This document shows, piece after piece, positions 1 to 64,000 of a DNA stretch of 64,000 bases. Position 1 is the first letter of the stretch. Every line of letters begins with the position of its first letter. Position numbers and translations under genes: made by a program. The DNA is taken from contig JBODTK010000011.1 in the NCBI GenBank assembly GCA_050613775.1, forward strand, positions 744,001 through 808,000, written 5' to 3'. A model generated the notes under the pieces. That model was given only the letters and a program-made list of their open reading frames with translations, was not told where the DNA came from and did no database searches. This DNA is from Neocallimastix sp. 'constans' (lineage: Eukaryota).

Positions 1-676
1 ATTTATTATTTTATTTATTATTTATTATTTATTATTTATTATTTATTAATAAATACTCTTTTTATTATTTAATATTTAATATTTAATATTTAATATTTAT
101 TATTTATTTATTATTTATTATTTAATTATTATTTATTATTCCATTATTTATTATTTATTATTTATTAATAAATACTCTTTTTTATTATTTATTATTTATT
201 ATTTATTATATATCATTCAATTATTCCATTATTTATCATTCCATAATTTAATATTTAATATCTACTATTAATTATTAATTAATTATTATACAATTATTAT
301 TTTTTTACCATCATAATATAAAGAAGATTAAAAGAAAAGAGATAATTATTTTATTTATTATATTTAATAAATAAATCTCTTTATATCAGCTAAATATTTA
401 TTACAGAAAATATCATAAATTTTTATATACACTTAAAAAAAAATAAAATAAACATATATATTATATATATGTATACAGATAGATAGATATGAATTAAATA
501 TATACTTAAAATTTTTATTGTTCTTTATTTAAGTTTTTATATGTAAAAATAAAAATTAGAAATTAGTATAAACAAAAACAAAAACAAAAATAACAATAAA
601 AAATAAAAAATAAGAAATAAGAAATAAAAATATAGATATAGATGATATAGACATTAATTGATATATATATAAATAA

Positions 677-714
<38 letters not shown>

Positions 715-1358
715 TAATTAGTATTATGGATTGAATTGAATAATATCAAATTTATCGATTTTTATTTATTTATTTTATTTCTTTTTTTTTTATACATATA
801 ATTAAATAAAAAAAAAAAAAAGATTAAAAAGTATAGCTAAAAAATATATAAATAGAAATCATAAATAATTATTGTTTAATCAACTAAAAAAAAAAAAAAA
901 AATAATATTAAAGCGTATATATATTTATTTAAATTTTAAATATATATTGAATCAAAATTTTTAATTTGATACGACAGATCATGAAATATTTGTTATTGTT
1001 ATTATTATTTTATTTGTAATATCTACCTGTTGATATTTTCATAATAGATATCATAAAAGAAAAAGAAAATTACAATAAAGTATATAAATTAATATCATAA
1101 AATGAGTGATTTTAATATTACTATTTTTTTTTTTTTTTTTTTTTTTGTAGTTTAATGAGAAATATATATATATGTAAATTTATATTTATAAGATTTATAA
1201 GATTTTTGTGATAAACTAAATATATATTTATATATGTATTTTTTTTTATAGATTATTTTTTTTTATTTTTAAAGTAAAAAATAATAATATTATAATTATG
1301 TTACATTATTAAAAACATTTAGATAATTATGAGAAGTCTATATTAAAAAAAAAATTAT

Positions 1359-2877
1359 TGTTAAGTTTAACTAAAGATTTAAGTGTTATACATTATTAAG
1401 TATTATAATAAATATTTACAATATTTAATTCTATAATAATTGGTGTGTAAAATATAAAAAGGCAAATTATTTTATAATTTAATATTATATTGGGAGTCAT
1501 TTAAATGTTTTTATTGAATAATCATATATATCATCAAATAAATAATAAATAATTAAATAAATAAACAACATTATTATTTTATTTTGTACATATCAAATTT
1601 TATATTGACTCCTTGCCAGATTAAGAGTCTCAAACATGAAGGGACTAATTATTTAATTTTAAATACTAAAATGTTTTAATGATTTTGATTTTGATTTTTT
1701 TTTTTAATTGATATTCCAAAAAATGATTAAAAGAAAAATGATAATAATAATCACATTGAAGAGAGTTTGAGTTCATCGACTCCAACTGATAATAAGGACA
1801 ATGAATTGATCTCTTCATATGACGATGATGATTCAAATCAAAGGAAAAAAAAAAAAAAAACATCATTAATAAATATAATGGCAATATAACGATATCAATC
1901 TTTGAAATCAAAGATTTTTTTTTTTTATTTTAAAAATTAAATAAAGAAAATTTCTTAAACTGGTATGAACCATTAAGAAGATATTTAATTGCTAATGATT
2001 TAGACAACTTTAAAGAAAATGAAATTTAAATTTTCAAAAATGAATAGAAGTCAGAAAAATAGAGAAAATACCGAATGAATTATTCTTTAACAAATCTATT
2101 GATATCTCTCATTACTTAAAGTTTTTTTTTTGTTGTTGTTGCTGTTGTTGTTGTAAGGCCTTTTTCTATAATAACCCTAAATCAAATAAATTTGACAATA
2201 ACACTAAACAGGGAATTTTTTATAGTTATTCTTATGCTCCTGATTTTTTAGGTTCTAAAAATTTGGATACTTTTTCCAGTTCTACGGTTACTGCCAGAGA
2301 TGCTTATTTTATGGAAGATATGCTAGTAAAATAATAAAACAAAAAAAATAACATCTTTAAAATAGATAGTGTGGTAATCTGCTAAACTCTCCCCTGAACC
2401 ATAAGAAAGATCATCAAAAGTTGAATTACTTACCTAGGGTTCTGTGTGTACGGAACTGTGCTGTTCGTAAATGTACATTGATGAGAATTATTAGGATTTC
2501 TAACTGCACTTATTCCTTTGTCCTATCGGTACAACGTCGGCACTCATGATAAATGAAAGTGTTTTTTTTTTTTGCTAAAACCTCTCAAAAAAGTAACTCA
2601 AGAGAGCTACGGATGATCGATCGGCATTGTATTAGCAAGATATTTCGCAAGCCCCACAATATACAGAATAGTAGACCCTATTGAATTACTATTAATAATA
2701 ATAATAATAATTCAATTATTAATTATCGATATTAAAACCAATAATAAAAAATGTCCTTTGAAATCAAAATCAATTGCTTGATGAAGAAAGTGAATATTCT
2801 AGTGAATTTAAATCTCTAAATGAGAAAAGAACTTTTTTTTGTAATAATTTAGTTGATTCGGGTGAAGAAAATTTAAA

Positions 2878-2914
<37 letters not shown>

Positions 2915-3140
2915 TTAATAACAATAAAAAGATATAAAGTTTTAAATATTAAAAACAAATATTCCAATCACATATCAATAGGCAATAAGTTCATCAGAAA
3001 GTGAAGCATGGAAAATAGCCCATAAATGAAGAATTATCAAATGTGTATAATAAAAAGAAGTGATGGAAGTAGTCAATAATATACCTAAAGATGTAAAATG
3101 ATAAGTAAAGATGTAAAAATGATAAGTACTAAATTTTTTA
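1359..3140 (+). mobile_element. Degenerate, internally deleted Ty1/Copia relic (putative 5' LTR 1359-1618, PBS 1619-1632, gag/integrase/RT fragments)
   Basis: TGTTAAG...TTGCCA followed by GATTAAGAGTCTCA, the same PBS as the intact Copia at 37205. Frameshifted fragments resemble that element: NWYEPLRRYLIANDLD (gag, ~1955), KSNKFDNNTKQGIF...TARDAYFMED (post-integrase, ~2180-2320), PITYQ*AISSSESEAWK..NEELSNVY..MEVVNNIP (RT start, ~2963-3090). Confidence 0.75.
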
Positions 3141-3666
3141 TACTATATGGATAAAGTAACTACATTACATTATCATGAAAAAGTTATGAATAATTTTATA
3201 TAATAAGTTTTATTTAACTTTATTTTATTATAAATAAAATTAAAAAATATTAAAAAATCTTAAAAAAAAAAAAAAAAGAAAAAAGAAAAAAGAAAAAATA
3301 ATATTGTAATGAAGTTCCATTATATAAATTCATAATGATTATGATAACCAAACATAAGAACTATGTATATTAAAGTACTTTTTAGTATTAAAATTATGAT
3401 AATTTATGTTATATTTTAATTTTAATTTTATATTTAATTATAATGTTATAAACTGTTTTAAAATATTTAAATTTATTCTGTATTATTTTTAGTTTTCCAT
3501 TCTATTCGTCTCTGCCTAGTATTTTAACCGATAATTCTTTCTTATGTTGTTCATTGTTAATTGCTGTTAAGGAATGTTAGAATGAAGAATAATAATAATT
3601 CATTTTTATAATAAATGATTATTATTGGTTAAATAAGTATTTATGTAATTTAGCTTGTATTTTATT

Positions 3667-4080
3667 CTATTCCGTAGTAGTCTCTAGTTTATTGAATTTC
3701 TTTTTATTTTTATGTTTATAAATACACACACACATACAAATACCAATACAACAACAAATTATAAATATAAAAATAATAATTAAATAAAGAATAACAGTTT
3801 CTAATTTTTTATGAAAACTAGTAGATTCTAAAGGAACATAATAATTATAACTGCAATTTTTAATAATAACATTCATACGAAGAACATTCATAGTTATGTT
3901 TACATACATCGTGATATGCTTTACCACAACGTATTTCTTCATTTTGAAACATTGCAAATCCTTTATGTACATAATCACAGTGAGTTACCGATGGATCATC
4001 ATCAAAAAACACAGTAATTACTAATAAATTTATTATAAAGGCAGTCAGAATCTTTTTTTACAACTTACATCAAAGATATT
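3667..4080 (-). pseudogene. Frameshifted Cys-rich single-pass membrane protein (paralogue of 6409-7736)
   Basis: Joining frames gives SCKK/DSDCLYNKFISNYCVF/DDDPSVTHCDYVHKG...CGKAYHDVCKHNYECSSYEC/IKNCSYNYYVP...hydrophobic helix-basic tail. About 3 frameshifts, two in homopolymers, so sequencing error is possible. 5' end not found. Confidence 0.65.
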
Positions 4081-5034
4081 TATCTTTATCAGAATTACCA
4101 ATTTTTATATAATTATCAAAATCTATTACTTTATCTAATTTATTATGGTATATACAAGAATTGAGAATTTATCTTTTTTGTTTTCATTATTTATTAGTAA
4201 TTCCATAAAATAGGGATTATCGTAACTTTTTAAGTTAACACAATAATCATATTCACAATAAAAAATGTTGCTCTTATGCAATATGGGAATGTCCTAGATT
4301 TTTAATTATAATCTAGCTTTAAACAGAATGGGGATGGTGTAATGCTTCTTGTAAATAATGAAGATATTAATTGGAGGAGTAAACTTGATGACTTGATGAT
4401 ATTAGTTTGAAACTTAAAAAAAAAAAAAAAAAAAAAAAAAACAAATAAATATCCCTTGGCACTTATGATCATGGAACATACGCCCTACCTTGGGATCTAA
4501 CCTAACAAATCCAATTTTCTATGTTTCGAAAATATATAAAAGTAATTCAAGTTCCATGTTCAAGACAATTTTATAATATGGATTTAGAAGATAAATGAAA
4601 ACTTTAGTAAAATTGATGATGTTAATACATCCTTACTAAAGCTAGAACTGAAGAAACAAAACATGATCCGGAAAATTAAGATAAGAAAGGGTTAATTTCA
4701 CTATTTGTGAAGCAAAAAAATCATTATAATAAACAATCATTTTTTATGATAGTGAAATCGAAGATACATTAACTTTATCAATTTTTATGAATATTCAAGC
4801 ATCTGTTACTAGTAAGATATCAGGAAAAAAAAAAAAGCAGAATATATGAATATATGAATAATAATTTATCTAAATTAATTAATTAATTCTGAGATGTCTT
4901 TTCATAATGAATGGTTTATATTAGATATTCCAAGTAATGATTCTTGTACGTCAAATGTAATGAATTCTTGGATGAAAAGGGATAACTATTTTAATATTTT
5001 AACCAAAAAAAAAAAAAAAAAATTAGATTAAGAA

Positions 5035-5080
<46 letters not shown>

Positions 5081-5329
5081 GTAAAACTCCTAACCAAAGT
5101 AGATTTAAAATATTATTTTATTATGTCTGTTTTTAGAAAAATGAATATATATATATATTTATTATTATAAATTATCCTTTATAATTTTAGATAATGTTGA
5201 TGATAAAATTAAGATGAACATCAACTTCAATATATATATATATATATTATTTTATATTAGAAAATGAAAAATAATACATTATATTTATTTTTTAATTGTT
5301 AAAAATACGAAAAATAAATAAAAAATAAG

Positions 5330-5374
<45 letters not shown>

Positions 5375-5960
5375 ACAAAAAAACAGATAATATTTTTATT
5401 TTAATGATATTTTAAATTATATAAAAATTACATTACAACATTATAGACTTATTTATTTAACTCAAGAGATTTCATTTTTAACTTTTTTTTTTTTTATATT
5501 TTACAATTTTTATATTTATGTATTTTATATTTAATTTTTTAATTTTTTTATTTTATTTTATTTTATTATAATTTTTATTATTATTATAATTATTATTATT
5601 AATATTATTATTTTTTTTTTTAAAAAAAAATTATATATAAATTATACTACAAGGTTATATATACATATTTAAAACAAGAGATTTCCTCTTTAGTTTTTTC
5701 TTATTTTACAATTTTCATATTATATTTGTTTTTTATTTTTTATTTTATATATATATATATATTTTTTTTTTAAAAAAAAATAAAATGAAAATAATGATAA
5801 TAATTAATATCAAATGCTTTATAATTAAAATTATCTCTATATTATATCCTATCTATTTATTATTAATAATAGTAATAATATATATATATTTTTTAATTAT
5901 ATGTGAAAAAGATATAGAAATTATAGAAAATGACAATTAAAGTGTTAAAGAGTTGAATTC

Positions 5961-6008
<48 letters not shown>

Positions 6009-6408
6009 ACTTTTTGTATTATTAAATTTTGTTTATAATTTTTATAAGTCGAAAAAAAAAAAAAAAAAATTAAATTATTTATCATTTTTATTATTTTAAA
6101 TTTATTATTATTATTATTGTTATTAGTTTTTTTTTTTATTTTATTTTATTTTATTTTTATTTTTTTCTATTTTTGTTACTTTATTGTAATTTTGAACTGT
6201 AGCTGATGATAAATAAATAAATAAAATTATTTCATTTGATTATTATTGAATTATTATATATAAATATATATTTCTTTCTATTCTTATTTACTTTTTTTTT
6301 ATTTTAAAATAAAATATTGATTAAATATTATTAACTATATTTACAATAATTAAAAAAAAAAAAACTTGAGTATATAAATATATATGATTTTTTTTTTTAA
6401 ACTTCCCT

Positions 6409-7736
6409 TTAATGACTTTGAACTGTTTTAGTTTTTTTGGATCGTTTATAGAACATGTGTAATATAAGAAGGGTGATCATCACCACTGAATAGGTGATGA
6501 CACAGGCTATGGTATTGCTGAAGGTCACCTTCGTTTCCAGACAATATAAATTTTCGGTATCTCCGCCTTTAATTTTGGCACAATTTCCGGTTTGACATTC
6601 TGAATCTTTTGTGCAACGCTCATACAGGAAAAGTCGACAGTTAAATATATCCGTGTTTTGTCCATACTCATCCCTTTTATTATTGGAACAGTAATGAATG
6701 GGATTACTGTCGTTACTGATACATACTTTATTCACACAGCTACCCGAGAGACATCCGTCATTACTGTGACATTCACGGGTAACACATTTCACTTCACCCG
6801 CGGAGGGACAACTTTCAAAAATAAGGGAAGGATTTTTTTCACAGGGTCTGAGGTATTGAGGTTGAGCATATTTGATGTAGGAGTGGCCACAGTGATCATC
6901 ATGATAGCAATGGCTACCATTACAAAAAATATTATCAAAGATACATTGACCATTATTTAATTCTCCTGCCTTTTTATTCTTTAGAAGTTGACAGGTTCCT
7001 ATGTTGTAACATACTTTTCGTAATTCCTCTGAATTGGCATTGTTTGGTACTGTACAAGTTACTTTACTAATTTTTTTTATTAATTTTTTTTTTTTCATAA
7101 TATTTATATATATATATATAAGATTTATATATAATATATATAATGTAAATATAATATATATAAAATATAAATAAAATATATATAAAATATTTAATATATT
7201 ATTACAAATAATATTATTAAAGAGTAAAATAAAAAAAAAAATTTTTTTTATTTATTTTATTTTATGAACGTTAAAATTTATTTTTTATTTTTTATTTTTT
7301 ATTTTTTTATAATTATTTAATTTTTTTTTATTTTTAAATTTTTTTTTCTTTAAAGTTTTTACCTTAATTTTGATTTTATTGTTTTTGAATTTAAAGATGA
7401 AATATTAAATTGAGAACTATTTTCTTCATTAACTTCAGGTGTATTCGGAATAGTATCATTTACAGATTTTGTAGTGGTAAAATCATCATTATTTACAGCA
7501 TCCACACTTTCCGCACTATTTATATTTTCAGCACTATTTATATCTTCTTCATTGTTAATATTTTCTACATTTCCTGTCTTATCAATATCTTGATTCGTAG
7601 TGAAATCATTGATTGCCTCATCAACATCAAAGTTTGTATCTTTAATAATGGAATCAGGATTCATAAGAACATCATTACCATTAGAGTAATTATATGTATC
7701 GACTCTATTTTCTGAATTTGTATTTGAATAAACCAT
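6409..7736 (-). CDS. Cys-rich membrane-anchored protein, 2 exons (7736-7363, 7066-6409), ~343 aa
   Basis: GT-AG intron 7362-7067 joins the two ORFs in frame (KLS/KVTC). Acidic Asn-rich N-terminus, repeated CxxD/NxxCxSGxC modules, C-terminal TM helix plus basic tail. No signal peptide seen, so an upstream exon may be missing. Confidence 0.85.
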
Positions 7737-8592
7737 TTTTTTTTTTTTTAATTTTTATTATATTATATATTATTTATATCTTTATACTTCTTTTTTTTTT
7801 TTTTAATTCAATTCAATTCAATTCAATTCAATTCAATTCAATTTTTACATATAATATATATTATTTATTTTATTATTTATATGATAGTTTTTTTATATTC
7901 ATAAATTTGTAATATTAAATAATATTTAAAATAGTAGTTTTATTATTTTTTCAAAATCAATTTCAAAATTATTCTATTCTTTCAAATTTCTTATTGTAAT
8001 GTTGTTTTATTTCCATTTAATAGTATCATTATTTATTTATATATTTTATTTTATTTTTTTTTTTTTTAAAATAAAAAAAATAAAATAATAAAAAAATAAA
8101 AAGAATATTAAAAAATATTTATGTACTTTCTTTTATATAAGTTTCAAATAAAATAAAATGAAGTAAAAATAATAATATGAACATTTTATTTCATACTATT
8201 ATCATATTTAAATATTTTTTTTTTTTTTTTTTTTATTTTTCTTTATTTTTATTTTTTATTTTCATATTTTTATTATTACTTTCCATATTTATTAAATTAA
8301 TAAATTAAATTAAATATTGTATTAAAATTTTATTGATAATTATTAAATGAAAATGAAAATGAAAATAAAATTAAATAAATAAATAAAATAATAATAATAA
8401 ATAAATTAATAAATAAAATAATAATAAATAAATAAAATAATAATAAATAAATAAATAAAATTAAGATAATAATTATATTCAATTTATTTAATATTCTACT
8501 ATTTATTTTATTTTATTTATATTAATATTTTATTATTTTATTTTACTTCGCTATTTATTTATTATATATTTTTTATTTATTTATATAATAAG

Positions 8593-8752
<160 letters not shown>

Positions 8753-10464
8753 TATATAAATATGGAAATGTTCACCATTAAAAAAGTTTTTTTTTTTTTT
8801 TCCAATTAGTTCAAATTTTTTATTTTTTTATTTTTAATTTATTTTTAATTTATTTTTAATTTATTTTTAATTTATTTTTAATTTATTTTACACTCGTTCA
8901 GTGAAGATTAAAAAAATTTTAAATAATAAAAAAAAATAATAAAAAAAAATAATAATTAATATTGAATTTAGATAATTTCTTTGATTTTATTGGTTTGTTA
9001 CACGAGTTGATGTTACACAAATCTTTAAATAAAATTAAAATAAAAAATAAAATTAAATAATTAAAAGATTAAAAAAAGTTGTAAAATAAATTAAAAAAAA
9101 TCATTAATAATAAAAAAATTAAAAAAAAAAAAAAAATTCATTATTTTATTTTTTATTATTCTTTAATTTTTTTTTTATTGTTTTATTAAAACAATAAAAA
9201 TCAATAATTTTAAAATGAATTTTTTTTTTATTTATTAATTGATATTTGATATATATATTAATCAATTTACTTTGAAACGATTATATAAAAAAAAAACTTT
9301 TGTAGAAAAATATTAAAATAAAAAAAAAACGGTTAAAAAAATAAAAATCATTAAAAATTTTTTTTAATATTTTTAATTTTTTTTCTTTTAATATTGAAAA
9401 AAAGCTAATATTTAAAAAAAAAATAAAAGAAAGAAAAAAAGAAAAATGAATATTCATACCTCATAATATACTTATAGGTATAGAATTATAATTATTTAAT
9501 AATGTAATATAGGTTTTTTCTTTATTTTTAATTCATTTGATATGATTATTTAAAACTATTTATTATTAAATGTGAAAATAATAAATTTTGTTTTTTTATG
9601 AGTTTAATATATATATTTATAAATATATGTATTTAAATAAAAAAAAAAAAAAACTGTTTTTCCTTAGATATATTAACAATAATAATAATAATAATAATAA
9701 TTAAGTAGTAATTATTATTATTATAATTTTTATTAGGAAGGAATTTCATTGCTTGAAATTAATGATTTTATGGGTTTTTAATAATTAATTAATTAATTAA
9801 CTAATTAATAATAATAATAATAATGAAAATAAAAAGGGAAACACATTTAATTATTAATATTATGGATATAATTAAAAGAAAAAAAAATTATTAAAAATAT
9901 TTAAAAAAAATTAAAAAGAATTATTTATTGTTGTGGAGATCTATCAATTAAATGAGAATTAAACGATAATAAAAATGATAAAAATAAATAATTAAAATTG
10001 TCAAAATAATAATTAAAATAATTTATTATTTATAAATAATACTAAATAATAATTTAAAATTTAATCAATAAAAGGTTAGTAATAAATTATTATTTGTAAG
10101 TAAAACAAAAGATATATTAAAAATATTTTGAAAATTATTTAAAAATAATAAAAAATTATAAATTTATAAATTTATTTTTTACTATTATTATTTAATTATT
10201 TAATTATTTATTATTCAATTATTTATTTTTATCATTAATTATTATATTTCTTTTTCATATGTTTTCAATATATTTAAAAATAAATATTAAAAAATTATAT
10301 AAAAAAAAAATTAAAGTGTTGAGGTATCAACCAATGATTATTGAGTATTTAATTGTGGTGGAGCGGCAATTATAAATTGAAATATTTATTTATTTATTTA
10401 TTTTTTTAATATATATACATAGATATATATAAATTAAAGTTTTTTGTTTTATTATATAAAATAA

Positions 10465-10500
<36 letters not shown>

Positions 10501-10591
10501 AAAAAATAAATAATAAAAAATGAATAATAAATAAATATTAAATATTAATTTATATTTATTAAACCAAAATTTTATCAATACTTAATGAACA

Positions 10592-10659
<68 letters not shown>

Positions 10660-13089
10660 ATCTTCGGTATTATGTATATAATCATAGCAATTAACTAAAT
10701 CTATTTATTTTATTACTATTCTTTTTTTTGTTCTTTTAAATGGTATTAATATTGATCTATTCTTTTTTTTTTTTTTTTTTTTAATAACAAAAATAATAAA
10801 AAAAATATGTAAAGTATTAATAATAATAATGTATTAATAATAGTAATAATAAAAAAAAATGATGAAGTAATAATAATAAAAAAAAAAAAAAAAATAGTAA
10901 ATAAATAAGTAATAAATAATAATAAATTAATATATAATAATAATTATTAAAAAAAAAAAAAAAACTATGGTAAAAAATAATATTAACCATTAATCCACAA
11001 AAAATCCAGGATTAACTTTTTTTTTTTTTAATATTTTTAATAATACTAAAAATTTTATTATTTATATTTAATAAATAATATATAGATATTTATGGTCATT
11101 TATATTTTATTTATTTATTTATTCAAGTATTTATGAATTTTTAATTTTAAATGTTATATATAAATATTGTTTAAATATAATTCTTTGAATAATATTATTA
11201 ATTAAAAAATTTAGAATTTTATATTCAATTCAACTTTTATTAAATATTAAAATTATAATTTTTTGTTTTTAAAAAAAAATATAAATAATATAAATTTTGA
11301 TATATATTACTTTTTCTTTAATAAAAAATATATACATATTTATATATGTATTTTTACTCTATAAAACATTTACATCTATTCTATGCCTTTATTCTACTAA
11401 TAATTTTACCAAATGAATAAATAAATAAATAAATCTTTCAATAAATAAATAATTTGCTTTTTTTTTTTGGCTTTTTTCAAAAAAAAAAAGGGAAGGACTT
11501 TCACATATAATATTTAGTATTATTATTTTAAATAGATCAAGAAGAAGTGAATTTACTTGCTCATTAATATATATATCTCTTATCTTAAATCATGTCAACT
11601 ATCTTTTTCAGCTACTTTCTTTGATTTATATTGGAAAAGAAAGATTTAGTGATCAACTCAAATTCAAACAGTTTTATCATTATCGTATATATTTATCATT
11701 CCTAAAAAAAAAAAAAAAAAATTGTATTGTATTTTTTAATTTTTTTTTCCTTTCACAAACTGTTCATAGGTTCCTTTTTTTTTTTTTTTTTATTATAATT
11801 TTTTTTATTTCTTTTTATTTTTAAATATCATAATTATTATCATAATCATTTTCCGTCAGTTAATGTTGTTGTTGATATTTTATTATTATTATTATTATAT
11901 TTCTACCAAATTTATTTTTTTTTTTTTTTAAATTGAGGAGGACTATGTAAAAAAAAAAAAAAAAAAAAAAAGAACTAAAAATTTTTATCTGTTCGGTAAA
12001 TTAAATGAATAGATATAAAAGAATATATATATATATTACTTTAAATATTTCATAAAAATTATATTATTAATAATATTGATAAGTAATGAATAAGTATTCT
12101 CTAGAGAAATATTTACTTATTTTTAATATTATTAAATTAAATTGTGAATGTAAATATTGAAAAAAAATTTTTTTATATAATGATGACTCCTTCTTGGTTA
12201 TGATCAAAAGAAATGAAAATTGAATGATAATGATTAAGGAGATTAGAAATGTTCTTACAGCTGATCTAAATACAAACAACTATGATATATATATACATAA
12301 TTTTTTTTCATACCGTCATGATTATGGAGGGAATAAAATTTAAAAAAAGAGAACTAATCTTTGTTACGTGCACTTAATGGATTAAAAAGGAATATTTATA
12401 GACACAGAGATGATTATGATATTAACAGAATTAAATAAATAGCTTTATAATTAATGAAGTTTTAAATGAATTTGGAGATGAAGCAAATAAGTAAAAAAAT
12501 GAAAAATTCAAATAAAGTTATGAACGTAATTACCAAGTACACTATCAATATTAGTTAGAGGAGTAGTATATTGTATTCCTAAGTCCTAAAGTAGTATTTC
12601 TAAATTCTTTTATTCATTTCTGATGAATACTGGATTCACAATTATTATAGTGATTATTGTATGTATCATTCTTATAAACACACTTATATAACTTTTCTCA
12701 ATCCAAAGAAAGAACCTGTAGCATAGATAGTGACAGTAACAGTAACAGTAATAATATCTCGTTAAATTTTATATATTACCCTAAAAAAAAAAAAAAAAAT
12801 AAAAAGAAATAAAATAAAAAAAAAATAAAATTTCCATTATTCATTTAAAGAAATTCATATTTGTTCATCAAAATAATTAAATAATTATAATATATATTCA
12901 CTGTTAGAACGGTAATCACTAAAATAACGGTAATAGTAATCTCTAAAAGAACAGTATTATTTAATAGAATTGTATTCATCAAAAAAAAAAAAATTGTACT
13001 ACAGTTAACTATTCTTTTTGATGAATGAATATAAATTTTTTTTTCTTTTGATAAATAATACAAAATTTGAGTAAAATTTAAAGTTAAAC

Positions 13090-13612
<523 letters not shown>

Positions 13613-13850
13613 TTTTTTTATATTAAATTAAAATTCAAATAAAAATAAAGATTATAATTAAAATTTAAATCAACTCTATTTGCTTCCAAAAAAAGGAAAA
13701 TTAAAAAAAAAAAAAGTTAACTGTAAGAGTACTTATTTATTTAAAAAGACCGTATCCATTATTGAAATTGTTTATTAAAGTTAAAAACTACAAGGTTAGG
13801 AAAAAAGATATTCATTGAGAGAGTTAAAAACAAAGCAAAACAAAAACAAA

Positions 13851-14115
13851 AATAAAATAAAATAAAATAAATAGTAGAATATTAAATAAGAAAGTACAGA
13901 TTGAATAAAATAAAATAAAATAAATAGTAGAATATTAAATAAGAAAGTACAGATTGAATAAAATAAAATAAAATAAATAGTAGAAAATTAAATAAGAAAG
14001 TACAGATTGAATAAAATAAAATAAAATAAATAGTAGAATATTAAATAAGAAAGTACAGATTGAATAAAATAAAATAAAATAAATAGTAGAATATTAAATA
14101 AGAAAGTACAGATTG
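13851..14115. repeat. Minisatellite, 53-bp unit x5
   Basis: (AATAA)4-ATAGTAGAATATTAAATAAGAAAGTACAGATTG repeated five times, near perfect. Confidence 0.95.
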
Positions 14116-17100
14116 AATAAAATAAAATAGATTAGAAAAAAATTTTAATTATAATATTTTTAATATTTTTTTCAATAAATTATATACATATCCATACTTA
14201 TTATATAAGTCATCTATGTTTAAAAAGAAATATTTTCAATAGATTTAAAATTAATGAATTTTAAAAAAAAATATGAAGGAAGGGATTAGTGACAACGTTA
14301 TTTTGTGATTATTTAATAATATAATTTCAAAAATAAAAAAAAAAGGAAAAAGAAAAAGAAACTTTAAATGATCTTTTTTTATTTTTTATTTTTTTTTTTT
14401 ATTTTTTTTTTTTTTTTTTTTTTTTGATAAAACTTATATAATAAACTTTAGTACTGAACTCTAATCATTTATTATATATATAAACATTTCAACTACGTAT
14501 CAACAATAATGATGAATGAAATGAAAAGAGTTTTATCATTTCAATAGCATCATAGGAAGACTTCATAATTAAAAGTCACTCCTTTTTTTTTTTTTATTAT
14601 ATGAAATTAATAGTCACATAAAAATTATAATAATAATTAATAATAGAATATAATTATTAATTCAATAAACAAATAAATATTATATATATATATATATATA
14701 TTTATTTCATTTTTATTTTTAAAAACATGTATCATTATAAATTATTAATAATAATTTTTTTTTTTTTTGTAATGTTTTTAAAATAATTTATAATGATACA
14801 AGGTTTAAGTTTTGTTTCTAATACATTCTATAGTATTTAATTCTGTAATAAAAAAGATTAAAAAAATAACTATAATATGTATATTGCTATTTTATTATTA
14901 TTTTTTTTATTTCATATTTATTAAATTTTTATAAATATTTTTTATTTCAATAATGAAATTATGTAAATTATTTCATTTTCAGTACTTTTAATTTTTATTA
15001 TTATTAATAAAGATAAACATTAACTATTTAAAATAATAATTAATAGATGATATATTTGAAATACAATAACAGATATGATATATGAGTTTGATTTTTTATT
15101 TTATTTTATTTATTTTTTTTCTTTTCATTATATTACATTTAAAATATTAATAATAATTTTATATAAAATTCTTTAATTTTTTGTTTTTTAAATAATTATA
15201 AAGTAAAAGTCAAATTTAGCCTGTTAAATATAAAAGATAACACAATTTTTATTAAAAAAGGAAATTTAAAAGGTATGAAATAGAAGAACAAACCTTTAAT
15301 GCTTTTCATTTGAACTCACTATTTAGAGAATATATAAAACCATAATCTATTTTTTTTTTTTCCTTATATTATAATTATAATAAAAATAAATCAATAAATT
15401 TTATTTTTAATTATCATTCAAACCAAAATTTTAATTTTAATATTAAAAATCCTTTAACTTAACTTAATTTAACACATTAATAATACTAATTATAAAATAA
15501 TAATAATAATAACAATATTATTATCAAATATAATTGAGCTAACATTTTTTCTTTATATAGCTACTTTTTTTTCTTATTCTTTTTTTTTTCTTATCTTTAA
15601 TAACTTTTGAAAAGTGTAACAAAAAAATTAAAAAATTAAAAAAATAAAAATAAATATAATTTAAATTAAATAGAGTATATTATAATATATATATAGTTAA
15701 TATATGAATAGAAATATATTTCCTATTTTCCATTTCATTAATTTTTAAAGTTTTACTCTCATGATTTTTAATATTAAAAATTTTTAATTTTATTATTTAT
15801 TATTATTATTTATTATTATTATTATTATTTATTATTATTTATTATTATTATTATTTATTATTAATTATTATTATTTATTATTATTATTTATTTTATTATT
15901 ATTATTAATTATTATTATTTATTATTATTTATTATTATTATTTATTTTATTATTATTATTAATTATTATTAATTATTATTATTATTATTTATTTATCATT
16001 ATTATTTATTTATTATTATTATTTATTTTATTATTATTATTTATTTTATTATTATTATTTATTTTATTATTATTATTTATTTTATTATTATTATTATTAT
16101 TATTATTTTTTTTTATAATTTTAAACTTTTTTTTTATTTTTAAAGTTTTGCTTTTTTTTATTTTTTTTATTTTTTTATATCTATTCTTTTTTAATATTAA
16201 CCATTTATAGTAATTTTTATGAATAAATTATTTTTTTTTAAAACTTTTTATATAAATAAAAAAATAATAAAAGAAGCAATAAATATTGAATTTATAATAA
16301 TTTAATAATAAATAATAAATAATAAATATAGAATAATAGTAATAAACAATAATAAATAAAATTATAAACAATAACAATAATAATACAGAATAATACATAA
16401 ATAATAAATAATAAATAATAAAAAGAGTATTTATTAATAAATAATAAATAATAAATAATAAATAATAAAAAGAGTATTTATTAATAAATAATAAATAATA
16501 AATAATAAATAATAAAAAGAGTATTTATTAATAAATAATAAATAATAAATAATAATAAAAGAGTATTTATTAATAAATAATAAATAATAATAATAAAGGA
16601 TTGCAATAATAATAATAATATAGTATTTTAATAATAATAATAGTAATAAATACGTAGTAATAATAATTATTATCTTTTATAACTACTAATTTATCATATA
16701 AATCATAAAGTTTTATAAATACTTTATTTTATAACAAAATAATTCAGTATATTTAGAAGCTGTGGTTCGATTCCTTGATATGGCATCTAATATTCAATAT
16801 AGGTGTCTGTCCTGAAGTATTAATCTATCATCTTAATGTTTACAAAAGGTTTTCCTTAGATTGAACATTATATTGTATCAATGCTTAGTTAAAAGAAAGA
16901 TGGTCACATATAAATCTTTTTCACATGAATCATTCTCAAGTACACCTGATAACAATAGGTTAATACATTATTATTTATAAATATATAAATTTATTATTTA
17001 TTTCATTTACCTAACTATTTTTAACATCATTTACTTAATTATTATTTATTTTATTTACTTAATTATTATTTATTTTATTTACTTAGCTATTATTAACATC

Positions 17101-19604
17101 ATTTACTTAATTATTATTTATTTCATTTATTTAATTATTATTTATTTCATTTATTTAATTATTGTTAATAATTTTTTTTTATTTTTTTTTTATCTTTTAC
17201 ATTATTTTTTTTTTTTTAAAAAATATTTCCATATTTAGTCATTCTAAATTATTTTCAAAAAAAATTTTTTTTAATCAACTGACACATTTTAACAATTTCA
17301 TTTTTCTGTATTACAACATATTACTATATATTATTATATATGGGAATATATATTATCCATTATAATTCCAAAGGAAATGCCAAAAAAGGCTTTATATAAT
17401 AATTTTTTAAAATTCATTTCAGTTACAAATTAAATTTAATTTAATTTAATTTTATATAAATTTAGTTAAAAGTGCATTATATATTAATATATGTATGCTT
17501 TAACTGATAATATAAATAAATATATAGCCAACAATATATTATAAATTAAATGAAGAATGTAATAAAAAATTTTTTGGTATTTAAGTGATGAATCTTTATA
17601 ATATAATAAATTTATTATTTTTAAAGTTTAATAGTAAATAAAATTTAAAATATAATTAAATGGGGAGTAACATTAAATATAACAGGACTAAATTCTATTG
17701 TGTATATATAATATATGTATAATTATAATAACCATATATAAAAGTTATTAAAGATTTTAACCTAATATATTGATATTGTATAATGATTTTTTTTTACAAA
17801 ATTCTTTTTTTTATTGTATATTGTTCAGTATATATATATACTATTATACTATTATATATATACTATTATATGAAGTATATTACAACTATATACTATTATA
17901 TAATATATTAGTATATTACAATTATTTTTTTGAAATATGAACAAAAAAAAAATTAAAAATGTATATATATTATTCTATATCAATAGAAATAAAAATATAA
18001 TTAACAATAATCATTAAATTATCGTTATAATGTATTAATGAATTGATAATATTTAAGTACATTATTATACATTTTGATACATTATGTAGAAAGGAATAAA
18101 GTTTAAAACTTTGTAATTTTTAGGTAAAATTAGCATTTGTTCTTTTTTTTTTTTTAATTAGTATCATGCTAAGTAAATATAATATGAATGTAAGAAATAA
18201 ATATAAAATAAATATAAAATAAGTATATAAAAGATATTATATAAAGATAATTAATAATTGAGAATATCTAATTATTATGAATAGCTTTAAATTATAAATT
18301 AAAAAATATATTTTATATTTATATTATTTATTACTTATTTTATTTTTATATTATTTATATTTATGTTATTATTATTTATATTTATATTAATCATATAATT
18401 TATATTTGTATTACTTATATTTAAATTTATATTATTTATAATTTAATCATTTCTCTATTTGTTTTGTTTATAATTGTTAATAGTAAATAGTATAATTTCA
18501 TTATATATTGTCATATATATTTTTATATATTTCTACATTTATTTAAATATTAATAATGATTGATTTAGATTAAGACATTTTCTTTTTCATTATTTTCTAT
18601 AAATTTTAATTTTAAATTTTTAATTTATTTAAAAAAATATAGAAAATGACCAAATATGGATGTTATTATTTTTTTAAAGAATATTAAATAGTAACAAATA
18701 AAATTGATTAGAAAATGTTTGTAATACTTATTAATAATTAAATAATTGAATAATAAATAATTGAATAATAAATAATTGAATAATAAATAATAATAAATAA
18801 TAAATAATAAATAATAAATAATAATAAATAATAAATAATAAATAATAAATAATAAATAATAAATAATAAGTAATTGAATAATAAATAATAAATAATAAAT
18901 AATAAATAATAAATAATTGAATAATAAATAATTAAATAATAAATAATAAATAATTGAATAATAAATATATAAATAAATAAATAAATAAATTAATTAATAA
19001 ATAAATAAATAAAATAATAAAATAATTAAATAAGCAGATAAATAATACATAAGGAAAAAAAAAAAAAAAACTAATTAAAATATGAAAAGCTAATTTAAAT
19101 ATTCGATATTAATAGTAATCACTAATAGAGTAATGAAGAAATAATCAAGTGAAAAAGGATAACCATTACTCAATAGTTATAAATGAACTTATTAATTATA
19201 TTAAGTAATGATAATGATATCTCTTTAATAGTAAAGCTATTTTTTAAGATAAATAAATAATTGTTTTAAATAATATTTAATTATTATTACTATTTTATTC
19301 TCAATAAATAAGAAACAGTAAGTTATTCTATTCTTTAAACATTCTTCTAATATCAATGGTATTGTTAATAGTTGATCATTTCAATTCTTTTTTTTTCTTA
19401 TTCTTTTTTTACATCTTCTATTTGGGATTTAAGGAAATTTAAAAATAAAAAAAAAAATGGTTACATTATTTTGTACAACGTAATACAAATGTATACATTG
19501 TAAATTTACTTATTAAAGAAAAAAAATATATAGATAACAATATATAAAAGAAATACTATATATTTGAATAAATAATAAATAAATAATAAATAATAAATAA
19601 ATAA

Positions 19605-19640
<36 letters not shown>

Positions 19641-21917
19641 AAAAATATAGGAAAAAGCCAAAAAGTTTAAAATTTAATAAAATAAAATTTAATATGGAAA
19701 AAATAAAACAAAATTATCTTTTATTTCTATATATTATATATATTTTCTTAGAATGAAAATGAAAAGAATAAAAATGAAAATATATAAAATTTTAATCTTT
19801 TTATATATAGTTATATAATTATATATTTACATATATAACCGTTTTTTTTTTTATATATTCTATTTTTTTAATTGTTGTTGTTATTATTATACAAAAATAC
19901 TAATAAAAAAAAAAAAACTATTTAGTTTTTTATTAATAGTAATTGTTAATTATTCATTTTTAATATTGTCATTCTCGGTTCATTTGTTGAATATGGAAAT
20001 CAATATATGAAAGCTTCTACATTCACATGTAACCGTTGCACAAAATTACTAGCCAAGGATAATTTTTTTTCCTTTTTTTTTCCTTTTTTTTTCATATATT
20101 CATTTAGTTATTATCTATTTTCATAATTATATCCTTAATATAATATCAACAAAAGTTAATAATAATATAAAATAATAATACAATGGATTTAATGATATAG
20201 AAATTAAAATAATAATAATAATAAAAAAAAGAGCTTATAATTATAAAAAAAAATTATATTTCTTTTATAATAATAATGATAATCATTGGTTATAAACTGT
20301 ATAATTATTATTATTATTATTGTTTTTAGTAGTAGTAGTAGTAGTAGTAGTAAAAGCTATTGTTATATATAGATACTAATAAATATTTTATATAAACTAT
20401 TCAATTAAACTACATATAAAAAAATATATATAAATATTTTTTTTTCTTTTTCTTTTTTTATATTTTTCTTTTATTTATGTATATATATACAAAATTTATA
20501 TACAAATTTTATATACAAAATTTATATTCAAATTTTATATACAAATTTTATATACAAATTTTATATTCAAATTTTATATATTAAAAAAAATTTAAATAAA
20601 TAAGATAAATAGATAATTATTTATTTAATTATTTAATAATTTATTTATTTAATTTTTTTTTTAATTTATTAATTAAATATCAAAAATGGAACCGAAAAAA
20701 ATTTTTTATTCATTTTCTTTTCTTTTTAAGAAAAATAATTAAACAATTAATTATTTTTTTATCTATCATATTCTAATTTAATTATCCTTTTTTTTTTATA
20801 TAATTTTTTTTTTTTTAAAAAAATAATCAAAAGAATTTAATATTTAAATATAGAAGATTAGTAAAAAAAAAAAAAAAAAAAAAAACAAGGAAAATTAATA
20901 AATTATCAATAAAAAAAAAAAGTAATAAACAAATATTTAATATCATAAAGCTTTAGATATAAAAGATTTTAAATGTTATCAATTTATCTATCATATTATT
21001 ATATATAATAAATATTTAAAATCTTAAAATCTATTATTTTTTAAAAACTTTTATTATTATTATTTTTTTAATATTTATTTATTTAGTATTGATACTCAAT
21101 AATTTGATATTTGTTTGTCCAAGAAATAATACATCGAAGAAATTTAAAAGTGAAAGAAAAAATACCAATCTATTAATTTTAAATTTTTACATTTTTCGGT
21201 TAATAACTTAATAGTACAACTCATCTTTTATTTCATAGTAAATATATTTATTGAATAGAAAAATAATACTAAACAATTATTTATTTTAAAGACAATAATA
21301 AAAAGAAAGAGGTTAAATAAATAGAAAAATATTATTAAAAGATAATATTTTAATGTATATATTTAATTTATAAAATATTTGTAATAACATAGAAATATAA
21401 AAATCGAAAATAATAATAAATAAATAAATAAATAAATAAATAATAAAAATTATGACAAAAGAAAAAGAGAGAAGGGGAACTATTTATTTATCTCAATTTT
21501 TTTTTTTAAATAGTTTGAAAATTAAAAATATCATATTACAAAAATGAAATAAAAAAAAAGAAAAAAAAATTGAAAAGAATGTATAATAGGTTTATTTATA
21601 AAGTTGTAGAAATAGTAATAATAATATTTTATATATTTAAATAATAAATTTTACTTTCAAAAGATTATATATGAAAATATTTATTATTAACAGAAATATA
21701 AATATCATAAGTAAAGAAAATAATTATAAACTTTAGTTTGTTAAGATTTAAAAAGATGTCATATGATTTTAATAAAACATCTTAATGAATACTAATTGAA
21801 AATAAAGATTATTTAAACATAATAAAATATTTATCAAATAAATAAATATAAATATCAAAATAAAATAAAAAAAATATTAATACAAAATAGTTAGTCATAC
21901 TAATGTTAATATTATTT

Positions 21918-21955
<38 letters not shown>

Positions 21956-21978
21956 CTCATTTTCAAACAATTATGTTG

Positions 21979-22009
<31 letters not shown>

Positions 22010-22108
22010 AAATAGATTATTTAAATTATTATTGTAAATTATTAATATTGATTATTTAACAAAAATTTTATTATTTTATATAGTAGAATATAATATAAAA
22101 GTAAAAAA

Positions 22109-22885
22109 ATGTTAACAGTTGAAGAACCAAAAGTACCTGTTGAAGAAAATAATAATAGCTCAAAACAAGCGGAAGTTCAAAAAACTGAAGCTCAAATCTC
22201 GGAAAAAGACACTAACAAAGCTATCAATATAGAAAAAGTTAAAGAAGAAATAGAAGAAACTAAACAGAAAATAGAGGAATTAGATATTCATAAAGATGAT
22301 AAAGAAAGTAATGATAATGATAATGATGATGATGATATTGTAATACCTCCACCACCAGAATTCTCCGTTCCTTTATTTACGAAATATATTCATGGTCGTC
22401 AGCGTTCTATCTCAGTTTCTTCTGAACTTTCTCTTGATAGTTATATTGATGAAGAAGGCATTGGTTCACCAAACCTTGATTCTTCAAGTGAATCTGTTAT
22501 CAATGCTGATGGAGAATCTGCTGTTACCACAGAAATTAGTGCTGATGTTCCAGTTCATGAAGCAATTGATGTACCAAAACCAGTTCATGAGGAAGAAGAT
22601 AAAGAAAAAGAAAAAAATAATGATACCAATAAGGAAATTCCAAAGGATATTCAAGCTAGTACTCCATCTAAAATAGAAGAAGTAGCTACTGAACCTGTTA
22701 AAATTGAAGCTCCAGTGGTTGAAGAATCAAAGAAAGATTCATCCTTGACCATTGAAACAGATGAATCTCATTTAAATGTTGCTAATCATGTTCCTCCACC
22801 ACGTAGTTCCGCTTCACTCTCTGCTTCTGTAACTCGTCAAGAAGGTATAGATAATGAAGAAACCAAAGATATTTGTAAGAAATCC

Positions 22886-22924
<39 letters not shown>

Positions 22925-25358
22925 AATAAATAAAAAATTAGATAAAAAAATTTAAAAATAGATAAGAAAAATAGGATAAAAGAAAAGAAGAAAAGAAAAA
23001 AAAATTAGATATCTACGTATAAAAGTATTTATAATGAATTAGAATTAGAATTAGACTAATTTAAAATTAATAAAGATATATTAGAATATTAGATTATATA
23101 TATATAGTTTTTTTTTTATTATGTTTCTTTTTTTTTTTTTTTTTTTTTTTTTTTCTTCTAATAATTAAAACTTGGGATTTTTTATTTGAAAATTTTATTA
23201 TATATATATATATATTTATTAGTATTTATTTTTGTTATTTAAAATATATAATATAAAATGTTTTTTGAATATTTTGAAGCATAAAGTTGGAAAAAAATAC
23301 TTTATAATATATAAAAATTTTTTATAAAAAAAGAGAATGAAAGAAGATTAAAGTATCAACTTAATAGTTTATATCATCAGAAATATATATTTGAAACACC
23401 TTAATATTATGTTTTTCAAAAAAAAAAAAAAAAAAAATGTATATATATATTTTTAAAAAATGATAAATTATATCCAACATTATAAAAATAATAAGTCATA
23501 AAATTTTATTTTAAAAAATTATTATAAAAAAAATTATTGAGGTTATTTAAATTAATTAAATAATTAATATAAAATCCAATAATATCCAATAAAAAAAAGT
23601 TTAAATATAAATTAAATGTTAAAAAGAAAGAAAAGAATTTTTTAAAAATAATGAATTCAAAATAAATTTTATTTTATAAAAAGTAAACAAAACTCAAAAA
23701 TTAATACACCAATACCAATATATATTTTTAGTTATTAAAAATGAAAAAAATTAATAATCAAGTCATAATCAAGTCATTTGATTTTATGAAAATAATTTTC
23801 CTTGAAAGATAAATAGAAAATTTAAAAGACCCTCGTAGAATTATTATAGACAACAAAATATCATTTAATTTTATATTTATATATATATGAATTACTAGAA
23901 AATTAATAATTATATTATTATTATTATTATTATTATTTTATATAAATATTATATATATATTCTATTAAATAATAAATAATATAATAGCTGTTGTAAAGAA
24001 AATCCAAGAAGAAAAAAAAATAGAAAAAACTGAAGAACCACAAGAACCATCAAAAACTGAAGAACTTGAAAAACGTAAAAGATCAAGTTTCAAAAATTAT
24101 TTCTTTGGTTCAACCTCTTCAAATGTTTCAACCGTTAGTAATTCTAGTTCTACTAGTGATAAATCATCAAAAGCAGCTAAACGTAAATCTTCAAGTTCTT
24201 TAATGAGTTATGTTGGTTCCTTCTTAAAGAAAAAGAATTCTTATTTCGATACCGATGAAGAATTCTGGGAAGCATTCCTTAAAGAATATAAAAAGGATTA
24301 TCAATTAGATGTTAATTCCTTAAGTACTGATGGTAGTAATAATAAATTTGGAGATTTAGTAGAACGTGTTCAAAGAGGTGTTCCAGCTGAACATAGAGGT
24401 CAAATTTGGTTAAGTATTTCGGATTCTTTAGATGCTCATTTAGATGTTCTCTACTGGCAATTATTAAATGAACATTGTTCCTATGAAAGAGCTATTAATC
24501 AAGATCTTGGTCGTACCTTCCCAGAAATTCCAATGTTCAAAACTGAAGAAGTTCGTAAACAATTATATAATATTATGAAGGCATATAGTATTTACGATTC
24601 TGAAGTTGGTTACTGTCAAGGTATTAGTTTCATTGCTGGTCTTTTCTTAATGCAAAATGTAAGTTTTTTTTTTTTTTTTTTTTTTTTAATAATATATAAA
24701 TATCAAGTAATTCTATATTCTAGATATATAATTTATGTTTATTGTATTTTATGATAAGAATTTTTTTTTTTAAATTTCTTATAATAAACATATATATTTT
24801 TTATTATAAGAAAAAAAATATTTGTATATAATTACTTTTTTTTTTTTTAATATTTTTTTGACATAAATAAAATAAAATTTAAATAATATTTATATAAAAC
24901 ATTATACATTATAATTATTGTAATTATTAATTATATAATTTTTTTTATATGTATATATATAGATGAAAGAAGAACTTGCTTTTACCATCTTTGTTCGTTT
25001 AATGGAATCTTACAATTTAAGAACTCTTTTCACTCCAAAAATGCCAGGTTTAATGTTATTAATTTATCAATTTAATGCTATCTTCCAAACCTATATCCCA
25101 GCTTTATATTTCCATTTCTATAGATATAATTTAAGTCCAATGATGTATGCTTCTCAATGGTTCTTGACTCTTTTCAGTTATAGCTGTAAGTAAACACATT
25201 TTCATTATATATATATATAAAGAATTTACCTTTTTTTTTTCTTCTTCTTCTTTAAAAGGAATGAAATAATAATAAATAATAAATTTTATAATGTATAATA
25301 ATATACTAATAAAATTTTTTTAATAAAATTTTATATATTTACATATTTATTTTATTTG

Positions 25359-25408
<50 letters not shown>

Positions 25409-26241
25409 TTATTTTTATTTTTTTTTTTTTTTTTAAAAAAAAAGTCAATGTTGATTTAGTATTCCGTATTGTAGATATGATTCTTGTTGAAGGTCCAATT
25501 TCAGTTTTATTACGTTTTGCTTTAGTTATGTTAAAGAGATACGAAGATGAATTATTAAGTATTGAAAAGTTTGATTCTTTAATGGACTTTTTAAAGTCTG
25601 ATCAATTCACTAAAGTTAACGATGTTGAACAAATGGTTAAAGAAGTTATTGATCTTAAGAAGATTGTTAGTGACAACAGATTAGAACAATTAAGACTTGA
25701 ACATTTAGAAGAAATTAAGAAGAGAGAACCAGCTCAAAGAGAAATGGAACAACTTCGTGAAACCATGAAATTATTAAGAAAAGAAAATAAAGAATATATT
25801 AATAAGATTGCTGAAAATAAAAAGATTCAACAAGCTCTCACAGATGAAATTGTTTTATTAAAGGAATTAGTTAAAGATTTACAAGAGGATAATGAAGCAG
25901 TTAAAATGCAAGTTAAAGATTTAAGAACTATTATAACTCAAGAAGAAAAGATAAAAGATGATGATCGTTTAATAACATTAGAAGAAGAATTACAATTCTT
26001 AAAGGATAAATTACGTGCTACTCAAGTAGAATTATGTCAATCTAGAATGCAATATAATGAATTAGAAACTGCTTATCACTTGGAACAAGAAAGATGGAAG
26101 AAATCTAAACGTCGTTTATCTAGAAAGATTCAATTAAACGAAGATAAATCAAAACGTACCTCTTATATGATTGATCCACCTTCAACCCCTGCTACTCCAA
26201 CTTCTATGAAACCAATTGAATTACCAAGTATTACAGAATAA
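22109..26241 (+). CDS. TBC-domain Rab GTPase-activating protein (Gyp5/EVI5-like), 4 exons: 22109-22874, 23988-24658, 24963-25185, 25445-26241; ~818 aa
   Basis: TBC motifs RGVPAEHRGQIW, INQDLGRTFP, VGYCQG and YASQWFLTLF, followed by a C-terminal coiled coil. All three introns are GT-AG with compatible phases (total 2457 nt). Confidence 0.93.
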
Positions 26242-26433
26242 ATTTAAAGACAAAAAAAAAAAAAATTAATAATATTCTCTATAATTAATTAATTAAACAA
26301 TTTAAATAATAGCGTTAATTAAGAATAGAAATAAAATAGAAGTAAAAAGTAAAAGACAAAAAAAAAAAAAAAAAGTTTGAATTATATATTAATATCTATT
26401 AATATCTATTATTTTTTTTTTAATCAAATTTAT

Positions 26434-26468
<35 letters not shown>

Positions 26469-26568
26469 ATGATATCATAAACTTATAAACATTTATGTTT
26501 TTTATTAATTATTTTTATTTTATTTTATTTTTTTTTTCATAAAGTATAATTTTTTCTTTATTTTTTTA

Positions 26569-26606
<38 letters not shown>

Positions 26607-26834
26607 TATAATATAAATATGTAATATATAAGTAGTGTTTATCAATATCCAAAGTTTCTTTAAAAAAAAAAACTAAAAATATTTTTTATTAAAATTTTTC
26701 TTAAATATATTTAATCTATTATTTCATTTAAATAATTATATAATTAAATAAAAAAAATAATAACTAAAATAAAATAAAATAAATAAAAAAATTTTTTTTA
26801 ATAAAAATAAAAAAGTAATATTAAATAGTATATA

Positions 26835-27855
26835 AGTTAAAGAGTTACACAGAATGTGGTGTATACATATGAAATTTATATTATCATATATTTTTTTATT
26901 AATTAACCATATATACAAATAATGAAAAATAATAATATATTTTTTAACTAAATATACAAATAATGAAAAATAATAATATATTTTTTAACTATATATACAA
27001 ATAATGAAAAATAATAATATATTTTTTAACTATATATACAAATAATGAAAAATAATAATATATTTTTTAACTATATATACAAATAATAAAAAATAATAAT
27101 ATATTTTTTAACTATATATACAAATAATAAAAAATAATAATAATATATTTTTTAACCATATATACAAATAATGAAAAATAATAATATATTTTTTAACTAT
27201 ATATACAAATAATAAAAAATAATAATAATATATTTTTTAACCATATATACAAATAATGAAAAATAATAATTTTTTTTTTTTTTTAATATGTAAAAATTAA
27301 ATTTGTAAAACGATTCATTTTTATGCCTGTAATACTTTTTGTTAGAGGATCGGCTAACATAATTCCTAAACTGGTCTTTCTGAAAATCTAGCAAATTTAT
27401 TCCTATCAGTTGGAGTTGATGAACTAGAGCTCTCTTCAATTGCTTTTTTTTTTTATTTTTTCTCTTAGGAATTATGATGAACATAAAATAAAAAAATAAA
27501 ATTAAAATTAAATATTATTTTATTAAAATATTATAATATCATAAAATGTTTTATAAAAAAAAAAAAATTATTGTTGGATTGTTGGTTAGTGGATGCTTAA
27601 ATGCAGTGATCTGATAATATCAACCTATATATGTAATGTAGTCTCTCGGCATTGAGACTCTTAATTTATTAAAGAGTCAACACAGAATGTGGTGTATACA
27701 CACACATGGAATTTATATTATCATATATTTATTTATTTTTTAATTATAATTCTATATCTTATAATAAAAAGACTCAATTATTTAATATTTTACATTAATT
27801 CAATATATTTAATCTATTACATACTTTATAATATCTTAATGTACATTACTTAACA
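26835..27855 (-). mobile_element. Miniature internally deleted Copia derivative (5' LTR ~27855-27667, PBS 27666-27653, RNase H tail, 3' LTR remnant)
   Basis: LTR end sequence is present twice (~26835-26900 and 27667-27735). Minus strand has PBS AATTAAGAGTCTCA and encodes MLADPLTKSITGIKMNRFTNLIF* (~27361-27285), like the C-terminus of the intact Copia ORF. Shares leader motif AGTTCATC(A/G)ACTCCAACTGATA with 1769-1791. Confidence 0.75.
26907..27275. repeat. Minisatellite, ~41-bp unit x~9
   Basis: CTATATATACAAATAATGAAAAATAATAATATATTTTTTAA variants in tandem. Confidence 0.9.
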
Positions 27856-27956
27856 ATGTACATATATTAACTTTGATGTAATTTTAAAATTAAAAATATA
27901 TTTTTATATTTTATATTATTATACATTATATTTTTATTCAATAGTGGTACCAATAA

Positions 27957-28131
27957 TGTTTAGACTATTATAGAAACAATGATTATTAATAGCATATAAT
28001 GACGTATTCTTAAATGAATCGGTCTTTCTTAATATAAAAATAATAAAAGTAAATAAATAAGCACATAATAAACTTTAATTAAATATCATTCCTGATTTTA
28101 TGGGTTATATTTAATAGATTAAGAGTCTCAT
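27957..28131 (+). mobile_element. Copia LTR end plus PBS remnant
   Basis: ...TTTAATA-GATTAAGAGTCTCAT (PBS 28117-28131), the same junction as in the intact element. Left boundary uncertain. Confidence 0.6.
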
Positions 28132-28539
28132 TGACTCAATAATTCATTAACCATTGTTAATATTAAAATTCAATATATTAAATATTAAGTATTCATTAAA
28201 TATGATAATCAAGTGATAATTTAATACTTAATAATTTATTTTTATGCAATTATTAATAAAATAATCTAATAATAATTAAAGTTTTTTTTTTTTTATTTTT
28301 ATTTTATATCACTTTGCAAATTCTAAATGGATCATTTCTTTTGTACTATTTTTAGAATATTTTTCCTAAATTAAGATCCAAATTAAATAAATATTTAAAC
28401 CTTAGAAAGATTAAAAAAAAATTCATGTTCAATTAACATTAAAAATGATTTTATTTTCCATTATGATTCTTCTGGTGATAATAATCATAAATTCAAAGAG
28501 GACGACATGGGCATGGTTAATCAATTCGATTGATAACTT

Positions 28540-30110
28540 CGAAAATAAATTATTAAATTATTACTTGATTCTGGAAGTAATTTAAATCTAATTTCCTTTC
28601 CAAGGGTTATTTTAACAAATTACATGGTAAATAAGATACCGTTGGTATCTGTTGTGGACGTATTTTTGAAATTTTAGGTGATGATACAATCACCGATACT
28701 ATTATCGTCCGACTTTACGTTACTATTCATATTTATTCTTTTTCAGTATTATAGTTAATACTTCTAATTATTTTGATTCAACTTTATCGGTTATGAAAAT
28801 ATTCACTGACAATTATTTCTTTTATCTATCCTATTTCTAAATTAATCTGTTGTTTTAATTCTTTTTCTTTATTTGATGTCTTTACACCTTTATTGGAAGA
28901 TCATAATTTAAAATATGGAAATTTGGAATGAATGATTGGTTTAGGAGAGAAGGAGTTGTTTCAAAAAAAAATAAGTTTAGTTATATTATTACCGCTGCTG
29001 ATGATGATATCATCCTCTCACAAAGAGAAGAACAGGTTAGATTTAATAGAGTTCCTACCTTAGATGAATGTATTGCTCTTATCAAAAAGAAGTATTGGAG
29101 ATAAAATAAAAAAATAGATAAGTTAAGACGGTTAAAAAGAGTAATCATTGAACCCAATGAAACAATATTTAATTTTAATACAAGATATTTGGAACTTTAC
29201 GACCAGTTGGAAATTCAAGATAAAGTATCATTTTCTGTCAATGATTATAAAAATTCTTTTTAAGACTAAGGTTCCAGATTTACGAACGAGTAATAATGGC
29301 AGAAAACTAGTACTATTGAAGAAGCCAGTAATTTAGCAGAAAAATATGAAAATATATTAAAGGAATCTCACTGGAGAAATGAAAGAAGTTTAATATAATT
29401 ATAATAATTATTCATCTATTAAGCAACCAATTGCTACTTTTATTAATAACATTAATAATTTATGGAATAAAAATGGTATGAATTTTAGGAACTTGATGAG
29501 TTCTTCTATAAATATGTCTTCTAATGCTATTCATAAAGTGAATTATGATATCCCAAATAATTACAATAATGTAAATAAAATGAGACATATACAAATTAAA
29601 ACTTATTTCTTTTGTGATAAGCCTGGTCATCTTACTAAGGATTGTGCTGACTTGGCCAGAATAGAACAAGATCATAATTTTTCTAACTACATTAATTCTC
29701 CAAAAAAACCATTTCACTGCTACTAGACGAAGTAAAGATGGCAGATATGCATCACTAATTAAAGCTAAAAGAAATTTCAAAAATAATAATAATAATAATA
29801 TAGATAAGATTCGAAATTAAAAGATATAAGAGTCCGGTATTAAAGAGGTAGTAGATAAGTATATTTATTTCGAAAGATTATTAGAGCAAAGTATAAAAGA
29901 CCGGAAAAGTAGGTATTTGTTTTTATTAGAGGATAATAAAAGTAGAAACCCAAAGATTATAAAAAGATGTTGAAAGGTAGAATTCCCAAAAGTACGGTAG
30001 TATTCCTGAGGAATAGTGTAAAGGTATTGAGGGCTTAGATCAGCAGTTGCTTTTATTGTAACGGAGGGGCGTGGTGTAGAGACACAGAAAGGAGAAAACT
30101 CAATACCGTT
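28540..30110 (+). mobile_element. Scrambled Ty3/Gypsy relic(s): protease, gag, zinc knuckle, PPT and LTR start
   Basis: IKLLLDSGSNLNLIS (~28552-28596); IEPNETIFNFNTRYLELYDQL (~29147); YFFCDKPGHLTKDC knuckle (~29604-29645); PPT-like GGAGGGGCGTGG then TGTAGAG at 30075. Confidence 0.65.
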
Positions 30111-30218
30111 TACATTATTTGTTAAGTAATTCGTTTTATTAGAAATAATTTTGTTTTATTAATATTTTATTAAAATATTAAATTTTAATTTTTTTTTTTT
30201 TTATTATTAATTAGTTAT

Positions 30219-30827
30219 TGTAATATTTCGAATTACTTTTAACTAGTTAATAATTTATTTATTTAATAAAAAGCATGAAGAAAAATATTTTCATTCGTGA
30301 AGTTCGTACTATTTATATTTTTAACGGAAAAACAGTTTTAAAATGTAAAAAATAATTTTAAAGAAATATTTAGAAATATGTTTGTAATAATTAATAATAA
30401 TGATTCTTTTCAGAAAAAGATTAGAAGAAAAAACTGGAAAGGTTTTTGATCAATAATCTATACTTATTGATCATCGTGTTATTAAATAAAACCAATTACA
30501 ATTAATCGGAAAAACTTTAATACCCGATTTTAATAACTAAAAGAATTAAAAAGAAAAAAGGATAAAAAAGAGAAGGATAAAATAATGCAGAAAATTTACT
30601 AAATACGTTTTTTCTATGAAATAATACAGAAGTTATATTAAATACATTTTTTCTATGAAATAATACAGAAGTTATATTAAATATACATTTTTTCATATAA
30701 TAATTAATACATTAATTAGTAAAATTGTTTTAAATGAAATAAATTTTTAAAGAATAGTAATTATGAAATAATTATTAATTAATAAGAAATAGAAATAAAT
30801 TATAAAAATTTATATCAATTTCTTACA
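30219..30827 (-). mobile_element. Degenerate LTR of the TGTAAGAAA group (E-type)
   Basis: Ends TTTCTTACA; carries the AAAAGATTAGAAGAAAAA...TAAAACC...GGAAAAAC block shared with 53969-54878. Left end uncertain, no TSD found. Confidence 0.6.
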
Positions 30828-30860
30828 GTGCCATTCAAACTTAATTAATATTGTATTACA

Positions 30861-31005
30861 TATTAATTAATGTTATCCCTTTTATACATTATTGAATCCC
30901 AAATATATTAATTAATGTTATCCCTTTTATACATTATTGAATCCCAAATATATTAATTAATGTTATCCCTTTTATACATTATTGAATCCCAAATATATTA
31001 ATTAA
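30861..31005. repeat. 45-bp tandem repeat x3
   Basis: TATTAATTAATGTTATCCCTTTTATACATTATTGAATCCCAAATA repeated three times. Confidence 0.9.
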
Positions 31006-32899
31006 TTAATATTGTATTACATATTAATTAATATTATCACTTTTTTTATATATAATGTTAGTTGAATATTATTTATAAAAAATGTTTTTATTAATTATAT
31101 TATTTTATATATTTTTTTTATTTTATCTTTACATATATAAATATTTATTATTACATTTTCTTAATTTTATATAATTGTTAAAATAATTATTTAATATCAT
31201 ATTTTTATTAAACATTTCTCTTAAACTGTTAATTTCCTAATAACTTTATTTAAAAATACAATTTCATTATTAAATATATTTAACTATTAATATTTAAAAT
31301 ATATTTCTTAAATAAAATATAATTATCAATATTTATAATATAATTCCTAAAACTATATAATTCTTAATATCATATTTAATATATAAAATAACGCATTCAT
31401 AAAAATAAAATCAATCTTTTACAAAAATTACTTAATATATTAAATAACACATTCATAAAAATAAAATCAATCTTTTACAAAAATTACATAAACAGGATTA
31501 ATTTTAAATTAATATTAATAAAATGATAATATTATATATTAAAATTAAATGAATAAATAAATAAATTACTAATATAATCAATGGATGTAATAATTATTAT
31601 TAAATAAATTCTTATAATTATATTTAATGAATGTATATATAATAAATTAAATAAATTATCTAATATTAATTTAATGAATGTAATATATAATAATTAGATA
31701 ATTTATTATGAACTAAGAAATAATAATTATTTTAAAGGAAATAATTATAATTTCTTACACTACATGTCAGAACTACTTTATGAAATTATTTATTAATTAG
31801 TTCTGTTCTACAATTTATTATTGAAGAACATTAATAGATTGAGAGGTTTAATGTAAGATATACTTACCTAGGGTCGAGTTTATTATTATAAGGGTTAACA
31901 ACTAATAACACAGATTAAAGTATTAGAACACAGTATTTTTTTTATTTAATAATTACGTTGTAGTATGCTTTATTAATTAATAATGTTTTTTAAAGAATTA
32001 AGATTTAAAATAATAAGAATAATTTTTTATTTTATTTGGTTATTACTTATAAAGAGTTTTATGTCAAAACAGATTATAATAATACAAAACACTCTATATA
32101 TATAAAAAATTCATTTATTAAAAATAATTGTTTTATAAAAAATCTTTTATTAAATAGTTCTTATTATTTTATGAACTATTAAATCGTTAAAAATAACAAT
32201 TAGGTTCTTTCAATTAAAGAAAATTTACAATATTTATATTTTTTCTTAATTATATTCTAATATATTAAATTAATTTAATTTACATATATTCAATTTAAAT
32301 ATTAATAATAATTAATTTTATAAAATAATAAAATATTTAAACTAAAACTAATTATAGTATAATTTTTTAACTAACTATTTTTTATTATAACTATTTTTTA
32401 TTATAACTATTTTTTATTATAACTATTTAAATATTTTAACTAATTTAAAATTAAACTAAAAACTATTAATAATATTAAACTATACTATTTAAATAAATAA
32501 AAAATTTAACAATAACAGATTTGGCGAATTTCTTGCGACTAAGTAATTTAATTTCATATTTAATAAATATAAATTTAAATAACTTAAGTTCTAATTTATA
32601 ATTTTAAATTTCAATTATTAATTTAAGGAGAAGTAATTATTTAAAGTATTTAATTCATGTACGTAAATTTGATGTATGATTTTTCGTTTACATAAATTTA
32701 TTGAAATATGTTTTAATTAATGTAAATTACATAATTTTATTCAAGATATCGTGACAAAATTTTCATACATAAATTAATGTAATAATGTATTACATAAATT
32801 TATTAAAGATATCTTTACGAAATTTTCATACATAAATTAATGTAATAATGTATTACATAAATTTATTTAAGATATCTTTACATTACTATTGTTATTTCT

Positions 32900-33530
32900 T
32901 ATAATAATAACTCTTGATTTCTCTAAAGCTAACTCAAGAGTGGTATTTATACTTTTTAATTAAAATAAGGTTAGATTTAAAAAGAGATTCTAAACTTAAC
33001 AAATATCTTGTTTAGGAAAAGATTAGAAGAAAAACCTAAGCAAGCTTCAATCAATATTCTATTAATATTGATTATCGTATCAATTAAGTAAAACCGAATA
33101 TTTTCTAAAGTAATCGGAAAAACCTTAAAAGACCGATTTCCTAAATTTGAACTAATAAAAAACTTACAACAAATTTAAAGAAATTATTTAGAACTAAGCC
33201 ATAAAGAAATTTATTAAATTATTCTGATCATGATATGTAAATCTTGATCGATTTAATTTAATTATTGTATTATGGCTTTAAAGAACTAAATAATTAAACT
33301 AAACTAATTTCATAAAAATACAGAATTAAAATGCAGAAACTATTTTCTTTTGATTTATGGTTAATATTCTATACTAAAGTAAAAAAAGAAATTTATAATT
33401 TAAATATTAAAACTAAATAAATTTTATAATTTAAATAAATGCATAAATAACTAATGTTTAAATATTGATCATTACTAAAATAAAAAGAAATGATAATTAT
33501 TTTTTTAATAAATAATTATTATTTCTTACA
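32900..33530 (-). mobile_element. Partial E-type LTR
   Basis: ATAATAACTCTTGATTTCTC...CAAGAG hairpin, conserved block at 32985-33140, ends ATTTCTTACA. Confidence 0.75.
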
Positions 33531-33535
33531 CAAAA

Positions 33536-33995
33536 TTATACGATATTTTATTTATGTATCTATATTAATATTTATTTATGGGCAAAGACAATAAAGAATT
33601 ATGATAAAATAATATATTATAATATTAAATAGAAATAACACATACAATAGTACAAAATAAAGTAATAATTATATCTTTTTAATATTCTCTTTATTTATTA
33701 TTAATTATTACATCAATTATTATTATTACTCTCTTATATAAATATTATAATTAATTATCTCAAATATATATATTCATCTAATTTATAAATCAATAAATAT
33801 AATAAAAAAATAATATCTCTCTTTAAGTATACTAAACTAAAATATAAAAAAATAGCTCTTTATGCGAATTAATTTATCATAAGTATAAACTTATAAATAA
33901 AAGAATTCTCCGTTTAAAATTATTATTTTAAAATTATATATTATTATAAAATTATTATTGACTAATAATATTTAAGTATTTAATGTAGTTCCTCA
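33536..33995 (-). mobile_element. D-type LTR (degenerate)
   Basis: T(T)ATACGATATTTT start; colinear similarity by eye to 56169-56664. Separated from the preceding LTR by CAAAA. Confidence 0.7.
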
Positions 33996-34003
33996 AGCTA
34001 CTA

Positions 34004-34294
34004 ATGAAAAATCTCCAAACCAACAATCCGAAGATTCTATATTTTGGGGTTAACATGATTTGTAAGGATTGCCTATATAAAATGGAAGTTCATGATTTAG
34101 ATGGTTATTATGAAGTTTATTACAATGGTAGTATCGTAGGAAAATTTTGCACTAAAGATAGATGCAAAACATTTATTGAATCTGGCGAAAGTAGATATAA
34201 GTGTGCAAGGTTTGCCTGTCCCAATTACAGGATTAAAGGAAAATACCAAAAAAGATTAATTTCAATGTACAAGGTGGTCCTGACCGTACTATAA
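34004..34294 (+). CDS. Small Cys-rich orphan ORF (96 aa), possibly frameshifted at the 3' end
   Basis: Relatively GC-rich, complex sequence amid LTR DNA, with CxxC, Cx4C and Cx4C pairs. An alternative frame continues KINFNVQGGPDRTINCYEDQEIVK* to ~34326. Confidence 0.45.
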   Translation: MKNLQTNNPKILYFGVNMICKDCLYKMEVHDLDGYYEVYYNGSIVGKFCTKDRCKTFIESGESRYKCARFACPNYRIKGKYQKRLISMYKVVLTVL

Positions 34295-34948
34295 ATTGCT
34301 ATGAGGATCAAGAAATTGTTAAATAAATAAATTTTAATCAACAAATAATGAAGTCAATTAAATTTTTAAAATATAAATTAATATAATCAAGTAAAAAAAT
34401 AAATAATTATACAAAATGAAATTTTTAAAATAGAAAATATAATAAATATATAGTAAAAAAACAGAAAATATAAAATAATAAAAAGTAGAAGAAAAGAAAA
34501 TATATAAAAAATCAAAGTAAAATAGTAATAAGAGAATATAAAATATTAAAAAAAAATGAAAATAAAAAAATAATAATAAAAAATATATCTAAGTGTAACG
34601 ATTTTAGTGATGTTGCTCACTAGGTCGTTGTAGATGATGTAAATAAATAAATTGAAAAAATAATAAAATTATATTTTATGGTTTTATATTATTTATTTAT
34701 TATTTACGTTAAACAATATATTGACTCGAAGAGTCAAAATAAAATAATAAATCATGATATTTATTCAAAAATAAAAATTATTCTATTACATGATTGATTA
34801 ATTATAAATGGATAAATATTAATTAAATTTAATTAAATGAATTATTATTAATATTTTAAATAAATATAATTAAATAAATGAATTAATTAAGAATTAATTA
34901 AATTATTTTATCAAAAAGGTAAAAGATTAACTTCAGCAAAGTTATAAC

Positions 34949-35501
34949 TGTAAAAGGTAAGTTTATTATTAACTAAAATAACCAACAATAATTAAATTCA
35001 AAAGCTAAGATAACTTAACACCTCTCTATTTGAGTTGTTAATAATAAACACTAAAATTAATTATAATTATCTATTTTATTACACTAGAATATAGCGCAGC
35101 ACTTTATAACTCTATCTGTTATTAGTTACTGGGCTTACACGAGTAATTTATATTTATTTAATAATTATATTTTTATTTATTAATATTAATATTTATAATA
35201 ACAATTTACGTTAATAGTAACGCTATAGTGCGTTACAGTTACAAGTTCAATTATTATTTATGTATGTTAATAATTTTATGATTGGTAAATAATTTAATTT
35301 AACTTAGTTTACCAATCACTAAATAAAATATATTTAACTAAATATTTAACTATATAATTAACTATAAAATAATAAAATTTAATGTACGAAATTAATAAAA
35401 GATTTTATTTGATTGGCCGAAATTGCTAACTGTTTAGAGATACGTTACGTAACCAAAGAACTATCATTGGATAGGCTTGAAGTTACCATGTATCTGTTAC
35501 A
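34949..35501. mobile_element. Solo LTR family B (553 bp), TSD ATAAC
   Basis: TGTAAAAG...CTGTTACA flanked by ATAAC on both sides (34944-34948, 35502-35506). Reverse complement of 44814-46089. Confidence 0.88.
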
Positions 35502-36525
35502 ATAACTGTAAAAGATACATGGTAACTGTAAGAAACTTAGATAAATTTATTATAAAATTTATCTATCTTTCTTATTTAATACATTAATTTAATACATTAA
35601 ATTATTGTATTTATTTTAACCAATAATATTTAATTATTAATTTATATATATTTGATTCTCTTGAGTTCTCTTCGAGAAATCAAGAATTATTATTTTTGGA
35701 TTTTTATAATAAATAATAATTCAAATAAAATAATTAATTAATATAAACAAAACCCTTCTTAATAAAACATATTTTATAAATTTTTGTGTCTTTTATTCCT
35801 TTTGTGTTATTGTTTATTATAAACTTTCTATAATAAACTCTATCATATATTTAAGTTAAGTATAATTATTTATTTATATTATTTTATATTTATTTAATTA
35901 TATTTAATTTTATTTTCTCAAATTAATGTTAATTAGTAATAATTAATGTTAATTTATAGTTAAGAAATTATTTATAATTAATTTTATAAGTAATTTCTTA
36001 CAATAATAACTCTTCTTTTTAGGAAGAAAATATTTTATAAATAATTTAATATGAATATAACAAAAAATAATAATTATAATTATAATGGAATAATTAAATT
36101 AAATAAATTCATTTTATATTATTTACGAAATTTTTTCTTTCTCTCAATTTAAATTTATAAATTTTTTTTGTTTATTTTTTATTTTTCTTTTCATTGTTTA
36201 TGTTTGCTTATGTCATATATATATTATTTATTTTGTTTAATTTATTATTACATTGACTAACGATTCTTTATTATTATATATATTAAACATCATAACTTTA
36301 AAATAATATGACAACACTTATTCTGTTTACTTTGCTTATTTACTTTTAAAAATAAGTCTTTATAAATTTCATAAAAATTAACAATATTAAATATTAACTA
36401 TTTTACATTATTTTATTTTATTTAACATGTTTATCTATTATAATATTATATTTATATTATATTTTAATATTATATAATTGTTTTTATATATAACATTATA
36501 TATATTATATATATATATTTTTTTT

Positions 36526-36557
<32 letters not shown>

Positions 36558-36833
36558 TAAAATAAAATAAAATAAGCAACAAACAAACAAAACAAAAACA
36601 AAAACAAAGTAACAAAATAAAACAAAACAAAGCAACAAAACAGGAAACAAAACAAAACAAACAAATAAACAAACAAAAAACAAAAAATAAATAAAATAAT
36701 TTAATAATTTAAAAGATAAGTTGTTCAGTTTTCTTTTCTTTAAAATAAATAAAAATAAAAAAATAAATAATTTAAATAATAATAATAAATAATAATAATA
36801 GTAATAAATAAAATTATAATTATGATAAATAAA

Positions 36834-36865
<32 letters not shown>

Positions 36866-37204
36866 TGTTAAAGTATTAAATAATATAAATAAATAAACTT
36901 AATAATTTAGGTTTATAATTAAATAATAGAAAATATAAATCATAAATATTTATGTAAAAACTAAACTTAAAATGTAAATTAACATTATTTATGTTAATAC
37001 ATAATTAAATGTAAATCATTAAATTTATCATGCGCATGTAAATAGTTTCTTTATTCTTGTTTATTCACGTGAAATAATAATATAGTTTATATAAAAATAA
37101 TTGTTTATTTTATAGACGAAAATTTGCGACTTTCGTCAATATAATATTTTATAATAAATAAATAAATGTATGAATAATTAATAATTAAATAAATTCCTTT
37201 AATA

Positions 37205-37219
37205 GATTAAGAGTCTCAT
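37205..37219 (+). promoter_or_regulatory. Primer-binding site complementary to the anticodon arm of tRNA-Lys(CUU)
   Basis: GATTAAGAGTCTCAT is the reverse complement of ATGAGA-CT-CTT-AA-TC, recalled as the anticodon arm of metazoan-type tRNA-Lys(CTT). Confidence 0.85.
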
Positions 37220-37391
37220 CTGTACTCTTAACATTCTCATATAATATTGATAAAATAATATAAAATATCTTTATTAAAATAAAATATTAATTAAATAAAA
37301 TATTAATAAAATTACATAATAAAAACACAAAATAATCTTCTTAAAACCCAAATATATAATAATATTAATTATTAAATTAAAAATCAATTAA

Positions 37392-40300
37392 ATGAGTGAT
37401 TTTATCCCGTTCAAAAAGGAAGCCATATTGAATGGCAAAAATTTTAATATATGGTATGATAATTTAACGGACATATTGGAGAAAGATGACTTAGCTGAAT
37501 ATCTAACTAAAGATATATTGGAAGAAGCCAAAAGGGACAATACCAAAAAGGAAGAAGAAATAAAGGAAATCAAGAAAACGAACACAAAAGTCCGTTATAT
37601 TATTAAAAATACCATAAATTCCAAAATCCACGAAGATATTATTGGCATGAACACTCCATATGCCATAATAAATTATCTAAGAGAAGAATACAAATTAAGT
37701 GAGAATGACATGACTCAATGGATTAGTAAACTTAAAAATGTCAAAGCTGAAAAGGAAACAGAAATACCTTCAGCTATTAAGGAAATCTTTAAATTATTTA
37801 ATGGCATGAACTCCTCCGGAAATATTATCTCCGAAAAAGAAAAAGTAAAATATTTATTAAGAGCATTACCAAAAAGTTATAAAATGAAATTAACTTTAAA
37901 TGGTAATGAAACAGCCGAAGAATTAAAAACAACTATAGTAAAAGATATAAACACCTGGTTATATGTCGATGAACAAACAGATAAAGACCAACGATCATAT
38001 GATCCAATGGACATCGACTATGCTGGGAAACTTGGATACAAGAATAGGAAAAATTTAAAAAACAAGAACAATAATAAAAATTTTTCCAAAAAAGGAAATC
38101 CAAGTAAACAAAACAACAAAGAAAAATTTAATAATAATAAATATAACAATAATAATAAATACTGCGAAATCTGTGAAAGGAGGGGTCATTCTACCAAAGA
38201 ATGTAGGTATAATCCAAGAAACCCAAATGGATTATACAATAAATACTACATTCAAGATGAACAAAAATTAAATAATTATCACACTCATAATAATTGGCAT
38301 AATGGAAGACCCATAAGATATATTAATTTAAATGATGAATATAATGAAAATATATCTTATGATGATATAAAGCCAATGTTTTATAAATATTATAATCCTA
38401 AAAGCAAAGGAAAATATGTGGATGATGATGATTCAGATGAATATCAAGAATCTGAAAAATCAAATTGTTTCATAAATTATGATAAAGAAGACGTTAAAAA
38501 TGAAGTTTTAATTAAAAATAATATAATAACACGAGTAGAAAATAAATTAAATTTAGCTAATGAAATTTTTATAAATAATATTAATAAAAAGGAAATAAAT
38601 ACAAATAATACAAATGAAATTTTTAATATTAATTACAATAAAAAAGAAACATCAGAATGGTTATATGATTCAGGTGCTGGTGAACATATAACTAATGATC
38701 TAAGTCTGCTTAAAAATTTTAAAAAAGAAAAAATAAAGTTAAGATGTGCAAATAATACTTATTGCTATTTTGAAGGCCATGGTGAATTTGAATTTACTAT
38801 TAATAATTATCATTTTAAATTTAACAAAGTATTATATTCAAAAGAAGTAGCTAAAAATATTATTAGTGGAATAGAATGGGCAAAACAAGATGTTAAAACC
38901 TTGACAGAAAAGGATAAACACAATAATATTATCCTCAGAATTTTAGATAACAATTATAATATTATTGCCACATTCCAAGCTAATAATAACAATGAAGTTA
39001 AAATTGTAGTTACTCATTTCAATATTGAAAATGAAAGAAATAATAAAAATAATCTTATGGCAATCCAAAATTTTCGAAATGCTGAAGAGTTAACTTGGCA
39101 TCGACGGCTTGGTCATTTCTACCAAGAAGATTTGAAGAATTATCTAAATAATCATGAAATTAACTTAGATAAGTGTGATGATTGCAAAATTGCGAAAATG
39201 AAACGCAATCCACACAATAAAACTCCTCCTAGAGCTAAAGAGATCTTAGAAGTTATACATTCAGATATTATTGGTCCTATTAACACATCTTATACTGGAA
39301 AAAGGTTCATTCTTACTATCTTAGATGAAGCTTCTAGAAAATCATGGGTTTTTATAATGAAGAGTAAATCAGAAGCTACAGACATTATCATTAATACCTT
39401 AAGAATGTTAAATAATAAATACAAAGATTATAAAATAAAAGTTTTTAAATCGGATAACGCAAAGGAATATAAAAACAAGAAAATTGATTCCTTTTGCAAT
39501 GAAAATGGAATTGAAAAAGTATTCTCTCCTCCGTATAATCCTGAAAATAATGGACTATGTGAAAGATTTAATCTTACTATTGTTCCCTGCGCGAAAACCT
39601 TGTTATATTGGAGTGGACTTAGTGAAAACTTCTGGGACTTTGCGATATTATACGCTAACTATATATACAACAAAGTTCCTCATTCTGGAATTCATAACAA
39701 AATTCCAGATGAAATATTCTACAAAAACAAAGTAAAAATTAATCACATCAAGGTATTCGGTTGTATCACCTTCTATATTGACAGAAGCCAAAATAAATCC
39801 AAATTTTCACCTAATTCTAAGAAAGGAATTTTTCTTGGATTTAGTGAAAAAACTAATAGCTATATTATTATGGATTTCAATGATAATTCAATTCATTATT
39901 GTAGAGAAATTTACTGTTTAGAAGATACTCCTGCTAATGTAAAATTAGCAAACAATAAATCAAATCAATATGGTGATCAGGAATTTCTTACTTTTGATTT
40001 TTATTTTTCGAAGAATTTACCAGACTCATCTGGTGGAGAAAATCATAAAGCTGGTAACCATAGTAGTAAACCTTCTGAAAATAAATTTAATAACAACAAC
40101 AAAGAAAATAGCAAAAATACCAAAGAAAATTATTCATCATTACCTATCACAAACAATGATGATTTACAAGAAAATTTAAATAAGGACAATTCCCCTAAAA
40201 GAGATAAATGGAAAAGCCCAGAGACTGAGGATTCTAACGATACCAATATCAACAATAATATTGGTAAGGACAAAGAAATAAAAATCGCAGAAGAAGAGAC

Positions 40301-42674
40301 CCAAAACTACAAAAATCAAGAAAATTTCAAAAATCATTCTGATGAAAATTTTTCTGATAATAAAAATTTTTCAAAAAATGAAGAAAATTCAATAAACAAA
40401 AACAAAAATTTTAATGAAACCTTATCGAATAATAATTCTAATCAAGAGATAAATTTTTCTGAAAATTCAAATATAAATAAGGTTAAAAATTCTAAAACTC
40501 AAAATAATAATGAAATTACTGATGAAGAAAAATTTTTTAATATTAACGACAAAACCTTATTTAATAAGAAATCCAATAATCAAGGAAAAGTTAATGAACA
40601 AACCAATATGTCTTCAAATAAATCTAATATAATTAAAGAAAATTTTAATAAAAATTTTTCTGAAACAAATATTAAAAATAATATATCTACCAGTACTACT
40701 GATAATATATCTAAATCCAAAAATTTTTCAAACCCAAATTATTATAATTTTCCTTCTTCTTCTCAAGAAAATACTATGTTTAATAGAAATAATATTATCT
40801 CTTCTTACATCGACAAAAAGTTCCCTTTTAATGGCAGAAGAAGTGTTAAAGAACTACATATAGATAACCAAAATTATTTTAATACAAATTCATTCAATAG
40901 AATTAATTTACCTCATCATAGGAGCAATTTTCATTTCAAAAATAATAAAAATTTTGAAAATGGAAATATTGATTACTTATTTTCAAATAATCATTTTAAA
41001 ATTAAGAAAAATAATTATTTACATATTAAAAAACAGTTTAATTTTAAAAAACACGGAAGGTCACTTTCGGACGATTTAACACCTTCCCAATCACAAAAAT
41101 TTCGTAGATCAAACTTTAATTCAAAAATTATTGCTACTTTGGATAATTTTGTACCCCAATCATTTTTCCAAGCCACAAATTGTAAAGACCACGTTCTATG
41201 GGAAAAAGCTATGGATAACGAACTGGATAATCTTTATACTAATAAAATTATGACTTTTGTGAACAATATTCCAGATGGTAAGAAACCCATTCCTTCCAAA
41301 TGGGTCTACGCTCTTAAGACTGATGGTCTTGGCCATATTATTAAACATAAAGCTCGTTTTGTCGCTAAAGGTTTCTCTCAAAAATATGGCATTGATTATG
41401 AGTTGACTTTCTCTCCTACCCTTAATATCGATTGTTTAAAACTTCTTATCTCCTTAGCTGCTAAATTTAAATGGGACATTCTCCAATTAGATATCAAAGC
41501 TGCGTATCTCAACGCGGATTTAGACAAAGATATCTATGTCAAAATTCCCCCTGGAGATCCTAACTTTGGGAGGGGATATTGGAAATTGAACAAAGCATTA
41601 TACGGTTTAAAACAATCTGGCCGACAATGGTATAATACCATCTCTAAATTTTTAATTGAACAAGGAATGGAGCAACTAAAATCTGAAAGTTGCGTTTTTA
41701 AGAAAATCGTAAATGGAAAATTAGTCTGTATAATTGGCTTATACGTAGACGATATGATTGTTACTGGAGAAAAGGAAGAAATTAACAAAATCTTCAATAA
41801 AATTAAAAACAAATTCAAGATCTCAAAATCTGGTCCAATAGACTACTTATTGGGAATTAAAGTTGAAAATAGAAATAACACTTATACATTATCTCAAACA
41901 CAATTTATAGAAAATATTTTAAAAACATTTAATATCAATAACAAAAGACTAAGAAAAACACCATGTGTTGGTGATAATACAATATCAGAAAATAACCAAC
42001 CATTCAACAAAACAAAATATAAAAGTGCAATTGGTATGTTAATTTATTTATCAAAATGTACCAGACCCGACATTGCATTTTCAGTCAACAAAGCTGCCAG
42101 AAATTCAGAAAATCCAACAGTATCTGACTGGCACAAAGTTATTGCAATATTACAATATTTAAAAAATACCAAAAATTACAAAATTAAATATGATGGCACT
42201 GGTAACATTGTAGGTTACACAGACTCAGACTTCGCTGGTGACGTTACTGACAGAAAATCAACATCTGGTAATATTATCTTAATGGGAAATAATCCAATAT
42301 CCTGGACCTCGAAAAAACAGTCAGTTGTCGCCACATCAACAGCAGAAGCTGAATACATAAGTGCGTCAGTATGTATCAAGAAATTATTAAGAATTAAAAA
42401 TATATTATACGAATTACTCAAATTTAATAAACCACTAACATTATTCACAGACAATAATGCAAGTAAAATTTCAATGGAAAATGGAGAATTAAATCCAAAA
42501 TTAAAACATATTTCAATTAAATATCACTTTAATAGAGACAATATTGAGAAAAATTTAATTAAATTAAAATATATCAGTACCGATAAAATGCTAGCTGACA
42601 CATTAACAAAATGTGTAAATGGTACTAAAATGACAACCTTTGCAAATCAAATTTTCATTACAAATGAAAACTGA
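37392..42674 (+). CDS. Copia Gag-Pol polyprotein (Gag-CCHC, protease, integrase, RT, RNase H), 1760 aa
   Basis: CEICERRGHSTKEC; WLYDSGA; WHRRLGH; HSDIIGP..SDNAKEY..NGLCER; LYGLKQSG; LYVDD; TDSDFAG..AEAEY..MLADTLTK. IN-RT-RH order is diagnostic of Copia. Confidence 0.98.
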   Translation: MSDFIPFKKEAILNGKNFNIWYDNLTDILEKDDLAEYLTKDILEEAKRDNTKKEEEIKEIKKTNTKVRYIIKNTINSKIHEDIIGMNTPYAIINYLREEYKLSENDMTQWISKLKNVKAEKETEIPSAIKEIFKLFNGMNSSGNIISEKEKVKYLLRALPKSYKMKLTLNGNETAEELKTTIVKDINTWLYVDEQTDKDQRSYDPMDIDYAGKLGYKNRKNLKNKNNNKNFSKKGNPSKQNNKEKFNNNKYNNNNKYCEICERRGHSTKECRYNPRNPNGLYNKYYIQDEQKLNNYHTHNNWHNGRPIRYINLNDEYNENISYDDIKPMFYKYYNPKSKGKYVDDDDSDEYQESEKSNCFINYDKEDVKNEVLIKNNIITRVENKLNLANEIFINNINKKEINTNNTNEIFNINYNKKETSEWLYDSGAGEHITNDLSLLKNFKKEKIKLRCANNTYCYFEGHGEFEFTINNYHFKFNKVLYSKEVAKNIISGIEWAKQDVKTLTEKDKHNNIILRILDNNYNIIATFQANNNNEVKIVVTHFNIENERNNKNNLMAIQNFRNAEELTWHRRLGHFYQEDLKNYLNNHEINLDKCDDCKIAKMKRNPHNKTPPRAKEILEVIHSDIIGPINTSYTGKRFILTILDEASRKSWVFIMKSKSEATDIIINTLRMLNNKYKDYKIKVFKSDNAKEYKNKKIDSFCNENGIEKVFSPPYNPENNGLCERFNLTIVPCAKTLLYWSGLSENFWDFAILYANYIYNKVPHSGIHNKIPDEIFYKNKVKINHIKVFGCITFYIDRSQNKSKFSPNSKKGIFLGFSEKTNSYIIMDFNDNSIHYCREIYCLEDTPANVKLANNKSNQYGDQEFLTFDFYFSKNLPDSSGGENHKAGNHSSKPSENKFNNNNKENSKNTKENYSSLPITNNDDLQENLNKDNSPKRDKWKSPETEDSNDTNINNNIGKDKEIKIAEEETQNYKNQENFKNHSDENFSDNKNFSKNEENSINKNKNFNETLSNNNSNQEINFSENSNINKVKNSKTQNNNEITDEEKFFNINDKTLFNKKSNNQGKVNEQTNMSSNKSNIIKENFNKNFSETNIKNNISTSTTDNISKSKNFSNPNYYNFPSSSQENTMFNRNNIISSYIDKKFPFNGRRSVKELHIDNQNYFNTNSFNRINLPHHRSNFHFKNNKNFENGNIDYLFSNNHFKIKKNNYLHIKKQFNFKKHGRSLSDDLTPSQSQKFRRSNFNSKIIATLDNFVPQSFFQATNCKDHVLWEKAMDNELDNLYTNKIMTFVNNIPDGKKPIPSKWVYALKTDGLGHIIKHKARFVAKGFSQKYGIDYELTFSPTLNIDCLKLLISLAAKFKWDILQLDIKAAYLNADLDKDIYVKIPPGDPNFGRGYWKLNKALYGLKQSGRQWYNTISKFLIEQGMEQLKSESCVFKKIVNGKLVCIIGLYVDDMIVTGEKEEINKIFNKIKNKFKISKSGPIDYLLGIKVENRNNTYTLSQTQFIENILKTFNINNKRLRKTPCVGDNTISENNQPFNKTKYKSAIGMLIYLSKCTRPDIAFSVNKAARNSENPTVSDWHKVIAILQYLKNTKNYKIKYDGTGNIVGYTDSDFAGDVTDRKSTSGNIILMGNNPISWTSKKQSVVATSTAEAEYISASVCIKKLLRIKNILYELLKFNKPLTLFTDNNASKISMENGELNPKLKHISIKYHFNRDNIEKNLIKLKYISTDKMLADTLTKCVNGTKMTTFANQIFITNEN

Positions 42675-43819
42675 TTTGAGGGGGAGTGTTAAAGTATTAA
42701 ATAATATAAATAAATAAACTTAATAATTTAGGTTTATAATTAAATAATAGAAAATATAAATCATAAATATTTATGTAAAAACTAAACTTAAAATGTAAAT
42801 TAACATTATTTATGTTAATACATAATTAAATGTAAATCATTAAATTTATCATGCGCATGTAAATAGTTTCTTTATTCTTGTTTATTCACGTGAAATAATA
42901 ATATAGTTTATATAAAAATAATTGTTTATTTTATAGACGAAAATTTGCGACTTTCGTCAATATAATATTTTATAATAAATAAATAAATGTATGAATAATT
43001 AATAATTAAATAAATTCCATTAATAATAATAATAATAAAAAAGTTTTTAATATTGATCATACGAACGAAAATAAAATTTTTAAAAATTATAAGATATATT
43101 TAAATATATAATTACAATGTTCTATGATCACATATAGATATTAACACGAGGGCTGAAATGATATAAAAATTGAAATTCACTTCTATGTAATTGGAATATT
43201 ATATTATTATTAATAATATAATTGTTAGTTACTAATTGCCCTTTGTTAAAACAGATATCGGCAAAAGCTATATCTCGTTATATCTATTAAAAAAAAAAAA
43301 ATATATATATATGTATATATGTAATATAAAAAATTATAAAATATTATTATTTATTTAATAAATAATTCATATGTATAATTTAAATTATTACTTATTTATT
43401 CATCTAATGAATAATATAACATATATATAATATAAATAATAAAATGTTATTATTTATTTAATAAATATGAAAAATATATAATATATAATATATAATTTAA
43501 AATTATTATTATTTTCATTCATTTAATGAATAATATACAATATATATATATATATTGTAAAATTAATTATTATTATTATTATTTATTTATTTATTAATGC
43601 AAAATATATATAAAATATAATATAAATTTATAAATTATTGCTCATTTAATTATTTATTTAAAATAAATTTTAATTCAAAATTTAAATTTCAATTTTTTAA
43701 ATTGAAATTGCAATTAAATATTTAATTTTATTTAAATTTTATTTCTTTTTAATATTTCTTAATTTATTATTTCTTAAATTGTTCTTCTTTCATTGAACAA
43801 TTCAAATGAAAAGGAGCAA

Positions 43820-44130
43820 TGTAAGAAATACAAATAAATTTATTAATAATTTATTTACATTTCTTAGTTATTATAATTTATTTAATTAAATATTTATTTA
43901 TTCATTTAATAATATAGTCATTTTATTTAACTTTATATTTATTTATACATTTAATAATTATATTTATTTTATTTAATTTATAATTATTTATTCACTTATA
44001 TTTATATATTAGTTAGAAAACAATATTAAGGTTTTCCCAAGTTAATTGGTTTTACTTAATATTGATTCATCTAGAGTTTTTCCGCTAATCTTTTCTCTAG
44101 ATGTAAAAAAGTTAAGGTTAGCAAAACTTT
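43820..44130 (+). mobile_element. Internal second PPT plus truncated E-type LTR inside the family A element
   Basis: GAAAAGGAGCAA-TGTAAGAAAT, then the conserved GGTTTTCC..GGTTTTACTTAAT..CTAATCTTTT block. Confidence 0.75.
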
Positions 44131-44813
44131 AAATAAATTATATAATTTTATATTTTTTTGGTTAATTATAATTTTTATTTTAAACTTACTACTTCTTTTA
44201 TGATAATGAATTTATACAAATTCATTAAGTAAAGGGAGCAATGTAAGAAACTTAGATAAATTTATTATAAAATTTATCTATCTTTCTTATTTAATACATT
44301 AATTTAATACATTAAATTATTGTATTTATTTTAACCAATAATATTTAATTATTAATTTATATATATTTGATTCTCTTGATTTCTCGAAGAGAACTCAAGA
44401 GTTATTATTTTAGAATTTTTATAATAAATAATAATTCAAATAAAATAATTAATTAATAAAACAAAACCCTTTTAATAAAACATATTTTATAAATATTTGT
44501 GTCTTTTATTCCTTTTGTGTTATTGTTTATTATAAACTTTCTATAATAAACTCTATCATATATTTAAGTTAAGTATAATTATTTATTTATATTATTTTAT
44601 ATTTATTTGATTATATTTAATTTTATTTTCTCAAATTAATGTTAATTAGTAATAATTAATGTTAATTTGTAGTTAAGAAATTATTTATAATAAATTTTAT
44701 AAGTAATTTCTTACATTGATTGGCCGAAATTGCTAACTGTTTAGAGATACGTTACGTAACCAAAGAACTATCATTGGATAGGCTTGAAGTTACCATGTAT
44801 CTGTTACAATAAC

Positions 44814-46089
44814 TGTAAAAGATACATGGTAACTTCAAGCCTATCCAATGATAGTCCTTTGGTTACGTGTTGAAATTATAACTGAATTGAAATCTCAATT
44901 TCAGTTATTTACATTTCAATAATTAAAAATATTATTTATTTAATTATAAATAATAAATAATATATAATTATATAATTAATAATTAATATAAATTCTTGTT
45001 TAATATTTAAAGGGTTATCTTAGGAATAATAATTCTGAGAATATTAATAAATAAGGTTTATATTAATAATTAATTTCAATTCTACATTTGACGTCACGTG
45101 TATTTTATTTATATTATGTTTTTATATATGTTTACAACATATCTATATTAATTTCAATTATTCAAATTAATTATATAATTAAATTTATCTTTATATTTTA
45201 TTAATATTTATATTACTATATTATTAATATCTTATAATTAAATATTATTATTATGTAACTTACAAAGTATTAAAGAAAGATGTTAAAATCTATCTTTTAT
45301 GCTCTTTGTAAGGTTATTGCAAAATTACCTTAATAGTAATATATTATAGATATTTCATTATTAAATAAAATTAATAATTTTAAAATCAAATTAATTTAAT
45401 AATTCTAATTATCAAAGTTTATTATAAATAAATTTTTATTAAACTAAACCATTTATATATTTATTATTATTATTATATATCTATATAGCTTATTACTATA
45501 TAGACATATCGACTTTGTAAATTTTTAATAAAACATATTATTTTATTTAAATTTAGAACATAAAATATATTAAAATCTTAATATTACGTAACGTATCTAA
45601 ACAGTTAGCAATTTCGGCTAATCAAATAAAATCTTTTCTTAATTTCGTACATTAAATTTTATTATTTTATAGTTAATTATATAGTTAAATATTTAGTTAA
45701 ATATATTTTATTTAGTGATTAGTAAACTAAGTTAAATTAAATTATTTACCAATCATAAAATTATTAACATGTATAAATAGTAATTGAACTTGAACTTGTA
45801 ACTGTAACGCACTAGCTTTACTATTAATGTAAATTGTTATTATAAATATTAATAAATAAAAATATAATTATTAAATAAATATAGTTACTTTGTGTAAGCC
45901 CAGTAACTAATAACGAATAGAGTTATAAAGTGCTGCGCTATATTCTAGTGTGACAGAAATAATATTTATAAATATAATTAATTTTAGTGTTTATTATTAA
46001 CAACTCGAATAGAGAGGTGTTAAGTTATCTTAACCTTTGAATTTAATTATTGTTCGTTATTTTAGTTAATAATAAACTTACCTTTTACA
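44814..46089. mobile_element. LTR family B, inverted copy (split by LTR F1); possible 5' LTR of the + strand Gypsy
   Basis: TGTAAAAGATAC...CCTTTTACA, ~555 bp after removing F1; reverse complement of 34949-35501. Confidence 0.85.
44868..45583. mobile_element. Solo LTR family F (F1), TSD TTACG
   Basis: TGTTGAAATT...CTTAATA flanked by TTACG; homologous to 59429-60132. Confidence 0.9.
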
Positions 46090-46572
46090 TCTGACAAAGT
46101 TTGGTTATTATCTTAATTTAGAATTTACTTCTAAAAGTGATAATAATGTGTCAATTAAAAAATAGTTTAACACAGAAATGTTAATTAAAACACTAAAGTT
46201 TAAAGTAAGAAAAGAATATTTATTTTTTTTTTTATAATAAAACTTTATTTATTGATATAAAATTGTACTTTTTATTATTTAGAATATTTATATTCTGTAA
46301 AGATATTATTAATATCTTTATAAATTTTAATTAAATTTAATCATAAATTTAAGTAAAATTGGAATAAATCTATTAAAAATCACGTGTATAAAATTATTGC
46401 AAATAATTTTAAACAAAACTTCGACTTCTTCCCAATCATACTAATAAATTAAAAATTTCTCTTGTGAAACTAGTAATTGAAAATCATTTCTTTTTATGTA
46501 ATTTAATTTAAATAATAAGAGTTAAGGTTTTTTACAAGATAAATTAACAACATGAAACTATGCAATTAGTCA

Positions 46573-47106
46573 TGTTGAAACTTGCGGCATTTTATGCTAA
46601 AATTATATTAAATAATTATGACAACTTTTATATTATTTTTAAATAGAAAATATAATAAGAATTTATTAATAATATTTAAATAATAAATAAATAATAAATG
46701 AGCTCGATTGAAATTGTTTATATTTATTTTAGTTATTAATTATAATTCTCTTTATTTAGTAATAGTTAATTATTTATTATTAGTTTAGGTTAGTATTGTT
46801 TTTAAATAAATAGTTAGATAATATAATTCAATAGGAATTATATATTATAAATGTAATAAGATAAAAATATAAATAGTTAACCAAATTTCATGTATTTTAA
46901 TCGATGTAATTGTTATTAACGATTTATTGTTAATAACACTAATAATTAATAAAGATTATTTTAAAATTTAAATATAATAAAACTTATTTGTTTATAAAAC
47001 ATTTTTGTGTTATTTAGTGTTATTATAATTTTTGACTTATAATCTATTTTTTAAATCAAAACTTTATAATAACAATTACCTTTTTCTCTCAATAAAATAC
47101 GTTATA
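46573..47106. mobile_element. Solo LTR family H, TSD AGTCA
   Basis: TGTTGAAAC...CGTTATA flanked by AGTCA at 46568-46572 and 47107-47111. Confidence 0.75.
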
Positions 47107-47528
47107 AGTCAAGATTATAACACGTGATACGTTAACAGTGGCTTGTGTGTGGCTTGATTCAAAATATTTTTTTACCAGAGATTTTACCAGGGAATTTTAG
47201 CTACCTACTTTTGACACCAACGCTTTTGGAATACTACCAGTCTAAGGGAATTACTACCAGTTTTAGATTATTGCTACCAGTTTCAGAATATTGCCACCAG
47301 CTCTATAATATTGCTACCGAAATTACAATTACACGTCTTAGAACAAGATTCGAAAAACCATAAACCTTTAATATTTTAATTTATAACGTTTCGTTTACTC
47401 GACAGCACCGCTTCAAAGGATAGAGCTAGATCGACTAGATGAAAAAACGTTATAGTTTGAAATATTTATTTGTTTGATATTTTTGTTAAAGAAATTGCAA
47501 AAATTTAAGTCAATTTAAAATAATCAAA

Positions 47529-50045
47529 TTGGAGGGATTTAACAACCTAATAAGAAGATTCGAAGATCTTAAACTGCAAGAAATGAATCAAGAGAATCAT
47601 CAAGTTCTGCCCCGTAACAATCAAAAGATTGTTAACGAACCACCGCTATTTTCTGGAATCAAGAAGGACTTTGATGGCTTCCTTACAAGAGCTGAAATAG
47701 CTATGGAAGCCAATCCACAAGGTTTCAATAATGACCATACAAAGGTCAGATTTATAATTTCTTATCTTGTCGGTGATCCCTTGATATGGGCCTCAAACTT
47801 GCGAAGAAATAATGATCCCCTGCTCAATGTTTATGAAGATTTTATTCAAGAATTAAGAAATCAATTTGGAGAGCAGGACATGAGCACAGTTGTCGCAAAC
47901 GGTAAATTATGCAGCATCCGACAACATAAATTTGGTCATGTTAGTGAGTATATAAATGAATTTAATAAAATCAGCAGACATTCAGATTTTAACGATTCTG
48001 CTAAGATTTATATGTTTGTAAAAGGACTTCACTACAAGATGAGGGAGCACCTTGCAGTGGTAAATCCAAATCCCAACAACTTAAGAAGACTTTTCACTGA
48101 TGTCCTTAGTATCGAAAGCTTAACTAAGAGACATGAAATAAATGAATTTTTCTATCATAATTATTACCATCGTAAGGAAATAAATAATAATAATCATGCG
48201 TCTACTAGTGATCCAATGGAAATAGATTTATACAGAATTAAGAGAGGACAAACTAATACAAGTTACTTCCCTTCTAACCAGAAATTATATCAAGAAAACT
48301 CGAATTCAAGAGATGAAGAAAGAAGGAAAGGATTGTGCTATTATTGTAAAAAACCAGGTCATCGCTATTTTAACTGTCCAAATAAGAAGAAACCTGCCGG
48401 AGTCAAGATTATCAGTAAACAAGAAAACACCGCTACCACACCCTCAAGTAGTTTAAGAAGAATCAGAAGAATCAACAGCCAAGAAGATATTGTCAAAGTT
48501 AGAAAAATCGTGGAAGAACAAAACTCACTATTGACAAAGAAAAGTAATATCATTGATTTCTATATTAAAACAAACGATACAGAAGAAGTAAAAGCAAGAG
48601 TTCTGATCGATTCTGGTTCTGATCTTAATTTTATCCATCCTGAATTCGCTAAAGCCTTTGGAATTAAAACAAAAGAAATCGAAGAACCTTTCCGTGTTAC
48701 TGGTCTTGGATATGGTGTTTCATCAGTAAAAAAGTAAACTGAGAAATGCGTTCTTCGTTTAAGGAACCACTTGGAAACGATTCAACTCTATGTTCTCAGG
48801 ATTCCTGATGTTGATATTATCTTGGGTTTACCATGGATCAATAAGCACTCCCCCTACAACTACCATGACGCAAAGAAGATTTCTTTCGGATCCGGTTTCT
48901 GTGCAAGACATTGTAACAATGGTAAAAGAAAAAGGAAAAACAAGAACAAGAAAAGGAACAAAGGAAAAGAACCTGCTACCGACCTAGAAGAAAACAAAGT
49001 TATTATTGAAGAATCAAGAAAAAGAAAACCTCTCTTTGACTCTGATTCCGACTCTGACTCAGAAGAAGAAATTTCTATTCGTGGCCGCCGAACTCGTATT
49101 AGAACTTGCTCTGAATTTAATAATTATGATAGTGATAGTGATATTAATGATACTTTTATGTTAGATAATTTTAGTGATAGCATTAGTGATAGTGATAACT
49201 TTAGCGATAGTGATGATATTATTGTTATGAATTGTGATAGTAAAATTAGTACTAATAGTTTAAGGATTTTAAAGAAAATTTGTGAATCTAGTAAATGTAA
49301 GTAATTAAATGTAATTGAAAAATGTAATGATGAAAATAATAATTTAAATAAAGATGGTGAAAAGGTCGAAGTACCTGAAATCTATTTGATGTTTAAAGAA
49401 GTGTTTAATGAAAATAATTGTAATGTGTTACCTCCGCATCGTAATTATGATTGTGAAATTAAATTAAAAGATAATTGTAGTCTATTTTATGGTCCGTTGT
49501 ACCCTTTAACTGAAACGGAGAGAGAAGAATTAAAGAAATATTTAGAAGAGAATTTAAAAAAGGGTTTTATTAGGAAATCTTCTTCTCCTGCTGGTGCACC
49601 TATTTTATTTGTTAGAAAAAAGGATGGTACTTATAGACTAGTTATTGATTATAGAAAATTGAACGAAATGACCATCCGTAACTCTTATCCACTTCCTCTA
49701 ATTAGTGAATTGTTGGATAGAGTTAAAGGTGCTAAATATTTTACTAAGTTAGATTTAAAATCTGCTTATAACTTAGTAAGAATTAAAGAAGGTGACGAGT
49801 ACAAAACTGCCTTTCGTACAAGATACGGGCACTTTGAATATCTCGTTATGCCTTTTGGGCTTAAGAATGCCCCTGCTACATTCCAACATTTTATAAATGA
49901 TGTTCTCAGTGATTACTTAGATGATTTTGTAATCTCTTATATTGATGACATTTTAATTTATTCAAATACTTTAGAAGAACACCATGTACATGTTAAGAAA
50001 GTTTTAAGAAAATTATTAGAGAATCATTTAGTTGTAAAATTTTAA
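47529..50045 (+). pseudogene. Ty3/Gypsy (Tf1/chromovirus-like) gag-pol, two in-frame stops, truncated in RT
   Basis: The three ORFs share one frame. Gag with CYYCKKPGHRYFNC; protease [39 protein letters not shown]. Coding sequence ends abruptly at ~50040; no RNase H or integrase. Confidence 0.93.
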
Positions 50046-50358
50046 TAATAATATTTAATAGTTATAATAAATAAACTTTTATAATAATATTTAATTAATA
50101 GTTTTTAATAATTTAGTATTTTAAAAGTATAATTTTAATATTTACAATTGTATTTTAACATATACATATATTTAATAGTATGACAATAAAGTAAGTAATT
50201 AAAATTGATTTAACATTATTTACAAGTTAAAATTAATTTATATCAAAATAAATTAAATTTTATTATTAAGTTTAGGTTATCAAGAATATAGGAAAGTACA
50301 ATTTAGTAAAGAATTATTAATAATAAAATAAAGGTTATTAATTCATTCTTTACCAATA

Positions 50359-51150
50359 TGTAAGAAACTATAATTATTTGTTAAATAATTATAATTTCTT
50401 TATTTGATTATTTATCTATTACATAATTTATATATTCATTCATTAAATTTGTAATTATTTATCAAGTTAATATGTATTTGTACATTTAATTATAGTTTTA
50501 ATTTAATTAAAATTTTTCTTTAAATTTATTTAGTATACATTTATTTTATTTAATTTATTTAATTAATTATAAATTTTATTAATTTCTATAGTAATAAATT
50601 AATTATTTAATTATTATTTTTAAATTAAAATTTGAATTAACTTATTCGGACTTTAAAGTTTTTTATTTTCTTATTAAAATATAAATTAATTTTATCGGAC
50701 TTTAAGGTTTTTTCTAATTTATTATAATAATAAATTTGTTTTTCCTTAAAGAACTTATCTAGTTTTTTCTTCTAATCTTTTTCTAGATAAGATAATTGTT
50801 AAGATTAGAAAACCTTTTAAATTATTATTTTATATAAAATTTCATTATTTAATTTTTCGTATAAATAGCTATTGATTTCTCTAAATTTTTGAGAAATCAA
50901 GAGTTATTATTATATAACAAATATTAAATAAATATATAATAATAATAAATAAAATCTACAACATTTTCGATAAGTGTTCTTTTATTTTGTGTTGTTTATT
51001 ATATTTGTTTATAATAAACTCTTCTTTGTCAAGATAAGTTAAAATTTTCTTTATTTTTTTTAATTGTTTTCTTATTTTCTCAACTTGATGTTAGTATCAG
51101 GTTGTAGTTAATAATTTTGTTATAATAAATATTATAATGAAATTATTACA
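50359..51150 (+). mobile_element. Solo LTR family C (792 bp), TSD CAATA
   Basis: TGTAAGAAAC...TTATTACA; inverted copy at 58194-58984. Confidence 0.92.
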
Positions 51151-51156
51151 CAATAA

Positions 51157-52340
51157 TGTTGGGGTTCATATTAGAAAAGGAGTGTGAACATTAAATAAAT
51201 AGATAAATTAAATAACTACTAAATTACACTAAAAGAATTTATTATTACACATTATAAATTTTATTTAAAGAATTATTATTAAAAATATTTATTATTTATA
51301 AATTATATAATTATTTTATTGTTAGAAATACTTTATTAATATTAATATTTATTTTTATAACAATATGGGAAACCTTTCAATTATTACTATTCCTAATTCA
51401 TTTTTACTACTATTTCTAATTCTTTTCTCAGAAAGGCCCCCTTCATAAAAATAATATGGATTATACATATTTTATATTATTTAATTACATTATTAAAATC
51501 CAAACATATAAATTAATTAATTACATAAATTAATATTTAAAAATATAAAATATAATTAATATAAAAATTATTAATATAGAATATAAGAAAATTATTAATA
51601 GTAAAGAATATAATAATATATTTTTATATAATAAATTATGTTAAAGTTTTTAGATAATTTGGTCTTAACGATTAGACAAAGATGCCAAATTATAGTAATT
51701 AATTAATAATTTTAATTTTACTCTTATTTAAAACATATTGTTATTAGTAAATTTTATAATTAAGTTTTTATTTAAAAAATAAATTTTATTTAATCTTAAT
51801 AATATTTTATTATATTATTATTTTATGTAATTATTACTATAATTTAAATTACAATAATCCTACAAAGGATTAATCAAAAGACTTAAACATGTATTTATAT
51901 AAAATAATTAATTATTAAAATATTAATTATTAATATGAATATGTAATAGTATTAATATAAGTTTGATATTGATAATATAAACTAAGATAATAATATAAAT
52001 ATTTAATATAAATAAAATATAAGAATCTAATATAGCTAAATATTATATTTTATAATTAAAATATAATATGTAGAAATTAATTTAATGACAATCACGTGTC
52101 TACATTATTTAATATATATTAATTTCAATATGTTAATAATATTTAGTCAATTAGTTGGCCTAGACTATTTCCTAAATATTTTAATAATAATTATTATATT
52201 ATTAATTATTAATATTGAAATTTAAATAACTGAATTATTAAAATTGAAATTGAATTAAATGGAAATTCAGTTATTATCTTAACAAATTATCAAGAATTTA
52301 ATTTATATTAAAAATATCATTATTATTTCATTCTTTATCA
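51157..52340 (-). mobile_element. G-type LTR unit (LTR ~51157-51430, antisense PPT, remnant), containing F3
   Basis: TGTTGGGGTTC start; GAAAGGCCCCCTTC at 51431 resembles the antisense PPT at 60717; ends TTCATTCTTTATCA; flanked by ATAA. Confidence 0.65.
51639..52284. mobile_element. Solo LTR family F (F3, inverted relative to F1/F2), TSD AATTA
   Basis: TGTTAAAG...CTTAACA; ATAACTGAATT..AATTCAGTTAT hairpin at the right end; flanked by AATTA. Confidence 0.82.
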
Positions 52341-52344
52341 ATAA

Positions 52345-53173
52345 TGTCATGGTTCGGGTTTTATTAGAATTTTTATTTAATTATTTATTTTTTTCTGTCT
52401 ACATTTTAATTATTGAAAAACTTCACTTATTTATACTTTTTGAAAAAAAAATAAATATGTAAAGCCTTTCTACATTTTATTATCATATTTAAAAAAAATA
52501 TTTACTATTACTAATTACTTAAAATTTTATATTAATTTAAATTAACTAATTCATAAATATTTTTATTTTAATAAATTTTGTTTATATAATTTTATGTTAT
52601 TTTTCATATACTAAAACTAAATTATTTAATATATACGAAAAGAAACAAACAAAATTTAAAAAGATTTTACAGAAAAATAAAGTTATTTTAATCAAGACTA
52701 TTAATATAATATTCTTATATTTTATATAAAATAAATTTAAAAACTATAATATATTTAATATTTATTATTAATCAATTAAGATTTGATTTTATTTGTAGGG
52801 AATAAAAATATTAAATAATCAATTTAAAAATAAAATAAAATACTAAAAAGAATACAATTTTAATATTGATACAATATAATAATAATATAATAATATATTT
52901 TAAAATAAAAATATAATATTAATATTGATAATAAACACTTAATAAAATAATAAAATTTTAGGTTAAATTATAGATATTAATATTAATAATAAAAATATAG
53001 AATTATTGATAATATTTTAGAAACTTTTAATAAAAATATAAAAAAAAATATATTTATAAAATAATTTAGTATAGAAAATATAGTAAAGTAAAATTAAGTA
53101 AAGAACAATATAATGGATTCTAAAGTAAGTTGAAATTCTAATTAATAATCCATTTTATGTTCGTTCTTTACCG
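52345..53173 (-). mobile_element. G-type solo LTR, TSD ATAA
   Basis: TGTCATGGTTC...TTCGTTCTTTACCG with ATAA on both sides. Confidence 0.7.
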
Positions 53174-53177
53174 ATAA

Positions 53178-53965
53178 TGGTATGGTTCATATAGTTTTAG
53201 GAATATAATAATAATTAACACAAATAATAAAATTACAATAAAAAAAAATTTGGTTTAAAATCAATATTTATTTATTTAAATTTATAAAAGAAAAATAATA
53301 ATATAATTATTTATTTTAATAAAAGAAAGTTATTGATTATATTTTATTTCACTAAAAATTACATGTATTTATATTTTTTTATCAAATTAAAATTTGTAAA
53401 GTATAACTATTTTTTTTAATAAACTAATTACTAATTATTTTAATAAATAAAACATTTAAATTGAAATTGAATTATTATTTTAGTTAATAACATTATTGTT
53501 ATAAATATTAGTTTTATATTATTGAATTATTAATTATTTAATAATAGTTTAATATTAATATATATAGAATAAAAATAAAGAGATTATACAGAATATTTTA
53601 ATTGTGGTTTAGCTAAATTTAGTAATTAAAAATAAATTTAAATTGATAATGAAAATTTTAATAACTAATTAAATAGATTTGATTATTTTCAATATAACAT
53701 ATTATAAAAGAAATATAATATTAATATATTAAGTGGGCAAGGACAATATTCTTGGCTAAAGATTTTTGATACTTTATAATGGAATCGGATCGATAATTCA
53801 AAAAGGAATTATAGGTTGATTGGTGATTTATTAACTTAAGATTTCTATTTAGTAATATTTGAAGAATATTGGAAAGTTCCAATTATATAGAATAGAATAA
53901 TCTATAAGGTTAGAATAATTTATATTATTCTAGCACAATTAGTATTATTTGTTCATTCTGTATTA
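53178..53965 (-). mobile_element. G-type solo LTR, TSD ATAA
   Basis: TGGTATGGTTC...TTCATTCTGTATTA. Confidence 0.7.
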
Positions 53966-53968
53966 ATA

Positions 53969-54878
53969 TGTAATAATTCTATTAAGAACTAACTCAAAAT
54001 AGAATTATTAACTACAACTTAACGACTAATTCATTAAGTTGAGAAAACAAAATAAAATAAATTTTTTTACCTTTAGAGTTTATTATAAAATTAATTATAA
54101 TAATAACACAAAAAGTAAGAGAAGAATTGTTTGTATAAATTGATTTTAAAAATATGTTTTTGAATAAAATATTTTTATTAATTTATTAAAGTTAAAAATA
54201 TAAAATTGTTACTATTATAACTATGTTTTTTATAATAATAACTCTTGATTTCTCAAAGAGAACTCAAGAGCCTTATTTATATTTTTTATGAAAATAAGGC
54301 TAAATAAGAAAGGGTTTTCTAATCTTAACAAATCTCTTATCTAGGAAAAGATTAGATAGAAAAACCTAGATAAGTTTTCGAGCGATATTCTATCCATATC
54401 GATCATCGCATTAATTAAGTAAAACCGATTACTTCTAAAAAGTAATTGGAAAAAATCTTAATTAACCGATTTTCCAATCTAATCTAATGATCGAAAATAA
54501 AAGAATAAAATAATAAAAGATATTTCGATCATATAATTTATCCTTATATTAAAAATATAAAATTAAATAGTTAATAAAATACAGAATACATTATAAAATA
54601 CAAAATACATTATAAAATACAGAATACAATACAATACAGAATACAATACAATACAGAATACAATACAATACAGAATACATTAGTTACAGTAGAGAATTTA
54701 ACGTATTGTAAATATATTATTTAAAATTAATTAAATAAATTTTGTTAAATTAATGAATATTTAAAATTAAATTAAATAAATTTAATAAATATTATATGTA
54801 ATTAAATAAAGTTATAGTTATAATAACTTAACTAAGAAAATATAATTATTTGTTAGAAAATAATTATAGATTCTTACA
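53969..54878 (-). mobile_element. Solo LTR, E-type, TSD TAATA
   Basis: TGTAATAATT...TTCTTACA, with hairpin and conserved block; TAATA on both sides. Confidence 0.88.
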
Positions 54879-54884
54879 TAATAA

Positions 54885-55687
54885 TGGTACAAGATCTGAA
54901 GATTTTATTAATAAAATAATATATTCTAATAATAAGGAAAAATTTAAAATGATATTCCCTAATTCTAAACCTAAATTAATTAATATACTATTCTAATTTT
55001 AGTCTAAACTATCCTAATCTAAAAGAATCTAAACTAAATTAAAATAACATAAACTAATATCCTAATCTAAACTATTCTAATCTAAACTAAACAATTTCTC
55101 TAAATCTATTACTATTTCTATAAAATGTTTAATACAACTAATCTATTACTAAACTAATTTTATACTATACTATCTTAATATTATACACTAAATACAAAAA
55201 CTATTAATTAAACACTTTTAAAACACTAAATTTAGAAAAACTATTTAATAAATATTAATTTATTTTAAACTATTTAATTTATTATTTAACTTTTAGAAAA
55301 TATTAAAAAAATAATATAATAATAAAGTCGTAAGAAAAAAGGGAGAGAACAAAAGTATTGTGTTACTTTGTTCTTTTTTATACTAATAAAATATTTATTT
55401 GATTGGATTAAAAATAAAAAAATTTAATAATAAAAATATAATAAACTTAAATTTTCTAAATTATTAAAATATTATATAAAAATTTTACAATATTAAATAA
55501 TATAATTAATACATGATTTTTCAATACATCTAATTATTTTTATTTAACTTTATAATATTCTATAACTAATATTTTAATATTCAATTTTTTTTTTTTTTAT
55601 ATTTATTTATAATTGTTAGTAATATTTTTTTACTTTAATATTTTCTTTAAATAATTTAATTTTTCTTTATTTAATTGTACCGTAACA
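54885..55687 (-). mobile_element. G/D-type solo LTR
   Basis: TGGTACAAG...GTACCGTAACA; the end resembles the D-type GTACCGTATCA. Confidence 0.65.
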
Positions 55688-55690
55688 TAA

Positions 55691-56163
55691 TGTAAGAAAT
55701 TACTTATAAAATTAATTATAAATAATTTCTTAACTACAAATTAACATTAATTATTACTAATTAACATTAATTTGAGAAAATAAAATTAAATATAATTAAA
55801 TAAATATAAAATAATATAAATAAATAATTATACTTAACTTAAATATATGATAGAGTTTATTATAGAAAGTTTATAATAAACAATAACACAAAAGGAATAA
55901 AAGACACAAATATTTATAAAATATGTTTTATTAAAAGGGTTTTGTTTTATTAATTAATTATTTTATTTGAATTATTATTTATTATAAAAATTCTAAAATA
56001 ATAACTCTTGATTTCTCGAAGAGAACTCAAGAGAATCGAATATATATAAATTAATAATTAAATATTATTGGTTAAAATAAATACAATAATTTAATGTATT
56101 AAATTAATGTATTAAATAAGAAAGATAGATAAATTTATAATAAATTTATCTAAATTTCTTACA
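55691..56163 (-). mobile_element. Solo LTR family A, TSD CATAA
   Basis: Reverse complement of 44242-44715; CATAA on both sides. Confidence 0.95.
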
Positions 56164-56168
56164 CATAA

Positions 56169-56664
56169 TGATACGATATTTTTATTAAACATCAATATCA
56201 ATATTTATTTTATTTTATTTGGACGATAACAGTAGGGAATAATTGACAAAATAATATATTCTAATATTATATAGAATAATACACACAATAATAATATTCA
56301 CACTTTATTATTTAGTTTATTTATTTTATTTATTTATTATCATTCATCAATAAAAATACATCATCAATATAAATATTTGTTAACTAGTTAAAATATAATT
56401 AAATCATTCAATAAAATATAATTATTTACTCAAATTTCTTATGTTATTAATGTAAACTAAATATAAAACTATACTAAACTATACTAATAAACATGTTTAT
56501 AGGTTAAATTATTAATAAAACTAAATTAATATTAATAAAAGAACCATTCCTTAAACTATTATTATTTACTAACTATATATATTATTACTAAATTATTATT
56601 AACCAATAAGATTTCACTAACCTAAATTTCACTAAATTATGGTATTTATGGTGGTACCGTATCA
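56169..56664 (-). mobile_element. Solo LTR, D-type
   Basis: TGATACG...CGTATCA terminal inverted repeat. Confidence 0.85.
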
Positions 56665-56667
56665 ATA

Positions 56668-57590
56668 TGTAAGAAATAATAATAAATTTTTAAATTTTAA
56701 TTATTATTTCTTATTATGTATTAATATATTAAATACTTAATAATTAGAAATACATTATTTTTACATTATCATTATTTATTTTGTAACAATGTACTATAAC
56801 TATTACATGTAAAATTATTTAAAAATTAGGAGTAGTTAACCAATTATTAGTTAAACTTAATAATTAAAAATTTTATTAATATTAGTTAAACTTAATAATT
56901 AAAAATTTTATTAATATTAGTTAATATTTATTCGTTATAATTATTATTTAAATGTTTAGACATAATCAAAAATTATTTAAAATTTTTCATAACAAAAAAT
57001 TTTTTCTAAATTTGGACAAATTTTTTCAATTTTTAATTTTTTTTATTTATTATTTTGGACATTTAATTAAAATTATTTATTATAAAAATAATTAGAAAAT
57101 CGATCTTTAAGGTTTTCCCGAATACTGATTGGTATCGGTTTTACTTAATGATCCGATGATTAATATGTTTAGAATATTAATCGAAACTTATTTAGGTTTT
57201 TCTTCTAATCTTTTCCTAAATAAGAAATTTGTTAAGATTAGACAATATTTAATTTAAAATTTTGAAAAGTATAAATAGAGACTCTTAAGTTCTTTTAGAA
57301 ATTAAGAGTTATTATTATAAGAAAAATAATAATAACAATAAAATTTTATAAATTAATAACAATAAATTTATTCTTTTTTAATCTTAAAATAAATTTTATT
57401 TATTATTTTTTTTTTTTTTTTTAAAAAAAAAAAATAATAAATTAAATTTATTTAAATTTTCTTATAATAAACTCGATTTATTTTAATAAAACAAATTTAA
57501 ATTTCTCAATTTTAGTTAATAATAATATTATTAATATAAAATTGTAGAATAGAAATTGATATAAAAGAATTTTTATTTCAATTTCTAACA
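56668..57590 (+). mobile_element. Solo LTR, E-type, TSD CAATA
   Basis: TGTAAGAAAT...ATTTCTAACA; conserved block and AAGAGTTATTAT. Confidence 0.88.
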
Positions 57591-57595
57591 CAATA

Positions 57596-57975
57596 TGATA
57601 CGATTTATTTTTAATAATACCATAAATTAATATTTATTTTTTTATCCGAGACGAATAACAAAAGGGAATTTTACAAAATAATATTTTCTAATAAAAGTAT
57701 AACTTTTCTATTATAAGTAATAAACAAAAATCCACCATATAATAATTTAATTCTATTTTATTAACAAAATGATAAAGCTCACAAAATAATTTAAATAAAT
57801 AAATCATAAATATAAATTTCACTTTATTTTTATTTAATAACTTTTATTTTTATTTTATTTTATTTTTTTTTTTTTTTTTTTTTTTTTTTATTATTTATTT
57901 TTTTTTATTTATTTTCAATAATAATATCACAAATACAATCTTCAATAATTAACTAAAACTACTCTTTTTCTCAAC

Positions 57976-58019
<44 letters not shown>

Positions 58020-58190
58020 CTCCTTTTATAATTTTTCTATTCTTTTTATTATTGGTTCTTCTTATTTTGGTTTAATTAATAATTTAGTTCTATAATATAA
58101 CAGCAATTATTTAGTTAATAATTAAAATATTTTTTTTAATTATTAAGTCACCATTTGATATTTTATAACATATATTCCTGTAACGTATCA
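57596..58190 (-). mobile_element. Solo LTR, D-type
   Basis: TGATACG...CGTATCA; the start is similar to 56169. Confidence 0.82.
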
Positions 58191-58193
58191 AAT

Positions 58194-58984
58194 TGTAATA
58201 ATTTCATTATAATATTTATTATAACAAAATTATTAACTACAACCTGATACTAACATCAAGTTGAGAAAATAAGAAAACAATTAGAAAAAATAAAGAAAAT
58301 TTTAACTTATCTTAACACAGAAGAGTTTATTATAAACAAATATAATAAACAACACAAAATAAAAGAACACTTATTGATAATGTTTGTAGATTTTATTAAT
58401 TATTATTATATATTTATTAATATTTGTTATATAATAATAACTCTTGATTTCTCAAAAAATTTAGAGAAATCAATAGCTATTTATACGAAAAATTAAATAA
58501 TAAAAATTTATATAAAATAATAATTTAAAAGGTTTTCTAATCTTAACAATTATCTTATCTAGAAAAAGATTAGAAGAAAAAACTAGATAAGTTCTTTAAG
58601 GAAAAACCAATTTATTAATATAATAAATTAGAAAAAACCTTAAAGTCCGATAAAATTAATTTATATTTTAATAAGAAAATAAAAAACTTTAAAGTCCGAA
58701 TAAGTTAATTCAAATTTTAATTAAAAATAATAATTAAATAATTAAATAATTAATTTAATATTATAGAAATTAATAAAATTTACAATTAATTGAATAAAAT
58801 AAATGTATACTAAGTAAATTTAAAGAAAATTTTTAATTAAATTAAAATTATAATTAAATGTACAAATACATATTAACTTGATAAATAATTACTAATTTAA
58901 TGAATGAATGTATAAATTATGTAATAGATAAATAATCAAATAAAGAAATTATAATTATTTAACAAATAATTATAGTTTCTTACA
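58194..58984 (-). mobile_element. Solo LTR family C, TSD CAAAT
   Basis: Reverse complement of 50359-51150. Confidence 0.92.
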
Positions 58985-58989
58985 CAAAT

Positions 58990-60180
58990 TGTAAGAAATT
59001 ACTTATAAAATTAATTATAAATAATTTCTTAACTACAAATTAACATTAATTATTACTAATTAACATTAATTTGAGAAAATAAAATTAAATATAATTAAAT
59101 AAATATAAAATATTATAAATAAATAATTATACTTAACTTAAATATATGATAGAGTTTATTATAGAAAGTTTATAATAAACAATAACACAAAAGGAATAAA
59201 AGACACAAATATTTATAAAATATGTTTTATTAAAAGGGTTTTGTTTTATTAATTAATTATTTTATTTGAATTATTATTTATTATAAAAATTCTAAAATAA
59301 TAACTCTTGATTTCTCGAAGAGAACTCAAGAGAATCAAACATATATAAATTAATAAATAAATATTATTGGTTAAACTAAATACAATAATTTAATGTATTA
59401 AATTAATGTATTAAATAAGAAAGATAGATGTTGAAATTATAACTGAATTGAAATCTCAATTTCAGTTATTTACATTTCAATAGTTAAAAAATATTATTTA
59501 TTTAATTATAAATAATATACATATTTAAATAATTAATAATTAATATAAATTCTTATTTAATATTTAAAGAATTATCTTAGGCCTAATAATTCTGAGAATA
59601 TTAGTAAATAAGATTTATATTAATAATTTCAATTATCTACATATGACGTCACATGTATTTATTTATATTATGTTTATATATATGTTTATATCATATATAT
59701 TAATTACTATTTTTAATTATTCAAATTAATTATACAAATTAAATTTATTTAATTATATTAAATATTTTAAACATATCAATATTGTTATTATTTTAATATT
59801 TTATTAATATTCATTTTACTATATTATTATAATCTTATAATTAAATACTATTATTATGTAACTTACAAGTATAAAAGAAAGATGTAAAAATCTATCTTTT
59901 ATGTTCTTTGTAAGGTTATAGTTAACCTATTATAATATAACTATATATTTTTATTAATAAATAAAAATTTTTTATCATATCAAACCAATTATTAGTTTTA
60001 ATTAAATGTTAAATTAACAAATTTAACTTTATAACTCTTTTATTTTAGTAATTTACTTATATCTATATAGTTATATTATATAGATATATCAACCTGATTC
60101 CTCGTTAAATTCAATCTGTCTACTTTTTAACAATAGATAAATTTTATAATAAAATAATAAATTTATCTAAGTTTCTTACA
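58990..60180 (-). mobile_element. Solo LTR family A (split by F2), TSD CAAAT/CAAGT
   Basis: Matches 55691-56163 and resumes after 60137. Confidence 0.92.
59429..60132. mobile_element. Solo LTR family F (F2), TSD ATAGA
   Basis: TGTTGAAATT...TTTAACA flanked by ATAGA. Confidence 0.92.
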
Positions 60181-60187
60181 CAAGTAA

Positions 60188-60850
60188 TGATACAATTAAT
60201 TTAAAAAGTATCATAAAATATGGGAAAAGCAAGAGGGAATTAATCAAGAAATATTGTATTTATGAAATAGTATAATAATTATATATTTATATAATACACT
60301 CAAATTATTATTTTAGAATATAATGTTCATTTTATTATGTTTATTTATTAAAATTATTCACTTTATTATATTTATTTATTAAAATAATTATTCACTATTA
60401 TTCATTCTCAATTAATACATTTCAATAAAAATAAAAACACAACATTTTTTTTATAATTAAAACTTCCTAATTTTTATCTTATTATTCTCTATATTATTAT
60501 TATTTAAAATTTGTACTTTTACATAATTAATTATATTATATATATTTTTATAATAAACTTATATTAATAATAAAATAATAAAATAATTTTATAATATTAT
60601 ATCTTATTAAATATTAATTTTAACTTATTTAGAAAATATTAATAATAAAATTATTTACAATAATATTTAAAATAATAATTATATCACTTTACATTCTTAT
60701 TAAATATCTCGTATCAGAACGCCCCTTCTTTAGACATGACTTCGTCCCTTGAAGTCAAAATAGAACAAAGTTAATATATATATTATTAAATATTTATAAT
60801 AAAATTTTTTTTATAAATTTTTTTTTTTTTTTTTTATAAATTTTTTTATA

Positions 60851-60898
<48 letters not shown>

Positions 60899-60909
60899 AA
60901 TTTTTTATA

Positions 60910-60952
<43 letters not shown>

Positions 60953-63900
60953 ATATATATATATTTTTTATAATATTACTCTTATTATTATTATTATTAT
61001 TATTATTTAAATTTTTTTTTTTTTTTTTTTTTTTAAAAAAATTAATTTTGTTTCTTTAATCTTTAAATTCAATAAAGTTAGTAATATAAGGAATAACATT
61101 TTTTAAATGAATGTTTCTTTCTGCTATTTCGTTAGTTATTGGATCACAAACAGTGACTGTGTTAAATTGTTGTTTCACAATTTTTAAAGGTCCTAAAAAA
61201 TATGGATCCAATTTTCTTCTATTAAAATTTCTGATTAATACTAAATCTCCAGGTCTAAAAGAACTTCGGAGTCGTTTTATTTGTTTCCTTCTATCACTCC
61301 ACAATTTATTTGCTGTTTCTATATTTTCTATTGCTTCCTTTATCCATTGATTATGATATATGAATTTCCTGATATAATATTCTTCTTCAGTTTCCTCAGG
61401 AAGTCTTTCATCCATATTAATAGTAAGTCCAAATGGTTGTAAGTCTCTTCTACCGTATAGTAATTCGAAACTACTATACTTAGTCACTTCATTTCTACAC
61501 GTCCTAAGTGCCCATAATGCACTTGGTAGAAGATCATCCCATTCCTTGTCATTACTTCCTAGAATCCTTAAGTATTTAGAGATTTCCCGGTTACGATTTT
61601 CTACCTCACCATTTGACGCAGGATGATATGTACTAATATAATGTACATAAACATCATTCAAATCTAAAAAAGCCTTGGTTTTATCCGCTACAAATTGTGG
61701 TCCATTATCTGTTATTAATAATTCAGGAATTCCATGTCTTGCAAAAACATTAGTGAGAAATCTTATAACATCTTCTGATTCTGTTTTTTTTAATGGCTCC
61801 GCTTCTACCCATTTGGTTAGGTAATCTACTAAAACTATTATATATCGGTTTCCATGCTTTGTTCTGTATAATGGTCCAATTAAATCTAATCCAACTCTAG
61901 AAAATGGTAGACCAGGTGGAGTAGCCAAATCTTCAGGATAGCTATTCGTTGGCTGAGGTTTGCAAGTTTGGCAATTATGACAACATTTAATAAATAATTT
62001 GATATCTTTGATCATACCCTTCCAGTAAAAATCTCTTCTCAGCCTATGATAGGTTTTATAAATGCCCTCATGTCCTATAGTATGAGCTGCATTTATTAAT
62101 TTCCATTTTTCTTCTTGATTGTTGATAACTTTCCTTAATATATTATTTTGTTTATAATATAGTATATTATCTATTTTAACAAATTTTTGATTAATATAAT
62201 TTTCTAAAAAATTATTTAAACAATTTCCACTATCCACAACATTATTGTTATTATTGTCATCAACTTTATTATTGTTATTATTAATATTATTATTACTATT
62301 ATAAGGATCATTAATATTAATAAATATATTATTAATTTCTTCTTTTTTATCTTTATTATTATTTTCTAAAATTTTATATTCTTCAATTTTTTCATTTAGT
62401 ATTCTTGTATTATTAACGCTATTAATAATATTATTATTTTTATTTTCATTATTTAGATTTTTATTGACATCCTTATTTTCATTATTTAAATTTTTATTTT
62501 TATTTTTATTTTCATTATCCTCAATATTAATTTTATTTTTGACTTTATTGTTATTTTCCTTAATAGTAAATTTATTTTTATTATTTTTGAAAGTGAATTT
62601 ATTAATGTTTTCATTAATAATATTTTTATTATTATTTTCATTTGTAATATTTGTAATTTTGCTTTTATCTTTAATATTATCTCCATTATTTATTAACTTT
62701 TCCTTTAAATCATTTTTATATTTTCCAACGTTATTAGTTTCTTTGTTTTGGTTATTAAATAACCCCTCCCCCTCCTTAAAATTGTTATTAATATTTAAAG
62801 AATTTTTATTGTCATTGATATTAATTTTATAATCTTTTTTAACAGACATTCTAGATAAAGCATCAGCAACTACGTTTTTCTTACCTTCTTCATATTTAAC
62901 ATTAATTTTTAAAGTACTAAATTCTGTTATCCATCTTACATGGCGACTGGAAGTAGGTTCCTTATTATTAAAAATATAAACTAATGGTTTGTGGTCAGTA
63001 AAAAGAATAGTTTCAAAACTATTGCCTGTAAGAAAAGGTTTAAATTTTTTTACACAATAGAAAGCAGCTAGACCTTCAAGTTCTGTTATACTATAGTTGT
63101 TTTCAGCGTTAGATAGAGTTCTACTTTCATAATATAAGGGTTTTTCAATGTTATTATCATCAAGTTGTAATAGTACTCCTCCAATACCCGCTTTTGATGC
63201 ATCAGTACGAATTATAAATGGCTTATTAAAATTAGGAGGTGATAAAATTGGAGCTTTAACTAGTTGAGTTTTTAAATATTCAAAGGCTATATTACATTTA
63301 GTAGACCAAATAAAAGGAGTATCTTTCTTAGTTAGTTCATATAAGGGTTTAGCAATTTGAGCAAAATTACTAATAAATTTCCGGTAGTACCCAATTGCTC
63401 AAAGGAATGAACGTAATTGTTTAATATTAGTAGGAGGTAACCAATTAGTAATTATTTCAATTTTAGAAATCATAGGTTTAATACCTTTAGTTGATAGAGT
63501 GTGACCTAATAAATCGACTTCTTCTTGAAAGAAGTGGCATTTTTCGAAATTGACTTTGAGTCCATTATTATTAAGAATTTGGAATACTTTTTCAATGTCT
63601 TTTACGTGTTGTTCCAACGAACTAGAATAAATAACTAAATCATCAATATAGATAAAAACACATACACCAATTAGATCAAAGAAAATTCTATTCATCTCCC
63701 TTTGGAAGGTTGCGGGAGCATTACAAAGACCAAACGGCATGACTTCAAAATTAAAATTGCCATACAAAGTAGTAAAACAAGTAATATCTTTATCATCAGG
63801 ATGCATCGGAATTTGATGATATCCTGAAAATAAGTCAATCGTAGATAATATTGTGGTATCACCACTGATATAATAAAGTATGTCATCAATAAGAGGAAGA

Positions 63901-64000
63901 GCATATGCATCCTTTAAAGTACAGTTATTAATCTTCCTATAATCAACACACATTCTAACTTGTCCATTTTTCTTCGGAACAAGTACAACGGGGGAAGACC
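60188..64000 (-). mobile_element. Ty3/Gypsy element running off the window; D-type 3' LTR 60188-60716, PPT 60717-60731
   Basis: TGATAC...CGTATCA LTR; minus-strand PPT AAAGAAGGGGCGTTC; pol upstream. Confidence 0.92.
61056..64000 (-). pseudogene. Gypsy pol (RT-RNase H-integrase), one in-frame TGA at 63399-63401
   Basis: CVDYRKIN, MPFGLCNAP, YIDD; RSFL*AIGYYRKFI; TDAS (RNase H); AHTIGH..CHNC; LDLIGP..TDNGPQF..NGEVE; GPY/F-like LDPYFLGP. All in one frame; no chromodomain seen. Confidence 0.93.

Follow-up and report, generated by a model that had tools for sequence, protein, structure and literature searches.

The 64-kb stretch of DNA analysed here (the window) consists of repeats almost throughout from ~27 kb onward, and over ~50043–60716 it carries fourteen LTR units (U1–U14) of two retrotransposon types, G/D and A/C/E, arranged back to back. 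The gaps between units, 3 to 7 bases each, sum to 57 bases in a 10.36-kb block that holds five or more LTR families and two target-duplication lengths. This 14-unit stack is confirmed as real in the assembled sequence: all 13 junctions reported in a first-pass annotation, together with their start coordinates, proved exact on recheck. From U1/U2 to U7/U8, the spacers read ATA, CAATAA, ATAA, ATAA, ATA, TAATAA and TAA; from U8/U9 to U13/U14, they read CATAA, ATA, CAATA, AAT, CAAAT and CAAGTAA. The idea that these spacers are primer-site remnants was rejected; the spacers of related elements are AAATT, TACAAATT and AT.

To the left, the stack adjoins a truncated plus-strand Gypsy element of the chromodomain-bearing clade (47490–50045). 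The break of this element removed the left end of U1, a minus-strand G-type LTR (50043–50355, start approximate) that adjoins the truncated RT and whose right end, TTCATTCTTTACCA, is common to U3–U5. U2, a plus-strand family C solo LTR (50359–51150, CAATA/CAATA), has 97.2% identity to U12 in inverted orientation. It is followed by three minus-strand G-type solo LTRs: U3 (51157–52340, ATAA/ATAA), whose minus-strand start resembles that of the 3′ LTR of a relative, L010, with a score of 10 that 0.1% of random stretches reach; U4 (52345–53173, ATAA/ATAA), with one terminus CG; and U5 (53178–53965), with one terminus TA, the last two sharing terminal motifs only. U6 is a minus-strand family E solo LTR with the conserved A/C/E core (53969–54878, TAATA/TAATA), and U7 a minus-strand solo LTR with termini like those of relative L002 (54885–55687). 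U8, a minus-strand family A solo LTR (55691–56163, CATAA/CATAA), shows 98.7% identity to U13. U9, a minus-strand D-type solo LTR (56169–56664), aligns to U11 and to a D copy at 33.5 kb, and the U5 end of this LTR matches relative L001 (score 12). Beyond U10, a plus-strand family E solo LTR (56668–57590, CAATA/CAATA), the minus-strand D-type solo LTR U11 (57596–58190, AATA) lies 1 bp off register, a shift that persists in the junctions to its right. U12 (58194–58984, CAAAT/CAAAT) and U13 (58990–60180, CAAAT/CAAGT) are minus-strand solo LTRs of families C and A, and an unstranded family F LTR with the duplication ATAGA (59429–60132) is nested inside U13. The stack ends with U14 (60188–60716, minus strand), the 3′ LTR of a minus-strand Gypsy, placed in the D group by its termini, with its partner LTR outside the window. 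It adjoins a minus-strand polypurine tract read from the sequence (60717–60731) and, beyond it, the minus-strand pol of this chromodomain-less element (RT, RNase H and integrase, 61056–63998), which runs off the window.

The duplications distinguish the two types. The 5-bp duplications first reported for the A/C/E units stand: the flanking repeats are perfect in five of the six units and agree at four of five bases in the sixth, a joint chance of ~3e-12 calculated from base composition alone for units picked after the data were seen. As had also been described, these units occur in both orientations (four minus, two plus), and the left neighbour's last two bases fall inside five of the six duplications, the right neighbour's TG inside none. 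For the G/D units, the single orientation (likely minus, 8/8) held, as did the 4-bp duplications among insertions complete within the window, except at U7, where the duplication is 3 bp long or one base has been lost. An assembly artefact, or a chance cluster of high-copy repeats, might be suspected since family A is present at very high copy, with word depths in the thousands. We regard this as very improbable, because the junctions are all distinct and yet fit one bookkeeping rule, sister copies lie 1.3–2.8% apart with one pair inverted, the 5-bp duplications are far past chance, and 14 runs contain half or more of the words sampled from 54000–63990.

The eight G/D units are assigned as LTRs to a single Ty3/Gypsy clade of gut fungi that lacks the chromodomain. 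The pol order, RT–RNase H–integrase, is that of Ty3/Gypsy (Metaviridae) elements. The TG...CA LTR after a polypurine tract is seen in the window, the same tract layout recurs in relatives L001, L002, L010 and L011, and a primer site follows the 5′ LTR in L001, L002 and L011. The minus-strand Gypsy had been called still coding, but its pol contains one in-frame stop (63399–63401). No chromodomain was found in the window integrase or in any of the six related pols scanned, and the Pfam column shows none for the 120 RT matches listed out of 5422; this sets these elements apart from chromoviruses. Pfam Chromo is present in L210, a member of the other clade; the RT tree, built without a named DGLT-A, Ty3 or Tj1 sequence, separates the G/D RT from that chromodomain-bearing clade with 99/99 support. 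The G/D integrase ends ~37 residues past its GP motif, so a tether other than Ty3's extra C-terminal domain would be needed. Searched with this integrase, the Atlas returned generic integrase clusters only, and viral contigs returned none. Within the group, the bodies of the G units gave no alignment above shuffled controls and have terminal motifs alone in common, and U9 with U11 is the only pair of D units that aligns significantly. A division of G and D into separate superfamilies was considered and rejected.

The six A/C/E units appear to be LTRs of the self-priming type. A two-LTR, non-coding family A element lies outside the stack on the plus strand (35527–44715), with a Copia nested inside it (36866–43025), and retains a primer site and a polypurine tract. 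The 12-base primer site that follows the LTR pairs with LTR position 156, without a mismatch in the 3′ LTR and with a single one in the 5′ LTR; the complement is the predicted transcript 5′ end, as in self-priming Tf1/sushi-type elements, and the site is seen as a loose end in nine contigs of run X1. No coding A/C/E copy was found, the one full copy being non-coding, and the likeness to L210 and L211 is confined to the polypurine tract and the TGTAA start. Since G/D belongs to Ty3/Gypsy and A/C/E probably represents another lineage of it, the earlier description of two unrelated groups was too strong. Family A is also not restricted to such sites: the full element sits inside another repeat, and an A-like LTR lies inside a gag region in L013. 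Targeting by A/C/E elements would then be a preference, not a rule.

The junctions bear on the order in which the units arrived. A left-to-right series of insertions at one fixed point, with offsets of 0 to -2, rebuilds 13 of 13 junctions with one mismatch; because the offsets were fitted, this rebuild is a consistency check. Positional specificity within a few bases is thus seen over 13 insertions at this locus alone. In an exhaustive removal test, solutions with the lowest mismatch count (one) yield eight forced order relations, every one left-before-right; with two mismatches, three forced relations are left, again all left-before-right. Measured from the right boundary, six of seven G/D duplications end at offset 0, but their starts lie 0–3 bp from the left neighbour; five of the six A/C/E cuts keep a constant register to the left neighbour's end, not to the right boundary. 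The G/D families follow one another in blocks (G, G, G, G, U7, D, D, D), as do 6 of 280 arrangements, and an internal region is found in the rightmost unit only. Also in favour of serial insertion, a head-to-tail A-CAATT-A joint that this window lacks is present in two of four runs. The C copies, 10 steps apart, differ by 2.8% and the A copies, five steps apart, by 1.3%, a comparison of two points only. The proposal that divergence falls from left to right was checked inside the stack and is not borne out: neither private substitutions (two in U8, four in U13, symmetric in the C pair) nor GC loss gave an age signal. Serial insertion within 0–2 bp of a fixed point is supported, with left before right wherever the junctions are informative, and an age gradient is not shown; the overall first-pass interpretation is partly supported. 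Only U9-before-U11 is forced between two G/D units, so a strict chronological tape is something we infer.

The same junctions could also arise if both integrases recognised the U3 end of a G/D LTR together with its ATAA duplication, with no host gene involved; any junction could then take up new copies, and the order would give no timeline. Five of the six A/C/E duplications do begin exactly at a G/D LTR terminal CA/TA, six of seven G/D units would lie at offset 0 from the preceding G/D end if the A/C/E units came later, and millions of insertion orders still fit the junctions. Double insertion at one site in Drosophila is also described as producing tandem elements with one duplication between them (10.1101/158386). 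We nevertheless consider such self-targeting unlikely: the G/D LTRs have few terminal bases in common, TCAATAA-like words are common at 17.5% GC, the families lie in blocks, the one element that keeps an internal region stands at the right end, and A-to-A joints occur (U12/U13, and A-CAATT-A in runs).

Favouring self-targeting, there is an older, decayed minus-strand cluster of A/C/E-type units and a D-type LTR (30400–33999) that has no visible anchor. Its junction grammar is stack-like: the A/C/E-type units end at 30827, 31759 and 33530, with spacers CTACA and CAAAA, and these ends are significant (z 3.7–5.4), the unit starts not. The D-type LTR (33536–~33999, left limit approximate) is 74% identical to U9 (score 174, null maximum 64), is AT-shifted 34 to 22 against it, a weak signal, and is followed by AGCT, not ATAA. 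A plain duplication of a stack segment was rejected as the origin of the cluster, the unit order being different.

We think it probable that the stack reflects repeated integration at the start of a Pol III gene, likeliest a tRNA gene, predicted to the right of the window, followed by solo-LTR collapse. Both types would land at one spot beside this tRNA-type gene. The G/D integrases would cut with a 4-bp stagger and insert in one orientation, the Pol III initiation complex fixing the distance, and a second integrase, likely of chromovirus type, would mobilise the non-coding A/C/E elements, cutting 5 bp at the same spot in either orientation and beginning at a CA/TA step. Each new insertion would push earlier ones leftwards, and recombination between the two LTRs of each element would leave a solo LTR. 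Counted against integration at a Pol III gene are the absence of any such gene from the window, the 30–34 kb cluster, with no tRNA to its right, the presence of family A elsewhere, the missing age gradient, an integrase without room for Ty3's Brf1-binding domain, the single forced G/D–G/D relation and an A/C/E register set by the left neighbour.

ARAGORN, run with and without introns at the default score, found no tRNA in the 64-kb window, and below the default threshold returned AT-rich noise. No Rfam gene was found there at E up to 1, and three miRNA-type matches fall on one palindrome. A lone B-box-like word lies at 16764 with no tRNA around it. Beyond the window, the A/C/E core motif had one match in metagenome contigs, bacterial-looking and taken as chance, and none in viral contigs; two pattern scans of genome contigs, covering at least 120 loci each, gave no match to three LTR queries by BLAST among the 240 listed loci. 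In five bins with fungal contigs, the 20 of 157 tRNA matches examined looked prokaryotic by GC content and their first 120 bases. These scans yielded no fungal flank, and the relatives' element contigs stop at LTRs or collapse them, so none includes a far flank. Read data for the A copy yielded one loose end as a consensus, with 268 loose ends outside the listing.

The anchor to the right might instead be a site occupied by a protein, the border of a centromere or of heterochromatin, or a conserved repeat recognised by its sequence. The polarity evidence requires nothing beyond a fixed right boundary, and the window is almost wholly repetitive on that side of ~27 kb, but targeting via chromatin is regional, and base-pair positional precision of LTR elements is, to our knowledge, found mainly at Pol III starts (PMC5911963); we judge such an anchor quite improbable. 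Should no gene lie at the anchor, polarised stacking so precise would be stranger still.

More tentatively, the Pol III reading may be extended to two independently evolved LTR systems in gut fungi that target Pol III starts, use common base pairs and a self-renewing site, and build tapes at tRNA genes, 14 deep here. One would be a large Gypsy clade that has no chromodomain, inserts in a fixed orientation with 4-bp cuts and lacks Ty3's tether; the other would consist of self-priming elements derived from chromoviruses, with cuts of 5 bp. A TCAATA start-like motif would be recreated by every G/D insertion, so that the site would renew itself; the depth may be at least 18 if the decayed 30–34 kb cluster forms the pile's old end. 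With a Pol III gene as the anchor, base-precise tRNA-gene targeting would extend to anaerobic gut fungi, integrases of two types would converge on a single site, and the G/D tether would have to differ from that of Ty3. If true, the pile would be a dated record of jumping-gene invasions, and ordered stacks of this kind would make family turnover, the rate of solo-LTR formation and the mutation rate readable from long-read genomes. An oriented, site-specific integrase would also help to find safe landing sites in hard-to-engineer fungi. We found no literature report of such stacking in gut fungi, nor at such depth.

Among known systems, the Ty3/Gypsy element DGLT-A of Dictyostelium is described as inserting 13–33 bp upstream of tRNA genes, where several copies can share a single gene (PMC5006619); within that range it inserts in either orientation (PMC5911963). 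It resembles G/D in the absence of a chromodomain, a GPY/F-type motif near the integrase end and the occurrence of solo LTRs, and the G/D relatives L001, L002 and L011 have, like it, a primer site that lies within a few bases of the LTR. This likeness is one of features; the G/D units differ in lying within 1 bp and likely in one orientation (8/8), and their relatives have two ORFs. Ty3 of Saccharomyces cerevisiae, the best match of the L001 RT–RNase H among solved structures, shares with the stack a CA/YR step at the cut and insertions that all fall close, to within a few bases, to a single point; its sites are reported as flexible YR steps, with a Pol III start motif ttCAan (PMC6673722). Its vestigial chromodomain after the CTD, reported to bind Brf1 (10.1101/2021.07.27.453949), and its 5-bp duplications in both orientations set it apart from G/D, which has 4-bp duplications and no such domain behind the GP motif. 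Tj1 of Schizosaccharomyces japonicus, a Tf1-type element at Pol III starts described as self-priming, with a 5-bp duplication and fixed orientation (PMC4600332), is like A/C/E in its LTR-complementary primer site and duplication length, whereas Tj1 is coding and inserts in one orientation, and A/C/E units occur in both, with a non-coding full copy and family A also elsewhere. Finally, the Drosophila TE dimers of McGurk and Barbash keep one target duplication between head-to-tail elements (10.1101/158386) and are mostly of one family, whereas the 14 units here come from at least five LTR families, with duplications of two different lengths.

The stack comprises 14 LTR units (U1–U14, ~50,043–60,716) separated by spacers of 3–7 bases (57 bases summed), and all 13 junctions read exactly as the first-pass annotation had given them; its observation is confirmed and its interpretation partly supported. 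The six A/C/E units are all flanked by 5-bp repeats, five perfect and one matching at 4 of 5 positions (chance ~3e-12 from base composition), and every repeat begins with CA or TA. A core common to these units aligns far better than shuffled controls. Between U8 and U13 there are 6 differences over 473 sites, and between U2 and U12 there are 22 over 782. That the stack is an artefact seems highly improbable. The eight G/D units, Gypsy-type LTRs with 4-bp duplications, display far greater diversity: significant alignment is restricted to the pair U9 and U11, and comparing the G-unit bodies with each other gave none. Family F, described earlier as landing in other LTRs, is indeed nested inside U13 (59429–60132).

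The window has a GC content of 17.5%, and its Gypsy proteins have named homologues in Neocallimastix, Piromyces and Orpinomyces, which identifies the source as an anaerobic gut fungus. Host genes are confined to the left of ~26.3 kb, the last being a Rab-GAP TBC gene with introns (22094–26241); from ~27 kb to the window end almost everything is repeats. U14 comes after an integrase and a polypurine tract, which identifies it as the 3′ LTR of the Gypsy on the minus strand. This element had been called still coding; RT, RNase H and integrase are present in its pol, but so is one in-frame stop. The same layout is found in relatives on L001, L002 and L009–L013, stray contigs inside prokaryote bins (gut-fungal Gypsy contigs, L001–L003, L009–L013 and L210–L217, contaminate five such bins of the genome collection). 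On the minus strand, the G/D termini resemble the LTR termini of these relatives: U3 against L010 scores 10, a level reached by 0.1% of random stretches, U9 against L001 scores 12, and U7 matches L002 more weakly. The orientation of U1, U4 and U5 is based on motifs in common with U3, and that of U11 on its likeness to U9. In an RT tree of 25 rows, none of them a named Ty3, DGLT-A or Tj1, the G/D clade (99/99) stands apart from the clade with the window’s plus-strand Gypsy (100/99), in which one member has a Pfam chromodomain and another a chromodomain-like tail without a Pfam call. The G/D clade is large: an RT search returned 5422 matches, and of the 120 listed most are 55–99% identical and none is given a Chromo domain. 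Decayed plus-strand remnants of this clade, with protease ahead of gag, lie at 28555–29700 with a purine tract near 30060, oriented opposite to the stack.

The duplication length of the A/C/E units is unlike that of the G/D units, which, from integrase biology, would imply a different integrase; their purine tract and terminus resemble those of the chromovirus-type clade. A non-coding family A element with two LTRs (35527–44715) has a 12-base site after the 5′ LTR, complementary to LTR position 156, and a purine tract ahead of the 3′ LTR, the self-priming layout of Tf1 and Tj1 (PMC4600332). The same primer-type site is present as a loose end in run X1 contigs. By this layout, four A/C/E units of the stack are on the minus strand and two on the plus. 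Family A is not confined to stack sites: the full copy is embedded in an element with long inverted repeats, L013 carries an A-like LTR in a gag region, and the family is very high copy. The surrounding foldback or MITE-like element has ~500-bp arms, 91% identical (34949–35452 and 45584–46089), and a central 115-bp hairpin (palindrome 44754–44868); L002 has related sequence after its 3′ LTR. A 119-bp, 100% identical host-repeat duplication (35409–35527 and 44716–44834) flanks the full A element instead of a 5-bp one, and may stem from aberrant integration next to a hairpin, from recombination or from the assembly; the LTRs differ by 2.5% despite these identical flanks. The loop of the LTR-core hairpin is inverted between the two LTRs (~44370–44400 versus ~35655–35690), a micro-inversion adjoining the predicted transcript start. 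The A element also contains a further A/C/E-like LTR start, accompanied by a separate purine tract, just ahead of the 3′ LTR (43820–44236) and, nested at 36866–43025, a young Copia whose 1760-aa ORF is intact and whose 339-bp LTRs are 99.7% identical.

The order of insertion was examined by exhaustive removal of the 12 inner units, in which no order was free of mismatches. With one mismatch allowed, 7,983,360 of 479,001,600 orders survive and share eight forced relations, all left-before-right; with two, three relations are left, again all left-before-right. By the same reasoning, U1 is earlier than U2. The proposed left-old to right-young series is upheld in direction, but U9 before U11 is the sole relation between two G/D units, and most of the others place an A/C/E unit later than its left G/D neighbour. 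The timeline is further supported by the blocked order of families, as in 6 of 280 arrangements, and by the fact that the one unit with an internal region is the rightmost. No support comes from the expected age gradient (private substitutions: two in U8, four in U13). A forward rebuild from a fixed right boundary matched every one of the 13 left flanks apart from a single mismatch, using fitted offsets of 0 to −2, and predicts ATAA past the missing 5′ LTR. Since the C copies are only 2.8% apart, most of the stack was likely built quickly, by co-active families.

An older cluster (~30.4–34.0 kb) follows the same junction grammar: A/C/E units terminate at 30827, 31759 and 33530, the spacers are CTACA and CAAAA, and next comes a D-type LTR with decayed termini that shares U9’s orientation and has 74% identity to it. 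This cluster may represent a separate site or the old end of the stack, detached from it by 16 kb of sequence inserted later. Its U9-like unit, to the left of the G block, is at odds with a simple succession of families. Its right flank is AGCT, with no tRNA after it. Right of the D copy, a 101-aa open frame with cysteines (33989–34294) has a sub-threshold IBR match (E 0.038). Targeting of LTR ends themselves, instead of a host-gene anchor, is unlikely; an A-CAATT-A head-to-tail joint, not present in the window, was seen in two of four runs, in reads aligned to the A copy.

Because neither a tRNA nor any other Pol III gene is present in the 64-kb window, and no retrieved locus extends to a far flank, the case for a Pol III gene as anchor draws on precision, the missing chromodomain and precedent; on these grounds we consider such an anchor probable. 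A fixed anchor of another kind, equally compatible with a fixed right boundary, appears quite unlikely. The listings of our literature searches, which cover few subscription papers, include no account of LTR elements with targeted insertion in gut fungi, nor of a solo-LTR pile this deep common to two integrase types. Elements inserting repeatedly at a Pol III start have been described before, as have tandem dimers with a single duplication between them (10.1101/158386).

In DGLT-A and Ty3, the region between RNase H and integrase contacts TFIIIC. The minus-strand Gypsy has a long Asn-rich linker from RNase H to integrase (62300–62830), a candidate tether. Ty3 also binds Brf1 via a domain after the CTD (10.1101/2021.07.27.453949), for which the G/D integrase has no room. 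DGLT-A inserts 13–33 bp upstream of tRNA genes, and several elements at a single gene are on record (PMC5006619, PMC6101501); Tj1 self-primes and has one fixed orientation (PMC4600332); and Yarrowia Tyl3 and Tyl6 lie at tRNA starts without a chromodomain (PMC5014426), systems brought together in a review table (PMC5911963). At Ty3 insertion sites a ttCAan start motif and YR steps are found (PMC6673722), which the TCAATA-like junctions of the stack resemble; speculatively, such a start motif would be renewed with every insertion.
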